64,000 nt of DNA from Roseivirga sp. (lineage in GTDB: Bacteria > Bacteroidota > Bacteroidia > Cytophagales > Amoebophilaceae). Where the stretch lies: NCBI GenBank assembly GCA_051016155.1, contig CP136537.1, forward strand, positions 192,935 through 256,934. Reading direction: 5' to 3'. Shown here one piece after another: positions 1-64,000 of the stretch. Positions within the stretch are counted from its first letter, which is position 1, and every line of letters starts with the position of its first letter. The notes beneath the pieces are model-generated. The model was not told the origin of the DNA and made no database searches. It saw only the letters and a program-made list of their open reading frames with translations. The translations under genes were made by a program, and so were the position numbers.

Positions 1-3000
1 TTAGAGCAGGAGCTGACGCAGCTTATCAGTACACAGAAGGACGCTGTCAGAAAACTACTGCTTACGCTGCCTAACCAAGAACGGGTAGCACAGCGACTGG
101 CCTACTACTTTGGTGAGGATACCTTCCAGCGCTTTATAGTCCTTTTGGCCCCTGAAGCCCATCTCTTTTTCCAGCAGTTCCTGATGGGGATGTCCTCTGT
201 ACAGCTGACGGCTATCTCAGATCGCTTAGACCCTTTTACCTGGCAAAAACACAACGAAGCAGCTGTGTTGGCCTATCTGCTCCAGAACCATGCCGCTCCA
301 TTCGATCCCCAAGCATGGGTCAAGTATCACCTGGCAAAGCTCAACCAAACATTAGGGCTAAGCCCCAGTCAAGTGCAGCAAGCCTTGGAAAAAATTGTAG
401 CAGCGAGCCTAGGACAAGCGCAGGCCTTCTCTCCTACTCCAGCAGACCAGTTAGATCAATACGCAACGCAGCTAAGTCAAGCATTGGGGGTGAGCGTGAG
501 TCGGGTACAGAAAGCCTTGAAAAAAATTGTACCAGTCCAAGCGCAGGACCTCTCTCCTACTCCAGCAGACCAGTTAGATCAATACGCAACGCAGCTCAGC
601 CAAGCATTGGGGGTGAGCCTCAGCCAAGTGCAAGCTGCTTTAGAAAAAATACTACCCGAAAATCTGGTTCAAGCCCAGGCCTTCTCTACTACTCCAGCAG
701 ACCAGTTGGCTCAGTATGCAACGCAGCTAAGTCAGACATTGGGGGTGAGCATGAGTCAGGTACAGAAAGCCTTGGAAAAAATTGTACCAGACAGTCTATT
801 CCAAACGCAGGCCCTCGCTCCCACTCCAGCAGGCCAGTTAGCTCAATATGCAACCCAGCTCAGCCAAGCGTTGGGCGTGAGCCTGGGCCAAGTGCAAGCT
901 GCTTTAGAAAAAGTTCTAACCAAAAGCTTAGGCTCAGCCCAGGAAGGGCCTTCTGCTACTACAACTCCGTTGACTCAGTACGCAACGCAGCTAAGTCAAG
1001 CATTGGGGGTGAGCCTCAGTCAAGTACAAGCTGCTTTCGAGAAAATACTACCCGAAAATCTGGTTCAAGCCCAGGCCTTCTCTCCTACTCCAGCAGACCA
1101 GTTGGCTCAGTATGCAACGCAGCTGAGCCAAGCCCTGGGGGTGAGCCTCAGTCAAGTGCAAGCTGCTTTCGAGAAAATACTACCCGAAAATCTGGTTCAA
1201 GCCCAGGCCTTCTCTCCTACTCCAGCAGACCAGTTAGATCAGTACGCAACGCAGCTAAGTCAAGCATTGGGGGTGAGCCTCAGCCAAGTGCAAGCTGCTT
1301 TCGAGAAAGTTCTAACCAAAAGCCTAGGCTCAGCCCAGGACGCGCCTGCTGCTACTACAGCTCAATTGGTTCAATACGCAACGCAGCTAAGTCAAGCATT
1401 GGGGGTGAGCGTGAGTCGGGTACAGAAAGCCTTGAAAAAAATTGTACCAGTCCAAGCGCAGGCCCTCTCTCCTACTCCAGCAGACCAGTTAGATCAATAC
1501 GCAACGCAGCTCAGCCAAGCGTTGGGGGTGAGTGTGAGTCAGGTGCAGTCTGCGTTGGAGAGTGTTCTACCCAAAAGTTTGATCCAAGCCCAGGGTGCAC
1601 CGTCTGTTACTACCGCTCTGCTGACGCAGTACGCATCTGAGCTAAGCCAGGCGCTGGGTGTGAGCCTGGGCCAAGTGCAAGCTGCTTTAGAAAAAGTTCT
1701 AACCAAAAGCCTAGGCTCAGCCCAGGACGCACCTGCTGCTACTACAGCTCCGTTGACTCAGTATGCAACGCAGCTCAGCCAAGCCCTGGGGGTGAGCCTG
1801 GGCCAAGTGCAAGCTGCTTTGGAGAAAGTCTTGCCGGCGGGCCTAGGGCAAGTGCAGGCTGCTTTGGAGAAAATACTGCCCACGAGCCTACGCCAAGCCC
1901 AGAACACACCTGCCGCTACTACAACTCTGTTGACTCAGTATGCAACGCAGCTCAGCCAAGCGTTGGGGGTGAGCCTCAGTCAAGTGCGGGCTGCTTTAGA
2001 AAAAGTTTTAACCAAAAGCCTAGGCTCAGCCCAGGACGCACCTGCTGCTACTACAGCTCCGTTGACTCAGTATGCAACGCACCTGAGCCAGGCGCTGGGG
2101 GTGAGCCTGGGCCAAGTGCAGGCTGCTTTTGAGAAAATACTGCCCACGAGCCTACGCCAAGCCCAGGACACACCTGCTTCGCTAGCCGCCTTACTGACTC
2201 AATACGCAGCGCAGCTCAGCCAAGCGCTGGGGGTAAGTACAGATGTACTCAAGGCAGCGCTGGACAAACAAAGCTTTGAACCGCAGCACGGTGCGTCAAG
2301 AGAACGCATCCAAGCGTCCCCTCTGCCTGAACAGGACAAAGTATTGCTTCCTGAAGAGGAAGCGTTGTCTCTCAAAGAGGAGAAAGAAGAAGAGTCGGTG
2401 CCACAAGAAGTATTCAAAGTATATGTACAAAATGGCGGCGTGGTGTTGTTATGGCCCTTCCTAGAACAGCTCTTTGAAGACCAGGGATTCATAAAAAAAC
2501 ATGCCTTTGTCAGTGCAAAAGCTGTCAATAATGCGGTGCATACCCTACAATACTTGGCCACAGGACAGCTAAATACTGCAGAGTGGAGGCTGCTACTGAA
2601 CAAACTGCTCTGTGGTCTTGCCCATGACGATGTGGTGGCGCCTGGCTATCGCTTTCAGGAAGTAGATGAAGCCCACGAAGCCCATGAAGCACTAGCTCCT
2701 GATCAGAACGGCTCCCCACCCAGCGAAGGGGAAGATGCAGGAACAGGCAACCAAGAGGAAAGCACAGAAAAGGAGGAAAGCGCAGAAAAGACGGTAGACT
2801 TGCCCCCAGAAGAGGCACAACTACAGAAAAATTGTCAGCAAGTACTGGAACTAGCCCTAGAAAAATGGGAAGGCCTGAAGGAGCTCGAAAAACAGGAGGC
2901 ATATGAAGCAGGTTTTACTGTAGAGGATTTTAAAGCATATTTTCTTAGACGGCACAGTATCCTGCGTCGTATTGAGGGCAAGGAGCTGAGCTATTGGCAC

Positions 3001-3117
3001 CTGACGTTGCCCTTGGCTCCTTATGACGCGCAAGCGCTACATCCTCCTTGGTCTATGGACAGATTGCGCCTGCCTTGGATGCAAGAAGACTTAGTGGTCT
3101 TTTGGCCGCTTGAGTGA
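1..3117 (+). CDS. contractile-injection-system (eCIS, Afp14/Pvc14-type) tape-measure-like protein, 5' end outside the window; the centre is ~15 tandem 41-44-aa repeats
   Basis: Frame 1 is open from nt 1 (LEQELTQLISTQKDAV...), so the TTG at 145 in the ORF track is not the true start. Stop is TGA at 3115-3117. The repeat unit is QYATQLSQALGVSLSQVQAALEKxLP...AQAxxPTPADQL. The C-terminal block VYVQNGGVVLLWPFLEQLFEDQGF...AVHTLQYLATGQ matches my recollection of the conserved C-terminal motif of CIS tape measure proteins (NAGlVLLxPFLxxLF...LLQYL). Confidence 0.6.
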   Translation, partial: LEQELTQLISTQKDAVRKLLLTLPNQERVAQRLAYYFGEDTFQRFIVLLAPEAHLFFQQFLMGMSSVQLTAISDRLDPFTWQKHNEAAVLAYLLQNHAAPFDPQAWVKYHLAKLNQTLGLSPSQVQQALEKIVAASLGQAQAFSPTPADQLDQYATQLSQALGVSVSRVQKALKKIVPVQAQDLSPTPADQLDQYATQLSQALGVSLSQVQAALEKILPENLVQAQAFSTTPADQLAQYATQLSQTLGVSMSQVQKALEKIVPDSLFQTQALAPTPAGQLAQYATQLSQALGVSLGQVQAALEKVLTKSLGSAQEGPSATTTPLTQYATQLSQALGVSLSQVQAAFEKILPENLVQAQAFSPTPADQLAQYATQLSQALGVSLSQVQAAFEKILPENLVQAQAFSPTPADQLDQYATQLSQALGVSLSQVQAAFEKVLTKSLGSAQDAPAATTAQLVQYATQLSQALGVSVSRVQKALKKIVPVQAQALSPTPADQLDQYATQLSQALGVSVSQVQSALESVLPKSLIQAQGAPSVTTALLTQYASELSQALGVSLGQVQAALEKVLTKSLGSAQDAPAATTAPLTQYATQLSQALGVSLGQVQAALEKVLPAGLGQVQAALEKILPTSLRQAQNTPAATTTLLTQYATQLSQALGVSLSQVRAALEKVLTKSLGSAQDAPAATTAPLTQYATHLSQALGVSLGQVQAAFEKILPTSLRQAQDTPASLAALLTQYAAQLSQALGVSTDVLKAALDKQSFEPQHGASRERIQASPLPEQDKVLLPEEEALSLKEEKEEESVPQEVFKVYVQNGGVVLLWPFLEQLFEDQGFIKKHAFVSAKAVNNAVHTLQYLATGQLNTAEWRLLLNKLLCGLAHDDVVAPGYRFQEVDEAHEAHEALAPDQNGSPPSEGEDAGTGNQEESTEKEESAEKTVDLPPEEAQLQKNCQQVLELALEKWEGLKELEKQEAYEAGFTVEDFKAYFLRRHSILRRIEGKELSYWHLTLPLAPYDAQALHPPWSMDRLRLPWMQEDLVVFWPLE
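319..2270 (+). repeat. in-frame tandem coding repeat, period 123-132 bp, about 15 units
   Basis: QYATQLSQALGVS recurs about 14 times. The blocks at 1009-1105 and 1141-1237 differ by a single nucleotide (period 132 bp). Confidence 0.95.
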
Positions 3118-3308
3118 GCTTCTGGTGGTCTAGGAGAAATTGGCTTGCGTTTTAAAGCTTACCTCAGCTGGAAGAACTGGCACAAGCCTGGAGACTTGCG
3201 CCAGTTGGAGAGCTACTGGTAGTCTAGGAGGCTGGCACAGAAAAAATATGCACCAAGGGCTGTCTTGTTAGCAGCAATACAATAGGGCAAGTTGCCCAGA
3301 TGAGCATT

Positions 3309-3701
3309 TTATCTCTCATAGGGGTTGACAAGCCTTAGCGAGGTAATATTTTTGAAATCGGCCACATTCCTTGTGATCAAAGTTAGGTCGTAGGCTAGAC
3401 TAGTGGCTGCAATGATGGCATCGGGCAGCTTGATGTTGTACTGCCTGCGCAGAGCAGCTGTTTGGTGCTTAATGGTCGTTTCTAGCCCCAATACCCATAC
3501 TTTATCTATAAAGCTGTGTAATAGCTTGCGGTCTTTTTGTGAAGGCGTTTTCCAACACAGTCATTCGATCTCGGTGATGACGGAAATGGCTGGCTGGGAT
3601 TCTTCGAAGAGGTGATCGATAAATTGCTCAGCCGAGGGTGGGAAATGCCTTTGCAGATAGTAAATAGCTATGTTGGTATCCCAGAGGTAGTTGATGTCCA
3701 T
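3309..3701 (-). pseudogene. vapC: PIN-domain VapC toxin interrupted by an in-frame TGA
   Basis: Minus-strand translation from the ATG at 3701-3699 gives MDINYLWDTNIAIYYLQ...SVITEIE*LCWKTPSQKDRKLL...LPDAIIAATSLAYDLTLITRNVADF. The stop (TGA, plus-strand tca at 3561-3563) is in frame between two halves of one PIN fold. The ORF track shows only the last 60 aa. Confidence 0.75.
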
Positions 3702-3901
3702 CCGTTGCGTAAATCTTTGAGTTGCTGATCCACTTCAGGCAAAGGCTGCTGGGTCATGGCTGCTTTGTACTTGGTCCAATCGATCGGAAGCAGGGGTGCT
3801 GTTGGATCCCTGCGTAGGCGAATGAGCTGCAGTCCCTCAAGGTCCTGGAGGAGTTTCAATGCCTTTTCGTCGATGATATCTATGCTGATAGTCTGCGTCA
3901 T
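3668..3901 (-). CDS. putative antitoxin partner of vapC (assigned by position)
   Basis: A small ORF (MTQTISIDIIDEKALKLLQDLEGLQLIRL...) whose 3' end overlaps the vapC ATG at 3701, a typical type II TA arrangement. The start was chosen at an internal Met; the ORF track start is 3937. Confidence 0.5.
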   Translation of the reverse strand: MTQTISIDIIDEKALKLLQDLEGLQLIRLRRDPTAPLLPIDWTKYKAAMTQQPLPEVDQQLKDLRNGWTSTTSGIPT

Positions 3902-4215
3902 AGGCTCGGTTATTTGTTTTACGAGGGAAAGATACAATAAGATATAAAATACTGTAGAAAGATGGGGAGTGAGCTGCTAGATGAGCATACAGAATTGGCG
4001 TGCATTTTAAAGCTTACAGCAGCATGAGGGCGCTCCAAAGCTGCATACTGACTTTAAGAAATAGCCCCTACAGCCCCATTTAAGGCTTTGGCAGATATAA
4101 ATTTTTGACTTTTGCAGCACTCTCGGCATGTATAACAGGCACAAGCCTGGAGACTTGCGCCAGTTGGGGGAACAACATGCTTTTGACACAGCCCCTCTTC
4201 TACTTATATCTTCTC

Positions 4216-6687
4216 CTACCTATGACTGGCCTTGAGCTCCTTCAGGAGCACATCAACTCCTGGCACTCGGCGCATGTGTTGCAGCGCTTCGCCAACAGCC
4301 CTCCGAACATGGGGCCTTGAAGGAGGACTAGTGATCTGTCTGAACCAAGCCAAACCGGCTTGCTGCTCTTTTTCGTTAGGGACGACGGCTAGGTATTGAC
4401 CCAAAGCCACTACCAAAGGTGTATCGTCTGTTCTGCCTAGTAGCTTGGTGAGCTTGCCTTGCAGCCAGGCGTACTTGTCGGGCTGCCGCACTTGGGTGTA
4501 GTAATGAGCCAGGGCCATGACCACGTCACGGTGGTCACACGCCTCTAAACTGGCCAGGTGGACCATCTTGTCAGGCGCATTACTGGTCGTTGCATACATA
4601 CGCAAAGCTGTGCTGACTACATGATAGGAGCGATCTTGCAGGCCTTGCTTGTACACCTCAACGTACTTGGCAGGGTCCTGAAGCGAGGCAAGTGCCCCCA
4701 AGCCAGCTGCCCTGACGGCAGCCTTGTCATCATGCTTGCTCAGTTCGATCAATAGGGCTTCTATGACGGCCATATCTTTGCCTGCATAGTGTCTAAAAGC
4801 ATCGACAGCCATCTTCCTAAAAAACCAAAAATCATCTTGGAGAGCTTCTTGTAGCACTTGGCAGCATATAGGATGGCGCATATGGCTGCTGCAATAAGCC
4901 AGTGCTTCTTGCTTGGCAAAGAAATCTTCTCCTTGGTAGTAGAGGTGCTGATATTCTTCTACTGACTTAGCATGTTCTACCACGCCGAGCAGCAAGGAGC
5001 GTTGATCTAGATGTACGAGCGCAGGAGGCTCAGGCAGCGTCCACGTAAATTCGTGGTAGGGCTGATCTACTACAACGGCATACTGTTGTGGTTCGCCTTG
5101 TGCCCAAACAGCGATGGTCAGCGGAAGCCTGTAAATGGGAGTGGTCGTCGCATTCTGCTGTTGCCATATTTTTACGGTGAGCGTCCCGTCATTGTAAGTA
5201 TGTGCCATCTTCAGCATCGGATGGCCCGCTGCAAAGAACCATTGGTTAAAAAACCAGTTGAGGTCTTCTCCTGTTATGTCTTCAAATGCTTTTCTCAGCT
5301 GGTGAATCTCTACTGTAGAGAAGGCATGCTTTTTAAGATAATGATGCAGGGCTTTGAAAAAGACCTCTTCTCCTACGTATTGACGCAGCATGTGCAGCAC
5401 CAAGGCGCCTTTGTTATAGCTATGCCTATCAAATAGCTCTCCCACATGAGCGTGGTGAAACCGAACCAGGTGGACTTGTTTATGGGTAGCTTCTTGAAGA
5501 TAGCCTTGCAATGTATACCATACGCTGAGGGCTCCAGCTTCCTTTCCATACTTATGTTCGCGCCACAAATGGTCTCCTAGACAAGCAAAGGCCTCATTCA
5601 GCGGCAAATGGGCCCAAGACTCACAAGTGACTAGGTTCCCAAACCAGTGATGAAATAGCTCATGGGCAATGATATCGTCATGATCATTATCCAGCAGCTG
5701 CCGATCGTCTACCTGAAGCATATCTGAAAAAACAACGGCAGAAGTGTTTTCCATGGCTCCCATCATGTGGTCCCTGACCACTATTTGGCTGTATTTGGGC
5801 CAAGGATAGGGATAGTCTAGTTTTTGCGAAAAGAACTCGAGCATCTCTGGCGTGTGGCCAAAAATGGCTCGGGCATGCTGCGCGTAGGCGGGCTCTACAT
5901 AGTAGTTGACTTCCAAGTCGTTCCATGTGTCTTGCACTTCGGCAAAGTCGCCTACTGCCAGCATGAATAAGTAAGGCGCATGTGGCAAGTCCATCTGCCA
6001 GCAGTCTGTTCTTGTTCCGTCATTGTTGCGCTTGGCATAGGCCAGCACGCCGTTAGAGAGTGTCTTCAAGTGCTGTTCCACAGTGATATACACCTCCTGC
6101 GTACACCGCTGGTTGGGCGCATCAATGGTAGGAAACCAGCAGGAGTTAGACTGTGGTTGGCCTTGTGTCCAAATTTGTCGAGGCCGGTCAGGGGCACTAC
6201 CATCTGGCTGGATAAAAAACAAACCCTGGCTTGAGAAAGGAGTAATGCTGCGATACTTACCCACCTCGTTGGGCTGTGCGGTGTAGGCAATGGCTACCTG
6301 ATAAGCAGTTTCGGCAGGCAGTGCTTGGCCTAAATCAATGATCAGCTTTCTACCATCATATGTATACTTCAAAGGGCTTTGTTGGGTCTGCTGTACCATG
6401 GCCACCTGATGAATGGCGAAACCGCAGGCGTCTAGTATTAAGTATCTTTGCGGATAACAGTGGGGTTGTAGTTTTAAGGTAGCTACCCCATGTAGGTGTT
6501 GGCGCTGCCAGTCAAAGCTTACTTCCAGCTTAGTGTGGAGCAGATCATGGTGCCTGGTGCACGTAGCCTGGTAAGGTGCTTGATGCCTTGTATGGGCACG
6601 GTTAGTGGCTATTTCTGTACTTTTGCACGCCCCTACGAGCAGCAACGCCCAGCAGAGTAGCCATGAGCTGAAAAAATGACGTGACAT
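4216..6687 (-). CDS. M1-family zinc aminopeptidase (aminopeptidase N-like), lipoprotein/secreted
   Basis: GAMENTS exopeptidase motif and HELFHHWFGNLVTCESWAHLPLNEAF (HExxH-18-E). The likely start is MSRHFFSSWLLCWALLLVGACKS (signal with lipobox Cys). Confidence 0.9.
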   Translation of the reverse strand: MSRHFFSSWLLCWALLLVGACKSTEIATNRAHTRHQAPYQATCTRHHDLLHTKLEVSFDWQRQHLHGVATLKLQPHCYPQRYLILDACGFAIHQVAMVQQTQQSPLKYTYDGRKLIIDLGQALPAETAYQVAIAYTAQPNEVGKYRSITPFSSQGLFFIQPDGSAPDRPRQIWTQGQPQSNSCWFPTIDAPNQRCTQEVYITVEQHLKTLSNGVLAYAKRNNDGTRTDCWQMDLPHAPYLFMLAVGDFAEVQDTWNDLEVNYYVEPAYAQHARAIFGHTPEMLEFFSQKLDYPYPWPKYSQIVVRDHMMGAMENTSAVVFSDMLQVDDRQLLDNDHDDIIAHELFHHWFGNLVTCESWAHLPLNEAFACLGDHLWREHKYGKEAGALSVWYTLQGYLQEATHKQVHLVRFHHAHVGELFDRHSYNKGALVLHMLRQYVGEEVFFKALHHYLKKHAFSTVEIHQLRKAFEDITGEDLNWFFNQWFFAAGHPMLKMAHTYNDGTLTVKIWQQQNATTTPIYRLPLTIAVWAQGEPQQYAVVVDQPYHEFTWTLPEPPALVHLDQRSLLLGVVEHAKSVEEYQHLYYQGEDFFAKQEALAYCSSHMRHPICCQVLQEALQDDFWFFRKMAVDAFRHYAGKDMAVIEALLIELSKHDDKAAVRAAGLGALASLQDPAKYVEVYKQGLQDRSYHVVSTALRMYATTSNAPDKMVHLASLEACDHRDVVMALAHYYTQVRQPDKYAWLQGKLTKLLGRTDDTPLVVALGQYLAVVPNEKEQQAGLAWFRQITSPPSRPHVRRAVGEALQHMRRVPGVDVLLKELKASHR

Positions 6688-6913
6688 AGCTTTCTTAAGA
6701 TGGATGGTCTTTAGTCTTGGTTGGGGACGCAGCTTTGTCAAAGCCTGCAAGATTTTCTATATTCAGGGACATGTAGTGATTGGTAACCACCAAGAGCAGG
6801 CTCCTATCCTATTCATGACGATTGCACCAAGTAAAGGTAGAGAATCTAGCACAGGTAAGAAAACGGACGACCTATGCGACTTGGGTCCATGGCATTATGA
6901 AGTGACTGATTAG

Positions 6914-7133
6914 TCCATTGGGTGACTAGGTGATTTTGTGATTGGGTGATTCAGTTCATTGGGTGACTAGGTGATTTTGTGATTGGGTGATTGATTCGTC
7001 CATTGGGTGACTAGGTGATTTTGTGATTGGGTGATTCAGTTCATTGGGTGACTGGTCAGTTCATTGGGTGATTTTGTGATTGGGTGATTGATTCGTCCAT
7101 TGGGTGACTGGGTGATTTTGTGATTGGGTGATT
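6914..7133. repeat. tandem array (about 5 units of 42-45 bp) of CATTGGGTGACTAGGTGATTTTGTGATTGGGTGATT
   Basis: Direct reading of 6914-7133. Each unit is itself made of GTGATT sub-repeats. The same GTGATT-rich motif is dispersed in many intergenic regions. Confidence 0.9.
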
Positions 7134-7215
7134 GAAGAAAACCTTCTAGTCCCCAATATCGTCAATTTTAAAAATTTAGAAGCGTGGTCGAGGCTACTTT
7201 GTGATAACCTCGACT
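7134..7215 (-). repeat. copy of the dispersed ~115-bp gene-upstream element (reverse orientation, facing the aminopeptidase gene)
   Basis: The reverse complement reads ...cacgcttctaaatttttaaaattgacgatattggggactagaaggttttc. This matches 29560-29610 and the other copies. Confidence 0.7.
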
Positions 7216-7295
7216 TGTAACTCTAGCTCGGTGGATAGACTAAAAGCTAGCCCTGCTTGCTGGTCAGTTGCCTTACAAAAAGACATCTTGCGACT

Positions 7296-8021
7296 ATGCA
7301 ATACAAAAAAATCCTACTCAAACTCAGTGGGGAGGCGCTCATGGGTCCACACGGTTCAGGCATAGACGCCAGCCAGCTGGCTTTGTACGCGGACGAAATA
7401 GCGAAAGTGCAGTCACTAGGCGTATCCCTGGCGGTCGTTATTGGAGGAGGCAACATATATCGAGGTGCACGTGCAGCTTTGGACATACCCAGAGTGAAAG
7501 GAGACTTTATGGGCATGCTAGCCACTGCTATCAATGGCTTGGCCCTGCAAAGCGCTCTAGAAAAGAGGGGTATCCCTACTCGCGTCATGTCTAGCCTATC
7601 CATAGAGTCAGTTTGTGAATCTTACGTACCGCACAAAGCAATGAGGCACTTAGAAAAAAAGCGTTTGGTGATCATTGTGGGAGGCCTGGGCGTTCCTTAC
7701 TTCACTACTGACTCAGCAGCCAGCCTTAGGGCCATAGAATTGGAGGTAGATGTGTTGCTCAAAGGAACCCAAGTGGATGGCGTCTATTCAGACGATCCGC
7801 ATAAGAACCCAGCAGCAGTGCGGCTCGACCAGCTTAGTTTTCAGGAAGCGTTTCAGAGGAAACTTGCTGTGATGGATGTGACCGCCTTTACGCTGTGTGA
7901 AGAAAACAATTTGCCTATTATCGTTTACAATGCCCATCAGCCGGACGATCTCCTCAGAATCGTGCAAGGAGAGCGCTTAGGCACTCTGATTGCTAACTCA
8001 CCTTACGTCTCCCCTGCTTAA
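7296..8021 (+). CDS. pyrH: UMP kinase
   Basis: MQYKKILLKLSGEALMG..., GGGNIYRG, and full-length similarity to the PyrH pattern. Start taken at an internal ATG of ORF 7257. Confidence 0.92.
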   Translation: MQYKKILLKLSGEALMGPHGSGIDASQLALYADEIAKVQSLGVSLAVVIGGGNIYRGARAALDIPRVKGDFMGMLATAINGLALQSALEKRGIPTRVMSSLSIESVCESYVPHKAMRHLEKKRLVIIVGGLGVPYFTTDSAASLRAIELEVDVLLKGTQVDGVYSDDPHKNPAAVRLDQLSFQEAFQRKLAVMDVTAFTLCEENNLPIIVYNAHQPDDLLRIVQGERLGTLIANSPYVSPA

Positions 8022-8030
8022 TGCGCCTCA

Positions 8031-8109
8031 TGTTGTCATTTTGAATGCAGAAAAACATCCCTGCGAAGCCTACCTACACAGAGATTCCTCGCCAGGCTCG
8101 GAATGACAA
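8031..8109. repeat. palindromic dispersed element (TTGTCATT..GAATGCAG ... GAGATTCCTCGCCAGGCTCGGAATGACAA)
   Basis: The arms gtcatt..ga and ..tcggaatgac can pair. Related copies are at 10270, 11723, 23226 and 59977. Confidence 0.75.
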
Positions 8110-8200
8110 AGTCACTGTGTAAGGTGAGTTACTAAAGCGGTTGGATAGGCAGGGATTATCAATAACGCCTCTCTCAAACAGGCCTGCTATCTTAGCTGCC

Positions 8201-9136
8201 ATGATGCATGCTGACACAGCGCTACGCAAAGGCAAAGTGATCCAATCGACAGGTGCTTGGTACCAAGTGCAAGAAGAAGGGGGGGAGAGCTATGCTTGCA
8301 AGCTCAGAGGCAAGTTCCGGCTGCAGGGGCTGAAGCTAGCCAATCCTGTGGTGGTAGGCGACGAAGTGGCTTTTGCGTTGGAACCAGCGCAAGCCATAGG
8401 TGTGATCCATGAGATCATGCCCCGAAAGAATTACTTGATTAGGCAAGCTGCCCACAAAAAAGCCTACGGACAGCTCCTGGCCGCCAATCTAGACCAGGCA
8501 GTATTGGTCATGGCAGCAGATAAAGTTGCTGATCAGCTCGATTTTATCGACCGCTTTTTGATAGTGGCAGAAGCAGTTGAAATTCCGCCTTGCCTTGTGT
8601 TCAACAAAACAGATTTATTAAAGGCAGCGCAGTTACTAGCCTTACAAGGTATTCAAAGCTTGTATGAAAAGTTAGGCTATGCCACTCTCGCCGTGTCTGC
8701 CCGAAGGCAGCAGCACCTCGAAGGCTTTCGCCAAGCCATGTTGGGCAAGGTCTCACTCTTGTCTGGCTATTCTGGCGTGGGCAAGTCCACCTTGCTCAAT
8801 ATGCTAGCCCCTGAAGTCAACCAAGCAGTAGCTCCTCCGACTCAACTGCCGCAACGAGGACGCCATACAACTACCTATGCGGCCTTATTTGAAGTAGCGC
8901 CCAATACTTTTGTGATCGATACCCCAGGCATTCAAACGCTAGTGCCCTATGCTATAGAAAAAAAAGGCTTGGGCCATTGTTTTCCAGAGCTACGCAGCCA
9001 GGCAGCAGCTTGTAAGTTCTACAACTGTACGCACCTGCACGAGCCGAATTGTGCTGTGCGCCAAGCACTAGCCACCGGTGCCATAGCCACTTCTCGCTAC
9101 CGACACTATCAGCAGATGATGGAGGAAGAAAAGTAA
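8201..9136 (+). CDS. rsgA: ribosome small-subunit-dependent GTPase A
   Basis: Circularly permuted GTPase motifs: NKTDL, GYSGVGKSTLLN, and the zinc knuckle CKFYNCTHLHEPNCAV. Confidence 0.9.
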   Translation: MMHADTALRKGKVIQSTGAWYQVQEEGGESYACKLRGKFRLQGLKLANPVVVGDEVAFALEPAQAIGVIHEIMPRKNYLIRQAAHKKAYGQLLAANLDQAVLVMAADKVADQLDFIDRFLIVAEAVEIPPCLVFNKTDLLKAAQLLALQGIQSLYEKLGYATLAVSARRQQHLEGFRQAMLGKVSLLSGYSGVGKSTLLNMLAPEVNQAVAPPTQLPQRGRHTTTYAALFEVAPNTFVIDTPGIQTLVPYAIEKKGLGHCFPELRSQAAACKFYNCTHLHEPNCAVRQALATGAIATSRYRHYQQMMEEEK

Positions 9137-9230
9137 CTGAGAAACGTATCAGTGAACCATACCGCCACCTAGGCGCTACCAACGATGCTGCTACCAAGGT
9201 TACCGAAGTTTTCGTATCTTGCTATTACTG

Positions 9231-10118
9231 ATGCATAAAAAGAAAGTTGAAAACAGTCTGCTTAACTGGATAGTACTGATCCTATTGGCCTTGCTAGGAG
9301 GCAGCTCCTACATTCTCATGAAAAAAGGATTAGTGGTTTACTCTTCTCAAGAGATTGGTGCGCTACGCATCTTTTTCGCGGGAGTCTCTCTTCTTCCCTT
9401 ATCTGTGCCTCAGCTCAGACAGTTGTCTGGCAGACAACATAGATGGCTATTGCTGATCGGTCTGACAGGGGCGCTATTTCCTGCCTTGTTATTTGCCCAA
9501 GCGCAAGAACACCTGAGTAGTGCCTTAAATGGTGCGTTAAGTTCATCTATTCCTATTCTTACCCTCCTAGCAGGTAAACTCTTCTTCCAACAGCCTATCT
9601 CTGTAAGCAATATGGTGGGCGCTACTATAGGCATTATAGGTACGATTTTGCTCATTTTTGCTGGCTCAACACAAGACATTGCCCAAGTGAGTTATCAGGC
9701 TCTTTTCCCCCTCTTGGGTTGCTTTTTCTTGGGCATCCATGCCAACTTGACCAAATACTACCTGACCGATCTAAGTCCCTATGTCGTTACTAGTGTCTCT
9801 TTTTTCGCTGTGAGTGTGGCGGCAGGTGGAATACTTTTGGGGCAGTCTGGCCTGATAAGCAAGATTCAGACGGCCGAAGGGGCCTACCTTGCTTTAGGCT
9901 ATGTGTTAGTGCTAGGAGTTTTATGTTCAGCAGGGGCTTACCTGCTGCTCACTAGTCTAGTAAAATGTACTTCACCTATTTTTGCCAGCATGGCTGCTTT
10001 TCTTATGCCTATCGTCGCATTGGCTTGGGGCCTGTTGGACGGTGAGGTATTGCTATGGGGACACTATGTGGGCATGGGAATGATTTTTTTGGGAGTGCAC
10101 CTAGTGAATAAGCAATGA
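9231..10118 (+). CDS. EamA/DMT-family transporter
   Basis: About 10 hydrophobic helices and an internal duplication typical of EamA. ATG at 9231 lies inside ORF 9219. Confidence 0.75.
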   Translation: MHKKKVENSLLNWIVLILLALLGGSSYILMKKGLVVYSSQEIGALRIFFAGVSLLPLSVPQLRQLSGRQHRWLLLIGLTGALFPALLFAQAQEHLSSALNGALSSSIPILTLLAGKLFFQQPISVSNMVGATIGIIGTILLIFAGSTQDIAQVSYQALFPLLGCFFLGIHANLTKYYLTDLSPYVVTSVSFFAVSVAAGGILLGQSGLISKIQTAEGAYLALGYVLVLGVLCSAGAYLLLTSLVKCTSPIFASMAAFLMPIVALAWGLLDGEVLLWGHYVGMGMIFLGVHLVNKQ

Positions 10119-10269
10119 GTGCCTCTTTGCTATCTTTGGGTTGGCGCTCTTGCTAGCGAAAAAAGATAGATACCGTCCAAGCAATACAGTCAACTAGGTG
10201 GTGCAGACAGTTGTCATTTATGATGAAGAACATCAATCACCATCCAGTGTGCAGCTGATTAGCTCCCAT

Positions 10270-10350
10270 TTGTCATGCTGAGCGGAAAGCGAAGCCTCCC
10301 TGCAAGGCCCGCTGCGAAGCTCCCCTTCATGTGCGGCTCAGGGTGACAGA
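10270..10350. repeat. palindromic dispersed element (TTGTCATGCTGAGCGGAAAGCGAAGC...GCGGCTCAGGGTGACAGA)
   Basis: Inverted arms gtcatgctgagc / gctcagggtgac. The flank to about 10400 is also shared with 11800-11870. Confidence 0.8.
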
Positions 10351-10595
10351 GACGTAGGAGGTGGTTAAGAATGACCCCGTCCTGCCCTGGATAGGAAGGC
10401 TTAAGGGTCGTCGACAAGTAAAGGTCCAAGCGAGGACACTTGAACCAGTTTTAGTGCATCCGAAACATCGCAGTGTGGTCCACACTATGTTGAGATTCCT
10501 TGCTGCGCTTGGAATGAAAATGCTGCTGCGTAAGGTGAGGAATCCATCCACTCAATAGTGAAAGCCCTAGCAGGCTCAATGCTAATTTTATCTAA

Positions 10596-11504
10596 ATGAC
10601 TAGTCTCAAGAAATGGGTGATTGCCACACGTTTGGAGACCATTGTGCTGGCCTGGGCAAGTGTGGGGCTAGGCAGTGCACTGGCCGCTTTTACTGGAGTT
10701 TTTGGCAGAAGTATTGGACTGCTGGCTGCCCTGACTGCTTCCTTGCTGCAGGTGATATGTAATCTAGCCAATGATTACGGTGACTTTGTGCACGGTGCTG
10801 ACCTTATCAATAAAGCAAGGCCTCCTAGCGCCTTACAAACAGGACTTGTGACCCTGGAGCAAATGCGCCAGGCTTTTCAACTATTAGTAGGGCCTACCAT
10901 AGGCTGTGGCGTCTTGCTGCTCTATTGCGCAGCGTTAGATGTTTATGCGTGGAGTATCTTTTTGCTTCTCGGCTTTCTGGCAGTAGTGGCGGCCATCACC
11001 TACACAGTAGGAAAGAGGCCTTATGGCTACCGAGGTGGGGGAGACATCGCAGTACTCCTTTTTTTCGGGCTCATAGGCGTAGGAGGCACTTTTTACTTGC
11101 ATACCAAGGCACTTAGCAGCATCTGGCTGTTGCCCGCCATCAGTTATGGATGTCTTGTGGTCGGCGTGCTCAATGTCAATAACCTCCGTGATATAGCTGC
11201 AGATGAGCAAGTAGGTAAGCAGACTGTGCCTGTGCGCATAGGGAAGACAGCAGCGGTATATTACCATTGGGCCCTATTGGCAGTAAGTATCGTGACCATA
11301 CTGGCCTTTCTCTTGCGTTATGCCAATGCCCCTTGGCCATATTTGTGTTTGGGCACTGTACCTTTTCTGATCCAGCATGGAGTAGCTGTCAGTCGGCAAG
11401 CACCGGCACAACTCACGCAGCAATTGCAGAAATTAGTCCTCCTACAGCTCGTCTTTGTCTGTCTGTTGATAGCAGGCTTGCTACTTGGCGCTAAAGCCCA
11501 TTGA
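10596..11504 (+). CDS. menA: 1,4-dihydroxy-2-naphthoate polyprenyltransferase (UbiA superfamily)
   Basis: NLANDYGDFVHGAD prenyltransferase motif, 8-9 TM helices, length about 300 aa. Confidence 0.75.
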   Translation: MTSLKKWVIATRLETIVLAWASVGLGSALAAFTGVFGRSIGLLAALTASLLQVICNLANDYGDFVHGADLINKARPPSALQTGLVTLEQMRQAFQLLVGPTIGCGVLLLYCAALDVYAWSIFLLLGFLAVVAAITYTVGKRPYGYRGGGDIAVLLFFGLIGVGGTFYLHTKALSSIWLLPAISYGCLVVGVLNVNNLRDIAADEQVGKQTVPVRIGKTAAVYYHWALLAVSIVTILAFLLRYANAPWPYLCLGTVPFLIQHGVAVSRQAPAQLTQQLQKLVLLQLVFVCLLIAGLLLGAKAH

Positions 11505-11722
11505 ACGGACCTTTATAGTAACTTATAAAGCATTAATAACGTCTAGACAGCTTTAAATGATCAACCTTGTGCCTATGCATTTCTGCAGTGATGAGTAGGC
11601 TAAACATATAGTAGACCAGTCACTCTCCTAGTCTCAGGGCTAGGACACTCTAAATAGTGTAGACAAATGTTCAATGAATGTATTACCCACAGTCGCCCAG
11701 CATAGGGTCGATCATCCCCCAT

Positions 11723-11800
11723 TTGTCATGCTGAGCTGAAAGCGAAGCATCCCTGCGAGGCCCGCCACGCAGAGACCCTTCACATGCGTTCAGGGTGACA
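11723..11800. repeat. palindromic dispersed element (TTGTCATGCTGAGCTGAAAGCGAAGC...GCGTTCAGGGTGACAGA)
   Basis: Near-duplicate of 10270-10350. Confidence 0.8.
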
Positions 11801-11915
11801 GAAGTGAAGGAGATGATTTAGAACGACCTAGCCCTGCCTCTCCTAGCCAGGAAGGGAGTTTTTGGGCTGTAAAGAAAATTGACGAAACGACCTAGAAACA
11901 TAAACTCAATACTGT

Positions 11916-12797
11916 ATGCGTACTGCTTACTTGTTTCCAGGGCAAGGCACCCAGTTCCCAGGCATGGGGCAAGCCTTATATGCCCAGCATCCAGCTGCCA
12001 AAGCGCTCTTTGAAACCGCCAATGAAATCTTAGGCTTCCGCATCACGGATCTCATGTTTGAAGGCACTCCAGCAGATTTAAAACCCACGCAGGTGGCGCA
12101 GCCGGCTATCTTCTTGCATGCGGTGATTTTGGCTAAGGTTACGCCTCAGTTTCAGCCGGCGATGGTAGCGGGCCATTCGCTGGGAGAGCTCTCCGCCCTG
12201 GTAGCCAGCCAAGTGCTGACGTTTGAAGCAGGCCTTCAGCTGGTCGCGAAGCGGGCAGCGGCCATGCAGGCTGCGTGTGAGGCTGCGCCTGGAACCATGG
12301 CTGCTATTTTGGGTTTGAGCGATGAAAAAGTAGCGCAAGTGTGTGGCTCGATAGAAGAGTACGTAGTGCCTGCTAACTACAACTGCCCTGGCCAGCTCGT
12401 GATTGCTGGCACTGAAAAGGGCGTTACCCTGGCCTACGAAGCCCTACAGGCAGCGGGTGCTAAAAGAACAATGCCACTGGCCGTAAGTGGTGCTTTTCAT
12501 TCTTCACTTATGGAGCCTGCCAAGGCCGCACTGGCCCAAGCCATTGCCCAAACCCCATTCCAGCGCGGCCTATGCCCTATCTACCAAAACGTAGATGCTG
12601 CACCCATCGCAGCCCCTGAAGCAATCCAGCAAAACTTGATCCAACAGCTCACTTCTCCTGTAAGATGGACCCAGACAATCCAGCGCATGGCTCAGGAAGG
12701 GGCTGAATGCTTTGTCGAGTGTGGGCCTGGTCGCGTGCTGCAAGGGCTCGTGAGAAAGATTGATCCTAGCGTCCAGGTGACTTCTTTGGAGGCGTAG
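11916..12797 (+). CDS. fabD: malonyl-CoA:ACP transacylase
   Basis: FPGQGTQFPGMG, GHSLGELSAL (active-site Ser), AFHS. Confidence 0.93.
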   Translation: MRTAYLFPGQGTQFPGMGQALYAQHPAAKALFETANEILGFRITDLMFEGTPADLKPTQVAQPAIFLHAVILAKVTPQFQPAMVAGHSLGELSALVASQVLTFEAGLQLVAKRAAAMQAACEAAPGTMAAILGLSDEKVAQVCGSIEEYVVPANYNCPGQLVIAGTEKGVTLAYEALQAAGAKRTMPLAVSGAFHSSLMEPAKAALAQAIAQTPFQRGLCPIYQNVDAAPIAAPEAIQQNLIQQLTSPVRWTQTIQRMAQEGAECFVECGPGRVLQGLVRKIDPSVQVTSLEA

Positions 12798-12955
12798 TAG
12801 CAGTGTTTCCTGCTGAATGACTGGGAGATTGGATGATTCACTGATTTTGTGATTTGATCATGGGGGAGTTGCAGAGTGGATTTTTTTGATCTCTTGTAAC
12901 TGATAATTATCGTGGTGCCCACGCTGCTTAGCCCTATGTAATCTTCCCCCCCTAT

Positions 12956-14143
12956 TCACCTTCTTCCTCTAGCAAATATGCTCGCTGCTACGATTACTAC
13001 TCCTGCTACCAAGCCACCACTTACGCCACTTAATAGGGCTATACGTAAAATATCATTTCTCCCTTGCTGCTGCTGTTGTTGTTGCTGTGCTGCTGCTCCA
13101 TCGCCATCTCCTACCGCCGCTGCTTCTGGGGTAGGCGTAACTACTGGCATTGTTGGCTGCTGCTGTTGTTGCTGTGCCTGGGCTACTGCTTCATCTCCGC
13201 CACTTCCTGCTGTCGCCGAGGTTGGGGCTGGTGCAGCTACTGGCTGCTGTTGTGCCTGGGCTACTCTATTATCATTGCTTCCTACTGCCACTATCTTTTC
13301 TTGCTGCTTTGTAGTAATAATATTACTCTTAAGCCGCTTTCTCACTTCTTTTGTGTCCTCGTCTGCGGAAGAAAATCCTTCGGACTGATAACCATCTTCG
13401 TCGCCGGTCTTCTTCATCCCACCTCGTAGTCCTTGCCTACCTATCACACACACAGCTTTAGAGAGACCTATGCGGATGCATAGGCGTTGCAACGCAGGCT
13501 GGTTAACTACTTGCTCTAACAAGGAAACTATATCTTTCCCTTTTTCACACACAACAGGATATGTAGCTCTAGCAGAACAACCAGGGAAACGCTTATCAGA
13601 GATATGCACTATCCACTGGTCACCTGCCTGCTTAAATTGGGCGGACCGCCCATCCGCAATTTTGAAGATAGTAGACTGCACTATTGCTGCAGCTGAACCA
13701 GTAGAAGGGTTTAGTTCAGACTTAGCTGCCCTTTTTAGAAGAGTAGGTGTCTGACATTTCCCTTCAGGCTGAATAGGTCTTTTTACTTGACCCCGAGGCT
13801 GCTGCTTGGCAGGTAAGACTGATGAGGTAGTAGCTACACTTTCCTGTGACTGTCGAGGAGACAGTCTTGATGAATTCTTAGTTGAGAGAGAGGTAGAAAG
13901 ACAGATGGATGCCGTTAAAGGAATTGCCTGGGCTGGCTCAGGAGACTTAGCTGGCCCTACTACATCTTCCGAGGAATTTGAGCACGATTGATCACGGTTT
14001 TTGCTATAATCGTCAAGATGCTCATCTGGATCAACCTTCATCTCATGGGCATAGCCATCTAGAGTAAGATTGGTACCGCAGCTTTGCAGCAACAGGCTGG
14101 TAAGCAGGACTATGGACAGGCTTTTTTGGTGTAGAGTATACAT
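12956..14143 (-). CDS. lineage-specific lipoprotein-signal protein with poly-Q tracts and a C-terminal TM anchor (B-type paralogue 2)
   Basis: MYTLHQKSLSIVLLTSLLLQSCGTN lipobox. Q8 and Q6 tracts. C-terminal ILRIALLSGVSGGLVAGVVIVAASIFARGRR. The N-terminus is paralogous to the ORF at 15539-15967. Confidence 0.6.
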   Translation of the reverse strand: MYTLHQKSLSIVLLTSLLLQSCGTNLTLDGYAHEMKVDPDEHLDDYSKNRDQSCSNSSEDVVGPAKSPEPAQAIPLTASICLSTSLSTKNSSRLSPRQSQESVATTSSVLPAKQQPRGQVKRPIQPEGKCQTPTLLKRAAKSELNPSTGSAAAIVQSTIFKIADGRSAQFKQAGDQWIVHISDKRFPGCSARATYPVVCEKGKDIVSLLEQVVNQPALQRLCIRIGLSKAVCVIGRQGLRGGMKKTGDEDGYQSEGFSSADEDTKEVRKRLKSNIITTKQQEKIVAVGSNDNRVAQAQQQPVAAPAPTSATAGSGGDEAVAQAQQQQQQPTMPVVTPTPEAAAVGDGDGAAAQQQQQQQQGRNDILRIALLSGVSGGLVAGVVIVAASIFARGRR

Positions 14144-14236
14144 TGCGTTTTTGACGATGTTTGCAGAGTTGTCAAATAGAGTCCATATTTCCCCTGAAGT
14201 CCTTCTTACTTGTCGTTGCAATCTAGAGTATCGAAT

Positions 14237-15175
14237 CTAAGAAGAAGGCTTTTTTAAGTAACGCTCTAACCTCTCTCCACATAGATTCTCCACCTTGTCG
14301 TCTCCTTTTTTGTTTAATCTTTCTATCTCTGTTTTTAGGAAACTATATCTGTCTTTGAAGAACTTTTTTTTTGCTTCATCGTTTCCACACTCAGAATGTT
14401 TATCTTTCGCTTCTTTTTTCAATTCTAGCAAGGGCATCCATACTCTTTCACAGTGTCTATCATAGCACTGTAGAAGGTATGCTGCGGATGCCTCTGGGGT
14501 AAGCTTTTTAAAATCATCACGAGACAAAGTATCAAAAATGTCGTCGAAGAAATTTGAATCAAGGGCTTTATCTGCCTTCTTTATAGCATCCTCTATTTTT
14601 TTCTCGAAGGTGTGACATATATCTTCCGTACTACCTCCAACAGATGGAATTCCTTCGTCGCTAACTTCTCTCGTTGGTTCGCTGCCGACTTGGCCATGAC
14701 CAGTATTGCTATTGATAGAATGCTCTCCCTTGTTTGTATCTACGTCTCTCTTTACATCGGAGTTCAGCGGTCCAAGACCAGCCTCTCTATTAGAGCTAGC
14801 TGTAGCTGCTATATTCATCAGCGGGTCTGTACAACCCCCTACTCTGCTCATCGAAGAGTCTATTATCGGTTCGAATTTATTATTTGATCCACCGAGCGGA
14901 TCTTGTTCAGACTTCTCAACAGTAGGTGCTTTTGTTACTGCCGTAGTTGAACAATCAGTAGGCGCTGCACTAAGATTAGGTGTTTTCGGTGGTGGTGACT
15001 TAAGGGGGGGAGCAGGAGGTCCTGTTGCTGCGCTGTTTCCTGAAGGCCCTAGCTTTTTCGGAAGGACATCTACTTTGTCGCTATCGCATTTGCTCACTGT
15101 CAGCACAGCAACAACAACGAACAGACTTAAACCATTTAATAATACTTTCTTGTTTTCTTTGCTTACGTCTCTCAT
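14237..15175 (-). CDS. lineage-specific signal-anchored acidic/low-complexity protein (A-type paralogue 1)
   Basis: MRDVSKENKKVLLNGLSLFVVVAVLTVSKC, then a Pro-rich stretch and a charged helical C-terminus. The N-terminus and upstream DNA are paralogous to 16106-17410. Confidence 0.6.
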   Translation of the reverse strand: MRDVSKENKKVLLNGLSLFVVVAVLTVSKCDSDKVDVLPKKLGPSGNSAATGPPAPPLKSPPPKTPNLSAAPTDCSTTAVTKAPTVEKSEQDPLGGSNNKFEPIIDSSMSRVGGCTDPLMNIAATASSNREAGLGPLNSDVKRDVDTNKGEHSINSNTGHGQVGSEPTREVSDEGIPSVGGSTEDICHTFEKKIEDAIKKADKALDSNFFDDIFDTLSRDDFKKLTPEASAAYLLQCYDRHCERVWMPLLELKKEAKDKHSECGNDEAKKKFFKDRYSFLKTEIERLNKKGDDKVENLCGERLERYLKKPSS

Positions 15176-15538
15176 AATGTTATTTCCTAGTATTATTTCT
15201 CTATTATTTCGATATAGGTCAATTACCTTGAACATTTTGCTTTACAACATTAATGACGCACTCGCAAGCGTGCAATACCTTGCTTTCGGATAGCACAAAA
15301 AGTGTCCTCAATAATGGCGTTGCTTTTTCAATATTTTTGAGACGTATTCACCCCAGAATTTAGCTCGAAATGAAGAGGAAAGTTTTTAGAGAAGAACTAT
15401 CAACATGGATTGACCATTGGTAGATCACCCCTATGACTTTTTTGAATATCTTTACAAAAAGATATTTGAGATGTTAGGTAGTTTTAGAACTTACCTCTCA
15501 TTAATAGTGACCTTGATTACTTATTTATCCCCAGACCA

Positions 15539-15967
15539 TCACTTTTCTTGTTCGTCATACTCTACGCATGTACCTAGGCCACAAGTTTCTAATAATTTAC
15601 ATAAGCATGTAGCTAATGAGGCCACAGGATCGTTCGCGTTGTTTTCTTCCACTACGCTCTCTAGAGCAGAATTCTCTTTAACCCTTACACCACCCTCTTT
15701 TTTTTCAGCTTCTTCTTTGCTTTTTCCATCTGCTACCGCAGGAGCTAGTTCTTCTTGCTGCTCTGTCCCTCCATCTTCTCCGCTTCTATCAGGGCTGCCT
15801 GATACAACTTCTTTAGTAGGGGAGGGTAGAGGAGATTCATCCAGCGGATCTCCGTCTTTAGTCATATAGCTACCCAGCGCAGGATTCATACCACAACTTT
15901 GTAGTAACAGAATGATCAATAAGGCTACTGGGACTACAGACAATCCTTTGTAACATTGGGTATACAT
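15539..15967 (-). CDS. small acidic lipoprotein (B-type paralogue 1)
   Basis: MYTQCYKGLSVVPVALLIILLLQSCGMN lipobox, E/D-rich remainder. Confidence 0.55.
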   Translation of the reverse strand: MYTQCYKGLSVVPVALLIILLLQSCGMNPALGSYMTKDGDPLDESPLPSPTKEVVSGSPDRSGEDGGTEQQEELAPAVADGKSKEEAEKKEGGVRVKENSALESVVEENNANDPVASLATCLCKLLETCGLGTCVEYDEQEK

Positions 15968-16105
15968 AGATTCTTGATTAACTTTTGACAAGATACACGG
16001 ATAAGATTCTAGGTAATATCTGGTATTCCAAGTGACTGAGAAGAAACTAGATGTCGGTTGGCTCGTGTCAAGCATAGTTCAGGGCTCTTGATATCATATC
16101 CATGG

Positions 16106-17152
16106 CTAACCTGCTCCCTTAGGTCTTTTTTTCTTTGCCTCCCCTTTCGCTAAGTTTCCCAGCAGAGTGGCAAAAAACTCCGATCTAAATTTTTCTTCTG
16201 CTTCTTTTTTCGATGTCTGACGTACTGAAAAAATCAAATCTTTAATTTCTTTTCGAATCTTTTCTATTTTCTCTGATCCTCTACCTTCGGTTGTCAATGA
16301 CGCCAAATTCTCCGCTTTGAATTCTTCTGCATCGTATTGATAAAGATCATCAGCTTGACTAAAGAATTCTACATACTTCTCAAGAAGATTTTTTAATCCA
16401 GTGTCTATATTGACAAGGCTTGCAAAAAAATCTTTAAGTGCCTGCTTCTCTTCAGGAATATTATCCGTAGGCAAAGTGTATTTGCATGTAGCAATAGCGT
16501 GTGTTAAAGACTGCTTTACTGTACTTAAGCATGACATCTTCCTCCTACACTCAGCTATTATTTTAGAAAGTTTATCACTGCCATCTCCCATATCTTTTTC
16601 TGCAAGTTCATCGCTGTCACCTTTCTCTTTCTCCAAAGGTGCTACCCCTTCTTCTTCCTCTTCCTCCTCACTAGCGAAATCAGCATTAGGTATTTCATCC
16701 TCACTATCCTCAAGGTTCATACTGCCTTCCCCGTCCTTATCCCCAAAAATAGAACCAGCGAGTGGTGTGGTAGTTTCTGAAGGTGATGCTGGTGGGATAT
16801 CACTTTCGTCTGAGGGGTACGTATGTGCCCCGTTGTCTGCTTGATAAGGATCGTTCTTATTTGCATCCTCATCATCCGTATTCCCAGAAAGAGATGCTAT
16901 CCCTGTTTCCTCTTCCTCCTCACTAGCGGAACCAGAAAGTGGTGTGGGAGTTACGCCCGCTGATACTCCTCCCCCTGGAGGCGGTGCTGGTTTTGGGGCA
17001 GGAGAGACAGTCGGCAATGCTCCTGAAGCTTTGCGAGTCTTCTGCCCAAAATTCTGATTTTCGCAAGCATTTGCTTCTAGCACAGCAACGACGATGAACA
17101 GGTTTAATCCATTCAATAATACTTTATTGCTTCTTTTGCTTTTGTTTTTCAC
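16106..17152 (-). CDS. lineage-specific signal-anchored acidic protein (A-type paralogue 2)
   Basis: (V)KNKSKRSNKVLLNGLNLFIVVAVLEANAC aligns with the A1 N-terminus. Long E/D runs (EEEEEEE). The start is uncertain: GTG 17152 was chosen by alignment with A1, while the ORF track start is 17281. Confidence 0.55.
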   Translation of the reverse strand: MKNKSKRSNKVLLNGLNLFIVVAVLEANACENQNFGQKTRKASGALPTVSPAPKPAPPPGGGVSAGVTPTPLSGSASEEEEETGIASLSGNTDDEDANKNDPYQADNGAHTYPSDESDIPPASPSETTTPLAGSIFGDKDGEGSMNLEDSEDEIPNADFASEEEEEEEGVAPLEKEKGDSDELAEKDMGDGSDKLSKIIAECRRKMSCLSTVKQSLTHAIATCKYTLPTDNIPEEKQALKDFFASLVNIDTGLKNLLEKYVEFFSQADDLYQYDAEEFKAENLASLTTEGRGSEKIEKIRKEIKDLIFSVRQTSKKEAEEKFRSEFFATLLGNLAKGEAKKKRPKGAG

Positions 17153-17596
17153 TGTATTTTTTCTGGATAGTATCACTATATCGAATACCTTCGAGCCACT
17201 TTTTTGCAATGCGATGTTAGTAATACGCTTGCAAACAAGCAATGTCTCACCTCCAACTAGCGCAAAAAGTGTCCTCAACAAAAGTGTTTTTGCATCAATG
17301 TTTTTGAGGGGTATTCACGGCAAAAATTAGCTCAAAATCAAAATGAAGAGGGGGTTTAAGAGAAGGATGTAAACAAGAATCGGCCATTTAGAAGTCGCCC
17401 CTATGACTTTATTGTACGCCTTTGCAGAAAGACTTCTGGAAGATTGGATGATTTACTGATGTGGTGATTTGATCTATTGGTTGACTAGATCATTTGGTGC
17501 TCTGTTCAGCTGTATGAAGTGAATGATCATTCTCGTAGCACTAGCACTCTTCAGCTTTGGGCAGGCTTTTGGTGACTTCAAAACGTGGCTGAGTTG

Positions 17597-18196
17597 TTAT
17601 GGATTAAGTGTAGAGGTAACAGCCTCAGTTTGTTGGGGATAGACCAGCTTTTCCACCGCAAACCCTTTTTCTTGTGCTATGGCCAGGTACTTAGCCAATT
17701 CCTCTTTGGCTAGCACTGGCTTTCTGGCCATGATCCAGAAATAATCTTTGCTATAGCTACATATGAGTGCTACAGAGTAATCAGGCTCGAGATAAAAAAG
17801 CACATAGCTACCATAGATGAAGGGGCTAAAAATGGCTTTTAAATAACCTACTCGCCGGTCTGAAAAGAACTGAAGCTTACTGATGAATATTTTTTCTTTG
17901 TTTTTTTTAGTATCCCAACCGATGGTCTCTACATGTATGTCTCCATTTTCTTTTGGGCTGTAGGTTTCTGTAACATTGGCTAGTCCGCGCTCCAAATAAT
18001 TGTCTAAACGGGCTATCTCATACCATTTCCCCATATATCGGGTAACATCGAAGTTAGCAACGGGTTGTATACCCTCTGGAATGGCCCAAGAGCAGCCCTG
18101 CAACAGGAACAGGAAGCCTAGGGCATAGCTTGAAAGTCTCTTAGAACAGTGTAGCAGACTACTAGTATTTTGGGGGAATGGCGGTGTTAGTTTCAT
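17597..18196 (-). CDS. blc: bacterial lipocalin (outer-membrane lipoprotein Blc)
   Basis: FLFLLQGCS lipobox and FDVTRYMGKWYEIARLDNYLERG lipocalin signature. Confidence 0.88.
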   Translation of the reverse strand: MKLTPPFPQNTSSLLHCSKRLSSYALGFLFLLQGCSWAIPEGIQPVANFDVTRYMGKWYEIARLDNYLERGLANVTETYSPKENGDIHVETIGWDTKKNKEKIFISKLQFFSDRRVGYLKAIFSPFIYGSYVLFYLEPDYSVALICSYSKDYFWIMARKPVLAKEELAKYLAIAQEKGFAVEKLVYPQQTEAVTSTLNP

Positions 18197-18352
18197 GGCT
18201 TTTTTACACTGATTTTTTCACTCAAGTTTAAGCAAGAATAAGTAAATAGCTATGTGCTATCAGCTCTACTAATTACCCAGCCGTTTTTCTCAGAGATACC
18301 CTACGGTGTATTTCTCGACTAGTCTCAACGCACTACAGATAAGGAATCAAAA

Positions 18353-19384
18353 CTAAATCGAGAGCTTGCCCTGGCTGGCCCCCATCATCATGGCTAACTT
18401 GTAAAGTACACGACTACCTACCTGTGCATCCCAATCCATGTTTTCGCCTGGGGCTACTTCGCACAGGTCAAAGCCCACAATTTTTTTGCCTGCCTTGACC
18501 ACTTTTTCCAGTAAGTAGCACATCTCATCAAAGTCCAGTCCTCCAGGCACAGGCGTACCTGTGCTGGGGCAGAGCTTGGCATCCAAGCCGTCGATGTCAA
18601 AGTTGATGTAAACCCTGTCAGGGAGTGTGTCAACAATCTTGGCGCAAATTTCATCCCAAGAAGCTCCTTGAAAGCGCTGTCGCTTGAGGTCACGGTCAAA
18701 GAAAGAGAAAATACGGCCTTCCTCAGCAGTGATGTCTTGGGCCTCTTCAGCCGAATAATTGCGCAAGCCTACCTGTACCAATCGAATGATATGGGGTAGC
18801 TGCAAGACGTTGTGCATAACAGAAGCATGTGAATAAGTGAAGCCTTGATAGGCTCTGCGCAATCCAGAATGAGCATTGATTTGTAAGATGCCAAAGTTGT
18901 TGTAAGGCTCAGCCAACGCCTCGATGAGCCCCAAGGGGGTACTATTGTCACCCCCTAGTACAGCCACCATCTTACCTGCTTGCAGATAGGTGAGCGCTTT
19001 GGCCTTTATATCTTCCTTGAGCTGATGGGCGTAGTGATCTATTTTTTGTACAATGCTTTTTTTGAGGCTTGTTTTTCTAAAGCCTGACTCCATGGCATGG
19101 ATGTGCCCCACGGTGTGGTGCCTAAGGGTATCACTCAGGGCTTTCCAATCATGCGGAATAGGGAGCATGGCCACTCCCATCTCTTGCGCCCCTGGATATT
19201 CATGTCGGATCATGCTTTGTTCATGAGAGGCCTTAAGGATACTCTCAGGCCCTAGTGCAGTCCCTGAACGTGATGAGACAGTGACTTCCCACGGTACAGG
19301 AATGATGATGATAGAAGCTTCTTGAGGAGAACATGAAACGCCAAAGAGCTTGGCAGGCGTATGGGTGTGTAGTTTCATAAACAA
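18353..19384 (-). CDS. arginase/agmatinase/formiminoglutamase-family protein with atypical metal-ligand motifs
   Basis: GGDNSTPLG (usual GGDHS), INAHSGLR (usual DAHxD), and NFDIDGLDAKLCPSTGTPVPGGL (the DxDxxDP...GG motif is present). Confidence 0.6.
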   Translation of the reverse strand: MFMKLHTHTPAKLFGVSCSPQEASIIIIPVPWEVTVSSRSGTALGPESILKASHEQSMIRHEYPGAQEMGVAMLPIPHDWKALSDTLRHHTVGHIHAMESGFRKTSLKKSIVQKIDHYAHQLKEDIKAKALTYLQAGKMVAVLGGDNSTPLGLIEALAEPYNNFGILQINAHSGLRRAYQGFTYSHASVMHNVLQLPHIIRLVQVGLRNYSAEEAQDITAEEGRIFSFFDRDLKRQRFQGASWDEICAKIVDTLPDRVYINFDIDGLDAKLCPSTGTPVPGGLDFDEMCYLLEKVVKAGKKIVGFDLCEVAPGENMDWDAQVGSRVLYKLAMMMGASQGKLSI

Positions 19385-19400
19385 TGCATATTATCTTTCT

Positions 19401-19907
19401 CTAAGACACTGTAAAATCTCTGGGATTGCCTATCGCCTCTATCGTACCGACAGCTGGCACAATCTGCTGCCACTGGGTAATATCGAGTTTGACATGAATG
19501 TAGCAGCAAGTAGGCAGCTGCGCTACCTGCTTGCCAGTCAGGTAGACGAGTAGTAGGCTGATCAAGGGCCTATGGCTGACTGCCAGCACTTTTTGACAAG
19601 CATCGTTCCAAGTGTGCATCATAGACACGACAGCTTCTACAGGCCCTTCATACAGCAGCTCTGTCAAGCTCACCTTTTGTTCTGCCTGGGGCATCTGAGA
19701 CATCACAGCAGCAGCAGTCTTGGCAGTACGCACCGCAGGGCTCGCCATGACTTTACAGAAATGAATCCCTTGCGCGTGCCAGTAAGTTCCTAGCTTTTGG
19801 GCCTCACGAAGGCCTTTTTTTGTCACGCTTCGAGCCATATCTCCCCCATGGGGCTCTGAAAGGAGCGCTTCGGCATGTCGCAAGATGAATAGGTCTTTGG
19901 AGGCCAA
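19401..19907 (-). CDS. sixA: histidine phosphatase family protein (SixA-like)
   Basis: LFILRHAEA ... RSVTKKGLREA ... SHRPLI. About 165 aa with a TTG start. Confidence 0.7.
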   Translation of the reverse strand: MASKDLFILRHAEALLSEPHGGDMARSVTKKGLREAQKLGTYWHAQGIHFCKVMASPAVRTAKTAAAVMSQMPQAEQKVSLTELLYEGPVEAVVSMMHTWNDACQKVLAVSHRPLISLLLVYLTGKQVAQLPTCCYIHVKLDITQWQQIVPAVGTIEAIGNPRDFTVS

Positions 19908-20024
19908 TATGATCCCTACATTTGATTTGTGTTAACTAGGTACGAAGTTAGCAAAATATGTAACCTACTGCACTACTTTACTTTTCTATAGGAAGCATGC
20001 ATATTCGCACCAAACACTGACGAT

Positions 20025-22343
20025 ATGCCCAAGAATCTTGTGATTGTAGAGTCACCTGCCAAAGCCAAAACCATTGAAGGGTATTTGGGGGCAGACTATA
20101 AAGTAGCCTCGTGCAATGGCCACATCAGAGACCTTCCCAAAAGCAGCGAAGCGATTGACGTGGAGCGCGGTTTTCAGCCTACCTACGAGATCAGCGAAGA
20201 CAAGAAACACATTGTCAAAGAGCTTAAAGCCCTGGCCAAACAAGCCGATTGTGTCTATCTAGCCAGCGATGATGACCGCGAAGGAGAGTCTATTTCTTGG
20301 CACCTAAAAGAGGCTTTGGCCCTGAATGACGCTAAGACCCGTAGGATTGTCTTTCGGGAAATCACCAAAAATGCCATTCTCAACGCCCTGCAAAGTCCTA
20401 GAGGAATTGACCTGGCCTTGGTAGACTCGCAGCAAGCCCGCAGGGTGCTAGATCGGCTAGTGGGCTATGAGTTATCACCTATTCTGTGGAAAAAAATCAA
20501 GCGAGGCCTATCTGCCGGCCGCGTGCAGTCCGTGGCCGTGCGCATGGTGGTAGAGCGAGAGCGTGCCATCTACGCCTTCAAGCCGGTCAGTAGCTTTGTC
20601 GTTACTGCGCTGTTTGACCTGGGCAGCGACAAATACCTGCAAGCAGAGCTGCCAGAGCGCTTCAAAACTGAAGAAGAAGCCTACCAGTTTTTGGAGCAGT
20701 GCCGAGGCGCTGCCTTCTCTATCCAAAACCTGGAAACAAAGGCCGCCAAAAAGTCGCCAGCTCCTCCCTTTACTACCTCTACTTTGCAGCAAGAGGCCAG
20801 CAGAAAGCTAGGCTATTCTGTGACGCGCACGATGGTGCTGGCCCAAAAACTTTACGAAGCAGGTAATATCTCTTACATGCGAACCGATTCTGTCAACCTA
20901 TCCAAAGAGGCAGTGGCAGGCGCGCAAGCAGAAATTCATGCTTCCTACGGCGCAGACTACTTTCAGCCCAGGGCCTACAAAACCAAGGCAGCCACAGCCC
21001 AAGAAGCGCACGAAGCCATTCGGCCTACCGATTTTTCGCAGCGGGAGGTTAGTGACGACAGTGGCGCGCAGCGGCTCTATGACTTGATCTGGAAGCGGGC
21101 CATTGCCTCGCAAATGGCAGACGCACAGCTAGAAAAAACTACGGCTACGATTGCCATCTCCACCAGCCCCCGCACGCTAGTAGCCAAAGGAGAGGTAATC
21201 AAGTTTGAAGGTTTCTTGAAAGTCTACATAGCCTCCCAAGACGAAGACGAGCCGGCTGAGAGTCAAGGCATGCTGCCCCCTTTGACGATAGGGCAGTTAC
21301 TGTCCCTTGAGCACATGAAGGCCCGCGAGCGCTTCAGCAAGCCTCCAGCCCGGTACACTGAAGCAAGCTTAGTCAAGCAGCTCGAAGAACGAGGCATTGG
21401 GCGACCTTCTACGTATGCGCCTACCATTGCGACCATTCAAAAGCGTGGCTACATCCTTAAAGAAGATAGAGAAGGGCAGGAACGAGCCTATAAGCTGCTG
21501 ACACTGCAAGCAGATACCCTCCAACGTGCACAGCACGTGGAGGTAGTGGGCACAGAAAAGCAAAAGCTGTTTCCTACCGACATGGCCATGGTAGTGAATG
21601 ATTTTTTGGTGGCTCATTTTGCTGATGTGACTGACTATGACTTCACTGCCAAAGTGGAAGAAGAGCTAGACAGCATTGCGCAAGGAGGCAAAGCTTGGGA
21701 CCAAATGCTGGCTCAGTTTTACAGTGAGTTTCATCCTAAGGTGACGCAAACTGACCAGCTCGACCGCACAGCAGTCAGCAGTGAGCGGCTGCTAGGGCAA
21801 GACCCCCAAACAGGCCAGCCAGTGAAAGCACGGCTAGGCAAGTACGGGCCTTTGGTGCAGCTAGGAGAAAGCGAGGGAGAGAAACCTCCTCAGTTTGCCA
21901 GTCTGAATCAGGACCAACGCCTAGAAAACATTACGCTAGAAGAGGCACTTAAGCTCTTTGCTTTGCCCCGCGAGGTAGGTGACTTCGAGGACTACGCTAT
22001 GGTGGTGAATAGAGGCCGATTTGGGCCTTATGTCAAGCACAATGGCAAGTTCTACAGCCTCAGCAAAGAAGACGATCCCCTTACGATGGATGCCAATAGG
22101 GCAATTGCCCTCATCCAAGCCAAGCGCAAAGCCGATGCCGAAAAGCTCATCAAGTGCTTTGACGAGCAGCCTGACCTCCAAATCCTGAATGGGAGGTGGG
22201 GTCCTTACATCAAGTCTGGCAGCAAGAACGTAAAGATTCCCAAAGAGGTGGAAGACCCCAAGGCCCTCTCTTTAGAAGCTTGTCTGGAGCTAGTGGCCAA
22301 CGCACCAGAGAAAAAGGGAAAGCGCTATAAGAAAAAGGGTTAG
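20025..22343 (+). CDS. topA: DNA topoisomerase I
   Basis: MPKNLVIVESPAKAKTIEGYLG (Toprim), YMRTDS active-site Tyr region, and a C-terminal basic tail. Confidence 0.96.
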   Translation: MPKNLVIVESPAKAKTIEGYLGADYKVASCNGHIRDLPKSSEAIDVERGFQPTYEISEDKKHIVKELKALAKQADCVYLASDDDREGESISWHLKEALALNDAKTRRIVFREITKNAILNALQSPRGIDLALVDSQQARRVLDRLVGYELSPILWKKIKRGLSAGRVQSVAVRMVVERERAIYAFKPVSSFVVTALFDLGSDKYLQAELPERFKTEEEAYQFLEQCRGAAFSIQNLETKAAKKSPAPPFTTSTLQQEASRKLGYSVTRTMVLAQKLYEAGNISYMRTDSVNLSKEAVAGAQAEIHASYGADYFQPRAYKTKAATAQEAHEAIRPTDFSQREVSDDSGAQRLYDLIWKRAIASQMADAQLEKTTATIAISTSPRTLVAKGEVIKFEGFLKVYIASQDEDEPAESQGMLPPLTIGQLLSLEHMKARERFSKPPARYTEASLVKQLEERGIGRPSTYAPTIATIQKRGYILKEDREGQERAYKLLTLQADTLQRAQHVEVVGTEKQKLFPTDMAMVVNDFLVAHFADVTDYDFTAKVEEELDSIAQGGKAWDQMLAQFYSEFHPKVTQTDQLDRTAVSSERLLGQDPQTGQPVKARLGKYGPLVQLGESEGEKPPQFASLNQDQRLENITLEEALKLFALPREVGDFEDYAMVVNRGRFGPYVKHNGKFYSLSKEDDPLTMDANRAIALIQAKRKADAEKLIKCFDEQPDLQILNGRWGPYIKSGSKNVKIPKEVEDPKALSLEACLELVANAPEKKGKRYKKKG

Positions 22344-23164
22344 GCAAGATTGACATCTCTTTTTTGAGCAGCAGTCCTGAATTGGGTCTTTTTCTCCCCG
22401 TGCAAATTACTATAAATGCGTTGAAGTTGCTCTCGATATGACTGCATAATTACATTGCCGTTTCCCTTATTCAGTAAAACTTGTACTATATCAGCAATAT
22501 CCTCTAAGTCATTTGAGGCTAGGCCACGTACAAAAGACCCAAGAATTTTTCTGAGCGCAACATTAGTTTTGAGAACATCGTTGCTGTATTTATATGACTC
22601 TTGTCCTGTCCCGTCGTCGAGATTGGGATTCGCGCCTGCACCCAGTAGTAGCCTCACTACACTCATCTTCCCAGAGTCAATAGCATTGAGCAACGGGCGC
22701 TCACCGGCTTGTGGCTGGTCAGGATCTACTTTACAGTCAGACAGTAGATACTTAACAATGTCCTCATGTCCGCTTTGTGCAGCTGTGGTCAGAGCAGAGC
22801 GGCCATACTTACCCACTGCTTTAGGCGATAGGCCTTGCTGATGTAAGTACTTAAGGAGTAGCAAGCTGTGTTGAGATTCACTAATAGCCAGTGTATGTAA
22901 GGTACGATCGTCACCATTGGGCTTAGCAGCAGTCAAATCAACTTTCTCACCTGCCTTCAGCTTTTTAATCGCATCTCTGAGGAAGTCATCTTGGATGCCA
23001 TTGACTATGGCATCATCCAGCGTAATGCTGTTTTTCTCAGGAGTGTTTTCGCCCTCCTCTCCCCCCTTACCAATCCCCTCATTGCCTCCGCATTGCATGG
23101 AGGAGACAATGGATATTAGTAAGGCAATGGCTGCAAGCTTTAAACTGTATCTTTTGTATAACAT
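22340..23164 (-). CDS. ankyrin-repeat lipoprotein
   Basis: MLYKRYSLKLAAIALLISIVSSMQCGG lipobox. At least 3 ANK units (GRSALTTAAQSGHEDIVKYLL, ERPLLNAIDSGKMSVVRLLLGAGANPN). The ORF-track N-terminal extension to 23266 runs into the palindromic repeat. Confidence 0.8.
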   Translation of the reverse strand: MLYKRYSLKLAAIALLISIVSSMQCGGNEGIGKGGEEGENTPEKNSITLDDAIVNGIQDDFLRDAIKKLKAGEKVDLTAAKPNGDDRTLHTLAISESQHSLLLLKYLHQQGLSPKAVGKYGRSALTTAAQSGHEDIVKYLLSDCKVDPDQPQAGERPLLNAIDSGKMSVVRLLLGAGANPNLDDGTGQESYKYSNDVLKTNVALRKILGSFVRGLASNDLEDIADIVQVLLNKGNGNVIMQSYREQLQRIYSNLHGEKKTQFRTAAQKRDVNLA

Positions 23165-23225
23165 AGTGGATGGTAAGAATATTAAGAAACTCTCCTTACG
23201 CGCTCCCTTCTCAGTACGCCTCATT

Positions 23226-23302
23226 TTGTCATGCTGAGCGCAGCGAAATATCGCTGCGAGGCCCACACCACGTGGAGGTTCCTCGCCAGGCTCGGAATGA
23301 CA
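23226..23302. repeat. palindromic dispersed element (TTGTCATGCTGAGCGCAGCGAAAT...CCTCGCCAGGCTCGGAATGACAA)
   Basis: Inverted arms gtcatgctgagcg / gctcggaatgac. Confidence 0.8.
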
Positions 23303-23552
23303 AGGCCACTGCGTAAGATGAGTAAGAAAGAACAGAATACATCAAGGAAATCGTACTAAATTATGATTTATAGCAAATAATGAACGAATTTAGTGCCTTC
23401 AGCGAGAATTGATGGTCTACCAAGTGCAGGCTGCAGCCGCGAAGTTTCTTCCCTGTCTTCAGATAATTGGCTAATAGCAAATATAAAAGTCTGTATAACT
23501 CAATGATAAAGTTAACTGAAATTGAGCCAACTTTTAATCCATCCCAACGCTT

Positions 23553-24542
23553 ATGCAACTAGCCCTGATAGGAGCCACTGGCCTGGTTGGCCAAACAGTC
23601 TTGCGCGTATTGGAAGAACGCCACTTTCCTGTACAAAAGCTGCTGCCAGTCGCCTCTGCCAGTGCTGCAGGCAGGCCACTTACCTGGGTAGGAAAGCCCT
23701 ACACCCTCCTAAGCCTAGAAGCTGCGCTAGCAGCCCGTCCTACACTAGCCATCTTTGCTGCTGGCGCAGAAGTGTCGCAGGCATGGGCACCTCGTTTTGC
23801 TGCTTCAGGCACCACTGTGATTGACAACTCCACCGCTTGGCGGATGCATCCAGCGTATCCATTGATCGTCCCGGAGGTGAATGGACACCAGCTGTGTGTC
23901 CAAGACAAGCTCATTGCCAATCCCAACTGCTCTACCATCCAGCTCGTCATGGCCTTGGCCCCTTTGCATCAGCGCTATGGCCTGCGGCGCCTGATGATCA
24001 ATACTTACCAAGCAGTGACAGGCAGTGGCCAAGCAGCAGTTAACCAGCTGATGGCAGAACGGCAAGGACATACTCCTGCCGTTCGTACTTATCCACATGC
24101 TATTGACCTCAACGTACTGCCGCATATCGACGATTTTGCAGAAGATGGTTCCACCAAAGAAGAGCGCAAGTTGGTGAATGAGACCCAGAAAATACTAGGC
24201 GACAACACGATCCGCGTGACGGCCACTGCCGTGCGGGTACCTGTGATGGGGGGGCACTCATTGGCAGTTAATGCAGAGCTGGGGCACGACTTTGACCTTC
24301 ATGAGGTTGTACAGCTCCTTAGCCAAGCGCCAGGCGTGGTTGTACAAAATGACTTTGCGCAGCACCAATACCCTATGCCTATCCATGCACAACACAAGGA
24401 TGAAGTATTCGTAGGCCGCATTCGGAGAGATCACTCCCAGCCCAACACCCTGCATATGTGGATCGTGGCTGATAATTTGCGCAAAGGAGCTGCTACCAAT
24501 GCTGTGCAGATTGCAGAGCAAGTCAGCAAGCTGATTGATTAG
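23553..24542 (+). CDS. asd: aspartate-semialdehyde dehydrogenase
   Basis: MQLALIGATGLVGQ (NAD(P)-binding), IANPNCSTIQ (active-site Cys), length 329 aa. Confidence 0.93.
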   Translation: MQLALIGATGLVGQTVLRVLEERHFPVQKLLPVASASAAGRPLTWVGKPYTLLSLEAALAARPTLAIFAAGAEVSQAWAPRFAASGTTVIDNSTAWRMHPAYPLIVPEVNGHQLCVQDKLIANPNCSTIQLVMALAPLHQRYGLRRLMINTYQAVTGSGQAAVNQLMAERQGHTPAVRTYPHAIDLNVLPHIDDFAEDGSTKEERKLVNETQKILGDNTIRVTATAVRVPVMGGHSLAVNAELGHDFDLHEVVQLLSQAPGVVVQNDFAQHQYPMPIHAQHKDEVFVGRIRRDHSQPNTLHMWIVADNLRKGAATNAVQIAEQVSKLID

Positions 24543-24595
24543 GTCATTTGTTTATTGGGTTATTTGCTCATTGATTAAGTCATTTTGTAATAGTC

Positions 24596-25259
24596 TTGCT
24601 ACATCAAAGAAATAATCCATTGTATGAAAAAAGTACTACTTGTTTCCTCACCCTAAATGTTTTAAGCATCATGCCAACCTCTACTAGTTGGGCACTAGGC
24701 TTTCAGCAAGCACTGCTATCAGACGAAGTGTTCAGCGCAATGAAAGCAGCGAAGACTTTCAATGAGCATTCGCCTGTAGCAAGAGAGCGCCTGCGGCTGC
24801 TCACTATTCAACACGTTGATTTTGAAGGCGATACACACACAGGCCACTTGGTGGTGCTGGATGCTTGCGCAGATGCCGCCCTGGCCATCTTTCAATCTCT
24901 TTACGAAATGAAATTTCCTATTCAAAAAGCACGACTGATGCACCACTATCAAGGCAATGACGAGCTGGCCACTGCCGATAACAACACTTCGTGCTACAAC
25001 TGTCGCGTTACAGGGGGAGCACTTCCATTTCACTTCATGCCTATGGTACTGCTATTGATATCAATCCTTGGTTGAATCCTTTTGTACGCATCAATGAAGC
25101 GCAAGGAACTGCTACTTATGAACCCGTTGAAGGGGTCCAATATGCCAATCGGCAAGGAGGCAAGCGCACCCGAGGCATGGCTGAGACCGTAGTGGCCTTG
25201 TTCGTGCAGCATGGCTTTAACGTCTGGGGGGGGTAACTGGAATTCTATGGTAAAAAAAA
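24596..25259 (+). pseudogene. M15-family (VanY-like) D-Ala-D-Ala peptidase, multiply frameshifted and 3'-truncated by the IS
   Basis: Two overlapping frames (24596-25075 and 24991-25236) join as ...SCYNCRVTGG|STSISLHAYGTAIDINP across a G5 run at 25013-25017. A G8 run at 25216-25223 breaks ...GFNVWGG|NW. The signal-peptide-like MKKVLLVSS at 24625 is in yet another frame. The gene ends at the IS terminus (25260). Confidence 0.75.
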
Positions 25260-26448
25260 TGTAGTAGTTGAAATTTAATCTGACATTGGTTAAATTGTAC
25301 AACAACTAAAACTACTACAATCATGAACTTAAACCAGAAGATTATCAAACCTAAAATTGGACTGCTTGAACTCGCTAAGAGCCTGGGCAACATCTCGGCT
25401 GCTTGCAAAACCATGGGGTACAGTCGAGACAGCTACTATCGTTTTAAAGAGCTCTTTGAGACAGGTGGACAAGAAGCATTGCTAGAGATCAGCCGAAAAA
25501 AGCCTATCCTGGCTAATAGAGTAGAGCCCTCTGTTGAAAAGGCGGTCGTTCAGATGGCTACTGACTTTCCTGCTTACGGACAACTTAGAGTCGCTAATGA
25601 GCTCAAAAAGCAAGGTATTATCGTTTCCCCTGGGGGCGTTCGCTCTATTTGGCTCCGAAATGACTTGAATAATATCAAAAAGAGACTTCAGGCCTTAGAA
25701 GCTAAGATGGTACAAGAAGGCCTTGTGCTCACTGAGAGTCAGCTCCAGGCCATGGAGAAGCATCAGCGTGATAAGGAAGCTCATGGAGAGATCGATACGG
25801 AGCATCCAGGCTATTTAGGCTGCCAGGATACCTACTATGTAGGACACTTCAAAGGTATTGGCAAGGTCTATGGTCAAGTCTACATTGACGCCTACACGCG
25901 TGTAGCAGATTGCAAGCTCTACAATGAGAAGACAGCGATAACGAGCGCTGATATGCTCAATGACCGCGTGCTCCCTTGGTATGAACAGCAAGGGGTGCCT
26001 ATCTTACGTATCCTAACAGATCGAGGAACAGAGTACAAAGGCAAACTGGAGAACCATGCCTATGAGTTGTTCCTATCAGTCGAGGGGATAAGTCATAGCA
26101 TGAGGCGGGCGTATTCTCCACAGAGCAATGGAATATGCGAGCGATTCAACAGGACGATGAAGCAGGAGTTCTTTGATTGTGCCATGGGCAAGAAGATATA
26201 TAGGAGTGTAGAGGAGTTACAGACGGACTTGGATGTATGGTTAGCTTATTACAACGGGGAGCGTCCGCATAGTGGACGTTATTGTTATGGGAAGACGCCG
26301 TTGGCTACGTTGCTCTCAAGTAAGCACCTGAGTGTGGAGAAGCATAATGAGATGATGCACCTGAAGGGCAGCTCAGACAGTTATGAGTTAGCAGACGCTA
26401 GAGCTAACTAAAATTATCTACTTGTCAGATTAAATACTGACTATTACA
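25260..26448 (+). mobile_element. IS481-family insertion sequence (~1.19 kb)
   Basis: Imperfect ~25-bp terminal inverted repeats: TGTAGTAGTTGAAATTTAATCTGACA at 25260-25285, and the reverse complement of 26423-26448 (TGTAATAGTCAGTATTTAATCTGACA). Termini are TGTA...TACA. There is a single transposase ORF. Confidence 0.85.
25323..26411 (+). CDS. IS481-family transposase (HTH + rve integrase core)
   Basis: N-terminal HTH ([29 protein letters not shown]). DDE core ([10 protein letters not shown]..., [36 protein letters not shown]). Confidence 0.9.
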
Positions 26449-26701
26449 AATAATGATACCTGCACGCCAGCACCTGGATTCTACCTTCGAAGACGCGATA
26501 GACCAGTCGGTGGGTTCGGTCAATGCGCCTGGACCAATAGCCCTGCAAGTCGCCTCGCAAGGGTTCAGGCTTGCCTATGCCTGCAAAGGGTGTGCGCATG
26601 ATTTCTTTCAGCAATTGATGAATTCTTTTGAGCTGTTTGCGGTCTTGCTCTTGCCAATAACGGTAGTCTTCAAAAGAGGCTGCTGAAAACTCAATGTTCA
26701 T
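26444..26701 (-). CDS. yoeB: YoeB/Txe-family toxin
   Basis: FSAASFEDYRYWQEQDRKQLKRIHQLLKEIMRTPFAGIGKPEPLRGDLQGYWSRRIDRTHRLVYRV...LACRYHY, close to the E. coli YoeB pattern. The stop codon lies inside the IS481 terminus. Confidence 0.92.
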   Translation of the reverse strand: MNIEFSAASFEDYRYWQEQDRKQLKRIHQLLKEIMRTPFAGIGKPEPLRGDLQGYWSRRIDRTHRLVYRVFEGRIQVLACRYHYL

Positions 26702-26958
26702 TCTGCCAGTGCTGAGAGAGGTACTCGTTTAGAAAACCCTTGCTCCAGCTGCTGCTTGCTTTGGAGCAAATGTGCTGCATTGGCCGCATTGCTGAATAGG
26801 TACAAGGTTTCTTGCATGGCGTTGTAGTCTTCTAAAGAAAGCACAACCATGTCTTCGCCTCTTTGCCGCTTCACTACCATAGGCTCATGGTTGTCAGCTA
26901 CCTTTTGCAAGCTTGTTTTAAGGGTTTCTCTGAAAGTGCTTAAGGCCAGTGTTTCCAT
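26698..26958 (-). CDS. yefM: YefM/Phd-family antitoxin
   Basis: METLALSTFRETLKTSLQKVADNHEPMVVKRQRGEDMVVLSLEDYNAMQETLYL. It overlaps the yoeB start by 4 nt. Start chosen at an internal Met of ORF 26698-27090. Confidence 0.9.
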   Translation of the reverse strand: METLALSTFRETLKTSLQKVADNHEPMVVKRQRGEDMVVLSLEDYNAMQETLYLFSNAANAAHLLQSKQQLEQGFSKRVPLSALAE

Positions 26959-27135
26959 AGTTATTTCTTTCTCTTTCCACGAAGATAAGCACTGCCCACC
27001 GTAGAACCCAGTTTTTCGTACCATTTTTTGTACAATGTTTTTCAGAGCGTAGCAGGTGCATAGGTCTGTTGGATTAGCAAAAGAAACCAAAGCAGCTCAT
27101 ATTTGGATCGGCTATCCTGACAGATACGGCTGGAT

Positions 27136-27236
27136 CCCAATCACAAAATCAGCAAATCACCCATTCACCCAACGCATTCAATCACTTGATAACTCAAATA
27201 AACGAATGATCAAATAATCTAATGATCAAATAAACA
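27136..27236. repeat. AATCAC/GTGATT-type repeat cluster upstream of murI
   Basis: cccaatcacaaaatcagcaaatcacccattcaccc...caatcacttgat...aatgatcaaataa (reverse-complement orientation of the GTGATT family). Confidence 0.7.
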
Positions 27237-28049
27237 ATGGACTTCCCCCCTCATGAACGACCGATCGGTATCTTTGACAGTGGCATCGGTGGCCTCACTG
27301 TGGCTCGAGCCGTTAAAAGGGAGCTACCCCACGAGTCTATTGTCTATTTTGGAGACACTGCCCACCTCCCCTATGGCGACAAGTCCATGGCGACGATCCA
27401 AGCCCGAGCACTCAAGATAAGTGACTTACTTCTGCAAAAGCACTGCAAAGTCATTCTCATGGCTTGCAACTCTGCTTCAGCAGCAGCCTACGACGCCGTC
27501 CAGGCCCATGTAGGCCAGCAAGCCACTGTCTTGAACGTCATTGATCCGATGATTGACTACATAGGAAAACACTTCAAGCAGCAGACCATTGGCTTGATTG
27601 GTACCCAGCAGACCGTGCAATCAGGCATTTACCAAAAAAAAGTCCAGGCCTTGCATCAGGGCATTGTGCTCCAGGCTTTGGCTACCCCCCTCCTAGCCCC
27701 CATGATCGAAGCAGGATTTACACAAGGGCCCATCAGCCAAGAAGTGATCCATAACTATCTGCAGGCACCTGCCCTGCAGTCGATCCGAGCACTCATTCTG
27801 GGGTGTACGCACTATCCAGTCATCAAAGTCCAATTACAAGCCTTTTATCAGCAACAAGTAGCTGTAGTAGATGCTACAACTATCACTGCCCAGTTCCTCA
27901 AGGACTTTCTGGCGCAGCGCCAACTGCTCAGCACCACCAAAAAGGGGGAAGACCATTTTTGGGTCTCTGACCTCACCCAAAATTTTGTACAAGCTACCCG
28001 CCTTTTCTTTGCTCAGCCAGTGCGCCTAGAGTTGTTTCCTGCTGATTGA
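27237..28049 (+). CDS. murI: glutamate racemase
   Basis: GIFDSGIGGLTV, MACNSASA, LGCTHYP. Confidence 0.94.
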   Translation: MDFPPHERPIGIFDSGIGGLTVARAVKRELPHESIVYFGDTAHLPYGDKSMATIQARALKISDLLLQKHCKVILMACNSASAAAYDAVQAHVGQQATVLNVIDPMIDYIGKHFKQQTIGLIGTQQTVQSGIYQKKVQALHQGIVLQALATPLLAPMIEAGFTQGPISQEVIHNYLQAPALQSIRALILGCTHYPVIKVQLQAFYQQQVAVVDATTITAQFLKDFLAQRQLLSTTKKGEDHFWVSDLTQNFVQATRLFFAQPVRLELFPAD

Positions 28050-28115
28050 AGCAGAGGATGGTTGCAAGATTTTTTGATTGATTAACCCCTCTCACACCAA
28101 TCTGGCACAATAGGA

Positions 28116-28230
28116 GGCTGTTGCAAAACAGATTGAACTATGACACTGAGCTCTTAAAATAGGCTGTCTTGGGGGCTAGCAAGGTTTTTTAAATCGCTCA
28201 ATCACCAAATCACTCAATAATGCAATGATC
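28116..28230 (+). repeat. dispersed ~115-bp gene-upstream element, copy a
   Basis: ggctgttgcaaaacag...cttaaaataggctgtcttgggggctagcaaggttttttaaatcgctcaatcaccaaatcactcaataatgcaatgatc. It aligns with 29535-29648, 31720-31830, 62101-62215 and the reverse complements of 33572-33686 and 7134-7215. Confidence 0.85.
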
Positions 28231-28323
28231 TGAATAGGAGTCCGCAATCGAAGAAAACTCCCAACACAACGTGCAAATCTCTCCTTGTTTGACTAGCTTT
28301 GCGTCTTTACGTGCCGCAAAAGC

Positions 28324-29118
28324 GTGGCACCAATAGCATACATAACCATCACGCCTGTGCTCTTCCAATCTTTATTGTTGTTTCTTTCAGCCTTCCTTGG
28401 AGGCTTAGTTGTACTCTTAGTCTGCCCACCAGGGCCTAATACTTTCAAATTCTTGCTGCTCTTTACAGGAGGCTACCTGTTTGCGATCACCGTGCTACAC
28501 ATCTTGCCAGACCTCTTTGCGCTGCATCACTCTTCCCAGCTCGTAGGGTTGTACATTTTGATAGGCTTCTTCTTACAGTTGCTGCTAGAGCTTTTTAGTG
28601 GAGGACTAGAGCATGGCCACCTACATGATTGCTCTTCAGCTGCCTCTTCCCACCACCTGGCTCCTTTGACCCTGCTGTTAGCCATGTGTGTCCATGCTTT
28701 CTTTGACGGTGTCATTCTGAGTGATATTACCCCAGCAGCCCATCACCACCACCACGGCCATAGCCATGGCGCTGAGGGACTCTTGTTAGGCATTTTACTC
28801 CACAAAATACCAGTTGCTTTTGCTTTGGCCAGTGTATTGGGCAAGCTCGTAGCGCACAGAAGCACAGCCATCATCTACTTAAGCATTTTTGCCCTGGCTT
28901 CTCCACTGGGGCTGTGGTGTAGCCACTACTGTGCGGAGCAAAACTGGCTATCAGCGCATGGATTCGTCGCTTTGATGGCAATGGCCAGTGGTGGATTGCT
29001 ACACATTGCTACCACCATTTTCTTTGAGTCGAGCCCAGGCCACCACGTGAACATCCACAAGTTCATGGCTAGTCTGGCAGGTGCTAGTCTGGCTGTTGTG
29101 CTAGAAATGGCGATGTGA
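28324..29118 (+). CDS. ZIP-family divalent metal transporter
   Basis: Multi-TM protein with a His-rich loop AAHHHHHGHSHGAEG and HxxPxxFALA-like HKIPVAFALAS. GTG start. Confidence 0.75.
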   Translation: MAPIAYITITPVLFQSLLLFLSAFLGGLVVLLVCPPGPNTFKFLLLFTGGYLFAITVLHILPDLFALHHSSQLVGLYILIGFFLQLLLELFSGGLEHGHLHDCSSAASSHHLAPLTLLLAMCVHAFFDGVILSDITPAAHHHHHGHSHGAEGLLLGILLHKIPVAFALASVLGKLVAHRSTAIIYLSIFALASPLGLWCSHYCAEQNWLSAHGFVALMAMASGGLLHIATTIFFESSPGHHVNIHKFMASLAGASLAVVLEMAM

Positions 29119-29174
29119 AAGCCCTTGCAGCTCTGATCCTCCAGCTTAAGCCATGGTCACCATATAATGAGTTG

Positions 29175-29425
29175 CCCCTTAACAACCCAAATCATACTTC
29201 TTTTTGTAGCTATATGGCCTGTTTTGTAGATAAAACATGGTTATTGTTCTGTTTTTTGTATCTAAGCAGCGTCAGCTTTTCAAGCGGCAGAATATAAAAT
29301 ATTCCTCTGTTTGAGATCGCCCGAAGGACGGTCGAGTTAGGAATATTTTAGGCCGAGAGCGCCAGAAAAGGTAGCTGTGTGCCCTCGGGGGAGCTTTTTG
29401 GCGATACAAACAAGTAGCTCTCCGA
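29175..29425 (+). repeat. dispersed 250-350-bp element with nested hairpins, copy 1
   Basis: Shares gcccttaacaac.caaat.atact..tttt.tagctatatggcct.ttttgt and ..gcagcgt.agcttttcaagcgg...ataaaatattcctctgtttgag.gcgcccgaagg...aggaa.attttaggccgagagcgc.agaaaaggtagctg.gtgccctc with 43942-44290 and in part with 41161-41285. The inner hairpin aaaatattcct/aggaatatttt is at 29296-29349. Confidence 0.8.
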
Positions 29426-29534
29426 AGGAAAAATACCTATTGAGCTCCTTTAATGACACACGAACGAGTATTGTTAAGGGATAACTAAATTAGCTTAGAT
29501 GAGGGTATGATCAGCCTTACCTAATACACCATGA

Positions 29535-31669
<2,135 letters not shown>

Positions 31670-31719
31670 CAGTATTTGCTCTGCGCAAAAAGCATCCCCA
31701 TGTTTGCATAAGACGAGGG

Positions 31720-31830
31720 CGTTGAAAAATAGGCCCAGCTATGACCCTAGACTTTTAAAATCGACTTTCTCAGGCACCAGAGAGTTTTTTAAATCATTCA
31801 ATCACCAAATCACTCAATAATGCAATGGTC
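31720..31830 (+). repeat. dispersed ~115-bp gene-upstream element, copy c
   Basis: ...gacttttaaaatcgactttctcaggcaccagagagttttttaaatcattcaatcaccaaatcactcaataatgcaatggtc. Its terminal ATG (31820) is the predicted start of the next ORF. Confidence 0.85.
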
Positions 31831-32353
31831 TCAGAACATACTTAGACTCTACACCTGGCAGCTTAATAGAAAGGAGACACCTGTACGCTCCAATGTTGGA
31901 TTTGCTGGAGCGCAATCCCTAGGCGTACTGTATACTGGCGATACGCCTGAAAAGCACGACACAGTGTGTCGCTTTGTAGCAGCACTCAGGAAGACGGGAA
32001 AAGAGGTGGCAGGACTATGCTACACGCCCCAGAACACCCCCACGCCCATCAGTGATTTTCCCATATTGACGCCTCGAGATATAAGCCTTTTTGGTTCCAT
32101 TGTACCTCCATTAGCAGCAACTTTTGTCAATACACCATTTGACTATCTGTTCCATGTAGATTGGGGAGGGGATCCCATCCTCGACTATCTCCTGGCCAAG
32201 TCTCAGGCCCGATGCAGGGTGGGTTATTTTGATACTCGGCGCACACCTCTTTTTGAGATGATGGTCACCATTAATGGGGAAGCCGATAAGAATGGGATAG
32301 AGGGCTTAACTACGCAAATGTTACACTACATTCAATTGCTCAAAGCACCATGA
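31820..32353 (+). CDS. conserved hypothetical protein (upstream partner of dapA)
   Basis: A 177-aa ORF overlapping the dapA start by 4 nt. No motif recognised. The first codons (MQWS) come from the repeat element, so the true start is uncertain. Confidence 0.55.
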   Translation: MQWSQNILRLYTWQLNRKETPVRSNVGFAGAQSLGVLYTGDTPEKHDTVCRFVAALRKTGKEVAGLCYTPQNTPTPISDFPILTPRDISLFGSIVPPLAATFVNTPFDYLFHVDWGGDPILDYLLAKSQARCRVGYFDTRRTPLFEMMVTINGEADKNGIEGLTTQMLHYIQLLKAP

Positions 32354-33234
32354 CAGAAAAACTAATCGGCACTGGCGTGGCCTTAGTCACGCCTTTTGAT
32401 GCGCAACTCAATGTTGATTTTCAAGGGTTGGAGAGACTTTTAGTACACATAGCCGACAGCCACGTGCGCTACCTGGTGGTACATGGCACGACAGGAGAGG
32501 CTGCAACGACTACTGCAGAGGAGAAAAAAGCTATTCTTGCTTTTGTTCAAGCCCACAACCCCAAGAAGCTGCCTATTGTTTGCGGGATCAGTGGCAACAA
32601 TACGCGCGAGGTGGTCAAAACAATAGCAAGCACGGATTTTCAGGGCATTGATGCGGTGCTAACCGCTAGTCCTTACTACAACAGGCCGTCGCAAGAAGGA
32701 ATTTATCAGCACTACAAGGCTTTGGCAGATGCTTGTCCTGTCCCTTTGTTGCTTTACAACGTCCCGGCTAGGACAGGAGCCAACATTGAGGCAGCTACTA
32801 CCTTGCGCCTTAGTGCTCATCCCAACATTGTAGGCATTAAAGAGGCGTCGGGCGATTTATTGCAGTGCATAGCCATTGCTAAGGAAAAGCCGGAAGCGTT
32901 CTTGCTTATTTCTGGCGAGGACATGCTGACCTTACCTATGATGGCCATAGGCGCGACGGGCGTTATTGCTACCATAGCCAACGGCTGGCCTAAGACGATG
33001 AGTCAAATGGTAGAGCTTGCCCTACAGGGTAACCACACAGCGGCGCAACCTTATGCCTTTTCATTACTTCAGCCCACAGCATTGATTAGCCAAGCAGGTA
33101 ATCCTGTAGGGACCAAGCAGTTGTTAGCTGCGCTGGCCATCTGTCAAAATTGTGTAAGATTTCCTCTCGTTACAGCGTCTGCAGAGCTTGAACAGGAAGC
33201 AGCAGTAATTGCAATGATGTGTGGGGAGAAATAA
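32350..33234 (+). CDS. dapA: 4-hydroxy-tetrahydrodipicolinate synthase
   Basis: GTGVALVTPF, VHGTTGEAAT, YNVPARTG, IVGIKEASGD (Schiff-base Lys). Confidence 0.94.
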   Translation: MTEKLIGTGVALVTPFDAQLNVDFQGLERLLVHIADSHVRYLVVHGTTGEAATTTAEEKKAILAFVQAHNPKKLPIVCGISGNNTREVVKTIASTDFQGIDAVLTASPYYNRPSQEGIYQHYKALADACPVPLLLYNVPARTGANIEAATTLRLSAHPNIVGIKEASGDLLQCIAIAKEKPEAFLLISGEDMLTLPMMAIGATGVIATIANGWPKTMSQMVELALQGNHTAAQPYAFSLLQPTALISQAGNPVGTKQLLAALAICQNCVRFPLVTASAELEQEAAVIAMMCGEK

Positions 33235-33258
33235 AGAGGAAGCCATCAACTTCCTCTT
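33234..33258. terminator. hairpin between convergent dapA and the H1-like gene (possible bidirectional terminator)
   Basis: aagaggaag-ccatcaa-cttcctctt: a 9-bp perfect stem starting at the dapA stop, followed by tt. Confidence 0.45.
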
Positions 33259-33276
33259 TCAAAGGTAAAGACGTAC

Positions 33277-33456
33277 TTACTTGTCTGTAGTCTTCATGTT
33301 CTGGACCTCGATTCTAATTTCTTGGGCCAAGTTCTTCAAGTCCTGCATACCTTTCCTCACGCGCGTTCCTGCAGCTTTGTTGCCCTTGTCATAAAACTTT
33401 TCGAAGTCTTCTTCTAGTGAAATGATGTGGTTATAAATTTTTTTGTATTGGTTCAT
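33277..33456 (-). CDS. small histone-H1-like basic protein (59 aa; below the ORF-track cutoff)
   Basis: Hand translation gives MNQYKKIYNHIISLEEDFEKFYDKGNKAAGTRVRKGMQDLKNLAQEIRIEVQNMKTTDK. The KGNKAAGTR(A/V)RK core matches the small 'histone H1' proteins annotated in Bacteroidota, as I recall them. Confidence 0.65.
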   Translation of the reverse strand: MNQYKKIYNHIISLEEDFEKFYDKGNKAAGTRVRKGMQDLKNLAQEIRIEVQNMKTTDK

Positions 33457-33571
33457 AAGCTATTCTTTTTGTTTTACAACAGTTTTTCAGCAGCTCAATA
33501 TAATCAAAATGTTTCTTATAAAACAAAAATTGTCACTTGTTTAGAGTTATTCTAAGACTGCTGCAACATGA

Positions 33572-33686
33572 GACCATTGGATTATTGAGAATTTTTTTGA
33601 TCAAGTGATTTAAAACGCCCAGCTAGTCTCAAAGACAGCCTATTCTAAAAGTTTAGAAGCGCATCTGGGACTATTTTGCAATCCCC
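33572..33686 (-). repeat. dispersed ~115-bp gene-upstream element, copy d (reverse orientation, upstream of the H1-like gene)
   Basis: The reverse complement reads ggggattgcaaaatagtcccagatgcgcttctaaacttttagaataggctgtctttgagactagctgggcgttttaaatcacttgatc...ctcaataatccaatggtc. Confidence 0.8.
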
Positions 33687-33808
33687 TCAAAATGTATTCA
33701 ATACTCTAGCAGGACTTGAAAAAGCGGCTTTACAAGCCCGCAATCACTTAATAATACAATGGCCGGACGTAGAAGAAGGTAGTTTCCCTATTCCTGTAAG
33801 TCAACTGC

Positions 33809-36028
33809 TTATGCTGAGATAGATTGAGTGACACAGATGACTCCCTGAAGCTGTTCAAGCTTCTTGATCATGGCGTTGTAGCTCTGTAATTGTTTAATTT
33901 TTAGTTGGACACTGATGTGTGCAACTCCTTGCTTAGGATGTATCATACTTACTGATTGTACCCCTGTTGGGTAGGCTTTAGAGATAGTACGTAGCACTGC
34001 ATCAACGGTATGGGCCTGATCCAAGCTTTCAATACGTAGCTCCATCGCGGAGTACTGCTGAGGATGCCAGGTGATGTCTGTGATAGGACGGCCATGAGGC
34101 AAATGAAGTCCGTAAGCATGGCCACAGGTTTCTTGATGAATCTCCATCACCTGCTGTGCGTTGATAAGGCCAGAGACTTTATCGCCAGGAATAGGGTTAC
34201 AGCATGGTGCAAGCTGATAGTTAGTTATTCCTTTGCCATTGACTGTAAGCATAGGTGGGTCTTGGACGCTGCGTTCTGCCATGAATTGACTAAGCTTTTT
34301 AGCTTTTAACGGGCCTTTGCTGTGTGTTGACAACTTGTGCCGCTCTCTTGCAAATTGTTCTATCTCTTGCTGAACAATGCTTCCACTGCCTATTTTATGG
34401 TAAAGCCTCGCTTCCTCTTCTTCTTGGAAGAAGATAAGCAGCTGCTCGACTATCTCTGTGTTGTAACTTAGCCGAAGCTGACTGAGTTGTTGTAGCAAAA
34501 TTTTCTCTCCTTGCTTGATGGTTTCATTCTGCTTCTGCTCCAAGAATTGACGGATCGCATTGCGTGCTTTGTGGGTGGCTGTCCAGTCAAGCCAATAGTG
34601 AGTAGCCTGCGGCTTACCCGCAAAAGCCAGGTCTACTTGATCGCCATGAGCCAGTGCGTGTTCAATGGGAACACTTTTACCATTGACCTTGGCTCCTGTA
34701 CACATAGGTCCTCTGTTGGGTTGTACCTCAAAAGCCAGGTCTATAATTGTTGCCCCCACTGGCAGAACTGTCCACTTTTTATCAGGAGTGAATACCAACA
34801 TTTTATCTATCTGTAGATCAGCATAGACTGTATCCAGCAGCTCACGATCATCTTCTCCTTTTTGTTCTAATACGATTCGCACCTGATTCAGCCAATTGTC
34901 TATGTTGGAAATGTTTCCACCTTTGCCAGCTTCTTTGTACTTCCAATGCGCCGCATAGCCTTTCTCCGCCACTTCATCCATGCGCCTCGTACGTATTTGT
35001 AGTTCTATCCATTCTCCCTCATTGCTTCTGACGGTGGTATGGAGTGACGTATAGCCGTTGGGACGTGGATAACTCAGCCAGTTTCTTAGCTTACCAGGGT
35101 GGGGTTTGTAGAAACCTGTTATGGCTGCATAAACTTTCCAACAGGCCAGCTTTTCTTGGTCTGGAGGTGCGTCAATAATGACTCGAATGGCAAACAGGTC
35201 GTGTACCTCGTCAAAAGAGATATTAAGTCTTTCCATCTTATTGCGAATAGAAGCAATGGACTTGACACGGGCTTGGAGAGTAAAGTGGAATCCATTTTTC
35301 TTCAGCATGGCTCGAATGGTCTCTTGAAATCGACGTGTAGGGAAATTTCTGTTGCCTTTGGCTCCTTTGACTTGTTTCTCGATGTTGTTGTATGCCTCAC
35401 TGTCAACGAACTTAAGATGCAAATCTTCTAGCTCCAGTTTGATGGCATGAAGCCCGAGCCTATGCGCTATAGGCGCGTAAATATATTTGGCTTCAGCAGC
35501 GACTCTGGCTTGTTGATCATGACTTAGGCTAGCCAATGTGCGCATCTTCTGCAGGTAGTCAGCGATCTTGATGAGGATAACCCTGGGATCTTTTGAGAGC
35601 GCTACAATAGGGTCTATATGATTGACTGTGCTGCCTGGCTCACCCAAATGAGAACTAGCTTCTACTGCGGTGAGCTTCTCAATAATCTGAGTCTCTTGAG
35701 GGCTCAATAGGTTGTTGAGAGGCGAATTGCCGAGGCGATCCCCTACTCTACACAAGAGTGCACAAATGGTAGACGTAACGCCTAAGCCTATGTCTTTGGC
35801 AACGATCATGGCTACCTCTAATGCATGAAAGCTAGCTCCAGGCGCTGCCGAATAGGGTGTGGCTATGTGCTCTTTGAGGACATGGCGAAAAGCCTCTTTT
35901 AGCTTTTGCCCGTCTTTTTTCTTCATAGTAGGCCGGACCAGTCGACACAGCTTGTAGTATCTCCTCAGTATAGCCCTCCGCGCGGCCTGCTCTGATGTAA
36001 TTGTTTCGTTGATCGTAGACATTAACAT
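33809..36028 (-). CDS. RelA/SpoT-homologue (p)ppGpp synthetase with an apparently degenerate HD hydrolase motif
   Basis: Synthetase motifs GYTSLHTTV and ELQIRTRRMDEVAEKGYAAHWKYK, plus TGS and ACT-like C-terminal regions. The usual AALLHDVVED position reads CALLCRVGDR. Confidence 0.85.
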   Translation of the reverse strand: MLMSTINETITSEQAARRAILRRYYKLCRLVRPTMKKKDGQKLKEAFRHVLKEHIATPYSAAPGASFHALEVAMIVAKDIGLGVTSTICALLCRVGDRLGNSPLNNLLSPQETQIIEKLTAVEASSHLGEPGSTVNHIDPIVALSKDPRVILIKIADYLQKMRTLASLSHDQQARVAAEAKYIYAPIAHRLGLHAIKLELEDLHLKFVDSEAYNNIEKQVKGAKGNRNFPTRRFQETIRAMLKKNGFHFTLQARVKSIASIRNKMERLNISFDEVHDLFAIRVIIDAPPDQEKLACWKVYAAITGFYKPHPGKLRNWLSYPRPNGYTSLHTTVRSNEGEWIELQIRTRRMDEVAEKGYAAHWKYKEAGKGGNISNIDNWLNQVRIVLEQKGEDDRELLDTVYADLQIDKMLVFTPDKKWTVLPVGATIIDLAFEVQPNRGPMCTGAKVNGKSVPIEHALAHGDQVDLAFAGKPQATHYWLDWTATHKARNAIRQFLEQKQNETIKQGEKILLQQLSQLRLSYNTEIVEQLLIFFQEEEEARLYHKIGSGSIVQQEIEQFARERHKLSTHSKGPLKAKKLSQFMAERSVQDPPMLTVNGKGITNYQLAPCCNPIPGDKVSGLINAQQVMEIHQETCGHAYGLHLPHGRPITDITWHPQQYSAMELRIESLDQAHTVDAVLRTISKAYPTGVQSVSMIHPKQGVAHISVQLKIKQLQSYNAMIKKLEQLQGVICVTQSISA

Positions 36029-36181
36029 TCGCCTTCCCTTATCAAGGTCTCACCCAGCTTTCCTTGTGGCTTGCCTATCATTCATTACTGCGCACAATGG
36101 ATGGTGGAGAGCTCGTTAGTAAACAAGAATCATCGACATTTAGATAATCTCTTATTTCGGTGTAAATTCGTGGCCACACCT

Positions 36182-36263
36182 GCGGATGTGGCGGAATTGG
36201 TAGACGCACTAGACTTAGGATCTAGCGCCGCAAGGCATGGGGGTTCGAGTCCCTCCATCCGCA
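36182..36263 (+). tRNA. tRNA-Leu (anticodon UAG), class II with a long variable arm
   Basis: Acceptor gcggatg/catccgc. Anticodon stem ctaga/tctag with loop cTTAGga. T arm ggggg-ttcgagt-ccctc. CCA is not encoded. Confidence 0.9.
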
Positions 36264-36474
36264 CTGAATTCTTTTTGTTTGCTGAACAGCTTGCAAGATA
36301 GGATGAAGCCTATTATCCTAATATGAACGAGAGGCTCAAGCCATTGATTTTGGGGTTTACTTCTGGTAAAATTTTGCCCCGCAGCAAGTGCCCTCAATAA
36401 TCCATAGGCGCATACAGGAGGGAAGAAAGAATGACTTGAACATCAAGTTTTAGACAACCTAACATTGCTACTCG

Positions 36475-37836
36475 GTGCACATCTCACTCCACAGAAAAAA
36501 TACAACTGAAGCTTCAGTTATGCTCAAAATTGAGGAAACTGATTATCGACCTCGTGTAACGCAAAAGCTGAAAGAATACAGTAAAAAAGCCGCTATTAAG
36601 GGCTTTAGACCAGGCAATGTTCCTCCCGCGCTCATCCAGAAGATGTACGGCCGTTCTATTCTGATCGATGAGATCAATACGCTTGTGGCAGAGTCTTTGC
36701 TGAAGTATTTAAAAGATAATAAGATAGACACATTGGGAGAGCCTCTGCCTGTGGTTGATAAGATGACATCCATTGACTGGGAGCACCAGCGCGACTTTGA
36801 GTTTGAATATGAAATCGGTATGGTCGCTCCGTTTACTTGCACGCTTTCCAAAGACATGCAGGTGACGCATTACCAGATCAACGATGTAGCTCCTCAGAAG
36901 GTAGAGGAATGGACAGAAAAACTGCGTGAGGAATATGGAATCCTGGAAGAAGTGCAAGCGAGTAAAGCGCAAGATTCTATTTACGGTGTATTGTCCTATT
37001 CTACCGAAAACACGGAAAGATTAGAGGCGTGGACGGAGATTGCTATCGATAAGACCACCGAAGCAACTCGTTCGGCCTTCCTTGGCGTCAGCCCCGAAGA
37101 CAAGGTTGTCCTTGACATTAAGTATTTACTTGACGAGAATATATGGCGCATGAGCCCTCCAGAGGAAATGCGTACTGCCATGCACAACCAAGGCGGCGAA
37201 GCTGAGCTGACAGTGAAGAAGATCTACAGAAGGACGCCTGCTGTCATGGATCAAGCCTTCTTTGATAAAGCCCTTAAAGAAGGGGTCGTGCACGATGTGT
37301 CTACCTTTAAAGAGAAGGTAAAAGAAGAACTCATAGAGCATCATCAGCAATACGCTGATGGAGCCTTAGAAAGGGCTATTCAGAAAACACTCCTTAATCA
37401 AGTCACTATTGCGCTTCCCGACGAATTCTTAAAAAAGTGGCTTCAGGAAAAAGCGAAGACATGGTCCAAAGAAGCCATAGAGAAGGAATACAGAGCCTAT
37501 GCCGAGAAGCTGAGGTGGAATATGCTGACGGAAAAGATTAGCAAAGACCACGACATTGAGGTCTCTCACGAAGAGGTCACAGAAGAAATGAAACAGCGCA
37601 TAGAGGCTCTTTTAAGCAAAAATCCAGGCAAAGAGCAGTTATCAGAAGAAACCAAGACACAGCTCGTACAAAAATTTCTCTACGAAAAAGAGCATGAGAA
37701 CTACAGAAAAATTCGTGAGAGACTGTACGAACGTAAGTTCATAGACCTCATCAAGAGCCAAATCACCATTGTCCCGCAGGAAGTCAGTGCAGAAGAGTTT
37801 GATCGTATAGTGCGAGAGCAGCTCTTTGGCGACTGA
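36475..37836 (+). CDS. tig: trigger factor
   Basis: AIKGFRPGNVPPALIQKMYG ribosome-binding signature. It lies in the conserved tig-clpP-clpX order. GTG start. Confidence 0.9.
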   Translation: MHISLHRKNTTEASVMLKIEETDYRPRVTQKLKEYSKKAAIKGFRPGNVPPALIQKMYGRSILIDEINTLVAESLLKYLKDNKIDTLGEPLPVVDKMTSIDWEHQRDFEFEYEIGMVAPFTCTLSKDMQVTHYQINDVAPQKVEEWTEKLREEYGILEEVQASKAQDSIYGVLSYSTENTERLEAWTEIAIDKTTEATRSAFLGVSPEDKVVLDIKYLLDENIWRMSPPEEMRTAMHNQGGEAELTVKKIYRRTPAVMDQAFFDKALKEGVVHDVSTFKEKVKEELIEHHQQYADGALERAIQKTLLNQVTIALPDEFLKKWLQEKAKTWSKEAIEKEYRAYAEKLRWNMLTEKISKDHDIEVSHEEVTEEMKQRIEALLSKNPGKEQLSEETKTQLVQKFLYEKEHENYRKIRERLYERKFIDLIKSQITIVPQEVSAEEFDRIVREQLFGD

Positions 37837-37882
37837 TGCAATTGATCATTCCTTGTTGTTGTAGCTATAAAGTACAAATTAT

Positions 37883-38554
37883 ATGCCCAATCAAGACGAG
37901 TTCAAGAAATATGCTGTAAAAGGCCATGGCATTAGCAGTGTGCACGTTGATAATTACGTAACACAGGTTGAAAACATGACCCGCTCAGTGATTGAGGAAA
38001 GGCCTACCCACTTCCGTGAGATTGACGTTTTTTCGCGGCTTATCATGGATAGAATCATCTTCCTAGGCATGCCAGTAGATGACCATATTGCTAACATCAT
38101 CATTGCGCAACTTCTTTTTTTAGAGGCTGCAGAGCCCAATAAAGATATTCTTCTTTATATTAATAGTCCTGGCGGTGCAGTATATCCTGGCCTAGGGATT
38201 TACGATACCATGCAGTATGTTAGACCTACTGTAGCTACTATCTGCACAGGGCTGGCAGCTTCTATGGGGGCGGTCTTGCTAGCAGGAGGAGCTCCGGGTA
38301 AACGTTCTGCATTGCCTCATGCTAGAATTATGATTCATCAGCCCCTAGGAGGTGCGCAAGGGCAAGCTTCTGACATGGAGATCACAATCAAGCAAATGAT
38401 AGAAATAAAGAAAGACTTGTACGAAATTCTCTCTCAGCACACCGGTAAAAGCCCTGAAATGATAGAAAAAGATGCAGATAGAGATTACTGGATGAGAGCC
38501 CTACAAGCCAAAGAGTATGGGATCATTGATGAAGTGCTAGAGAAAAAGCAGTAA
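37883..38554 (+). CDS. clpP: ATP-dependent Clp protease proteolytic subunit
   Basis: [20 protein letters not shown] (Ser), IMIHQPLGG (His). Confidence 0.96.
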
Positions 38555-38558
38555 AAGT

Positions 38559-39782
38559 ATGGAGACAACTATTTATTGTTCCTTTTGTAGGCGAAGCAAT
38601 GAGGCAGCCATCATGATGATTTCTGGCCATGCAGCGCACATATGCGACAGGTGTATTGAGCAAGCCATGCTACTGGTGGGCAAAGAGAAAAAAAGACCCA
38701 AAACACAGGCAGAGGGGCTAAAAATGATCACGCCTCAAGAGATCAAAACACAGTTAGACGCGTATGTGATTGGTCAGAACGAAGCCAAAAAGGTCCTCTC
38801 AGTGGCGGTCTACAATCATTACAAAAGGCTTAGACAGCCCATTGAAGGTGATGACGTACTGATAGAAAAATCGAATATCGTTTTGGTAGGAGAGACGGGC
38901 ACTGGCAAGACCTATCTAGCCCGTACGCTAGCACGACACGTACTGCAAGTCCCCTTTTGCATTGTAGATGCTACTGTACTTACTGAAGCAGGCTATGTGG
39001 GAGAAGACGTAGAAAGCATACTGACTCGTTTGCTGCAGGCAGCCGACTATGAGGTGGCAGCCGCTGAAAAGGGCATTATCTATGTGGATGAGATAGATAA
39101 AATTGCCAGAAAAGGAGATAATCCCTCCATCACACGAGATGTAAGTGGCGAAGGAGTGCAGCAAGCCCTCCTCAAGCTATTAGAAGGCACCACCATCAAT
39201 GTGCCACCCCAAGGGGGAAGAAAGCATCCAGACCAGAAGATGATCCAAGTCAACACAGAAAATATCTTGTTTATCTGCGGTGGTGCTTTTGATGGTATAG
39301 ACAGAGTCATTGGCAAAAGACTCAACACCAAACAATTAGGCTTTACGGCGGCCAGGAAAGGCGAAGACGTCAGAGAAAACTTAATGCAATATGTCTCTGC
39401 CCTAGACTTAAAGACCTATGGGCTTATCCCCGAACTGTTGGGAAGGCTCCCCATCGTGGCTCATCTCGATCCTGTGGATGTTCCTACCTTAAAGCAAATT
39501 CTCACAGCGCCCAAAAATGCTCTGACCAAACAGTACAAGAAGCTATTTGAGATGGAAGGTATCGAGCTAAAATTTACAGACGATTTCATAGATTACGTTG
39601 TACAAAAAGCGCTGGAGCTCAAATTAGGGGCCAGGGGTTTACGTGCCATATGTGAAGCAATCATTACAGATGCTATGTTTGAAGCCCCTTCTCAAAAGGA
39701 TGTGAAGAACTTAGTGCTGGACAAAGCCTATGCAGTAGAAAAGCTGGGCAAGTCAAAGCTGACTATGCTGAGGGTAGCTTAG
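38559..39782 (+). CDS. clpX: ATP-dependent Clp protease ATP-binding subunit
   Basis: Zinc finger CSFC...CDRC, Walker [28 protein letters not shown]. Confidence 0.96.
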
Positions 39783-40053
39783 TCATGCACAAGTAGACGC
39801 TTACTACAACTACCACTGCTTTTCTTTATCAAAAATCTAAGGCGTTAGCAAGAGGATGCGTAAAACAGGAACGGCTAGTTTAAAGGGGGTTACAAAAAAG
39901 TGTATTAAATTGCCGATAAAGCCTTAGCCATTAGTAACGTGTCATGGAGCTTACTCGCACACCTAGCCTATTGGAGAGCTAGACGACTCTCGCTCAGGAG
40001 AGCAACCAACATTCAGTGCCATCTGCGAACGCCCTTTTAAAGAAAATTTTCTT

Positions 40054-41028
40054 ATGTCCAGCCTTGTAAGAAAGCTACTTTTTTTACTCTTGCCCCTTCT
40101 TACCGTCAGTCATTTATCTTTTTCAAAAGAAGGCTCCTCATTCAGAAAGCTACTCAACCGTGTTCATGTGAGTACTTCCATCGGGTATGGACTCACCAAC
40201 TACTGCCACCAAGTAGGAAGTGTTTCAGCAAATGATGTCATTTTTTTTAAAGAAGGCGATCAGTTCTACATACACAATCCTAAAGAAAAAGGAATAGTTT
40301 ACCTCGTTCAGTGGTTCGACGACTCCTATGTACGCATGAAGTCTTACACTGACCTAACGAAGATTCCCGCTGACAAGAGAGCTATTGGTAATATAAAACT
40401 CAAAGGAATAGGAAGTACCCTTCCTCTCTCATTGAGTACCTATGTAGACCTCTGGAAAAAGTTCCGTGTAGGCGTGGGGGGAACCCTTTTTATCGACAGA
40501 ATCGATCGTCTAGAGACTGAGGAAGAGGGCCATCAAGGCTTAAGTCCCTATACTTTCTCTCCCAAAAATCGCTATCGCTTGCGTCCGTTCGGCATCTTGG
40601 GCTACAAGTTTATCGAGAATACAACCCTTTCTGTACTGCTTGATGTTAATATTGGAATAGATCTTATTTATGCTTTCTTGAGTGAACGAGCGCTGGGTTA
40701 TTTTCAAGCAGGGACACAGAGCTTGGGGCTAACTATGGAAGGGCACGTTTCAGAATATTTTAGAATATTTGGCAGGACTTCGTACGAGGTGAGAAGCACA
40801 ATGGACAGGTTTGAAACAAAAAATCAAGCGTATCCAACAATAGCGGTATTGGAACAGACAAGCTTTCTTTTTCAATTTGGGGTGAGCTTTAATTGTCCTG
40901 AAATTCCTAGATGTCCTGTACCTTGCTGCAAAGTAGAAAGAAAACATAAACATCAAGGCGAACGCTATCGTGGTGCATCTATGTTCACAGGCAAAGATTC
41001 ACGAAAACGAAAGCTCTTTGAAAAGTAG
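40054..41028 (+). CDS. hypothetical secreted or outer-membrane protein
   Basis: N-terminal signal LLFLLLPLLTVSHLSFS. The body has alternating beta-like character and the C-terminal tail is basic. No family recognised. Confidence 0.5.
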   Translation: MSSLVRKLLFLLLPLLTVSHLSFSKEGSSFRKLLNRVHVSTSIGYGLTNYCHQVGSVSANDVIFFKEGDQFYIHNPKEKGIVYLVQWFDDSYVRMKSYTDLTKIPADKRAIGNIKLKGIGSTLPLSLSTYVDLWKKFRVGVGGTLFIDRIDRLETEEEGHQGLSPYTFSPKNRYRLRPFGILGYKFIENTTLSVLLDVNIGIDLIYAFLSERALGYFQAGTQSLGLTMEGHVSEYFRIFGRTSYEVRSTMDRFETKNQAYPTIAVLEQTSFLFQFGVSFNCPEIPRCPVPCCKVERKHKHQGERYRGASMFTGKDSRKRKLFEK

Positions 41029-41160
41029 TTAGCTCCTCATTGAGGCACCAATAGCAGCCTAGCTTTCTATCTAGCTAGTTGAGCTCAGCTAATACGGTTC
41101 CTTACAGCTGTAGGCCCCATGTTACAGGCGAGATTTGAGCAAGCTTAATGGCTTAAGCTT

Positions 41161-41285
41161 GCCAGTCTTCACAAAAAATCCTTGACAAGAAAAATCTCCC
41201 TAGGGCCAAGCAGCGTCAGCTTTTCAAGCGAAACCCTTATAAAATACTTCTCTTTGAGCGCGAACAACCAGTCCTTGGGCGTTAG
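41161..41285 (+). repeat. partial copy of the nested-hairpin element
   Basis: ...ccctagggccaagcagcgtcagcttttcaagcgaaacccttataaaatacttctctttgagcgcgaac aligns with 44095-44170. Confidence 0.7.
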
Positions 41286-41364
41286 CTAATGAACCAACAA
41301 AGCAGTGTGCTAGTAGCCCCAACGAACAAATCAATCAATAGTTCAATCACAAAACTGTCCAGCA

Positions 41365-43839
41365 TTGCTCGTATTTAGTCAGCTCCCAGCCATCACTGGA
41401 GGAAAAATCATTCAGTGCGCTACCGATAGGCCGATCGAGCACCTACTGCTGGATAGCAGAAAACTTGTGCTTGCTTCCAACAGCCTCTTTTTTGCCCTCA
41501 AAGGCCAGCGCCACGACAGCCACCAGTTTATCCCTGCAGTCTATGCACAAGGCGTCAGACAGTTTGTCGTAGAGCAGGAAGCCCCTGCTACCTACCAGCA
41601 GCTGCAAGGGGCGAACATCCTTCAGGTGCCCAACAGCATCGAGGCCCTACAGCAGTTAGCGGCCCACCACCGAAGTCAATATACCCTTCCTGTACTGGCC
41701 ATTACCGGCAGCAACGGTAAGACCATCGTTAAAGAGTGGCTCAGCCAGCTCTTGGCCCTCCAATACACTGTAGTCAAAAGCCCTAAAAGCTATAACTCTC
41801 AGACAGGCGTGCCACTTTCTGTGTGGCAGCTCCATGATACGCATCAGTACGGCATTTTTGAAGCAGGCATCTCCTTGCCTGGCGAAATGGCTAAGTTGGA
41901 ACAAGTGCTTCAGCCTACAGTGGGCTTGTTCACCAACATAGGCCCTGCACATGACCAAGGCTTTGCTACGCAGCAGCAGAAGCTGCAAGAAAAAGCCCTC
42001 CTCTTTAAAAATTGCCCTAGGATTCACTATTGCCTCGACCATACCCCTATCCATCAAGTGCTGCAAAAGCAATATCATGGCAAGGCTGAGCTGGTTACAT
42101 GGTCTTGGCAAGCCTCTGCCGCTAACTATCAGGTCCAAAGAAGGCTGTTGCCTACAAGTACCCAAACAGAAATCATCGTAACTACGCAGCAGCAACAGCA
42201 CACCTTCTTAGTCCCTTTCCAAGACGCTGTCTCGCTAGAGAACGTAGTCCATTGTATTGTTTTCTTGCTGCACGAAGGCTCGGATCCATCCCTGCTGCAG
42301 GCAGCCCTTGCCAAGCTCAGTGCAGTGCCCATGCGCCTGACCGTCAAGCAAGGCATCAACAACTGTCAAGTGATTGATGACACGTACAACAATGACTTGG
42401 TGGGGCTACAAGTGGCCTTAGACTTTATGGCACAGCAAAAGCAGTCCCTGAAAAGAACCGTAGTGCTATCTGACTTGCTACAAACAGGGATAAAGGCTGA
42501 AAAACTGTATCCACAAATCGCACAACTACTGCAGGCCAAGCACGTAGATCGGGTCATTGGTATTGGAGAAGAGATAACAACACAAGCAGCTGCTTTTGTT
42601 AAGCTAGAGGCACAATTTTACCCCCATACAGAAGCTTTCTTACAAGAGGCTGCTCAGCCCCCATTCAGCCATGAGCTAATACTGGTCAAGGGCGCCCGAC
42701 GCTTTGGCTTGGAACGCGTGGTCAATCGATTGCAACAAAAAATCCACAGCACAGTCCTTGAAGTCAACCTAGAGGCAGTCACGCACAACCTCAATTTTTT
42801 TCGTAGCCAACTGACCCCAGGCACTCGCCTGATGGCTGTGGTCAAAGCCTTGGCCTATGGCAGCAGTAGCTTTGAGATTGCCCACTTGCTGCAGTACCAT
42901 CGCGTGGACTACCTGGCCGTGGCCTATGCAGACGAAGGCGTATTGCTCCGAGAAAACGGCATCACCCTACCCATCATGGTGATGAACCCTACGCCAGAGA
43001 GCTTTGATAAGCTATTGGCCTACGACCTGGCGCCTGAGGTATACAGCTTAAAGCTACTGCAGGCTTTGCTTGATTTTCTGACATTCCAGGACCAACCTAT
43101 CGATATTCACCTGAAGCTAGAAACAGGCATGCATCGACTCGGTTTTAGTCAAAATGAGCTCGAAACGCTTGTCTCCTTACTGCGTGCCACGCCTCAGCTG
43201 CGTGTGGTAGGCATTATGAGCCACTTAGCGGCAGCAGGAGATGCTCAACAAGATGCTTATACGCAACAACAGTTGGCACTGTTCATGCGGCTAGCCCAGC
43301 ACATAGAAAAAAGCCTCAGCATACGTACCCTCAAGCATGTCCTTAATTCTGTTGGTACGCTGCGCTTTCCTGACTACCACTTGGACATGGTGCGGATGGG
43401 GATTGGTCTGTACGGCATAGGCATGGAGGCATTCACGCAGCAGCCCCTAGAAGTAGTTAGCACACTCAAAACGGTTATTTCTCAACTCAAAGTGATTCCC
43501 CCAGGCAGCACTGTAGGCTATGGCAGACAAGGCGTGGCTACACAAGAGATGCGCATCGCCACGATTGCCATTGGCTATGCCGACGGCTTTAACAGGGCCC
43601 TGGGCAATGGCCGTGGCCATGTCTGGATCAATGGCCATCGTGCACCTGTGGTGGGGCATGTTTGTATGGACATGAGCATGGTCGATGTGACGCATATTCC
43701 AGCCACTGAGGGCGATGAAGTCATCATTTTCGGTCCTCAACAGCCTATTACTGAGATGGCTGCTGCCATGCAAACCATTGCTTCTGAAGTATTGACCAAC
43801 ATCAGCGAGCGGGTCAAGCGGGTATACTATATCCCATAA
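41365..43839 (+). CDS. bifunctional UDP-MurNAc-tripeptide:D-Ala-D-Ala ligase (MurF) / alanine racemase (Alr) fusion
   Basis: The N-terminal half has the Mur ligase P-loop ITGSNGKT. The C-terminal half has VVKALAYGSS (PLP-Lys motif) and alanine-racemase-like MSMVDVT...ERVKRVY. This fusion is known in Bacteroidota. Confidence 0.9.
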   Translation: MLVFSQLPAITGGKIIQCATDRPIEHLLLDSRKLVLASNSLFFALKGQRHDSHQFIPAVYAQGVRQFVVEQEAPATYQQLQGANILQVPNSIEALQQLAAHHRSQYTLPVLAITGSNGKTIVKEWLSQLLALQYTVVKSPKSYNSQTGVPLSVWQLHDTHQYGIFEAGISLPGEMAKLEQVLQPTVGLFTNIGPAHDQGFATQQQKLQEKALLFKNCPRIHYCLDHTPIHQVLQKQYHGKAELVTWSWQASAANYQVQRRLLPTSTQTEIIVTTQQQQHTFLVPFQDAVSLENVVHCIVFLLHEGSDPSLLQAALAKLSAVPMRLTVKQGINNCQVIDDTYNNDLVGLQVALDFMAQQKQSLKRTVVLSDLLQTGIKAEKLYPQIAQLLQAKHVDRVIGIGEEITTQAAAFVKLEAQFYPHTEAFLQEAAQPPFSHELILVKGARRFGLERVVNRLQQKIHSTVLEVNLEAVTHNLNFFRSQLTPGTRLMAVVKALAYGSSSFEIAHLLQYHRVDYLAVAYADEGVLLRENGITLPIMVMNPTPESFDKLLAYDLAPEVYSLKLLQALLDFLTFQDQPIDIHLKLETGMHRLGFSQNELETLVSLLRATPQLRVVGIMSHLAAAGDAQQDAYTQQQLALFMRLAQHIEKSLSIRTLKHVLNSVGTLRFPDYHLDMVRMGIGLYGIGMEAFTQQPLEVVSTLKTVISQLKVIPPGSTVGYGRQGVATQEMRIATIAIGYADGFNRALGNGRGHVWINGHRAPVVGHVCMDMSMVDVTHIPATEGDEVIIFGPQQPITEMAAAMQTIASEVLTNISERVKRVYYIP

Positions 43840-43845
43840 GGGGCC

Positions 43846-43930
43846 ATTTGATGATTGGTTGATGGAGTGATTTACTGATTGCGTGATTTTGCGATTGGGT
43901 GATTATTCCTTGCGTGATTTTGTAATGGGG
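43846..43930. repeat. GTGATT-type repeat cluster
   Basis: atttgatgattggttgatggagtgatttactgattgcgtgattttgcgattgggtgattattccttgcgtgattttgtaatgg. Confidence 0.8.
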
Positions 43931-43941
43931 TTACTTTAGTG

Positions 43942-44290
43942 GGCCCTTAACAACTCAAATAATACTGCTTTTATAGCTATATGGCCTATTTTGTCTATAA
44001 AATAGGGCTCTTGTTCCATATCTCTGCGTACAGAATTGGCAAGGTTTGACCCAAGTTTGCCATTCCTTGCAAAAAATTACTTGGCGCAAAACCCGCCTAG
44101 GGCTGAGCAGCGTTAGCTTTTCAAGCGGAGGCACATAAAATATTCCTCTGTTTGAGAGCGCCCGAAGGGAGATCGAGTCAGGAAGATTTTAGGCCGAGAG
44201 CGCAGAAAAGGTAGCTGCGTGCCCTCAGCGGAGGGCTTTTTTGGTTCCTTTTTTGGGCGGTTGCCAAAAAAGGAACCCGCCGGAGGCAAA
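43942..44290 (+). repeat. dispersed nested-hairpin element, longest copy
   Basis: Aligns with 29175-29425. It also carries a perfect 14-bp hairpin ggttccttttttgg-gcggttg-ccaaaaaaggaacc at 44242-44276. Confidence 0.8.
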
Positions 44291-44463
44291 AGTTGACTAG
44301 GAGAAAAAGTGCTAAATATTTCATGGAGGCTGATGTCTACTGAGAATTCAACTGTTCTTATGGGTCAGCTATTTCAAGCTGAGAGACAGAATTTCTTACT
44401 ACCTTGCTTCCACTAGAATTTTCACCGTTCTGAATTCACTATCCAGCCGCTTGCCGTATTTGT

Positions 44464-45024
44464 ATGCTTCCTCCCCTCCCACCCCAAGAGCGCATTCTCC
44501 TGGGCATCGATCCAGGTACTACCGTGATGGGCTATGGTATCATTCAGCAAAAACAGCAGCGGCTAAGCGCTGTGCAGTACGGCGTCATCCACTTACATCG
44601 CTATACTACCCATGCCCTGAAGCTGCAGAAAATCTTTGAACGCGTCTTGAGCCTAGTAGATGACTTCCATCCTGATGAAGTAGCCCTAGAAGCCCCTTTT
44701 TACGGTAAGAACGTCCAGTCCATGCTGAAACTGGGCAGGGCCCAGGGAGTGGCTATGGCAGCTGCCCTGGCCCGAGAAGTGCCCATTACAGAGTATGCAC
44801 CACGCAGTATCAAGCAGGCCGTCACCGGGCAAGGCCAGGCTTCCAAAGAGCAAGTAGCCCGCATGCTGGTGTCACTGCTGCAGCTCAAAGCCGTGCCTGA
44901 CTTGCTCGATGCCTCTGATGCCCTGGCCGTCGCTGTCTGTCATGCCTACCAGGGTCGACAAGCCAACGCTAAGCCCACCAGCTGGAAACAGTTTCTACAA
45001 ACACATCCTAGGGTGATCGGGTGA
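44464..45024 (+). CDS. ruvC: crossover junction endodeoxyribonuclease RuvC
   Basis: ILLGIDPGTTVMGYGII, EAPFYGKNVQS, ASDALAVAVCH. Confidence 0.93.
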   Translation: MLPPLPPQERILLGIDPGTTVMGYGIIQQKQQRLSAVQYGVIHLHRYTTHALKLQKIFERVLSLVDDFHPDEVALEAPFYGKNVQSMLKLGRAQGVAMAAALAREVPITEYAPRSIKQAVTGQGQASKEQVARMLVSLLQLKAVPDLLDASDALAVAVCHAYQGRQANAKPTSWKQFLQTHPRVIG

Positions 45025-45032
45025 TTGCCTAA

Positions 45033-45056
45033 CTAGCGCGGAAGTTACTTCCGTAG
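45033..45056 (+). other. cassette-boundary motif CTAGCGCGGAAGTTACTTCCGTAG (contains the perfect palindrome CGGAAGT-T-ACTTCCG)
   Basis: It lies 9 nt after the ruvC stop. Its TAG is the in-frame stop preceding toxin cassette 1. Related copies are at 52746-52769 and the reverse complement of 60282-60305. Confidence 0.7.
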
Positions 45057-45066
45057 TAGGCAAGGG

Positions 45067-45591
45067 GTGTTTAACTTACGACTGCCTGACACTACCCGCC
45101 TTCTGCCGCCGATTACTGGAGAGATGCTCACCAGGGCGTTTAACATGGCCCTAGACCTGACGGTGCCAGGTAGTGAGGGGATTAAGATTCTCTTAGGCAC
45201 AGTAGAGCGCCCAGAGACGCTAGAGCAGTGTGTGGAGGCAGCTTTAAATACAGCTTTGGACTTTATCCCTATGGGGAAGGTCTTCAAGCAAGGCGCTGCA
45301 CTATGTAGTTTCTCGCCGAAGCAGGTCCTTAAACAAAAGCTGCGGGAGCTTCTTAAGAAGAAGGCAGGCAAGCCAGTAAAGGCGGCAGGACAGGTGCTAC
45401 AGTCTGGTGGGAACAAGCTATCGAAGCGTACACTGAAGGCCTTGGGACTGACAAAAGAGCAAGGTAAAGATGCGATACATGCGCTAAAAGATGCTTGTAC
45501 CCTTCCAAACGCTTTTCATGGTCAAATATTGGCCAACGGAAATTATATACACCCTCAAACAAAGCAGGTAATAGATAATTTGTTTAATTAA
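45067..45591 (+). CDS. polymorphic-toxin-like protein, cassette 1 (shared pre-toxin region + variable C-terminal domain, type A)
   Basis: GTG start. LPPITGEMLTRAFNMALDLTVPGSEGIKILLGTVERPETLEQCVEAALNTALDFIPMGKVFKQGAALCSFSPKQVLKQKLRELLKKKAGKPVKAAG is shared with cassettes 2, 2b (part), 3 and 4. The C-terminus GQVLQSGGNKLSKRTLKALGLTKEQGKDAIHALK...FHGQILANGNYIHPQTK is shared only with cassette 4. Confidence 0.7.
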   Translation: MFNLRLPDTTRLLPPITGEMLTRAFNMALDLTVPGSEGIKILLGTVERPETLEQCVEAALNTALDFIPMGKVFKQGAALCSFSPKQVLKQKLRELLKKKAGKPVKAAGQVLQSGGNKLSKRTLKALGLTKEQGKDAIHALKDACTLPNAFHGQILANGNYIHPQTKQVIDNLFN

Positions 45592-45619
45592 GTTAAATAA
45601 ACAGATAGCTTCACCCGTT

Positions 45620-46060
45620 ATGAAAGGAGATTATTATGTTAATAAAACTGAATGTTCATTTGGTTTCACCTCAGAGATAATAACCCCAGAAGAGTTTACA
45701 AAACAGATAGCCATAAAGCCTAGCAGATCTTTTAAAAAGGGCGAAGAATTTATAGTGAAACACTCAGGATCAGTGCTAATACGTCCTTGGCACCTTTGGG
45801 AAATTTCATCATCAGCTGTTATTAATGAGCAAGAATCCATACAACCCCATATTGATTACTTAAAAACAACACTCGCTGATAAAGTAGACATCCTAAAAAA
45901 GTATAAGGAAGATCCAAGCCTGGAGCTTAGTATATGGATATGGATTGAATCAGAGAATGCAGGCATGGGCTTTGACATCAGTGCCGAAGATATGCACTTC
46001 ATGAGTAAAATATGCAATCGCATTAGTTTCAGCCTACTGGCGACGGAAAATATAGAGTAA
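45620..46060 (+). CDS. immunity-like protein, DUF4279-like (cassette 1)
   Basis: 146 aa, AT-rich, starting 29 nt after the toxin stop. The pattern CSFGFTSEIITPEEFTKQIAIKPSRSFKKGE...HLWEISS...QPHIDYLK...LELSIWIW...GFDISAEDMHFMSKI fits my recollection of DUF4279 (PF14106). Confidence 0.65.
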   Translation: MKGDYYVNKTECSFGFTSEIITPEEFTKQIAIKPSRSFKKGEEFIVKHSGSVLIRPWHLWEISSSAVINEQESIQPHIDYLKTTLADKVDILKKYKEDPSLELSIWIWIESENAGMGFDISAEDMHFMSKICNRISFSLLATENIE

Positions 46061-46470
46061 AACCCTCATCAACTAGCGCAAGCAAACCTATAAAGCTGGT
46101 TCAAGCGTCCTCGCTTGGACCGCCAGGCACAGCACAGAGTTCCGTGACAATGGACGCAGCCCAGCGCTATATCAAAAGTCTCTATGCGGCCCCAGTTGGG
46201 AAGAGGCACAGGAGCTGCTGACCGGGGCTTTTAATCTGGCTCTGGACCTGACGGTGCCAGGTAGTGAGGGGATCAAGATTCTCTTAGGCACAGTAGAGCG
46301 CCCAGAGACGCTAGAGCAGTGTGTGGAAGTAGCTTTAAATACAGCTTTGGGCTCTATCTCTATGGGGAAGGTCTTCAAGCAAGGTGCTGCGCTGTGTAGT
46401 TTCTCGCTGAAGCAGGCCCTTAAACAAAAGCTGCGGGAGCTTATTCAGAAGAAGGCAGGCAAGGCAGTAA
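46061..46470 (+). repeat. conserved cassette leader + pre-toxin region, copy A
   Basis: About 90% nt identity (by eye) with 47793-48200. It begins aaccctcatcaACTAGCGCaagcaaacctataaagctg. Confidence 0.85.
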
Positions 46471-46706
46471 AGGCGGCAGGGAAGACGATAAACTTCGGTA
46501 GGATAAAGGTCCCCTCTGAAGTTTTTCACAAACAAATAAAACGGAACATTCTTAAAAGAGCAGGCAACTTTTCCAAAGTGGTTGGCAAGAATCCTGACGT
46601 CAAAATAATTGGCGGTAAAATCAGATTGACTGGAAGAGGCCCTTTTAAGGGCAAAAGCTTCAACACTGATTTAGATGTAACAGACTTCTTCGGAGACTTC
46701 CTATAG
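46077..46706 (+). CDS. orphan polymorphic-toxin module, cassette 2 (no canonical start codon before GTG 46254; C-terminal domain type B)
   Basis: The frame is open from the TAG at 46074-46076: RKQTYKAGSSVLAWTARHSTEFRDNGRSPALYQKSLCGPSWEEAQELLTGAFNLALDLTVPGSEGIK... The variable C-terminus after KAVKAAG is KTINFGRIKVPSEVFHKQIKRNILKRAGNFSKVVGKNPDVKIIGGKIRLTGRGPFKGKSF. Confidence 0.6.
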   Translation, partial: RKQTYKAGSSVLAWTARHSTEFRDNGRSPALYQKSLCGPSWEEAQELLTGAFNLALDLTVPGSEGIKILLGTVERPETLEQCVEVALNTALGSISMGKVFKQGAALCSFSLKQALKQKLRELIQKKAGKAVKAAGKTINFGRIKVPSEVFHKQIKRNILKRAGNFSKVVGKNPDVKIIGGKIRLTGRGPFKGKSFNTDLDVTDFFGDFL

Positions 46707-46708
46707 TA

Positions 46709-47074
46709 ATGAGTAATGGAAAAACGATAATGGAAAAAACAATTTACAGACTTCAAATAAGGTGTTCTACCGATGAACAAGTGAGGAAAGTTTCGAGCAT
46801 ACTCAACAGAGAGCCTGCAGAGCCAATGGGGAATACATGGCTCGAAGTTGAAGAAAAAAAGGGGGATGAGTACTTTGATTTTATAAATCAATTTTTAGAT
46901 ATCCTCGAAGGAAAGTATGAGCAATTACAGTCTGTCGGGGTGCATAGAGAAGACATCAGCGTATGGTTTTTGTACCAGTATGAGGATCAATGTAATATGG
47001 AGTTCTTACCAAGTGATCTAAAGAGATTAGGGACTAACCGAATCAGCCTCTGTATTTCTTGCTGGGCGTCTTAA
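46709..47074 (+). CDS. immunity-like protein (cassette 2), distant DUF4279-like architecture
   Basis: It starts 3 nt after the toxin stop, is 121 aa and AT-rich. ...DFINQFLDILEGKYEQLQSVGV..ISVWFLY...LKRLGTNRISLCISCW. Confidence 0.55.
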   Translation: MSNGKTIMEKTIYRLQIRCSTDEQVRKVSSILNREPAEPMGNTWLEVEEKKGDEYFDFINQFLDILEGKYEQLQSVGVHREDISVWFLYQYEDQCNMEFLPSDLKRLGTNRISLCISCWAS

Positions 47075-47146
47075 CTAACTATCTCAATTGGCGTAGATGT
47101 TTTTCGTTTGGGCCACAGTCTCCCGGCTGGCGCGGGTACAGAGTTC

Positions 47147-47550
47147 CCCATGGGGCAGATCTTCAAGTAAGGTGCTGCGCCGTGGAGTTTTTCCCCGAAG
47201 CAGGTCCTTAAACAAAAGCTGCGGGAGCTTCTTAAGAAGAAGACAGGCAAGGCAGTAAAGGCGGCTAGGAGTTCTTTAAAGACAATTATAAAAGGCAAAA
47301 ATCTACCTACGAGTGGGAAGATACGCTTTATCCCACGCAAGCCAGATATTCAATCAGGGCAGCTACTATCCAAAGACGGTGGTTTTATAGACAAATTTGG
47401 GAATGTGTGGAGGAGAGGCCTAAAGGTAATATTATTGGAGAACCACACTGGGATGTACAGCTATCTCCTACTGGCAAAAGACAGTTGGGGCACATGTCAA
47501 GAAGTGGTACACATATCAATGTGACTTTGGATGGACGGATCGCACACTGA
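47147..47550 (+). pseudogene. degenerate toxin module, cassette 2b (keeps only the last ~120 nt of the shared region; premature TAA and a frameshift; C-terminal domain type C)
   Basis: PMGQIFK*GAAPWSFSPKQVLKQKLRELLKKKTGKAVKAA then RSSLKTIIKGKNLPTSGKIRFIPRKPD...DKFGNVW. After a frameshift it reads EPHWDVQLSPTGKRQLGHMSRSGTHINVTLDGRIAH*. TAA replaces the CAA seen in the other copies. Confidence 0.6.
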
Positions 47551-47569
47551 AGAAACCTTGTCAATAAGT

Positions 47570-47791
47570 ATGAACTTACCTGAACTTTTTTGTGCTAAGA
47601 ATACAGTTCTTAAACTCAGAAAAAAAATTAACATAGTTGTAAACGAAAGTTCTGTAGTTCTTGAGCCAGGCACTCTTTTTCAAGTTAAAAATATTGTAGG
47701 ATATGGTTTTGATCTGATCTCTTTAGACACTAATCGCTATAAAATTAGGGTCATAAACTCAGATATGCCTCTGTATTTTAATAATCCTTAA
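47570..47791 (+). CDS. immunity-like small protein (cassette 2b)
   Basis: MNLPELFCAKNTVLKLRKKINIVVNESSVVLEPGTLFQVKNIVGYGFDLISLDTNRYKIRVINSDMPLYFNNP. AT-rich, starting 20 nt after the degenerate toxin end. Confidence 0.5.
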   Translation: MNLPELFCAKNTVLKLRKKINIVVNESSVVLEPGTLFQVKNIVGYGFDLISLDTNRYKIRVINSDMPLYFNNP

Positions 47792-47792
47792 A

Positions 47793-48200
47793 ATATTTCG
47801 CCAACTAGCGCAAGCAGGCCTATAAGGCTGATTCAAGCATTCTCGCTTGGACCGCCAGGCACAGCACAGAGTTCTGTGACAATGGACGCAGTCCAGCGCT
47901 ATATCAAAAGTCTCTATGCAGCCCCAGTTGGGAAGAGGCCCAGGAGCTGCTGATCAGAGCTTTTAACCTGGCTCTGGACCTGACGGTGCCAGGTAGTGAG
48001 GGGATCAAGATTCTCTTAGGCACAGCAGAGCGCCCAGAGACGCTAGAGCAGTGTGTGGAAGCAGCTTTAAATACAGCTTTGGACTTTATCCCCATGGGGA
48101 AGGTCTTCAAGCAAGGCGCTGCACTATGTGGTTTCTCCCTGAAGCAGGTCCTTAAACAAAAGCTGCGGGAGATTATTAAAAAGAAGGCCGACAAGGCGGT
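47793..48200 (+). repeat. conserved cassette leader + pre-toxin region, copy B
   Basis: tatttcgccaACTAGCGCaagcaggcctataaggctg..., aligning along its whole length with 46061-46470. Confidence 0.85.
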
Positions 48201-48465
48201 AAAGGGGGCTAATAGGGCAGAACACCAAGCTACTTTACCTCGTTCCGGGCTTATTCTGCAGACTGTTGGCGCAGCTTCTCGCTCTGAGATGTTCGCACGC
48301 CAACTAAATCTAAAAATAAATAATTTACCTACTAGGCAAGTGCTAAATAGCTCAGATGATACAGTGGAGGTTTTTGTGAGCAGGTTTAGGAAGTCTTCTA
48401 TTAGATCTCAATTGCCGGGTGAGTTTCTGAATATGACCTTAGAAGAAGCAATAATAAGACTGTGA
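47809..48465 (+). CDS. orphan polymorphic-toxin module, cassette 3 (no canonical start before GTG 47986; C-terminal domain type D)
   Basis: The frame is open from the TAG at 47806-47808, with the same 177-nt offset to the GTG as in cassette 2. The variable C-terminus after KAVKGA is NRAEHQATLPRSGLILQTVGAASRSEMFARQLNLKINNLPTRQVL...IRSQLPGEFLNMTLEEAIIRL. Confidence 0.6.
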   Translation, partial: RKQAYKADSSILAWTARHSTEFCDNGRSPALYQKSLCSPSWEEAQELLIRAFNLALDLTVPGSEGIKILLGTAERPETLEQCVEAALNTALDFIPMGKVFKQGAALCGFSLKQVLKQKLREIIKKKADKAVKGANRAEHQATLPRSGLILQTVGAASRSEMFARQLNLKINNLPTRQVLNSSDDTVEVFVSRFRKSSIRSQLPGEFLNMTLEEAIIRL

Positions 48466-48496
48466 GAAAACTATTGATTAACCAAAGATTCGTCAA

Positions 48497-48814
48497 GTGA
48501 TAGACAAAGACAAAACGATAATTGATTTTCTGCAGAAGGTACGTAGTAAACCAGACTTTGCTACTGTTGAAATAGTAGATTATTGGGACGGAGATTTGTG
48601 TGCCACAGGACTGAGAAAGAATGATCGGCTAGTTTATATCTCTACTTATGGATTCTGTAAGCAAAATATTAGAGATGACTCAGAAACAGAATATGACTGT
48701 GATTTCGAGATGTTAGACAAAAAAAACCTTGCCACTTTACGAGTGGTAAAAGAAATAAAAACAAAAGATAAAGAGTATTTATTTAAAGAAATAAAGAGGT
48801 TTTTAGGAGTTTAA
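48497..48814 (+). CDS. immunity-like protein (cassette 3)
   Basis: 105 aa, GTG start, AT-rich. ...FATVEIVDYWDGDLCATGLRKNDRLVYISTYGF... Not DUF4279-like. Confidence 0.5.
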   Translation: MIDKDKTIIDFLQKVRSKPDFATVEIVDYWDGDLCATGLRKNDRLVYISTYGFCKQNIRDDSETEYDCDFEMLDKKNLATLRVVKEIKTKDKEYLFKEIKRFLGV

Positions 48815-48976
48815 TATAGCCTTACTGTGAGCAGTTGCTGATTACGTCTAGCTATAAGTATTAATGGTGCTTAGGTTAGCGGCATTGGGATCCATATCAT
48901 ACAGCATACTTGGCCAAGCCAGGAGGCGGCAGCGCTCCAGAGGCTGACCCAAGATATTCAAAAAGCTACGACCTCT

Positions 48977-49510
48977 TTGACGGAGCTTTGCGACGCAGCT
49001 GGCTTGGCAATGCCCGACCTTACCAGTCCTCTGCCACCGATTACTGGAGAGATGTTGACCAGGGCTTTTAACCAGGTGCTCGACAGTACGGTCCCGGGCA
49101 GTGCATTGATCAAAGTCATGCTGGGTACGGCAGAGAGTCCGCAAACGATAGAGCAATGCCTACATTTGGCTTTGGATGTAGCGCTAGATTTGCTGCCTGG
49201 CGGCAAGCTCACGAAGCTATCGAAGAGCCCTTCTGTCAAGCTCGGATTGGCCAAGATGAAGAAGCTCTTGGGCAAGAAGGCCATGAAGAAGGCGACAGGA
49301 CAGGTGCTACAGTCTGGTGGGCATACGCTATCGAAGCGTACACTGAAGGCTCTGGGATTGACAAAGGGCCAGGGTAACGAAGCTATCCATATGCTGAAAC
49401 GCAACCGTAAGCTTCCTAATAATTTTCATGGTCAAATATTAGCTAATGGGGATTATATACATCCTCAAACCAAAGAATTACTAGGTAATATATTCGATTA
49501 CGTGAGATAA
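48977..49510 (+). CDS. polymorphic-toxin-like protein, cassette 4 (diverged pre-toxin region; C-terminal domain type A')
   Basis: TTG start, but the frame is open from 48875 (…QHTWPSQEAAALQRLTQDIQKATTSL...), suggesting a fragment of a longer gene. The C-terminus GQVLQSGGHTLSKRTLKALGLTKGQGNEAIHMLK..FHGQILANGDYIHPQTK parallels cassette 1. Confidence 0.65.
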   Translation: MTELCDAAGLAMPDLTSPLPPITGEMLTRAFNQVLDSTVPGSALIKVMLGTAESPQTIEQCLHLALDVALDLLPGGKLTKLSKSPSVKLGLAKMKKLLGKKAMKKATGQVLQSGGHTLSKRTLKALGLTKGQGNEAIHMLKRNRKLPNNFHGQILANGDYIHPQTKELLGNIFDYVR

Positions 49511-49522
49511 GTTCTATTAACT

Positions 49523-49963
49523 ATGGCAAATGCTTACTACATCAATAAAACTGATTGTTCGTTTGGTATTAGTTCAACTACGCTATCTCCAGAAGAGATT
49601 TCAAAACAACTAAAGCTTACACCAAGCAGATCGTTTATAAAAGGAGAAAAGTACAAATCCAAGCATTCGGGCTCAATAATTACAAATCTCTGGCACCTTT
49701 GGGAAATTTCATCATCAACTGTTATTAATGAGCAAGAGTCCATACAACCACACATTAATTACTTGAAAACAACACTCGCTGATAAAGTAGACATTCTAAA
49801 ACAGTATAAGGAAAATTTAAGCCTGGAGCTTAGTATATGGATATGGATTGAATCAGAGAATGCAGGTATGGGCTTTGACATCAGTGCCGAAGACATGCAC
49901 TTCATGAGTAAAATATGCAATCGCATCAGTTTCAGCCTACTGGCGACAGAAAATATAGAGTAA
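49523..49963 (+). CDS. immunity-like protein, DUF4279-like (cassette 4)
   Basis: 146 aa. The C-terminal ~88 aa are about 93% identical to ORF 45620-46060, while the N-terminal ~58 aa are only about half identical. Confidence 0.65.
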   Translation: MANAYYINKTDCSFGISSTTLSPEEISKQLKLTPSRSFIKGEKYKSKHSGSIITNLWHLWEISSSTVINEQESIQPHINYLKTTLADKVDILKQYKENLSLELSIWIWIESENAGMGFDISAEDMHFMSKICNRISFSLLATENIE

Positions 49964-50130
49964 AACCCTCATCAACTAGCGCAAGCAAGCCTATAAGGCT
50001 GATTCAAGCGTCCTCGCTTGGACCGCCAATAGCCTCCCTACCACTGCACAGAGTTCTGTGACAATGACGCAGCCCAGCGCTATATCAAAAGTCTCTATGC
50101 GGCCCCAGTTGGGAAGAGGCACATGCCAGG
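49963..50130 (+). repeat. truncated cassette leader, copy C (no toxin body follows)
   Basis: aaaccctcatcaACTAGCGCaagcaagcctataaggctgattcaagcgtcctcgcttggaccgcc...gacaatgacgcagcccagcgctatatcaaaagtctctatgcggccccagttgggaagaggcaca, then unrelated sequence. Confidence 0.8.
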
Positions 50131-50184
50131 GGTACTGCGCTAGGGAGGAGTGACCAGGTAACTTGAGAAATATGTACAGTAAAA

Positions 50185-50619
50185 ATGGAAGTAGAATACG
50201 TCAAGTCATACTGTGAACTAAGAATAGCCTCGCAAGCTTTCTCTCTAGAACAAATTACAAAAGAGTTAGGGCTTACGCCTGATTTCTCCTTTTGTAGTAC
50301 TGATAGCGCCAGATCAAGTCAACAAGAAGAAACGAAGCACAATCTATGGATGATTGTCTCTCCAACTATCATCTCTGAAGAAAGAGACATAACACCACAC
50401 ATCAGCTATATGAGATCGAAATTAAAGAGTAAGAGAAATATACTTTTGAAATACAAAAAAGATCAGAGACTCGAGCTTATTTTCACAGTGCGGATTGAAA
50501 CTGAAGATATAGTTTCAGGATTCAGTTTGAGTAGGGAAGATGTACTCTTTATCAATTCAATCTGTAATCGCTGTGAGCATTTTTATACTTGTAAAGGGGA
50601 TGTCATAACTAAAAAGTAG
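50185..50619 (+). CDS. immunity-like protein, DUF4279-like (immunity-only module, first gene)
   Basis: CELRIASQAFSLEQITKELGLTPDFSF...HNLWMIVS...TPHISYMRSKL...LELIFTVRIE..GFSLSREDVLFINSICNR. Confidence 0.6.
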   Translation: MEVEYVKSYCELRIASQAFSLEQITKELGLTPDFSFCSTDSARSSQQEETKHNLWMIVSPTIISEERDITPHISYMRSKLKSKRNILLKYKKDQRLELIFTVRIETEDIVSGFSLSREDVLFINSICNRCEHFYTCKGDVITKK

Positions 50620-50676
50620 TGCTAAGCTTAAGTGTGGCTTTACACTAAAGAACAAAAAAGCATAAGAGATAATAGG

Positions 50677-51141
50677 ATGTTAAGTGGCTGTATCATCGAT
50701 GAACTAAACTGTGAATTCTCCATTACCTCGCGTATTGTAGCTCCAGAAGAGATCACGAAGCAGCTGGCCGTACAACCAAGTAGGTGTTTTACCAAAGGCG
50801 ATACTTTTCTATCTGAGCACTCAGGCTTGCTAGTTGTACGCCCCTATCATCTTTGGGCTATCACCTCAACAGATGTAATAGAGGATAAAGAAGACCTACG
50901 ACCACACATTGATTACTTAAAATCTAAACTCAGTCAAAAGGACACTATATTGAAGCAGTATAGGGAGGATCATCGGCTTGAGCTTGTTTTCAGTATATGG
51001 ATCAAGGTATTAGGAGAATCTTTAAGTTTTATCTTAGGTGAGCATGAGCTTGCTTTTATTGGCACAATTTGCAACCGATGCGACTATTTTTTTCTTGCCA
51101 AGGAAACAAATGTAGCTAACGACAACGTAGCTCAACATTAG
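50677..51141 (+). CDS. immunity-like protein, DUF4279-like (immunity-only module, second gene)
   Basis: MLSGCIIDELNCEFSITSRIVAPEEITKQLAVQPSRCFTKGD...HLWAITS...RPHIDYLKSKL...LELVFSIWIK. Internal ATG chosen; the ORF track start is GTG 50632. Confidence 0.6.
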   Translation: MLSGCIIDELNCEFSITSRIVAPEEITKQLAVQPSRCFTKGDTFLSEHSGLLVVRPYHLWAITSTDVIEDKEDLRPHIDYLKSKLSQKDTILKQYREDHRLELVFSIWIKVLGESLSFILGEHELAFIGTICNRCDYFFLAKETNVANDNVAQH

Positions 51142-51157
51142 TAAGCCCCGGCTGGCG

Positions 51158-51172
51158 CGGAACTAAGTTCCG
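51158..51172. other. perfect palindrome CGGAACT-A-AGTTCCG at a cassette boundary
   Basis: Read directly, 17 nt after the stop of ORF 50632-51141, within ccccggctggcgcggaactaagttccgtgacc (compare 47115-47145). Confidence 0.6.
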
Positions 51173-51183
51173 TGACCAGTGAG

Positions 51184-51310
51184 GCAAGCCTATAAAGCTG
51201 ATTCAAGCGTCCTCGCTTGGACCGCCAGGCACAGCACAGAGTTCTGTGACAATGACGCAGCCCAGCGCTATATCAAAAGTCTCTATGCGGCCCCAGTTGG
51301 GAAGAGGCAC
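51184..51310 (+). repeat. cassette leader, copy D
   Basis: gcaagcctataaagctgattcaagcgtcctcgcttggaccgccaggcacagcacagagttctgtgacaatgacgcagcccagcgctatatcaaaagtctctatgcggccccagttgggaagaggcaca. It carries the same 1-nt deletion (gacaatgacgc) as copy C. Confidence 0.85.
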
Positions 51311-51468
51311 ATGCCAGGAGTCTTGCGCCAGGTGGGGAGGTTCTCCGAAAAGCAGGCATTACCAATCCCAATATTTGCGTAGACAGTGCAGGCAATATTG
51401 TCCTGACACATCCTGTCACTAAACAACCTATTCCCACTGGGATACCTTTGTCTGAACTTGCTAAGTAA
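51256..51468 (+). pseudogene. short start-less toxin remnant, cassette 6
   Basis: The frame containing SWEEA continues as HARSLAPGGEVLRKAGITNPNICVDSAGNIVLTHPVTKQPIPTGIPLSELAK*. There is no ATG or GTG in frame, and the upstream in-frame stop is TGA at 51253-51255. The ORF-track ORF 51179-51382 is the neighbouring frame. Confidence 0.45.
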
Positions 51469-51513
51469 GCGTTATGCCTGTCACCAAAGCCTTTGCTGCC
51501 TGTGTTTTACTAG

Positions 51514-52328
51514 ACAGTGTCGTCAGGAGAGTCCTAGCCATAAAGCTAGACATCTGATTTGAATAGCGGCCAGAAATGAGCTCCTTCTCTTTGCATAGCG
51601 CGTACATATCCCGCGCCAACGCTTCAGATACAAAAACGTGTTCTCTATCACATGACGTAGTTGATACACTTCTCGGTTGTAACTGCGCGCTACTTTTCTA
51701 TGCTTCCTACTCGGTATTACACATTGTCTATTCTTTGATTTCACCTCTTTGACTACTTGCTCTGTGTCATAGCCCCTATCTGCTATCACTCCCCCTGCAG
51801 GCAAGTCTTTGAGCAGCTCAACACCTTGCTTACAATCTGCTTCGGTACCTGCTGTAATAATGGCTCTGAGCGGCATACCAGACGCATCCACGGCCAAATG
51901 TAGTTTTGTATTGAGCCCCCTTTTGTGCGATTCATCGCCTCATTTCCGCCCACTGCCCCCGTCCCATGGGGATGCACTTTTATATGACTCGCATCGATCA
52001 TCAGCCACGTGTAGTCTGGTTCATCTGACAGTAATTCCAAAAGCTTCTCCCATGTTCGATTATCGCGCCATCGACAAAAGCGTCGGTTCGTATTATTCCA
52101 CTCGCCGTAATGAGGAGGCAAGTCTCGCCATGGGGCTCCCGTTCGTAAGATCCAGAACACGGCGTTAATAAATTTTCTATTGTCTTTAGCTACCCCTCCC
52201 CAAGCGCCAGCTCTTCCAGGCAAATGAGGGGCAAGTTTGTTCCATACTTCATCGGAGATATCGTGTCGTTGATAGGCAGGTTGTTTCAGCATTTTTTGCC
52301 TTAAGATAATATCTTATGTCGACACTGC
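51514..52328 (-). mobile_element. IS5-family insertion sequence (two-ORF, frameshift type), 815 bp, flanked by a CTAG target-site duplication
   Basis: Terminal inverted repeats acagtgtcg (51514-) and cgacactgc (-52328). CTAG is at 51510-51513 and 52329-52332. Removing the IS and one CTAG restores a continuous ORF. Confidence 0.85.
51523..52292 (-). CDS. IS5-family transposase, orfA (51786-52292) and orfB (51523-51897) joined by a -1 frameshift
   Basis: orfA ...FINAVFWILRTGAPWRDLPPHYGEWNNTNRRFCRWR...MIDASHIKVHPHGTG...NRTKGG. In the -1 frame, at the A-AAA-GGG-GG run, it continues LNTKLHLAVDASGMPLRAIITAGTEADC...ADRGYD...RHVIENTFLYLKRWRGICTRYAK. Confidence 0.85.
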
Positions 52329-52332
52329 CTAG

Positions 52333-52739
52333 GAGATGATTTTAGTCCTAAGAAGTTGAGTAAGATAACTGGTTTGAAGTCTGAAGATCCTGTAGAAAAA
52401 GGAGATATTGATGTTCGAGGTCATGAGTGGACCTATGGTGGGGCAATCATTAATCACGCTTCCCATATTAACCAAGAAGGAGAGCATATAGATTTATCCA
52501 CCATGCTCCAGGTGTTACTAGACCATCAAGAGCACTTGAAGACTTGTCAAGTAGAGCGTATCTACTTGACGCTCAACTTCTTTCACACCTCTGACATCTC
52601 AGCATGGCACCTAGACCATGCAGACCTCAAAAAGATTGTAGCGCTGGGCGAATTCTTGGGCTTTGATATTGGTCTGTCGCTGGATTGGTACCAGATGGAT
52701 GGGGAGGAAGAAGAGAGTGAAGCTAAAGAGGACGAATAA
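52333..52739 (+). pseudogene. DUF4279-like immunity gene, 3' part, disrupted by the IS (5' part at 51474-51513)
   Basis: The 5' part atgcctgtcaccaaagcctttgctgcctgtgttttactag joins ga gat gat ttt... to give MPVTKAFAACVLLGDDFSPKKLSKITGLKSEDPVEKGD... The frame was verified codon by codon across the junction. Confidence 0.75.
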
Positions 52740-52745
52740 CCTCAC

Positions 52746-52769
52746 CTAGCGTGAAAGTAACTCCCGTGC
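52746..52769 (+). other. cassette-boundary motif CTAGCGTGAAAGTAACTCCCGTGC (distal end of the array)
   Basis: It starts 7 nt after the stop of the last immunity gene. About 19/24 positions match 45033-45056 and about 21/24 match the reverse complement of 60282-60305. Confidence 0.65.
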
Positions 52770-52943
52770 CAAAGAGCAATACCATACGCCATGGCCAACC
52801 ACTTTGGACTTATAGAGAATAACCGCTAATTTCGGCCCCACAAGCTTGGTTATTAGGAAATCATAGCGCAAACATTAAGTAGTACACGGGTGAACCCCAG
52901 CATATAGTTTATATTAAGGAATCAGGCAGCTATAAAACACATC

Positions 52944-53096
52944 ATGGCAGTTACGAGATTACAGAGAAAGGAGAGAAAAAATAAAACGCGAGCGACGCAG
53001 CGTAAAGTCACCATTAAACGTTTGTTGGCTACGCCTACCATTAAAAAGGGGGCTACAGAAGCATCCCAACAGGCTCCTGCCACGAGCGAAAAATAA
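52944..53096 (+). CDS. small basic protein (50 aa; below the ORF-track cutoff)
   Basis: MAVTRLQRKERKNKTRATQRKVTIKRLLATPTIKKGATEASQQAPATSEK. It resembles small Arg/Lys-rich ORFs I recall in Bacteroidota. Function unknown. Confidence 0.4.
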   Translation: MAVTRLQRKERKNKTRATQRKVTIKRLLATPTIKKGATEASQQAPATSEK

Positions 53097-53306
53097 GTAC
53101 CCGTACATTGACTTCCTCTCTATTGCCTCTGGCCAACTAACGCAGGCGCCTGCAGCAGAAGGCATACAATGCCCTTCCAATGCTACACCCACCCCTCTCT
53201 TTGGTTCACCAACGGTTTTGAAATCTCCCACCATCTTCCAATGACCCAACCATCCAATAAACAAATGTCTTGATAAAAACAGATAGCCCAATAAACAAAT
53301 ATCCTG

Positions 53307-53747
53307 ATGCACCTGTCTATTCCTATTATCAACCACTCCAAGCACCTTTTGCCTGCTTATGCTACGCCTGATGCTAGCGGCATGGACCTGCGGGCCAACA
53401 TTGAGGAAAGTATTACTTTACTGCCTGGACAAAGAACACTCGTGTCAACAGGCCTACACATAGCTTTGCCCAAAGGCTTTGAAGCACAAGTAAGGCCTAG
53501 AAGTGGCTTGGCCTTCAAACATGGGATTACAGTACTGAACAGTCCTGGCACCATTGATGCTGACTATCGGGGAGAGATCAAGGTGCTGCTGATTAATCTT
53601 TCTGAGAAAGAGTTTAAGATTCAAGATGGCGAACGCATTGCGCAGTTGGTCGTAGCAGCCTACACGCCAGTAGAATGGCAACGTGTGGACCAACTCGACG
53701 ACACGCTCCGAGGCCAAGGAGGCTATGGAAGCACAGGTACGGTATGA
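53307..53747 (+). CDS. dut: dUTP diphosphatase
   Basis: [38 protein letters not shown]. Confidence 0.94.
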
Positions 53748-53921
53748 GGCCATTGTATGATTAAGTGATTTTGTGGTTGAATGCTTTTGAAGTTACTCTC
53801 CCAACTTGTAAAAGCACTTTTTTAAGCCCTGACAGAGCGTTGGATGTATTTTGCAATGCTCTCAGTGTAAATGAGTAGCAATCTGTGGTGAACGATCAAG
53901 CGATCCAAAACTAGAGGCCAC

Positions 53922-54902
53922 ATGGACCAATATCTCACCTTCATGAACAGAGAAGTGGCCAGCAGTGGAAGGCGCATGGCCATAAAGCTGCAGTTTCTCT
54001 CGCACAGTGAAGAGGCCCGTTTGGAACACAAAGCGCTCTACGAGCTGAATTATGCGTCTAACAAGGCCCAAGTAGAAGCGCTCCTTCGTACTGACCAAGG
54101 AGCAACCTTCGAGAATACAGTGATCCTGAGCGTGGGCTCCTCTTCTACGCAGGCCTATGCCCCCAAGGGCGTTATAGGGCGTTTTCATTTTGGCACCTCC
54201 CAGCTTCCTGACAATCGCATGATGGCGACCCTTGTAGAAAAGCTGCAGCACTTCTTTGCCCACCATGATGTAAAGAGTGTGCTCATCATAGGAAGTGCTG
54301 GCTACTGGATCAAGCAAGAGAGTCTGTCTCATATCAACGTGCTGGACGAACCATCAATGGAAGACCTCGTCAGAGACGAAAAAGGTGCACACGCATTTCT
54401 GCGCCAATTGGGCCCCAAGCTCCGCAGTGTTCAACCTAAGCTCAATGTCTATCTTAAGAACAGAAAGCCTAGAGACAAAAATATCCACCTCTCCTGGCTC
54501 GGTCCGCTAACCCAAGAAATACGTGGGCGTGTCGGTCATGAACAGCATGGTCACTATCTGGTAGACTTTGGCGGTGGGGGCATTGAAGTGCACTGCCTAC
54601 GGTGCGATGCTCAGCCATGGAAGGGGAAAGACCGTTTTTTAAAGAACTACATAGATGCGCAGGGCCAGCCCAAGGACCTTCAGCAAGACTTTGTACAGGC
54701 TGTGACAACGCTTGAACACCGCAAGACGAACTGGATAGTGCAGATGGCCCAAGACCGCATAGTGGAGCTAGCGCTCAGGCACGCCCAAGAAAAGACAATG
54801 CAGGGACCTATTTGCATAGAAGTCTATCAAACAGGACGCTTAAGAGAGGCCTATGAAAAGACTGAAAGCATCGCATTGTTGGACGATTGTGTGATTGAGT
54901 GA
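53922..54902 (+). CDS. hypothetical protein with weak ASKHA (Ppx/GppA or CD39-like) phosphate-binding motifs
   Basis: VILSVGSSSTQAY (compare DxGSxSxR) and YLVDFGGGGIEVH (compare DxGGGSTE), spaced about 160 aa apart. No other family recognised. The C-terminal codons DDCVIE are formed by a GTGATT repeat. Confidence 0.45.
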   Translation: MDQYLTFMNREVASSGRRMAIKLQFLSHSEEARLEHKALYELNYASNKAQVEALLRTDQGATFENTVILSVGSSSTQAYAPKGVIGRFHFGTSQLPDNRMMATLVEKLQHFFAHHDVKSVLIIGSAGYWIKQESLSHINVLDEPSMEDLVRDEKGAHAFLRQLGPKLRSVQPKLNVYLKNRKPRDKNIHLSWLGPLTQEIRGRVGHEQHGHYLVDFGGGGIEVHCLRCDAQPWKGKDRFLKNYIDAQGQPKDLQQDFVQAVTTLEHRKTNWIVQMAQDRIVELALRHAQEKTMQGPICIEVYQTGRLREAYEKTESIALLDDCVIE

Positions 54903-55026
54903 TTTTAAAGGCTTTCTCTAGGTTTGTAGAGGCGTGCTTTAAGTGTTGCTAAAATACTGGGTGTATTTTGTAGCAGTCTCGCCTTGATAACGTATCACAT
55001 GAACTTGATTAGCCGTCAAGACTCCC

Positions 55027-55206
55027 CTAATCTCCTTTGTTCTTTGGGGGTTTTGCATCCTGAAATCCATGACTGGGCAACTGTACGTTGGACTGTGCGT
55101 GAATCTTCCCAATGAGTTCATATACTTCTCGAAAGGGACGTTCAGACAAGGACTTGATGATAATGTTTACTTCTTGGACATCTAGGTCGAGATTGATTTT
55201 GGTCAT
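55027..55206 (-). CDS. small ORF (59 aa) downstream of the fibre-like gene
   Basis: Hand translation gives MTKINLDLDVQEVNIIIKSLSERPFREVYELIGKIHAQSNVQLPSHGFQDAKPPKNKGD. It is on the same strand, 40 nt after ORF 55246-55965. The ORF-track ORF 54939-55121 is a different frame. Confidence 0.4.
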   Translation of the reverse strand: MTKINLDLDVQEVNIIIKSLSERPFREVYELIGKIHAQSNVQLPSHGFQDAKPPKNKGD

Positions 55207-55245
55207 TGTCGTTGATTATTCTAGAATGGTTTTTGAGAGCGTTGT

Positions 55246-55965
55246 TTACTCGTCTTCCCACCAAAGATTGGTAACGTAGTACTTGATCATACTTGCATCT
55301 CCATAGTCGCGTCTGGTTCGTATCTGCAAGTAATAGTCAAAAGTACTTCCAGCCCACCTGAGGTCAAGCTTGTTTCGGTAGCTGCCATAATGCGCTTCCG
55401 TTTTTCTGATGGTATTGCTTGAGTTGCCGAATGCACTCAGTGCAATGGCGTGTATGATCGAGTACAAGCCTCTGCCTGGCTTACCAATCTGGGCCACGAC
55501 TTCAAATGCATGACAGTGACTTAGCTGAGGAGTTATGTTGTGCCATTCTTTGTTGCCAGGGACTTCTCCAGAGGCATACAGCCCTCTGCGGCCCTGCATG
55601 TGAATATTGCCAGCAACCTCCAGCTTGGCCGTAGGGTTGATGGTGCCAATGCCCACGTTCCCATCTTCTTTGATAAACAGCCGACTCTCTCCTCCTTGAT
55701 CCACCAGGTTCAAGCCAAAATCAGGGGTATCTTTAGGATATTGTTCAATGCCCCACTTAGGCTTAAGATCACTCAGGCTATTGAAAAAGGTGACCATCTT
55801 CTTGGCACTCCCTTTGGGGGATAGCTTGAGCCCCTCCTCCTGAGAAATGAGCCCATCGTCTTGTTTGTGATACAGAGAATCAACCAAGTCCTCAAAATCT
55901 TGCTGCGAAGGAATAGCTCCTTTTTCAAAGGCTTTTTTGAGCTGATTTCTGCTAACTATCGCCAT
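55246..55965 (-). CDS. tail-fibre/receptor-binding-like protein of a contractile injection system
   Basis: N-terminal L.KAFEKGAIPSQQDFEDLVDSL motif and DGNVGIGTINPTAKLEVAGNIHM, both typical (from memory) of short fibre proteins in eCIS and phage loci. Its start overlaps the upstream baseplate gene by 14 nt. Confidence 0.55.
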   Translation of the reverse strand: MAIVSRNQLKKAFEKGAIPSQQDFEDLVDSLYHKQDDGLISQEEGLKLSPKGSAKKMVTFFNSLSDLKPKWGIEQYPKDTPDFGLNLVDQGGESRLFIKEDGNVGIGTINPTAKLEVAGNIHMQGRRGLYASGEVPGNKEWHNITPQLSHCHAFEVVAQIGKPGRGLYSIIHAIALSAFGNSSNTIRKTEAHYGSYRNKLDLRWAGSTFDYYLQIRTRRDYGDASMIKYYVTNLWWEDE

Positions 55966-58900
55966 GGGGGGTACGCTTCTTAATATTTTTCTTGGTTACT
56001 AGGTAATACTCTTCTAGGCTTTCCTGTAAGACCTCTTGCTTGGCCTCAGCTGCCCAGTCTTTGCTTTTTCCTTCTTGCCAAGGCCCTACAATAAAATCTT
56101 CTCCAACGCGCATCTCATCCACGCCTCCACGGCGAAGGCCTAGGCGCGCACGAATTTTATCTAGCACAGAGATTTTATGCTTGTTGGCTGAAACCATTAC
56201 CGACCATGGATAGGTAGCCTTTAGATAGTTATCATAATCGGTGATTTTAGTAATGGTCATCCTAGCTCCTTGCCCTGTGTACTTCAATATGGAGAAGTTG
56301 CCTATGCCCTCTACGTATTCCTTTTTATTGATAAAGTCGATAATTTTCGAAGAGGGCATGATACCACCTAGCTTCACATCTTCTGCTTCGTCGAACAGCC
56401 AAGGGGAAAGAAAATTCCTAATTTCCTTCTGTAGTTTGTTCAAATATATGCCCTTTTCGTAGGTTGGCCTAAACTTTACCTCTATGTTCACTTTGACCTC
56501 TTCGTACATGGGATTCATGACCTCGAATTCGACAAAAGGCGATGATACACTTTGCAGGTAACGCTCAATTTCTCGTAACAGCTGTTTGGTCACTCTTGGC
56601 GTGAACTCACTCTCCTCGTTGCTGCTTTGTAGTCTATTGATCACCACCATCATGACTCTGCCTGGATAGGGGGCCCAAGGCTTGGCCTTGCTAGAGTGGT
56701 TAATGCATTTGACTCTAAAAATTTCAGGAAACTTTTCTAGAACAAGTCTTTCATAGTCCCAAGCAGAAATAGCCCTATTCTTGTGCCGAAGCCGCTCGCT
56801 GATTCTGGTATAAAACTGATCACTGTTTTCTGCTGGCTTGCCGCCAAAAGAGGCAAAAGGCTGTAATACTGCTTTTATTTCTTTAGGGTCTCCCCATACA
56901 TTTTGTAGGCTGCCCGGACGTAATGTATTGGGTAGTTCAGCTGTTCGGTCTTTGTCAATGACCCTAGAGGCCATGGCGACCTGGGTGCGGATGCTCACAA
57001 GCGTGGGGAGCGCCTCCATCGCCTCAAAGAATACCGCTCTGACCCAAATCAGCCCTGGACTGAACAGCGTATTGTCTTGATTGGCCGCTGGGGGAATGCT
57101 CAGCACGATGATGCCAGCCTTGGTCAGTCCATCGGTCCCATCTGAGATAATCTCGTCATCCTCAAAGTTGATCCAATCGTTGTGAGATAAATATTGCCAC
57201 GCGGGCCTGGGAAACGCTTTGTCTGGATCGATGCTCTTTTCATCAATCTGGAGGTGCACAGAGAGAAAGGAAGCCGTCAGTTGTTCAAAACCAAAGCAAA
57301 AAAAGCAGCCTACACTTTCGGCACCAGACAAAAAAGTTACAGGACCAGTTTTATTCGGAAACACCTTCTTGTGGCCAAAAGGAGCCAGTCGTATTAAGGT
57401 CTGAGGAGGCTGCTCCTCTTCTTCCGTACGGCTTGTGAAGAAAATCTCTTCTCTGGCACTATAGTCTACAGACAAGGATTTGATGACAGGGGTGTAGGGT
57501 TCATTAAGGGGCGGAGGCGAGGCAGGTCCTTTGTTTTTACTGTTTTTGCTGCTAGCACGCTGGATAAAAGATTGACCCATGAGCGTAGGATATAGGCTAT
57601 GGCCAAATGCCATCTTAGGGCCAACGAGCTCTAGCCTGAGAAAGCCTGCCAATGTCTTAGGAGTGAGCGTAGACGCTGTGAGCTTATGCTCAGTGACTGC
57701 TAGGTTGAGTCTATCAAGATCGATCTCATTAATGCTGCGTTTACGCTGTAATTTTTGTGTACCATACCTCCCCCCTTCTTCTTCGGTAGTAAAGAGCGGT
57801 ACTCTTTGCCTGTTTTCGGCGTATAGAGGATACCACTGTCGATGATTCAGGTAGGAGACGCTTACCTCAAAGTCTTCATTAGTTACCTGCTGAGGATAGC
57901 CTTGGTAGTGACTGGTCCACCCGCCCTCCACAGTAGGTAAGTTGTCCCATTCTATATTAATGCTCAAGCTTTTGAGGTCTTTGTAAAAGAGTTCATCACT
58001 GCCCAAATAGAAGTTAGCGTGCAGCTGTGGAAATGGTCCAAAAGGTTGGAACGGAAGACTGGTATCTATCAGCCCTGAATCGTTTTGTAGCGTAAGGTCT
58101 TTGTAGTCTGTTACAACTACCTCTAAGGCCAGCTTGTTAAGCACCAAATCTTTGAATAAATAAATATGGCCAAAGTGAGTCGGGTCATTAAGGCCTAACC
58201 TGATCGCCGGGGCCTGAATATCATACGTTCCTTCATGCACGGCAGGATCAAAGTTGACCACCGGGGGCATGTCAGGCGGCAGTGAAAGCAAGAACTCAAT
58301 ACAATCTTCCTCTTCAAGACTAATAACAATGGTGATATTTGTTGGAGGCAGATACATCCATGACGCTTCTGAAGTGAGATAGATATCAATTGCTTCTTTG
58401 AATAGGACAATCATCTTGTCCTGTATGCCCCCTAGGTCTTCTTCCTTGCTTTGTCTGATTCTTTCTAATAGGGTCTCGAAGGAGGGCTTACTGAACTTAA
58501 ACTTGAGTTTGACCTCTCTATTGCCTTCTTTGAGATAGAAAATAGGAGAAGCCACCACGAGCCCTAAAAAGTGCCGATTCACCTCTTGTTGATGCGTGTT
58601 GTCTTGTTGGGGAGTAGCGCTAGGTGCCGGTTGGTCAATGATCTCCTCGTTGTAAGTAGTAGCACTGATGCTACCTACTGGCAAAAAGCCCTCTTGGGTG
58701 GGTTCCTCTACTATCTGCTGCACTCTGTGCACCTTGCTAACGACGCCATGGTTAAGCATGATCGCGCTGTGGGTCTTGAAGATAATATCGTGTCCCTCCT
58801 TGTCCTTGCCTGCCAAAACCTTGACGCCTGGAGGAAGAAAGTAGCGGATTACCCATGGCTGTACTTGGAACTGTACCACCACTTGGTCTGCCTGTACAGG

Positions 58901-59773
58901 CAGCGGCCTGAACTTCAGCACTTCTTTGTAATAGAAGTCAAGGTGCCGCTGAGGAATCTTATTGAGCCGTTCAGTAGCATGCTGCAGTAACCGTAAAAAA
59001 GCAATGAGCAGCGCAGTTTGAGGCTGATGTTGTTGGCTTTGGAGCGTGTCAGCATAGCCAGCGCGGGCCAGTGCTTGGATGTTCTGGAGTGAACTTAGCA
59101 GGATATCGAGCAGCTCCTTCAGGGTGCTCATCGTGCTTTGTACAACGGTGCTTCCGACAGCGCTTTCATAAGCAGTGGTAGCCTTTAGCTCCCAAGGGGC
59201 GCCCCTTTCAGTGAGGTCCTCTACAAAATCACAAAAATCAAGAAGCGTTGCTGAGGGCGTCTGACTGTTCCACTGGTGCAGCACATTATAGAGAAACGTG
59301 AGGCGGTCATTCAGCTCGCGTCTGACAAGGATATGCAACTCTCCTTGGACTTTACTATCAGTAGATAAATTCTCGTACCAATAATCAATGAGCAGTAAAA
59401 GCTCTTCTAATAGGCGAAGCAGGCGTTGGATATGCTTGTTTTCGTCGCTGATGACCTTTTCTTTCTCCAAGAGCAGAAAGTCATTATTGATCAGGGGCCT
59501 GAGTCGAGCAATCTCTGTATGGATAATGAGGGAGTATATGACTGTATCGTCATTTTCTAGAAATTTGCGCCATGCATTGTGTTTGACTGCTGTGTTTTGG
59601 CTCCCGTAATATTGAATAAGGTCACTGTACAAATAGACGAAGAGGACGTACTCATCCAAGGTCCTTTCGTCAATCAAGGCATTGTTGTTCAGCAAATTTT
59701 TAGGCAGTCTCTCTACCTGGCAGGTACCATCTCTTTCAAAGAGTAGGTGACTTTTGCTTGTGTGTGTGCTCAT
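55952..59773 (-). CDS. large baseplate wedge protein, baseplate-J (gp6/gp47; Afp11/Afp12-like)
   Basis: 1273 aa. The C-terminal region RLRHKNRAISAWDYERLVLEKFPEIFRVKCINHS resembles the RAVTxxDYExL signature of the Baseplate_J family. It is followed by the fibre-like gene. Confidence 0.55.
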   Translation of the reverse strand: MSTHTSKSHLLFERDGTCQVERLPKNLLNNNALIDERTLDEYVLFVYLYSDLIQYYGSQNTAVKHNAWRKFLENDDTVIYSLIIHTEIARLRPLINNDFLLLEKEKVISDENKHIQRLLRLLEELLLLIDYWYENLSTDSKVQGELHILVRRELNDRLTFLYNVLHQWNSQTPSATLLDFCDFVEDLTERGAPWELKATTAYESAVGSTVVQSTMSTLKELLDILLSSLQNIQALARAGYADTLQSQQHQPQTALLIAFLRLLQHATERLNKIPQRHLDFYYKEVLKFRPLPVQADQVVVQFQVQPWVIRYFLPPGVKVLAGKDKEGHDIIFKTHSAIMLNHGVVSKVHRVQQIVEEPTQEGFLPVGSISATTYNEEIIDQPAPSATPQQDNTHQQEVNRHFLGLVVASPIFYLKEGNREVKLKFKFSKPSFETLLERIRQSKEEDLGGIQDKMIVLFKEAIDIYLTSEASWMYLPPTNITIVISLEEEDCIEFLLSLPPDMPPVVNFDPAVHEGTYDIQAPAIRLGLNDPTHFGHIYLFKDLVLNKLALEVVVTDYKDLTLQNDSGLIDTSLPFQPFGPFPQLHANFYLGSDELFYKDLKSLSINIEWDNLPTVEGGWTSHYQGYPQQVTNEDFEVSVSYLNHRQWYPLYAENRQRVPLFTTEEEGGRYGTQKLQRKRSINEIDLDRLNLAVTEHKLTASTLTPKTLAGFLRLELVGPKMAFGHSLYPTLMGQSFIQRASSKNSKNKGPASPPPLNEPYTPVIKSLSVDYSAREEIFFTSRTEEEEQPPQTLIRLAPFGHKKVFPNKTGPVTFLSGAESVGCFFCFGFEQLTASFLSVHLQIDEKSIDPDKAFPRPAWQYLSHNDWINFEDDEIISDGTDGLTKAGIIVLSIPPAANQDNTLFSPGLIWVRAVFFEAMEALPTLVSIRTQVAMASRVIDKDRTAELPNTLRPGSLQNVWGDPKEIKAVLQPFASFGGKPAENSDQFYTRISERLRHKNRAISAWDYERLVLEKFPEIFRVKCINHSSKAKPWAPYPGRVMMVVINRLQSSNEESEFTPRVTKQLLREIERYLQSVSSPFVEFEVMNPMYEEVKVNIEVKFRPTYEKGIYLNKLQKEIRNFLSPWLFDEAEDVKLGGIMPSSKIIDFINKKEYVEGIGNFSILKYTGQGARMTITKITDYDNYLKATYPWSVMVSANKHKISVLDKIRARLGLRRGGVDEMRVGEDFIVGPWQEGKSKDWAAEAKQEVLQESLEEYYLVTKKNIKKRTPHGDS

Positions 59774-59976
59774 GTGCTGGGAAAATAGGTACGCAGAAGC
59801 CTAAACACTGGTCCCTCAAAATTTACATATTACTACTTTTACACAAGCTCTCTTCGAACGCCTCTTTGTCATGTTGAACCTCTTTTATAACCTGATCGCC
59901 TCCTTATTTTTAAAATGTTTCTGGAAGTATTTTTAGGGTTTCGAAAAAGGCTCATTGAGCAGAGCGACACATCGTT

Positions 59977-60012
59977 GTGGAGCCCGTTACGCTGCGGTTC
60001 GGAATGACAATA
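59977..60012. repeat. half-copy of the palindromic element (…GCTGCGGTTCGGAATGACAAT)
   Basis: Matches the right arm of 8031-8109 and 23226-23302. Confidence 0.6.
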
Positions 60013-60238
60013 CTGCTCCGCAAATTCAAAAAGACTAGAAGAGCGATAAAAGAAGACTTTGAATCCCTTAAAATTAAAATATTTTCGACACTTTGGGAAA
60101 CTTTTAGGGGCTATATCGTTAAGCGATATTGGATCGCAGCACGTCGTTTTGATCACTTACTTTTATGGCTCAACATGCGGACATTATTGAGTATCTCGTC
60201 CTAAAAAAGTTTATACATTCCCTATATCCCCATTGGGG

Positions 60239-60305
60239 CGGAAGTCTTCCGTGTCAAGGATAGTTGCATAAAGCAAGTAATACACGGGAGTAACTTTCGT
60301 GCTAG
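60239..60305. promoter_or_regulatory. palindrome CGGAAG-T-CTTCCG (60239-60251) plus an inverted copy of the cassette-boundary motif (60282-60305), in the divergent intergenic region upstream of the baseplate operon
   Basis: The reverse complement of 60282-60305 is CTAGCACGAAAGTTACTCCCGTGT. Any regulatory role is inference only. Confidence 0.4.
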
Positions 60306-60410
60306 CAGTGGGCTGATCTGGTTTTGCAGCTCCCTGCTACTACTGCCATCTTTGATAGGATAAAAAAAGGCACACGCCAAGAGATCAACTCCGCGTTGTT
60401 GATATCTAGT

Positions 60411-61307
60411 ATGGACATCGAAATTACGCTTCCACTAGTCAAAAGCCTTGTTGTTCAACAATTTCCTCAGTATGCACATTGGCCTGTGAGAGCAGTGCAA
60501 CCAGGCGGCATAGATAATAGAACTTTTCGGCTGGGGGATGAGCTGTTGATTAGGCTACCCAGCGCCGAAGGCTATGCAGCACAGGTTGAAAAAGAACAGC
60601 AATGGTTGCCGAAATTAGCTTCCTGTCTATCTGTTCAAGTTCCCGAACCCATAGCCATGGGAGCACCTAGCCAAGCTTATCCTTGGAACTGGTCCATTTT
60701 TAAATGGATTAGCGGTGATAGCGCTTGTTCAGTAGACATAGACAAGCTGCATTTAGAACAACTAGCCATTGAATTGGCTCAGTTTTTAAAAGAATTACAC
60801 ACCGTGGATACTACTAATGCTCCGCCTGGGGGGCTGCATAACTATTACCGAGGGGCGCATGTATCTGTGTACGATCGGGAGGTAAGCGCTCATCTCAATC
60901 AGTTACAAGGGCTCATTAAGAGAGAAAAAGCTTTAACTGTTTGGAAGAGGGCCATCAGCTCTGCGTGGTCTCCTCCACCCGTGTGGATACATGGTGATTT
61001 TGCCAGTGGCAATATTCTTGTGAAAGAGCAGCAACTCGCGGCGGTCATTGATTTTGGTTGTATGGGCATTGGCGATCCGGCTTGTGATCTAGTAGTTGCC
61101 TGGACATTCCTCAAAGACACAGCCCGTGCGCTATTCAAGTCAGCACTCAGTCTGGACGCTGATACCTGGGCCAGGGCACGTGGTTGGGCCCTATGGAAGG
61201 CTGGATTTGAACTCGTTGCGCTCAAGAACAAGACAAGCCCAAAGGCCATAGAAAAACTGGCCATTATTGACGATATTTTGAGGGAGCACGAAAAGGAAAC
61301 CACTTGA
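60411..61307 (+). CDS. aminoglycoside/choline-kinase-type phosphotransferase (APH family)
   Basis: WIHGDFASGNILV (catalytic loop) and VIDFGCMGIGDPACDL (DFG-like). Start chosen at MDIEITLPLV; the ORF track start is TTG 60324. Confidence 0.8.
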   Translation: MDIEITLPLVKSLVVQQFPQYAHWPVRAVQPGGIDNRTFRLGDELLIRLPSAEGYAAQVEKEQQWLPKLASCLSVQVPEPIAMGAPSQAYPWNWSIFKWISGDSACSVDIDKLHLEQLAIELAQFLKELHTVDTTNAPPGGLHNYYRGAHVSVYDREVSAHLNQLQGLIKREKALTVWKRAISSAWSPPPVWIHGDFASGNILVKEQQLAAVIDFGCMGIGDPACDLVVAWTFLKDTARALFKSALSLDADTWARARGWALWKAGFELVALKNKTSPKAIEKLAIIDDILREHEKETT

Positions 61308-61357
61308 CAGATGCCTACTTCTTCTTTTCTCAAAGACCCACTCAATACCTGAAACTT

Positions 61358-62005
61358 ATGCGTAACAAGCTACATTACTTCTTATTGTTCAGCCTAGCTA
61401 CTTGGCCCCAAGCCCAAGCGTTGGCAAACGCCCCTCAATCAGTGGGCCACTATCCACTTATTGCAGCGGCCAAAGAAGAGCAGCAAGAGACCAATCCCAT
61501 CAAAGCCTTGGAAGAAGGACTCAAAAAAGTGGATGAAAAGATTGTACAACCAACAACTAATATTCTAGAAAAAGCCCAAAAGGCCAGGGAGGACAAAGGG
61601 TTAGAAAAGATACTAGAAGAGGACATCCAGCGCGAGGGGCTCATCCTGGGCTTGATTAGTGCACTCACGCTGCTCTATGGTATTATATCCAACATCCTAC
61701 TCTATCCTGCCTTTTCTTTTTTGTTTTTTGCAATGACTTTCATACTGATGCTTTTGATCGCCCAGTTGGTCAACAAGCTGCGTAAAGATGAGGTAATCTC
61801 CATGGGGAAGTTGGTACTGCCCTTGCTATTAGGCCTACTCATCTACGGAGACCTCTTCATGGTCATGTACGAGAAAAATAAGATCCTATTCTTGTTCGTA
61901 GAGTTCCAAAAAGACGTTTTTTTGGTCGTGATCGCAGCCGTTACTGGATTCCTTGCAGGAAGGTCAGTCTCGCGAAAATCCTTTGAAGAGAAGATTGTTC
62001 CTTAA
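61358..62005 (+). CDS. hypothetical membrane protein with signal peptide
   Basis: MRNKLHYFLLFSLATWPQAQA signal, a charged helical segment, then about 4 TM helices. Confidence 0.5.
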   Translation: MRNKLHYFLLFSLATWPQAQALANAPQSVGHYPLIAAAKEEQQETNPIKALEEGLKKVDEKIVQPTTNILEKAQKAREDKGLEKILEEDIQREGLILGLISALTLLYGIISNILLYPAFSFLFFAMTFILMLLIAQLVNKLRKDEVISMGKLVLPLLLGLLIYGDLFMVMYEKNKILFLFVEFQKDVFLVVIAAVTGFLAGRSVSRKSFEEKIVP

Positions 62006-62062
62006 CGTTATCGCTCGCGGTAAAAGCGGAATGAAAACAGGCCATTGGCTAGCGATTTCACC

Positions 62063-62083
62063 CTGCAAATCGCATATTTGCAG
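62063..62083 (+). terminator. hairpin ctgcaaat-cgcat-atttgcag downstream of ORF 61358-62005
   Basis: A perfect 8-bp stem about 58 nt after the stop, with no T-tract. Confidence 0.3.
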
Positions 62084-62100
62084 CCTAATCCACCCACCAA

Positions 62101-62215
62101 GGCTGTCGCAAAATAGCACCTACCACACTGCTGGACTTTTCAAATAGGCTGTCTTTGGGGCTAGAATAGCTTTTTAAATCGCGTAATTAAAAAATCACCC
62201 AACCATGCAATGGTC
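62101..62215 (+). repeat. dispersed ~115-bp gene-upstream element, copy e (upstream of thrS)
   Basis: ggctgtcgcaaaatagc...gacttttcaaataggctgtctttggggctagaatagctttttaaatcgcgtaattaaaaaatcacccaaccatgcaatggtc. Confidence 0.85.
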
Positions 62216-64000
62216 TCCCACTATGCAATCCCAAAGCGTCCAAATCACCCTGCCCGATGGCGCTGTCCAGTCCTTCCCTGGCGGCATCACAGGCATAGCT
62301 ATTGCCCAACACATCAGCGAAGGGCTGGCCAGGCAGGTATTGGCCGTGTGGGTCAATGGTGAGGTGTGGGACGCTACGCGCACTATCCAGGAAGATGCCA
62401 CGGTTCGATTATTGACTTGGAACGATGAGGCAGGCAAAAGTACTTTTTGGCACTCCTCTGCCCACTTGCTGGCAGAAGCTTTAGAGGACCTCTATCCTGG
62501 CGTTCAGTTCGGCATTGGTCCGCCCATTGAGCAGGGTTTCTATTATGATGTCGATTTTGGACAGCAAGCTTTTGACGCAGCCCACCTAGAGAAGCTAGAG
62601 GCTAAGATGCTGGCCCTGGCACAGCAAAAAAATCCTTATCAGCGAAGGGAAGTGAGCAAAAAAGAGGCTATTTCGTACTTTCAGGAAAAAGGAGATATTT
62701 ATAAACTAGAGCTCTTGGAAGGACTGGAGGATGGACAGATTACCTTTTACCAGCAGGGGGCCTTTGTAGACCTCTGCAAAGGGCCGCATATTCCTCACAC
62801 AGGCTTCATCAAGGCCGTTAAGCTGCTGAATGTGGCGGGTGCTTACTGGCGGGGCGACGAGAAGAATAAGCAGCTGACCCGTATTTATGGTATTAGCTTT
62901 CCGCAGCAAAAGGAACTCAAGGCCTACCTCTCTCTGTTGGAAGAGGCGAAGAAGAGGAACCACCAAAAGATAGGCAAAGAGCTAGGGCTGTTTACTTTCT
63001 CTGAAAAAGTGGGCTTAGGATTGCCGCTCTGGCTGCCTAGAGGAACGGTATTGCGAGAAAACTTAGAGCAATTTCTGCGGGAGGCCCAGCGCAAGGCTGG
63101 CTATCAGCCAGTGGTAACGCCCCATATTGGCCACCAGCAATTGTACATTACTTCAGGGCATTATGAGAAGTATGGTGAAGATGCTTTTCAGCCTATCCAT
63201 ACGCCGCATGAAGGAGAGGCTTTTTTGCTCAAGCCCATGAACTGCCCGCATCACTGCGAGATTTATAAAAGCAGTCCCAAGTCTTACAGAGACCTACCTG
63301 TGCGCTTGGCAGAGTTCGGGACCGTCTACCGCTACGAGCAGCACGGAGAGCTGCATGGCCTGGCCCGCACTCGAGGTTTTACCCAAGATGATGCCCATAT
63401 CTTTTGCCGACCTGATCAGGTCCAAACAGAGTTTGAAAAGGTCGTAGACTTGGTGCTGTACGTTTTTGAGGCGCTTGACTTCCAAGACTATGCTGCCCAA
63501 GTCTCCTTGCGAGACCCTACGCAGCCCGCTAAGTACATCGGGGAGCCACAGGACTGGGAAAAGGCCGAAGCAGCTATTCAAGCAGTCGTGGCAGCCAAGG
63601 GGCTTCAGGCCACGGTAGCGCTAGGAGAAGCTGCCTTTTATGGCCCCAAGCTAGACTTCATGGTCAAAGATGCCTTGGGCAGAAGGTGGCAGCTGGGCAC
63701 CGTGCAGCTGGACTACCAACTGCCTGAGCGGTTCGACTTGGAATATACAGGCGTAGACAATCAGAAACACCGGCCTGTGCTGATTCATCGTGCTCCGTTT
63801 GGCTCGCTAGAGCGCTTCATTGCTCTGCTGATAGAGCACACAGGGGGCAAGTTTCCACTTTGGCTCGCTCCAGACCAGGTGGCAGTGCTCCCCATTTCTG
63901 AAAAATATGCTGCTTATGCTGATCAGGTGCAGCAAGCCTTGGCCACACAAAACATCCGCAGCTATGTAGATCATCGAGACGAGAAAATTGGCAAGAAAAT
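62205..64000 (+). CDS. thrS: threonine--tRNA ligase, 3' end outside the window
   Basis: Absent from the ORF track because no stop is reached. Hand translation gives M(QWSPTM)[23 protein letters not shown] (TGS), [13 protein letters not shown], class II motifs [31 protein letters not shown], and [18 protein letters not shown]. An alternative start is ATG 62223. Confidence 0.93.

What the first reader, a model, noticed from the sequence alone, without database searches (positions are those of the whole stretch)
319..2270. Tape-measure-like protein built from about 15 recently amplified 41-44-aa repeats, a possible tunable length ruler
The central ~650 aa of the 990+ aa protein is a tandem array of one helical-looking unit (QYATQLSQALGVS[LV]SQVQAALEK[IV]LP….AQA.SPTPADQL). 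Several adjacent units are almost identical at the DNA level. For example, 1009-1105 versus 1141-1237 differ by 1 nt, and there is a partial internal duplication GLGQVQAALEK at about 1840-1870. That indicates recent unequal crossing-over. In phage tails and Afp-type particles the tape measure protein sets tube and sheath length. A repeat-built ruler could therefore change particle length in 41-44-residue steps. Repeats this regular are not a feature of the characterised tape measure proteins I know.
Basis: partly seen in the sequence, partly recalled or inferred. Interest (0 to 1): 0.7.

Follow-up and report, generated by a model that had tools for sequence, protein, structure and literature searches.

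The report
Repeat-expanded injection-system tape measure protein
This gene encodes the length-setting "tape measure" protein of a phage-tail-like injection machine, and its middle has been stretched by 15 tandem copies of a 44-residue helical unit; that should give an unusually long particle, but the rest of the machine is not visible beside the gene.

Summary
Frame 1 is open from base 1 to the stop at 3115-3117 (1038 codons; the N-terminus lies outside the window). Residues 108-777 are 15 tandem units: 13 good ones (ten of 44 aa, two of 41, one of 59) plus a degenerate unit at each end. The C-terminal 230 aa is a clear CIS tape-measure domain (Pfam PF19268, E=2.6e-33; hhalign 99.6%). The N-terminal 120 aa aligns with the central part of a tape measure from a complete CIS locus. 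So this is an Afp14/Cis14-type ruler about twice the usual length.

"Recently amplified" is only partly right. Three stretches of 95-162 nt are nearly identical, but the units overall show pS 0.54 and pN/pS 0.16, so the array is old, selected and still recombining. Hydrophobicity peaks at 3.67 residues, exactly 12 turns per 44 aa.

Published engineering of Alg14 gives about 0.22 nm per residue. That predicts about 10 nm per unit and a particle of about 250-270 nm.

No other protein among 1.84 billion representatives carries this array, so copy-number variation could not be tested. Downstream genes are housekeeping; a baseplate/fibre gene pair lies 52 kb away. I judge it a new variant of a known kind, of moderate interest.

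The parts
1..321 (+). Visible part of the N-terminal/central family module of the tape measure protein. The ORF is open to the window edge, and about 135 aa of N-terminus are expected upstream.
   Evidence: There is no stop in frame 1 from base 1. BLASTP aligns aa 19-121 with aa 374-469 of a 953-aa CIS_TMP ORF from a CIS locus (L006), E=2e-07. hhalign gives a weak, collinear match of aa 2-51 to family columns 136-185, E=0.02.
322..456 (+). Unit 0: a degenerate 45-aa founder-like unit (KYHLAKLNQTLGLSPSQVQQALEKIV...PTPADQLD).
   Evidence: It aligns with the other units. Its first 14 residues lie inside the alignment to the L006 family module.
457..2199 (+). Units 1-13 of the tandem array: ten of 44 aa, two of 41 aa (457-579 and 1372-1494) and one of 59 aa (1759-1935). 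Consensus: QYATQLSQALGVSLSQVQAALEKILPxSLxQAQxxxxxPAxQLx.
   Evidence: Repeat structure. N-half pN/pS is 0.16 and C-half 0.77. There are two families of C-halves, PTPADQL in the 5' part and APAATTAPLT in the 3' part.
1794..1897 (+). A 45-nt tandem duplication inside unit 11, adding 15 aa (GLGQVQAALEK...).
   Evidence: Tandem Repeats Finder gives period 45, 2.3 copies, 79% matches. Translation.
2200..2418 (+). Degenerate unit 14 (QYAAQLSQALGVSTDVLKAALDK...) followed by an acidic linker.
2419..3114 (+). C-terminal CIS_TMP domain (VYVQNGGVVLLWPFL ... LPWMQEDLVVFWPLE).
   Evidence: Pfam PF19268, E=2.6e-33. hhalign probability 99.6%, E=6e-25. It shares the 29 invariant columns of the six-sequence alignment A5 with its five homologues. 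AlphaFold2 with 45 sequences gives pLDDT 84.6 and pTM 0.78.
2641..2814 (+). An acidic insertion of about 52 aa in the C-terminal domain, absent from the five homologues aligned in A5. It contains an 18-nt tandem duplication at 2755-2790.
   Evidence: Gaps in the five homologues of A5 and in the hhalign alignment to the family profile. AlphaFold2 pLDDT is 53-64 here against above 90 on either side. Tandem Repeats Finder row 2755-2790.
3115..3117 (+). Stop codon of the tape measure ORF.

Best explanation
The ORF is the tape measure (Afp14/Cis14-type) protein of a contractile injection system in a Roseivirga sp. genome. Its central helical region has been expanded to about 670 aa by tandem amplification of a 44-residue unit. 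Each unit is an amphipathic helix-turn-helix half (QYATQLSQALGVSLSQVQAALEK) followed by a Pro/Thr/Ala-rich linker half.

Shown: the array itself, the family identity of both flanks, purifying selection on the helical half, and ongoing recombination among units.

Inferred: as in other tape measures, the C-terminal domain docks in the baseplate/spike hub, the central part lines the tube lumen, and tube and sheath polymerise until its end is reached. The array therefore adds length. At the published 0.216-0.229 nm per residue, each unit adds about 10 nm. A protein of about 1170 aa would then give a particle of about 250-270 nm, roughly twice AlgoCIS, with more lumen for cargo. Unequal crossing-over between units would change length in steps of 44 aa, or of the 132-aa three-unit super-repeat.
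For: - Family identity: Pfam CIS_TMP E=2.6e-33. hhalign 99.6% to the family's C-terminus. Shares the invariant columns of the six-sequence alignment A5 with five homologues. Confident fold of the C-domain. N-terminal segment homologous to a CIS_TMP ORF sitting in a locus with Pvc16_N, VgrG, PAAR and AAA genes.
- Size: typical family members are 460-610 aa with no repeats. The Pfam model is 463 positions long.
- Array and selection: 15 units. N-half pS 0.54, pN 0.089. ORF intact over 1038 codons.
- Recent exchange: three stretches of 95-162 nt with 2 mismatches each. That 1.2-2% divergence is about the same as the 1.1% between this strain and the SRR22824325 strain.
- Helical character: AlphaFold2 of three units is all-helical, though at low confidence. 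The dominant hydrophobic period is 3.67 residues, which is 44/12, and only 0.85% of shuffles reach it.
- Ruler function: Alg14 duplication and deletion changed AlgoCIS length from 121 nm to 138, 161 and 89 nm, and changed the cargo load. The slope across CIS types is 0.2156 nm per aa with R2 0.84.
Against: - No CIS structural gene lies next to the ORF in the window. Downstream are a toxin-antitoxin cassette, an M1 peptidase, PyrH and RsgA.
- The only other CIS-like genes, a baseplate wedge and a fibre-like protein, are 52 kb away on the other strand and also look isolated.
- The protein is absent from a 15-billion-protein collection that does hold its neighbours from the same NCBI record. The depositor's annotation may therefore treat it as a pseudogene, or there may be a defect upstream of the window.
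- Glycine and proline in every unit and the low AlphaFold2 confidence leave the extension per residue unknown.
- No second allele was found, so tunability is untested.
Confidence: 0.6

Rival explanations
1. Relic gene. The CIS cluster of this IS-rich genome has been broken up. The tape measure ORF is an orphan that no longer builds particles, and the array is drifting by replication slippage and unequal crossing-over.
For: - Downstream genes are housekeeping.
- The baseplate/fibre pair is isolated 52 kb away.
- The MAG carries at least 13 IS481 copies.
- The adjacent PIN toxin has a nonsense mutation here but is intact in a sister strain.
- The protein is missing from the collection that holds its neighbours.
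Against: - The reading frame is intact for 1038 codons through 2 kb of repeats.
- pN/pS is 0.16 in the helical half despite pS of 0.54.
- The C-domain shares the invariant columns of the six-sequence alignment A5 with five homologues and folds confidently.
- There are no annotated pseudogenes in the next 37 kb: 33 locus tags correspond to 32 proteins plus one tRNA.
- Dispersed CIS gene pairs also occur in other genomes, such as tube plus TMP C-domain in L004/L005.
Confidence: 0.2
2. Assembly artefact in copy number. The units are real, but their number or order is wrong because near-identical stretches were mis-joined.
For: The short-read assembly breaks inside the array at window 2137. Near-identical stretches of 95-162 nt, spaced 132, 309 and 915 nt apart, could support a collapse or expansion.
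Against: Most units differ by 6-48% at the DNA level, so they are individually distinguishable. The frame is kept throughout. The source contig is 1.45 Mb with clean neighbouring genes. An artefact would give identical copies, not a graded mosaic with selection signatures.
Confidence: 0.1
3. The array is not mainly a ruler but a multivalent scaffold. Each helix-turn-helix-like unit would be a docking site, for example for lumen cargo, an assembly chaperone or nucleic acid, so that copy number sets stoichiometry rather than length.
For: The unit N-half resembles the helix-turn-helix core. Many HTH Pfam models give summed scores above their cut-off. The nearest repeat-bearing proteins elsewhere are small secreted Actinobacteria-like proteins with 3-6 LAxALGVSxxKVxAAL motifs. 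In AlgoCIS, cargo load scales with tube length.
Against: No single HTH stretch passes on its own (stretches = 0), so the scores are sums of 14 weak matches. The position of the array, between the family's central module and C-domain, is exactly the region that acts as ruler in Alg14. This reading does not exclude a ruler role.
Confidence: 0.1

Closest known systems
Alg14, tape measure of AlgoCIS (Algoriphagus machipongonensis), including its engineered duplication mutants
   Same: Both come from Bacteroidota and share the architecture of mixed N- and C-terminal regions with an alpha-helical middle. Duplicating middle helices lengthens the particle at about 0.23 nm per residue and raises cargo load. 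The window's array is a natural equivalent of that experiment.
   Different: Alg14 is 526 aa, and no natural tandem array is reported for it. Here the middle is about 670 aa, made of 15 units.
Afp14 / Pvc14 / Cis14 (Pfam PF19268 CIS_TMP)
   Same: The C-terminal domain matches above the curated cut-off and runs to the last residue.
   Different: Family members inspected are 460-610 aa without repeats and sit inside CIS loci. This one is at least 1038 aa, has a 52-aa acidic insertion in the C-domain, and has no CIS neighbour downstream.
Phage tape measure proteins built from variable numbers of an 11-aa unit (Belcaid, Bergeron and Poisson 2011)
   Same: Both are rulers made of tandem units whose number changes by duplication and loss. 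44 aa is four times 11, and the array shows a 3.67-residue (11/3) hydrophobic period.
   Different: These are different protein families. The phage family PF10145 scores 31.7 bits here, below its 33.2-bit cut-off. The unit here is 44 aa with a helix-turn-helix-like half and a proline-rich half, and power at the 11-residue period itself is low.
The 953-aa and 351-aa CIS_TMP ORF pair in Logan contig SRR3939184_204 (L006)
   Same: It is a long tape measure in a complete-looking CIS locus. Its central module aligns with window aa 19-121, and the C-domain of the 351-aa ORF P0247 is 41% identical over the aligned 86 residues.
   Different: Its length is not produced by tandem repeats: there is no repeat at the DNA level and no internal repeat detectable by BLASTP.

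Membership tests
CIS tape measure protein (Pfam PF19268, Afp14/Cis14) | Conserved C-terminal domain (NAGLVLLWPFL ... LNKxLCGL ... LPWM..W) reaching the C-terminus | tested here: met
   Pfam E=2.6e-33, 116.4 bits against a 27.8-bit cut-off. hhalign 99.6%, E=6e-25, template columns 352-514 of 515. The window sequence and five homologues share 29 invariant columns in alignment A5.
CIS tape measure protein (Pfam PF19268, Afp14/Cis14) | Central family module (RRLxRQF... region, profile positions about 136-273) | tested here: met
   BLASTP of aa 19-121 against L006 CIS_TMP aa 374-469 gives E=2e-07. The hhalign match to columns 136-185 is collinear but weak, E=0.02.
CIS tape measure protein (Pfam PF19268, Afp14/Cis14) | N-terminal domain (profile positions 1 to about 135) | not testable with these tools
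   The ORF runs off the left edge of the window. No collection returned the upstream DNA.
CIS tape measure protein (Pfam PF19268, Afp14/Cis14) | Encoded within a CIS gene cluster (sheath, tube, spike, baseplate, AAA ATPase, cap) | tested here: inconclusive
   Downstream genes are a toxin-antitoxin cassette and housekeeping genes. A Baseplate_J/wedge gene and a fibre-like gene lie at 55246-59773 on the other strand. The upstream region is outside the window.
CIS tape measure protein (Pfam PF19268, Afp14/Cis14) | Protein length determines particle length | not testable with these tools
   This needs electron microscopy of particles. It has been shown only for Afp14 and Alg14 in the literature.
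Phage tape measure / minor tail protein (Pfam PF10145 PhageMin_Tail) | Score above the curated cut-off | tested here: not met
   31.7 bits against a 33.2-bit cut-off, on the repeat region aa 181-346. There are no PHROG hits for either end of the protein.
Helix-turn-helix DNA-binding domains (HTH_23, HTH_29, GntR, TrmB and others) | At least one complete domain match | tested here: not met
   Every HTH family is listed with 0 stretches passing on its own. The whole-protein scores are sums over 14 units that each match only the 20-residue helix-turn-helix core.
Repeat family of small secreted LAxALGVSxxKVxAAL proteins (Actinobacteria-like) | Shared repeat unit along its whole length | tested here: not met
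   The best hit is 71 bits over 4 stretches. Matches mostly cover unit positions 2-28 only. These proteins are 170-380 aa with signal-peptide-like N-termini and no CIS_TMP domain.

The most novel reading that the evidence does not exclude
The array is a naturally evolvable, quantised ruler. Recombination between the 44-aa units, which stay in hendecad register (12 helical turns each), adds or removes about 10 nm of tube and sheath per unit. Sister strains would then make injection particles of different length and cargo capacity. The most recent unit exchanges (1.2-2% divergence) are as young as the split between the two strains seen in public reads (1.1%).
Probability: 0.2. Interest if true: 0.7.

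Novelty: new variant of a known kind. Interest (0 to 1): 0.45.

Why it matters
Tape measures are the only known length-setting device of phage tails and injection particles, and how CIS length is set is described as "not well understood". Engineering has just shown that lengthening the CIS tape measure lengthens the particle and increases its cargo. This gene would be a natural example, with a modular unit that could be counted, swapped and tested. That makes nm per residue, helix register and the maximum workable length directly measurable. It could also offer ready-made spacer modules for programmable injection systems. If the gene turns out to be an orphan relic, it still shows how such arrays arise from the family's own central helices.

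Tried and rejected
- Searching the whole protein against the 5.8-billion-cluster database gave nothing. The C-terminal 305 aa gave only six distant CIS_TMP hits.
- A profile of the 15 units against 1.84 billion representatives found no protein with this array, only motif-level matches in small secreted proteins. I rejected these as relatives.
- Back-translated scans found nothing close. GTDB genomes returned only a 36%-identical Chitinophaga TMP. JGI metagenomes (two scans) and IMG/VR returned nothing. Comparison of repeat number across strains was therefore impossible.
- Attempts to reach the DNA upstream of the window, through exact look-ups of the M1 peptidase and the 77-aa protein, returned only short Logan contigs.
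- The unit profile against the family alignment by hhalign was not significant. The idea that the unit descends from the family's central module therefore rests only on the pairwise alignment that runs into unit 0.
- I suspected internal module duplications in the 953-aa L006 protein, but BLASTP and TRF did not support this.
- PDB sequence searches and a Foldseek search with the confident C-domain model found no solved counterpart.
- The Chitinophaga genes upstream of its TMP show no similarity to the window's baseplate/fibre pair.
- The literature library holds nothing on Roseivirga CIS, on the two SRA runs, or on tandem repeats in CIS tape measures.
Full report
**1. What is in the sequence**

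Frame 1 of the + strand is open from base 1 to a stop at 3115-3117, giving 1038 codons. The true start must lie upstream of the window. Tandem Repeats Finder reports arrays with periods 132, 264 and 396 nt across 415-2234, with scores up to 1513.

Splitting the protein at the QYA motif gives 14 units, preceded by one degenerate unit:
- u0: aa 108-152, degenerate.
- u1-u13: aa 153-733. Ten are 44 aa, u1 and u8 are 41 aa, and u11 is 59 aa.
- u14: starts at aa 734, degenerate.

Unit u11 is 59 aa because of a 45-nt internal tandem duplication at 1794-1897. The consensus is QYATQLSQALGVSLSQVQAALEKILPxSLxQAQxxxxxPAxQLx. Six columns are invariant across all 15 units.

**2. How recent is the array?**

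Three pairs of stretches are nearly identical:
- 456-617 vs 1371-1532: 162 nt, 2 mismatches.
- 1004-1105 vs 1136-1237: 102 nt, 2 mismatches.
- 1681-1775 vs 1990-2084: 95 nt, 2 mismatches.

Otherwise units are 52-94% identical at the DNA level. In the first 25 codons of the units, the mean pairwise synonymous difference is 0.54 and the non-synonymous difference 0.089, a ratio of 0.16. In the last 16 codons the ratio is 0.77.

The N-halves and C-halves also group differently. PTPADQL-type tails sit in the 5' part of the array and APAATTAPLT-type tails in the 3' part, and the N-halves are mosaic across both. TRF also sees a three-unit (396-nt) super-repeat.

The array is thus old. Its helical half is under purifying selection, and it is still being reshuffled by duplication or gene conversion. 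The youngest events (1.2-2% divergence) are about as recent as the 1.1% divergence between this genome and a sister strain seen in SRR22824325.

**3. What the protein is**

Pfam places it in CIS_TMP (PF19268) at E=2.6e-33, 116 bits against a 27.8-bit cut-off. A profile comparison aligns residues 807-1038 with the last 163 columns of a five-member family alignment, up to the final column, at probability 99.6% and E=6e-25. The alignment has two insertions in the window's protein. In the six-sequence alignment A5, the window sequence and five homologues share 29 invariant columns.

AlphaFold2 with a 45-sequence alignment folds this domain with mean pLDDT 84.6 and pTM 0.78. The 52-aa acidic insertion forms a low-confidence loop. 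The fold has no counterpart in the PDB, by sequence or by Foldseek.

At the other end, residues 19-121 align with residues 374-469 of a 953-aa CIS_TMP ORF at E=2e-07. That ORF lies in a locus with Pvc16_N, VgrG, PAAR and AAA genes. A weak hhalign match places residues 2-51 on family columns 136-185. This implies that about 135 residues are missing upstream, for a total near 1170 aa.

Family members I could read are 460-610 aa and contain no repeats. The Chitinophaga filiformis homologue (609 aa) matches the whole Pfam profile and is flanked by eCIS_core toxins and an AAA ATPase.

**4. Nature of the unit**

The many HTH Pfam families listed all have zero stretches passing on their own. They arise by summing 14 weak matches to the 20-residue helix-turn-helix core (LSQALGVSLSQVQAAL).

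A profile of the 15 units searched against 1.84 billion representative proteins found 174 hits. None was better than 71 bits. The top hits I retrieved were mostly small secreted proteins, with a few larger unrelated repeat proteins. The small ones carry 3-6 LAxALGVSxxKVxAAL motifs and the same unspecific HTH signals. None of the retrieved hits is a CIS protein. I treat this as a shared alpha-alpha hairpin motif, not as homology.

AlphaFold2 of three units is all-helical but of low confidence, with pLDDT 52.5. The hydrophobicity spectrum of six consecutive 44-aa units peaks at 3.67 residues, which is exactly 44/12. Only 0.85% of within-unit shuffles reach that power. The amphipathic stripe therefore stays in register from unit to unit, with hendecad-type spacing. 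The 15-aa insertion, about 4.1 turns, nearly preserves the register.

The alignment to the L006 module runs into the first helix and the G-L-S turn of unit 0. This suggests that the array grew out of the family's own central helices. A profile-profile test of that idea was not significant.

**5. Mechanism**

It is established that Afp14 is involved in regulating Afp length (cited). It is also established that duplicating or deleting central alpha-helices of Alg14 changes AlgoCIS length from 121 nm to 138, 161 or 89 nm. The Alg14 coefficient is 0.229 nm per residue, the cross-system slope is 0.2156 nm per aa (R2 0.84), and cargo load changes in parallel.

By inference, the array here is extra ruler. 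At these coefficients each unit adds about 9.5-10 nm and the 670-aa array adds about 145-153 nm. A 1173-aa protein gives about 253-269 nm. Unequal crossing-over would change length in unit steps. Repeat-built rulers are already known in phages, where the unit is 11 aa. The principle is therefore not new. What is new is a long, regular 44-aa array in the CIS family.

**6. Context and caveats**

Exact protein look-ups identify the source as a Roseivirga sp. MAG, on a 1,446,063-bp contig with proteins numbered XWN353xx.

Downstream of the ORF lie a toxin-antitoxin cassette bracketed by 30-46-nt direct repeats, then an M1 peptidase, PyrH, RsgA, an EamA transporter, MenA and FabD. No CIS gene follows. 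A 1273-aa Baseplate_J/wedge protein and an overlapping 239-aa protein with a weak tail-fibre match lie at 55246-59773 on the minus strand. They are also without CIS neighbours.

The genome is rich in IS481, with at least 13 copies. The tape measure protein itself is absent from the 15-billion-protein collection, although XWN35317-35319 and other neighbours are present. The depositor's annotation may therefore not call it as a protein, which would fit a defect upstream of the window.

Several points argue against decay:
- The frame is intact.
- The units carry a selection signature.
- The C-domain is conserved.
- The next 37 kb holds 32 proteins and one tRNA for 33 locus tags, so no annotated pseudogenes.

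Dispersed CIS gene pairs also exist elsewhere. One example is a lone tube gene next to a stand-alone 167-aa TMP C-domain amid housekeeping genes in two JGI contigs.

**7. Assembly**

A short-read Logan contig from SRR25441019 is 100% identical to window 2137-6942 and ends inside unit 13. This confirms the 3' boundary and shows that short reads cannot span the array. Unit divergence and the preserved frame argue against a gross artefact. The exact unit count still needs long reads.

**8. Verdict**

This is a real, selected, repeat-expanded member of the CIS tape measure family: a new variant of a known kind. The ruler interpretation is plausible and now has direct experimental precedent. Cluster context, expression and copy-number variation remain untested. 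No relative with the array was found in any collection searched.

Noticed in passing
window 3138-4167: A PIN-toxin/antitoxin cassette is bracketed by direct repeats. An exact 30-mer occurs only at 3179-3208 and 4138-4167, inside longer 87%-identical copies. The PIN ORF has a TGA nonsense at about 3562 in this genome but is intact (130 aa) in a 98.9%-identical strain (Logan SRR22824325, L003).
   Followed up: partly
window 55246-59773 (- strand): A 1273-aa Baseplate_J/baseplate-wedge protein (XWN35367; PHROG 33902 E=4.8e-25) overlaps a 239-aa 'adhesin' (XWN35366) that has a weak tail-fibre match. The pair is isolated: an APH kinase on the + strand follows at 60324. It may be a second fragment of the same injection system, 52 kb from the tape measure gene and on the opposite strand.
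   Followed up: partly
window 25323-26411 and 51786-52292: An IS481-family transposase has at least 13 near-identical copies annotated in the same MAG, and there is an IS4/IS5-type transposase fragment (DUF4096). The genome is IS-rich, which could explain the scattered CIS genes.
   Followed up: no
window 12956-17281 (- strand): G+C drops to 0.41 at 14-18 kb, against 0.47-0.53 elsewhere. Three ORFs of 332-421 aa there have no Pfam or PHROG match.
   Followed up: no
L004 9533-10504 and L005 1853-2824 (JGI metagenome contigs): A stand-alone 167-aa CIS_TMP C-terminal-domain protein sits directly after a lone Phage_T4_gp19 tube gene, surrounded by housekeeping genes. Many family hits are such 165-175-aa proteins on long contigs, from Lewinella, Flavobacterium, Oceanihabitans and Pseudomonas batumici.
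   Followed up: partly
L006 4567-8593 (Logan SRR3939184_204): A CIS locus carries two consecutive CIS_TMP ORFs. One is 953 aa and matches Pfam profile positions 4-273. The other is 351 aa and matches positions 139-463. This is either a split long tape measure or two paralogues. No tandem repeats were found.
   Followed up: partly
window 2641-2814: An acidic insertion of about 52 aa (EVDEAHEAHE...EESTEKEESAEK) lies in the otherwise conserved C-terminal domain and is absent from the five homologues aligned in A5. It is predicted to be a disordered loop and contains an 18-nt tandem duplication at 2755-2790.
   Followed up: partly
window 41365-43839: A single 824-aa ORF fuses a Mur-ligase (MurF-like) region to a complete alanine racemase.
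   Followed up: no
proteins P0037-P0046 and others: There is an uncharacterised set of small (170-380 aa), high-G+C, apparently secreted proteins. They are built from 3-6 copies of an LAxALGVSxxKVxAALxK motif and have no specific Pfam family.
   Followed up: partly

Follow-up and report, generated by a model that had tools for sequence, protein, structure and literature searches.

The array at positions 45031–52739 on the forward strand of the window (the whole 64-kb stretch analysed, part of a 1.45-Mb contig) is very probably a set of displaced, or 'orphan', 3′ gene fragments of a polymorphic toxin system together with their cognate immunity genes, now serving mainly as an immunity repertoire, with a parent protein that is predicted to be Sec-exported and lipid-anchored and not cargo of a contractile injection system (CIS). 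Seven modules follow one another immediately 3′ of ruvC (44464–45024; Pfam RuvC, E = 6e-47), which forms the left flank of the array as context and lies outside the system; all features described here are on the forward strand unless stated otherwise. The junction at which the first module starts (45031–45066) consists of the 9-mer AACTAGCGC followed by the palindrome CGGAAGTTACTTCCG; the 9-mer also opens modules at 46071, 47803 and 49974, and occurs 5 times in the window against 0.6 expected. Among the seven toxin pieces, three look intact (T1, T2 and T4), two are frameshifted (T2b and T3) and two are deleted (cassettes 5 and 6). All seven are 5′-truncated, the export and scaffold part being absent from each. 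Of the eight immunity genes, only I6 is damaged, being interrupted by an insertion sequence (IS); the other seven are intact. The array is partly decayed, a collection of spare putative toxin tips and antidote genes. A contig from an independent Logan assembly is 100% identical to positions 48142–49848, and no promoter or terminator signals above chance were found in the array.

The sequence-only reading had described seven modules with a common pre-toxin region. The count of modules stands, but only five carry the region, which is ~100 residues long; cassettes 5 and 6 have only an inter-module linker of ~165 nt in common with the others. Searching the window with the T1 region by tblastn returned these five copies (E values from 5e-61 to 5e-16; 45103–45390, 46212–46448, 47944–48213, 49031–49300 and a partial copy at 47144–47266) and no others. 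Nucleotide identity is 87–98% between modules 1 and 2 across 45128–45390 and 80–98% between modules 2 and 3 across 46061–46480, and in both pairs it drops at once to about 35% past the AGKxVKAAG junction, which bears out the abrupt C-terminal switch proposed earlier. The linker, covered by repeat families D4–D6, was located at 46061–46226 (copy 1 of 4, open in the T2 frame) and, by sliding identity, at 47792–47958 (copy 2), copy 1 being 90–100% identical to the other copies. The small ORFs begin between an overlap and 28 nt downstream of the toxin pieces and have a GC content of 0.32–0.40, compared with 0.52–0.54 in the shared region, in agreement with the earlier claim of a small AT-richer ORF after each toxin module; such AT-rich cassettes set against a higher-GC constant region read as foreign in origin. 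Since dN/dS is 0.15–0.40 for the pre-toxin, type-A C-terminus and immunity pairs, the repeats evolved as coding sequence. A non-coding repeat without full-length homologues or purifying selection was what the sequence-only reading had named as refuting its interpretation; these ratios and the existence of full-length homologues speak for a coding region.

The four C-terminal types distinguished beforehand were recovered, namely A/A′ (T1 and T4), B (T2), C (T2b) and D (T3), and a fifth, type E, was added from the tail of cassette 6. T1 (45067–45591; NCBI protein ROO73_00975) has a GTG start and is composed of a pre-toxin part (45070–45390) and a type-A C-terminus (45391–45588), the latter also terminating the 1,989-residue P0007. 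T2 (46077–46706) contains a pre-toxin part at about 46212–46481 and a type-B C-terminus (46482–46703) with a homologue in the C-terminus of P0020. T2b (47144–47550) is a pseudogene in which the pre-toxin region is reduced to its last ~40 residues; it has an in-frame TAA, and a frameshift between 47419 and 47440 breaks up its type-C C-terminus, which corresponds to Pfam Ntox17, so that Ntox17 positions 6–51 (33.7 bits) and 62–98 (36.6 bits) are matched in different frames, P0009 being an intact homologue. In T3 (47809–48500), a frameshift near 48448 that corresponds to a deletion of about 10 nt relative to the C-terminus of the L005 parent (Amoebophilus sp. 36-38) ends the called ORF at 48465 and costs the conserved last 16 residues; the restored tail, NNKTVRKLLINQRFVK plus stop, ends at 48500 and overlaps the start of I3. 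T4 (48875–49510) combines a divergent pre-toxin domain with a type-A′ C-terminus. Cassette 5 (49964–50150) is linker copy 3 alone, its toxin deleted, and cassette 6 (51142–51468, stop codon at 51466–51468) is linker copy 4 joined to the final ~43 residues of a type-E C-terminus, 60% identical over 43 residues to the C-terminus of the 908-residue P0028 (E = 4e-15).

Start codons are more widespread than the sequence-only reading had allowed, which granted even a GTG or TTG to cassettes 1 and 4 only: T4 has an in-frame ATG at 49010, giving the product P0002, and NCBI annotation uses in-frame GTG codons at 46254 in T2 (P0004) and 47986 in T3. Given these possible starts and the intact frames, some expression of T1, T2 and T4 is possible. 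The additional coding-like frame seen upstream of cassette 4 proved homologous to parent proteins just before their pre-toxin domain (48917–49009, upstream of the T4 ATG; E down to 4e-7) and is a remnant of parent coding sequence. The N-terminal FNLRLPDTT of T1 likewise aligns to FNLDKPDLT of a parent. Because parent-homologous sequence continues upstream of their start codons, T1 and T4 are gene fragments.

Four of the putative immunity genes belong to the DUF4279 family (FdL-Imm5), which has been listed among immunity families (PMC9424270). These are I1 (45620–46060; type A; 41 bits against a Pfam cut-off of 25), I4 (49523–49963; 44 bits) and the two genes without a toxin, I5a (50185–50619; 38.6 bits) and I5b (50632–51141; 45.5 bits; likely start, from the alignment, ATG 50677). 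By sliding identity, the 3′ half of I4 and the following linker are 90–98% identical to their I1 counterparts. I1 is 36% identical to the gene directly 3′ of the parent P0007 in contig L002, and the pairing of type A with DUF4279 recurs between I1/I4 and that parent-adjacent ORF at 36–41% identity. I2 (46709–47074; 121 residues, low GC, 2 nt past the T2 stop) matches nothing in Pfam or NCBIfam and is taken as the putative type-B immunity gene by position only. The candidate partner of Ntox17, I2b (47531–47791), is 38% identical to the ORF following an Ntox17 orphan in L002, and that of type D, I3 (48497–48814), is 36% identical to the ORF directly 3′ of the type-D parent in L005; the I2, I2b and I3 proteins matched no known family or fold. 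The putative type-E immunity gene I6 is broken into a 5′ fragment (51474–51513), whose N-terminus, once restored as MPVTKAFAACVLLGDDFSPKKLSKITGLK, agrees with the ORF 3′ of P0028 in L007, and a 3′ fragment (52333–52739) 52% identical over 33 residues to that ORF (E = 3e-6). Between them lies, on the reverse strand, an IS5-family element (51514–52332; Pfam DUF4096 and DDE_Tnp_1) with a frameshifted transposase in two ORFs, 21-nt terminal inverted repeats at 51510–51530 and 52312–52332, and a CTAG target duplication. Toxin–immunity pairings thus recur across genomes for A/DUF4279, D/I3 (L005), Ntox17/I2b (L002) and E/I6 (L007). The toxin or immunity roles of A, B, D, I2, I2b and I3 are putative, and draw on position, architecture and co-conservation. 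The stop and frameshift in T2b, the frameshift in T3 and the IS-split last immunity gene are additions to the earlier account of the locus.

A HMMER scan for the shared region, covering 1.84 billion proteins, placed it close to the C-terminal end of very long proteins of about 1,850–2,135 residues (1918–2010 in the 2,135-residue P0005 and 1821–1916 in P0007), with a comparable C-terminal position in the 613–908-residue P0012, P0014, P0015, P0019, P0023 and P0028; a 1,851-residue protein of Candidatus Amoebophilus sp. 36-38 also carries it. The family is known from about 28 metagenomic proteins, singletons throughout, from at least 8 unrelated metagenomes; full-length versions were encountered only in relatives resembling Amoebophilus and would make for a rare weapon. 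Parents begin with a signal peptide and lipobox (L-x-S-C), and are therefore predicted to be Sec-exported lipoproteins. Two copies of a small β-rich N-terminal domain and a Cys4 motif follow, then about 850 highly charged residues, presumably coiled coil, a central hydrophobic segment of 35–60 residues, a second charged or helical region, the helical pre-toxin domain of ~100 residues (FNxxLDxxVPGSxLIK...LGT...P...LDFLPGGK and a Lys-rich helix) and a variable, putatively toxic tip of 60–120 residues. At least 10 different C-termini occur behind this one pre-toxin domain, among them the Pfam tips Ntox17 (T2b and P0009), Ntox21 (P0010) and Ntox33 (an L002 orphan). An HMM search of the C-terminal domains, which the sequence-only reading had named as a check, thus identified Ntox17 in T2b, and types A, B and D matched no known family or fold. 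Its view that the shared region falls outside known junction families held: the pre-toxin domain and scaffold have no match in Pfam, NCBIfam or PDB, parents have no Pfam match at all, and VENN, RHS, LXG and MafB-N domains are absent from them. The orphan toxin/immunity architecture that it recognized is mirrored in L002, where the parent is followed by a DUF4279 immunity gene, then by three orphan modules and one fragment; the pre-toxin repeat of the first orphan is 88% identical to that of the parent.

In keeping with the earlier statement that the window holds no full-length delivery gene, tblastn detected no parent within these 64 kb. The A3 profile search, run over 5.8 billion protein clusters, yielded the four window proteins and nothing else, so no annotated protein of the source MAG has a closely similar pre-toxin domain; a parent elsewhere in the genome, possibly a more divergent one or one recorded as a pseudogene, is conceivable. 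If diversity arises as in CdiA, Rhs and MafB, incoming toxin/immunity cassettes would enter the parent gene at its 3′ end by recombination via the conserved pre-toxin sequence, displacing the earlier tip and its immunity gene downstream. The present role of the array would be mainly that of a retained immunity repertoire, possibly also a recombination reservoir, protecting against type A, B, C, D and E toxins from related cells, and the locus alone would not be an active weapon. The parent itself would leave the cytoplasm through Sec and be held at the cell surface by a lipid anchor, with no loading into a CIS.

A possible, though doubtful, alternative is that an intact parent elsewhere in the genome still receives cassettes by recombination, the array being a working part of the weapon and no relic. 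Such switching accords with the intact pre-toxin and C-terminal frames of T1, T2 and T4, with the 85–98% nucleotide identity of the T1–T3 pre-toxin copies, as expected from upkeep of recombination homology or gene conversion, and with a view limited to 64 kb of the contig. However, neither search returned another source-MAG protein with a similar domain, four of seven toxin pieces have been damaged or lost, compared with seven of eight immunity genes intact, and the array lies directly 3′ of ruvC here, compared with directly 3′ of the parent in L002. It is unlikely that T1–I1, T4–I4 and perhaps T2–I2 are stand-alone toxin–antitoxin-like pairs with their own starts, acting inside the cell that makes them (as in addiction or abortive infection): their first ~100 residues form a domain that in all other occurrences lies within giant exported proteins, homology to parents begins upstream of the starts, promoter and terminator signals do not exceed chance and the adjoining modules are in decay, despite in-frame GTG or ATG starts, intact ORFs of 166–174 residues, close toxin–immunity spacing and dN/dS below 1.

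That a CIS encoded in the same genome carries the small proteins as cargo or tips, as the sequence-only reading had hypothesized, is very unlikely. The window does contain a CIS tape measure gene (145–3117) and, 3.2 kb past the array, a gene for a Baseplate_J-like protein (55952–59773; Pfam), but housekeeping genes stand between the array and both, with dut and a 326-residue ORF without a Pfam match on the baseplate side. In full-length proteins the domain comes after a Sec/lipobox signal and about 1,800 residues of scaffold, T1 and T4 are fragments of such genes, and the family gene has no CIS neighbours in five relative contigs (L002, L003, L005, L007 and L009). Least probable of all, and scarcely credible, is a family of non-coding repeats or an error of assembly. 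Repeats of 300–400 nt at 90–98% identity in a MAG invite mis-assembly, but the identical independent Logan contig, the coding-type substitution patterns, the homologues in unrelated metagenomes and the Ntox17 and DUF4279 scores above Pfam gathering cut-offs all speak against it.

The preferred reading, a displaced and partly decayed cassette array, finds close counterparts among known systems. MafB toxins of Neisseria are Sec-exported, with a conserved N-terminal part, a variable C-terminal toxin and a mafI immunity gene directly downstream, and promoterless, 5′-truncated alternative MafB-CT/MafI cassettes are arrayed behind the toxin gene. The present system shares the predicted Sec-exported parent, the variable tip, the immunity gene directly 3′ and the arrayed 5′-truncated cassettes, but its parent is about four times larger, lacks MafB-N (DUF1020), has an unrelated pre-toxin domain, and adds a lipobox, a long charged stretch resembling coiled coil, and a hydrophobic segment. 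In the SitA/SitI system of Myxococcus, polymorphic toxins are anchored through a lipobox and end in a C-terminal toxin domain, with the immunity gene next to the toxin gene; SitA itself is small, and its transfer relies on TraA-dependent outer-membrane exchange. The lipobox anchor, C-terminal toxin domain and neighbouring immunity gene are common to both, whereas the parents described here are giant, with no detected homology to SitA and no evidence of outer-membrane exchange. Orphan immunity islands, the acquired interbacterial defence clusters of Bacteroidales, hold intact immunity genes without working toxins, and the run I4–I5a–I5b resembles them, although its genes lie within the remains of a toxin-cassette array and not in a dedicated mobile, recombinase-associated island. 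As in CdiA-CT/CdiI and Rhs-CT/RhsI orphans, a stretch of constant region is kept as recombination homology, the junction switches abruptly and a cognate immunity gene lies 3′; unlike CdiA, the parents lack a TPS domain, FHA repeats, the VENN motif and CdiB, and unlike Rhs they lack RHS/YD repeats and the PxxxxDPxGL motif. Toxin domains such as Ntox17 and Ntox21 are common to the present family and the CdiA/Rhs systems (Zhang et al. 2012, PMC3482391). The APD1/APD2 lipobox effectors of Amoebophilus asiaticus (PMC3482391) likewise combine a signal peptide and lipobox with a lineage-specific N-terminal domain and polymorphic C-termini, and the lineage agrees, one parent coming from Candidatus Amoebophilus sp. 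36-38. Those effectors are deployed in parallel against the host, with no serial displacement by cassettes and typically without immunity genes (Zhang et al. 2012, PMC3482391); by that description they differ from the present system, which forms true cassette arrays with immunity genes.

The array (45031–52739, forward strand) lies 3′ of ruvC, and its previously described modules were recovered by translating 44900–52900 in the three forward frames and listing ORFs. A tblastn search of the whole window with the shared region of T1, the first toxin piece, located five copies, all on the forward strand and none outside the array: T1 at 45103–45390 (E = 5e-61), T2 at 46212–46448 (E = 5e-41), a partial copy in T2b at 47144–47266 (E = 5e-16), T3 at 47944–48213 (E = 4e-49) and T4 at 49031–49300 (E = 4e-21). 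Repeat finding and DNA alignment gave the same layout. The sequence-only reading had counted seven modules sharing this region; the count is correct for five, the only ones with pre-toxin coding sequence, whereas cassettes 5 and 6 share only the linker, an inter-module repeat of approximately 165 nt. Nucleotide identity is 87–98% between modules 1 and 2 (across 45128–45390) and 80–98% between modules 2 and 3 (across 46061–46480), and drops to approximately 35% directly past the AGKxVKAAG junction. The abrupt switch between consecutive cassettes described in the sequence-only reading is thus borne out, and five C-terminal types are present where at least four had been proposed. The small ORFs downstream of the toxin modules are, as described, AT-richer: their GC content and that of the C-termini is 0.32–0.40, against 0.52–0.54 for the constant part.

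Nei–Gojobori dN/dS is 0.29–0.40 among the pre-toxin copies of T1, T2 and T3, 0.15–0.19 between these and T4, 0.20 for the pair of type-A C-termini and 0.23 for I1 and I4, their putative immunity genes. Values of 0.15–0.40 indicate that the array repeats evolved as protein-coding DNA and, together with 28 homologous proteins that include full-length ones, argue against a non-coding repeat. A Logan assembly contig (run SRR25441019) matches 48142–49848 at 100% identity, which makes the T3-I3-T4-I4 order independent of any single assembly.

The linker precedes T2 and T3 and is also found in cassettes 5 (49964–50150) and 6 (51142–51468). The 9-mer AACTAGCGC begins modules at 45031, 46071, 47803 and 49974 (five copies in the window, 0.6 expected), and a 15-nt palindrome (CGGAAGTTACTTCCG / CGGAACTAAGTTCCG) occupies 45039–45053 and 51158–51172, where cassettes 1 and 6 begin; both elements may be recombination or processing sites. 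The 3′ halves of I1 and I4 and the linkers that follow them are 90–98% identical, suggesting recent gene conversion. Approximately 30 nt past the immunity stop codons, the linker contains a hairpin, GGTTCAAGCG-TCCT-CGCTTGGACC at 46095–46120, with equivalent sites in the other three linkers. A structured RNA or an integron attC-like site was rejected as the main explanation of the linker, because the hairpin has no Rfam match and fold z-scores are inconsistent between copies (−2.8, −2.3, −1.5 and 0.0). Compared with parent sequence in another frame, the linker shows only a weak 16-aa resemblance (E = 0.32). Promoter and terminator signals occurred at chance level in a scan that did not include Bacteroidota-type promoters.

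The statement that most cassettes lack proper starts fails for cassettes 2, 3 and 4: T4 has an in-frame ATG at 49010 (its 166-aa product is on record as P0002), and the NCBI starts of T2 and T3 are in-frame GTGs at 46254 (P0004) and 47986 (P0003). The coding-like frame noticed before cassette 4 is genuine. This open frame, 48917–49009, 5′ of the ATG, aligns to the full-length relatives, here termed parents, immediately before their pre-toxin domain with E values down to 4e-7 (LQRLTQDIQKATTSLTELCDAAGLAMPDLT versus parent LESLEKSMKNTQANLEQLCEAFNLDKPDLT), and the first residues of T1 likewise align to parent sequence; T1 and T4 are therefore 5′-truncated gene fragments and not small stand-alone genes.

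Other cassettes are damaged. Of the constant region, T2b keeps just the final ~40 aa; it contains an in-frame TAA and has its Ntox17 domain (PF15524) split between two frames (profile positions 6–51 and 62–98, scoring 33.7 and 36.6 bits against a gathering score of 25), which identifies it as a pseudogene. T3 is frameshifted, having lost approximately 10 nt near 48448 relative to the C-terminus of the homologous Amoebophilus gene; its conserved tail, NNKTVRKLLINQRFVK, falls in another frame, and the stop codon ending this tail overlaps the start codon of I3. Cassette 6 retains the last ~43 aa of the fifth C-terminal type, E, 60% identical to the C-terminus of the family member P0028 (E = 4e-15). 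I6, the immunity gene for type E, starts at 51474; an IS5-family element of 819 bp, with a CTAG target duplication and inverted repeats of 21 nt, interrupts it after codon ~13, leaving the 127-aa ORF at 52356–52739 as the 3′ portion of the gene. The rejoined I6 N-terminus matches an ORF 3′ of P0028 in a relative's contig, L007. Altogether, three of the seven toxin pieces appear intact (T1, T2 and T4), two are frameshifted and two deleted. Seven of the eight immunity genes are intact, including a consecutive DUF4279 trio (I4, I5a and I5b), the eighth being the one disrupted by the IS element.

The window proteins are recorded under locus tags ROO73_00975, 00985 and 00995 (Roseivirga sp. MAG, 1.446-Mb contig). 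The shared region has no Pfam or NCBIfam match. When its profile was searched against 5.8 billion protein clusters with a word index, the four proteins of the window itself were all that came back; scanning 1.84 billion representatives in full with HMMER brought up 28 proteins carrying the domain. In long members it lies near the C-terminus, at residues 1918–2010 of 2135 (P0005), 1821–1916 of 1989 (P0007), 674–752 of 835 (P0014) and 742–813 of 908 (P0028), and most of them add 60–120 aa of unrelated sequence past it. The window's types recur among these C-termini (A in P0007, B in P0020, Ntox17 in P0009, D in P0014 and P0022, E in P0028), alongside Ntox21 (P0010 and P0024) and several others, so that one pre-toxin domain is combined with five types in the window and at least ten across the family. 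Scanning GTDB with one genome per species added a full-length member, a 1851-aa protein with a type-D C-terminus from Candidatus Amoebophilus sp. 36-38, the sole hit from a named organism; scans of genome contigs (a collection that apparently lacks the source MAG) and of metagenome contigs yielded one locus each, this same gene. As long relatives carry it ahead of varied C-termini, the shared region is a genuine pre-toxin domain, belonging to a family of polymorphic toxins.

Pfam and NCBIfam gave no match for types A, B and D, for I2, I2b, I3 and I6, or for 11 full-length or long relatives, the exceptions to this blank being Ntox17, DUF4279 and Ntox21. Profile searches of the PDB with types A/E, type D and the pre-toxin domain found nothing significant. 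In the AlphaFold2 model of T1, from a 23-sequence alignment (mean pLDDT 69.6), the pre-toxin domain is a helical bundle, joined by a Lys-rich disordered linker to a small α+β C-terminus of type A; the model has no Foldseek match in the PDB at E < 1. In four shorter members (P0012, P0013, P0019 and P0023; 211–791 aa) the pre-toxin domain is followed by a short Lys-rich tail without a toxin, and three of them (P0012, P0019 and P0023) keep the lipobox and N-domain of the parents; no immunity gene follows the short member at 749–3124 of contig L009. Because these toxin-less proteins keep the domain, it may have a function of its own. The gene for P0014, a member without a lipobox signal, is at 8001–10508 of contig L008 (Logan SRR23272284), whose remaining ORFs are numerous short pieces of a DNA polymerase (family B, zf-C4pol domain) that look interrupted by introns; the contig could be chimeric or reflect transfer to a eukaryotic host genome.

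P0005, P0007 and the Amoebophilus protein, the longest three members, have zero Pfam or NCBIfam matches and share one architecture. An N-terminal signal peptide, recognised from sequence only and closing with a lipobox (LLFSHSLMSC or FSHTLTSC, for instance), is followed by a small domain that is present twice and ends in GYVYIG, a CxxC...CxxC motif, ~850 aa of which 45–55% are E, K, R, Q or D, presumably a coiled coil, a hydrophobic segment of 35–60 aa, a stretch of ~100–200 aa in which charged residues reach 79%, a helical part of ~300 aa, the pre-toxin domain and finally the toxin. Residues 1–85 of the N-domain are predicted by AlphaFold2 to adopt a confident β-rich fold (pLDDT ~90), which has no Foldseek match in the PDB.

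Parents are followed by cassettes in relatives. In contig L002 (GC 0.335), a 1989-aa parent is followed 12 nt on by a DUF4279 gene; three orphan modules come next, and a fragment closes the series. The pre-toxin repeat of the first orphan is 88% identical to that of the parent; the orphan C-termini differ (one unnamed type, Ntox33, and Ntox17 with a frameshift), and the small ORFs downstream of them are WapI-like, DUF4279 and an I2b homologue. In L005, the Amoebophilus contig, the type-D parent overlaps an I3 homologue by 4 nt. The pairings of the window recur: type A with DUF4279 (I1 and I4) in L002 at 36–41% identity, type D with the I3 family in L005 at 36%, Ntox17 with the I2b family in L002 at 38%, and type E with the I6 family in L007 at 52% over 33 aa. 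DUF4279, described as the FdL-Imm5 immunity family (PMC9424270), is matched by I1, I4, I5a and I5b with 41, 44, 38.6 and 45.5 bits (PF14106, gathering cut-off 25); family-level annotation of toxins is limited to Ntox17, Ntox21 and Ntox33. The layout behind the parent in L002 and the recurrence of pairings across genomes support the original interpretation as an orphan C-terminal toxin/immunity array, and from these comparisons the window's modules are predicted to be displaced cassettes. In two unrelated metagenomes the parent gene is directly 3′ of a relA/SpoT-type (HD_4) gene (L002, 8528–9823; L007, 2–187). The window relA is at 33809–36028, ~9 kb from the array and beyond tig-clpP-clpX, so this position is not conserved.

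It had also been suggested that the array proteins are cargo or a tip of a contractile injection system (CIS), and a CIS tape-measure gene (PF19268) is indeed present at the start of the window (145–3117, forward strand), as is a 1273-aa Baseplate_J-like gene further along (55952–59773, reverse strand). However, the parents carry Sec/lipobox signals, no CIS gene is found beside the family gene in five relative contigs (L002, L003, L005, L007 and L009), and housekeeping genes separate the array from the window's CIS genes. Between the two CIS genes, array aside, all Pfam-matched ORFs are housekeeping or mobile (topA, asd, ligA, dapA, relA, tig, clpP, clpX, ruvC and dut among them), and several ORFs have no match. 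A CIS role for these proteins is very improbable. The Baseplate_J-like gene is flanked by small ORFs at 55246–55965 and 59869–60156, both without a Pfam match, the tape measure being more than 50 kb away; the dispersed genes resemble a CIS gene set that has been split. The housekeeping genes are interspersed with an ankyrin-repeat protein (22340–23266, reverse) and two IS elements, one with an rve-type integrase (25323–26411, forward) and one of IS5 type (51514–52332, reverse); with the Amoebophilus-like toxin relatives, they hint at a host-associated lifestyle of the source MAG, which is labelled Roseivirga sp.

As already reported, no full-length delivery gene exists in the window (tblastn, 64 kb). 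Neither the word-indexed search (5.8 billion clusters) nor the HMMER search (1.84 billion representatives) found a further protein with the domain from the source MAG. A parent from the same genome would normally be expected to reach at least 80% identity in the pre-toxin domain. Word-indexed searches with parent N-terminal alignments returned one match and then zero, though the alignment members sit in that collection, and P0005, P0007, P0019 and P0023 were missed even as rows of the query alignment; for this low-complexity family such negatives do not equal absence, and the N-terminal searches are uninformative about a parent in the source genome. Within the scope covered (64 kb of the 1.446-Mb contig and protein databases, which omit pseudogenes), the source genome likely has no parent gene. 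Given seven of eight immunity genes intact against three of seven toxin pieces, selection would now maintain immunity rather than attack, and the array would be a repertoire of immunity genes that could, at most, also act as a reservoir. The locus neatly illustrates how toxins decay while immunity is kept.

The parents may, although we hold this only tentatively, represent an undescribed delivery class restricted to Amoebophilus-like Cytophagales, in which a giant, lipid-anchored coiled-coil scaffold would provide a new contact-dependent route. Such a protein would combine a charged coiled-coil stalk on a scale of roughly 100 nm, a central hydrophobic hairpin and the new helical pre-toxin domain, and would diversify by true cassette displacement, with immunity genes carried along. 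If so, the 2012 view of this lineage's lipobox effectors as parallel, anti-host and devoid of immunity would be revised; bacterium-versus-bacterium conflict, for example between co-infecting symbionts, would be implied, through a contact mechanism unrelated to T5SS, T6SS, T7SS or Rhs, with a hint of kin competition among intracellular or host-associated Cytophagales. Delivery of toxins between cells by the scaffold would give Bacteroidota an additional contact-dependent route. The window contributes types A, B and D as three candidate toxin domains, together with I2, I2b and I3 as three candidate immunity families; they show clear cognate pairings and, like the pre-toxin domain and scaffold, are uncharacterised.

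Orphan toxin/immunity arrays are a well-known design, and in this the locus resembles those of MafB, CdiA and Rhs. Set against the general definition of polymorphic toxins (Zhang et al. 2012), it has a constant region followed by alternative, unrelated C-termini, and an immunity gene directly downstream that co-varies with toxin type in other genomes; L002 has a full-length gene with a predicted export signal followed by 5′-truncated cassettes, and the window the cassettes alone. The shared region was rightly placed outside the known junction families, having no Pfam or NCBIfam match and neither VENN nor PxxxxDPxGL. Unlike CdiA/CdiB, the family has no TPS, FHA or VENN (the parents lack Pfam and NCBIfam matches and their alignment lacks VENN), and no cdiB was found at the L002, L003 and L005 loci. 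It differs from Rhs/YD proteins in having no RHS match and, in place of PxxxxDPxGL, a junction formed by the Lys-rich helix KKAGKxVKAAG, and from MafB in that Pfam detects no DUF1020 (MafB-N) in the parents. In being lipoprotein-based, the family resembles SitA and the APD effectors. The latter, from Amoebophilus asiaticus, have lipobox-linked N-terminal APD1/APD2 domains and polymorphic C-termini, and are stated by Zhang et al. 2012 (PMC3482391) not to be serially displaced by cassettes. Set beside that description, the parents have a lipobox signal ahead of a conserved N-domain, and one of them is of Amoebophilus lineage; a relationship between the two groups is plausible. The locus itself is not a new principle; its novelty lies in the carrier, a pre-toxin domain of ~100 aa on a lipobox/coiled-coil/hydrophobic-segment scaffold of ~2000 aa without a counterpart in Pfam, NCBIfam or the PDB.

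Follow-up and report, generated by a model that had tools for sequence, protein, structure and literature searches.

The locus between ruvC and dut in this Roseivirga sp. contig raises the question of why a stretch of about 400 nt, partly untranslated, recurs almost unchanged in an array of toxin gene fragments, and whether such repeats bring about the exchange of cassettes. The array occupies positions 45025-52739 of the window, i.e. the complete 64,000 nucleotides that were analyzed, and is composed of 5'-truncated toxin tips and immunity genes (all features are on the + strand unless otherwise noted). It is probably an array of orphan polymorphic-toxin cassettes in an Amoebophilaceae-like genome, where each cassette pairs a toxin 3' end, truncated on its 5' side, with a downstream immunity gene. 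As part of the same explanation, the ~400-nt repeat is likely to be a composite of a ~143-nt non-coding inter-cassette spacer with REP-like hairpins, here called the leader, and the last ~88 codons of PT, the conserved domain preceding the variable tip in full-length toxins. Repeats between leftover toxin-tip/immunity cassettes are an ordinary trait of polymorphic-toxin loci.

Copies A (46068-46475) and B (47800-48207) could be aligned without gaps and were identical at 373 of 408 positions (91.4%; 136/148 in the leader and 237/260 in PT), in agreement with the likeness of about 90% reported in the first-pass annotation, whose coordinates were within about 7 nt. The leader of A (46068-46210; that of B is 47800-47942) was identical to leader D at 126/130 positions with one 1-nt gap, and to leader C at 135/143 positions with the same gap and a 12-nt insertion (~50029-50040). 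Leaders C and D were identical at 125/129 positions. Of the shared region, copies C (49971-50124) and D (51147-51313) retain no more than the first ~143 nt. Leader C continues into TGCCAGG... without a toxin, and leader D is of the full form with an extra 5' palindrome, CTGGCGCGGAACTAAGTTCCGTGACCAG (51152-51179), also found after ruvC (45031-45054). As noticed earlier, C and D are leader-only copies with one G fewer: A has GG at 46152-46153 and B has it at the equivalent site, whereas C (~50066) and D (~51254) have one G each; owing to the missing G, a TGA in the toxin frame immediately precedes ...RSPALYQ. In cassette 2b the shared region is represented by its last 126 nt alone (47145-47270), at 87% identity; about 120 nt had been noted before. 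A 32-mer of the leader occurred three times compared to 0.00 expected in shuffled sequences, and nhmmer on the four leader copies gave E values of 1e-47 to 1e-51; a chance origin of the repeats is thereby excluded. A template/variable repeat pair of the DGR type was also considered and was dropped, as the A/B differences by eye were not concentrated at adenines.

The array begins with a junction (45025-45066) characterized by motif scan and folding, in which a short leader 5' end (AACTAGCGC), a palindrome (CGGAAGTTACTTCCG) and GGCAAG are fused to cassette 1. This element was absent downstream of ruvC in all seven related Amoebophilaceae MAGs examined, and the palindrome at 45031 was rejected as a ruvC terminator for that reason. 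The cassette 1 toxin fragment (45067-45591) is a 174-aa ORF with PT at 45070-45384 and tip at 45385-45591, 5'-truncated compared to full-length toxins and matching residues 1816-1989 of the relative P0006 (tblastn, E 3e-41). Over 45125-45384 its PT was 92% identical to A and to B, and it is a PT copy beyond those recorded before. Cassette A (46211-46706; PT 46211-46475, tip 46476-46706) has CTG where cassettes 1 and 4 have ATG, with GTG at 46254 as first canonical start, and its tip matches P0003 and P0088. A spacer (47075-47144) that contains half of the palindrome motif (GGCTGGCGCGGGTACAGAGTTCC) is joined abruptly to the PT tail of cassette 2b (47145-47550), which consists of the last 126 nt of PT and an Ntox17 tip. 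A 1-nt frameshift near 47417 breaks this tip; the read-through peptide matches PF15524 (E 2.2e-22). The tip of cassette B (47943-48499, PT ending at 48207) is homologous to that of L081, a 1851-aa toxin of Ca. Amoebophilus sp. 36-38 (tblastn, E 2.6e-38), and has lost its last ~14 codons by a frameshift near 48455 (+1 frame KTVRKLLINQRFVK and stop versus TTVRKLLMQGRFIK and stop). Cassette 4 (48871-49510) has the longest upstream stub, with homology from 48935 and no leader in front, and its tip is of the cassette 1 type (tblastn to P0006 residues 1795-1989, E 3.5e-50, and phmmer). A remnant of a cassette-1/4-type tip without PT (51314-51467) contains GNIVLTHPVTKQPI and appears by eye to resemble the tips of cassettes 1 and 4 and of P0006. 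The toxin pieces are truncated at 48935, 45070, 46211, 47943 and 47145, and D retains no pre-tip region.

A phmmer search identified 265 relatives, among them proteins of 1989 aa and 2135 aa with a C-terminal PT. P0006 and L081 have PT and the same tip at the C-terminus, and P0009 has PT. Full-length members of the family are 1851-2135 aa long, carry a signal peptide along with a lipobox, occur in Amoebophilus-like genomes and contain no Pfam domain. Judged by sequence, the C-terminal pieces in the cassettes are homologous to the tips of these large multi-domain toxins.

Putative immunity genes stand directly 3' of the tips and appear to co-vary with them, the B type being present also in L081. 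Immunity gene 1 (45620-46060) belongs to DUF4279 (Pfam PF14106, E 2.7e-10). From ~45788 onward, its 3' half shares 95-98% identity with immunity gene 4 (49523-49963), which has the same length and shares 115 of 147 residues with it in an ungapped comparison (78%). Immunity gene A (46709-47074, 121 aa) starts directly after the toxin stop and had no match to a Pfam family. Immunity gene 2b (47531-47791, 86 aa) was assigned by position, and immunity gene B (48497-48814) is a homolog of the gene downstream of the L081 toxin (tblastn, E 2e-17). Two immunity genes without a toxin partner, at 50185-50619 and 50632-51141, also belong to DUF4279 (Pfam E 1.4e-9 and 1.1e-11, respectively). Immunity gene D (51484-52739) had no Pfam match but by eye resembles DUF4279 proteins; it is split after ~9 codons by an IS5-family element (51510-52328, 819 bp, transposase on the - strand, Pfam DUF4096 and DDE_Tnp_1). 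DUF4279 was confirmed by Pfam in three immunity genes of the array, and genes of this type seem to stand after tips of types 1, 4 and, by eye, D.

The two halves of the cassettes differ in their state of preservation. All seven toxin pieces are incomplete; frameshifts disrupt 2b and B, only remnants are left of C and D, and the A and B fragments no longer have their ATG. Of the eight immunity genes, in contrast, seven are intact. Simple decay, earlier rejected as an explanation, is therefore visible in the toxin halves. We infer that these decaying toxin halves may be silent, and that the immunity genes may have been kept intact for their selective value. Displacement of toxin tips, another role first proposed for the repeats, needs a full-length recipient. 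No such gene was found in the window, where tblastn revealed no N-terminal toxin homology, and no other contig of the source metagenome matched the cassette 4 upstream stub, the longest, at ≥80% nucleotide identity. A profile search aimed at a full-length toxin of the source genome returned only P0089 and an ankyrin protein, and no full-length toxin from the source contig; a divergent full-length gene may be present elsewhere. As the searches of the window and of the source metagenome (the latter at ≥80% nucleotide identity) were both negative for a full-length recipient, the array could serve as a tip donor only potentially, and today it is most likely a store of immunity genes.

What, then, is the leader? 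Toxin homology by tblastn begins at about 46206 in A and 47938 in B, and the leader/PT junction was placed at 46210/46211 and 47942/47943, respectively. The view that the leader is non-translated was thereby retained, but its length is ~143 nt and not the ~190 nt first estimated. The leader is not derived from the toxin, has no protein match in the two open frames searched, and differs in length between strains by 5, 10 and 12 nt, which are not multiples of three; furthermore, its 24-nt hairpin (GGTTCAAGCGTCCTCGCTTGGACC, 46098-46121 in A) is found again between genes at 10423-10446, as well as at 19 loci in unrelated genomes. It is therefore regarded as a non-coding spacer. In several genomes the hairpin lies in intergenic DNA near gene 3' ends, sometimes in tandem, and its exact conservation between phyla may point to a function of this sub-element. 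A literature search with the hairpin string gave no match. An origin of the GGTTCAAG... hairpin as tRNA fragment or att site was rejected, as the sole tRNA of the window is an unrelated tRNA-Leu at 36182 and no T-arm fit was found. Exact 25-27-mers of the leader were absent from GTDB representative genomes and JGI metagenome contigs, blastn against plasmids and phages gave no match, and read depth of the complete leader within the source metagenome fits only the four local copies.

The proposal that selection for homology maintains the leader was not borne out. Leader identity between A and B was 91.9% versus 91.2% for the adjacent coding PT, i.e. no extra conservation, as expected from co-duplication or gene conversion. 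PT itself has a dN/dS of 0.28-0.37. Between copies the leader is 3-8% diverged, compared to a dS of 0.19-0.25 in the adjacent PT; this gap (11/67 versus 12/148 sites) is non-significant by our estimate and may leave room for some constraint or for more recent conversion.

Evidence for recombination was found both within the array and between strains. When immunity gene 1 with leader A was compared to immunity gene 4 with leader C, 61/168 differences were observed before 45788 and 18/337 after it. This sharp mosaic breakpoint at ~45788 (36% versus 5% divergence) gave a maximum chi-square of 81, a value reached in 0 of 2000 permutations, and third codon positions on its two sides differed at 29/56 versus 9/91 sites (P=4e-8). 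Strains were compared by means of short-read metagenome contigs, which report the presence of cassettes and their joints and not the full order in each strain. In strain X2, with a ruvC 98% identical to that of the source, a single contig links the ruvC end, the cassette 1 5' end and cassette 4 (joint 45127->49056). Immunity genes 1 and 2b and cassette B are absent (depth 0), as is the IS5-family element (joint 51509->52329). Nowhere in X2 or X5 does PT follow the leader. The strain junctions fall inside the PT and leader repeats. A joint in strain X1, 44169->49978, is probably a partial match of the high-copy 44070-type repeat GGCGCAAAACCCGCCTAGGGCTGA with the leader start AGCGCAAGCAAGCCTATAAGGCTGA. 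With a mosaic breakpoint inside the array and a related strain of other cassette content and order, the suggestion that the repeats drive cassette exchange gained support. The spacer and PT could have multiplied while the array grew through duplication and cassette replacement, and gene conversion would keep their copies alike. The repeats would have a passive part, as homology tracts on which RecA-type unequal exchange and conversion would add, delete and reorder cassettes between strains.

Other explanations of the leader were weighed against this one. If translation of the leader extended toxins A and B at the N-terminus, the 1-nt indel would toggle two protein frames. The toxin frame is indeed open through the leaders back to TAG at 46074 in A and 47806 in B, and the second frame is open too, but an open toxin frame is no more than chance would give (P=0.18 in shuffles; two open frames, P=0.08), and no ATG, GTG or TTG occurs before 46254 (A) or 47986 (B). 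Neither of the two open frames had protein relatives: the second frame gave no match, and cassette A with its leader frame retrieved only the window's own proteins and one tip relative. Moreover, the strain indels are non-triplet, and dN/dS is equal (0.3-0.4) in both frames, as calculated from nine substitutions. The supposed frame switch is a GG dinucleotide in non-coding DNA without a repeat or slippery tract, and a related strain carries both forms. Signs of phase variation or programmed frameshifting were not seen, the indel being GG versus G in DNA that lacks a start codon and protein relatives. The missing G in C and D would be a neutral indel in non-coding DNA, and translation of the leader is a highly improbable reading that is already nearly refuted. 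A promoter, 5'-UTR or small regulatory RNA, from which orphan units and above all the immunity genes after C would be expressed singly, is unlikely but less so. Leader C lies directly upstream of the two immunity genes that have no toxin, copies and strains share an invariant 35-nt core (51254-51288), and the leader contains a 10-bp hairpin. The Bacteroidetes promoter TAnnTTTG/-33 is, however, absent from the + strand of all leader copies, and sigma-70-like sites were found but none inside a leader. Rfam gave no relevant match at E values up to 1, only a chance lncRNA match, and folding z-scores of +0.06 to -1.9 were no better than shuffles. The middle of the leader is also hypervariable between strains.

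To a similar, low degree of probability, the leader or the palindrome/AACTAGCGC boundary could be a dedicated site-specific recombination site, with cassettes captured and excised as units in the manner of attC or rAID-1. Cassette starts carry either AACTAGCGC (45031, 46071, 47803, 49974) or GGCTGGCGCGG (47127, 51152), and near-perfect palindromes are present at 45039 and 51158, a related one lying downstream of the L081 toxin-immunity pair in another species. The short ORFs are co-oriented with repeated spacers, as in rAID-1 (bioRxiv 10.1101/471110), and the toxin stubs meet the spacer at five different points. On the other hand, the motif and palindromes mark most junctions but not all, since cassette 4 has neither a leader nor either boundary motif, and no R''/R' core pair of the attC type was found. 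A Pfam scan of 29 long ORFs in the 64-kb window detected only transposases (rve and IS5-type) and no tyrosine or serine recombinase, and the strain junctions lie inside homologous PT/leader stretches without a single fixed boundary. Slightly less probable again is the more specific idea that the leader, together with the AACTAGCGC boundary and the palindrome CGGAAnTnAnTTCCG, is the attachment site of an unrecognised Amoebophilaceae cassette-capture system, similar to integrons or rAID but with its recombinase encoded elsewhere. Such a system would stockpile tip/immunity modules beside ruvC in a lineage of intracellular symbionts thought to be without immunity genes, with the 24-nt hairpin shared across phyla as a conserved site for protein binding. 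Passive homology tracts in an orphan toxin array remain the preferred explanation.

The array is of like kind to the orphan CT/immunity cassettes of CDI (cdiA-CT/cdiI), Rhs and Neisseria MafB-CT (Zhang et al. 2012, Biol Direct 7:18, PMC3482391). In both, pairs of tip and immunity gene are arrayed, the toxin lacks its 5' body and keeps a pre-tip stretch, the variable parts are low in GC and the constant parts higher, and homology is on hand for tip replacement. Unlike those cassettes, the present array lies between ruvC and dut with no full-length toxin gene upstream, and its repeated homology includes the 143-nt leader, a non-coding spacer and not toxin sequence. The parents, of 1850-2135 aa with signal peptide and lipobox, resemble Amoebophilus APD-type effectors, lipoproteins that the same survey regarded as acting in parallel on the host, with hardly any immunity genes (PMC3482391). 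Similarity to REP/BIME elements is seen in the short imperfect palindromic units of the leader and in the intergenic recurrence of the 24-nt hairpin near gene 3' ends; the whole leader is, however, confined to the locus in the source genome (about four copies by depth), and no RAYT-like transposase was seen. REPs are normally species-specific, and an exact hairpin across phyla is unusual for them. With rAID-1 of the Bacteroidales (Ross et al., bioRxiv 10.1101/471110; PMC12247911) the array shares its occurrence in Bacteroidota, co-oriented short orphan immunity genes, repetitive intergenic sequences, and intact immunity genes with toxins absent or fragmentary. It differs in that no XerD-family recombinase is nearby, PT-bearing toxin stubs are retained, only four spacer copies are present, and the spacer sequence is absent from all other genomes searched.

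The value of these findings is mostly clarifying: the leader would be spacer DNA, the indel would have no coding meaning, and the homology tracts would be passive. The array would represent classical, serially variable toxin/immunity cassettes in the Amoebophilus lineage, with eight immunity genes of which seven are intact, and a natural case of cassette turnover between strains that is readable from metagenomes. For the organism itself, which is endosymbiont-like, the array points to bacterium-against-bacterium competition, or to a recent past of such competition.

The window belongs to a member of the Cytophagales that is Amoebophilaceae-like; identity to Amoebophilaceae MAGs was 80% for ClpX and up to 85% for RuvC. 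Between ruvC (44464-45024) and dut (53307-53747), small ORF pairs were found in a co-oriented row. With cassette 4 of this row (45025-52739) as query, an exhaustive phmmer search returned 265 relatives. Two of these, of 1989 and 2135 aa, had the conserved pre-toxin stretch (PT) at their very C-terminal end; in the 1989-aa protein, the variable tip of cassette 4 came after it. An 1851-aa protein of Ca. Amoebophilus sp. 36-38, with signal peptide and lipobox, carried a C-terminal PT and a tip homologous to that of cassette B, and the gene behind it was homologous to the gene after cassette B. The tip of cassette 2b, read through its 1-nt frameshift, matched Pfam Ntox17 (E 2e-22), and three of the genes downstream of tips belonged to DUF4279. 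These homologies identify the locus as an orphan array of toxin-tip/immunity cassettes that belongs to a polymorphic toxin family. The GC content was 52-57% in leader and PT, 41-43% in the tips and 32-40% in the immunity genes (window 47%), a gradient that is the usual pattern for such systems.

These PT-bearing proteins (Ca. Amoebophilus sp. 36-38, locus L081, 5045-10905; P0006, P0009 and P0089) make up one family, 790-2135 aa in length. Its members combine a signal peptide and lipobox with a conserved N-terminal domain, long coiled-coil stretches, hydrophobic regions that likely span the membrane, and a PT at the C-terminus. The L081 protein, the only member scanned, gave no Pfam domain. The family may be the same as the APD-type Amoebophilus effectors described by Zhang et al. 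2012, although here it is accompanied by immunity genes. Contractile-injection-system genes were scattered in the window (145-3117 (+) and 55952-59773 (-)), for a tape-measure protein (PF19268) and for a 1273-aa baseplate-J-like protein, the latter only ~3 kb past the array. The window also encoded an ankyrin-repeat protein and an IS transposase of the rve type (22340-23266 (-) and 25323-26411 (+)), in keeping with the IS-rich, eukaryote-associated character of genomes related to Amoebophilus.

The repeats of about 400 bp described in the first-pass annotation were recovered. Copies A (46068-46475) and B (47800-48207) aligned without gaps at 373 of 408 positions (91.4%), and pairwise alignment in sliding windows showed the similarity to stop abruptly at both ends. 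As had been annotated, C (49971-50124) and D (51147-51313) contained only the first part of the repeat, the leader, with one G missing. A and D were identical at 126/130 positions with one 1-nt gap, A and C at 135/143 with the same gap and a 12-nt insertion. The gap is one G lost from the GG at 46152-46153 (A numbering), which places a TGA ahead of the …RSPALYQ reading. Cassette 2b (47145-47270) retained, also as described, only the last 126 nt of the shared region (87% identity), and cassette 1 (45125-45384) had the same coding stretch, 92% identical to both A and B. A chance origin of the copies is excluded.

Toxin homology, determined by tblastn with full-length toxins, started at 45070 (cassette 1), ~46206 (A), ~47938 (B) and 48935 (cassette 4), and 46210 was the exact position after which C and D diverged from A and B. 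On these two grounds, the ~143 nt at 46068-46210 are not toxin sequence. Several findings speak against a coding leader. Among 5.8 billion predicted proteins, neither of its open frames, as searched, had a relative; an open toxin frame was unexceptional (P=0.18, shuffles), and dN/dS was equal in both frames, with just 9 substitutions. The central part of the leader varied in length between related strains, by 5, 10 and 12 nt, which does not fit a coding sequence. The leader was made of palindromic pieces. D started with CTGGCGCGGAACTAAGTTCCGTGACCAG; a closely related palindrome directly followed ruvC (45031-45054), a half copy preceded 2b (47127), a degenerate copy (…AGAGTTCYGTGACAATG…) was present within every leader, and in Ca. 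Amoebophilus sp. 36-38 the immunity gene was followed, after ~50 nt, by a similar palindrome. The leader is best read as an inter-cassette spacer, and could equally be named the trailer of the preceding cassette. The 1-nt indel, proposed earlier as a frame switch, has no such meaning in putative spacer DNA with no protein relatives and non-triplet length variants.

Contig depths in the source metagenome (X1) fit four local leader copies only, and searches of GTDB representatives, JGI metagenomes, plasmids and phages gave no match to the sequence. Upstream of ruvC, 44070-44300 was a high-copy intergenic repeat (depth ~259 vs ~40 in the source metagenome), of which a GGCGCAAAACCCGCCTAGGGCTGA stretch resembles the leader start. 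A partial copy (41191-41230) was located upstream of a murF-alr-like gene, an 824-aa ORF (41365-43839) whose translation reads as an apparent fusion of a MurF-like ligase and an alanine racemase. Leader A also contained a 24-nt hairpin, GGTTCAAGCGTCCTCGCTTGGACC (46098-46121), with a further copy on the minus strand at 10423-10446. Its exact conservation extended across phyla: Haemophilus, Aggregatibacter, Sporocytophaga and Chitinophagales had identical copies at 19 intergenic sites, often close to the 3' end of a gene and in one case in tandem, with a 32-nt period. No Rfam family or literature match was found for it.

Selection on the leader, for homology or for an RNA or regulatory function, had been suggested from its conservation. 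Conservation was no better than in the adjoining coding PT (91.9% vs 91.2%; PT dN/dS 0.28-0.37), so selection for homology was not borne out. A functional RNA or promoter found no support either: no Rfam family matched, folding energy was no better than that of shuffles (z +0.06 to -1.9), none of the sigma-70-like sites found lay inside a leader, and the Bacteroidetes TAnnTTTG promoter was absent from the + strand of every copy. A regulatory role would be possible, at low probability.

None of the toxin pieces was full-length. A and B have CTG at the site of the only plausible ATG in cassettes 1 and 4, 2b and B are frameshifted near 47417 and 48455, C has lost its toxin and D keeps a remnant of ~45 codons. 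Seven of eight immunity genes were intact; the eighth (51484-52739) was interrupted by an 819-bp IS5-family element (51510-52328; flanked by CTAG on either side, with DUF4096 and DDE_Tnp_1 ORFs in two frames). The depth of this element, 500-1300 vs ~45 in the source metagenome, suggests roughly 15-30 genome copies. Displacement of toxin tips was the exchange originally envisaged. No full-length toxin of the PT-bearing family was found within the window by tblastn, no other source-metagenome contig matched the cassette 4 upstream stub at 80% or more, and a profile search yielded none from the source contig. Displacement of a tip in an expressed toxin gene cannot be demonstrated, since no recipient gene was evident.

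Participation of the repeats in cassette exchange was supported by mosaic structure and strain differences. When immunity gene 1 with leader A was set against immunity gene 4 with leader C, divergence switched sharply at ~45788, from 61 differences in 168 nt to 18 in 337 nt (max chi-square 81, reached by 0/2000 permutations; third codon positions 29/56 vs 9/91, P=4e-8). This switch is a conversion or exchange tract running from mid-immunity gene into the leader. In a relative from a marine metagenome (X2; 98% ruvC identity), a single contig connected the end of ruvC and the 5' end of cassette 1 to cassette 4 (joint 45127->49056); the joint is no k-mer chimera, as the two copies have no common 31-mer there. 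This strain had zero depth for immunity genes 1 and 2b and cassette B, and lacked the IS. Its leader, present with and without the G, was always followed by the C/D-type continuation and never by PT. In two further metagenomes (X3, X4) the ruvC-side palindrome was followed directly by the leader. The A/B leader-to-PT junction has so far been seen only in the source strain.

Among known systems, the nearest are the orphan CT/immunity arrays of CDI, Rhs and MafB toxins (PMC3482391); in repeated spacers and the bias towards intact immunity genes, Bacteroidales rAID-1 clusters come closest (bioRxiv 10.1101/471110). The recombinase that defines rAID-1 and integrons was absent from the window, as judged by a Pfam scan of 29 of its long ORFs, and site-specific capture, though possible, is improbable. 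The repeats look like passive products of array growth and not selected devices.
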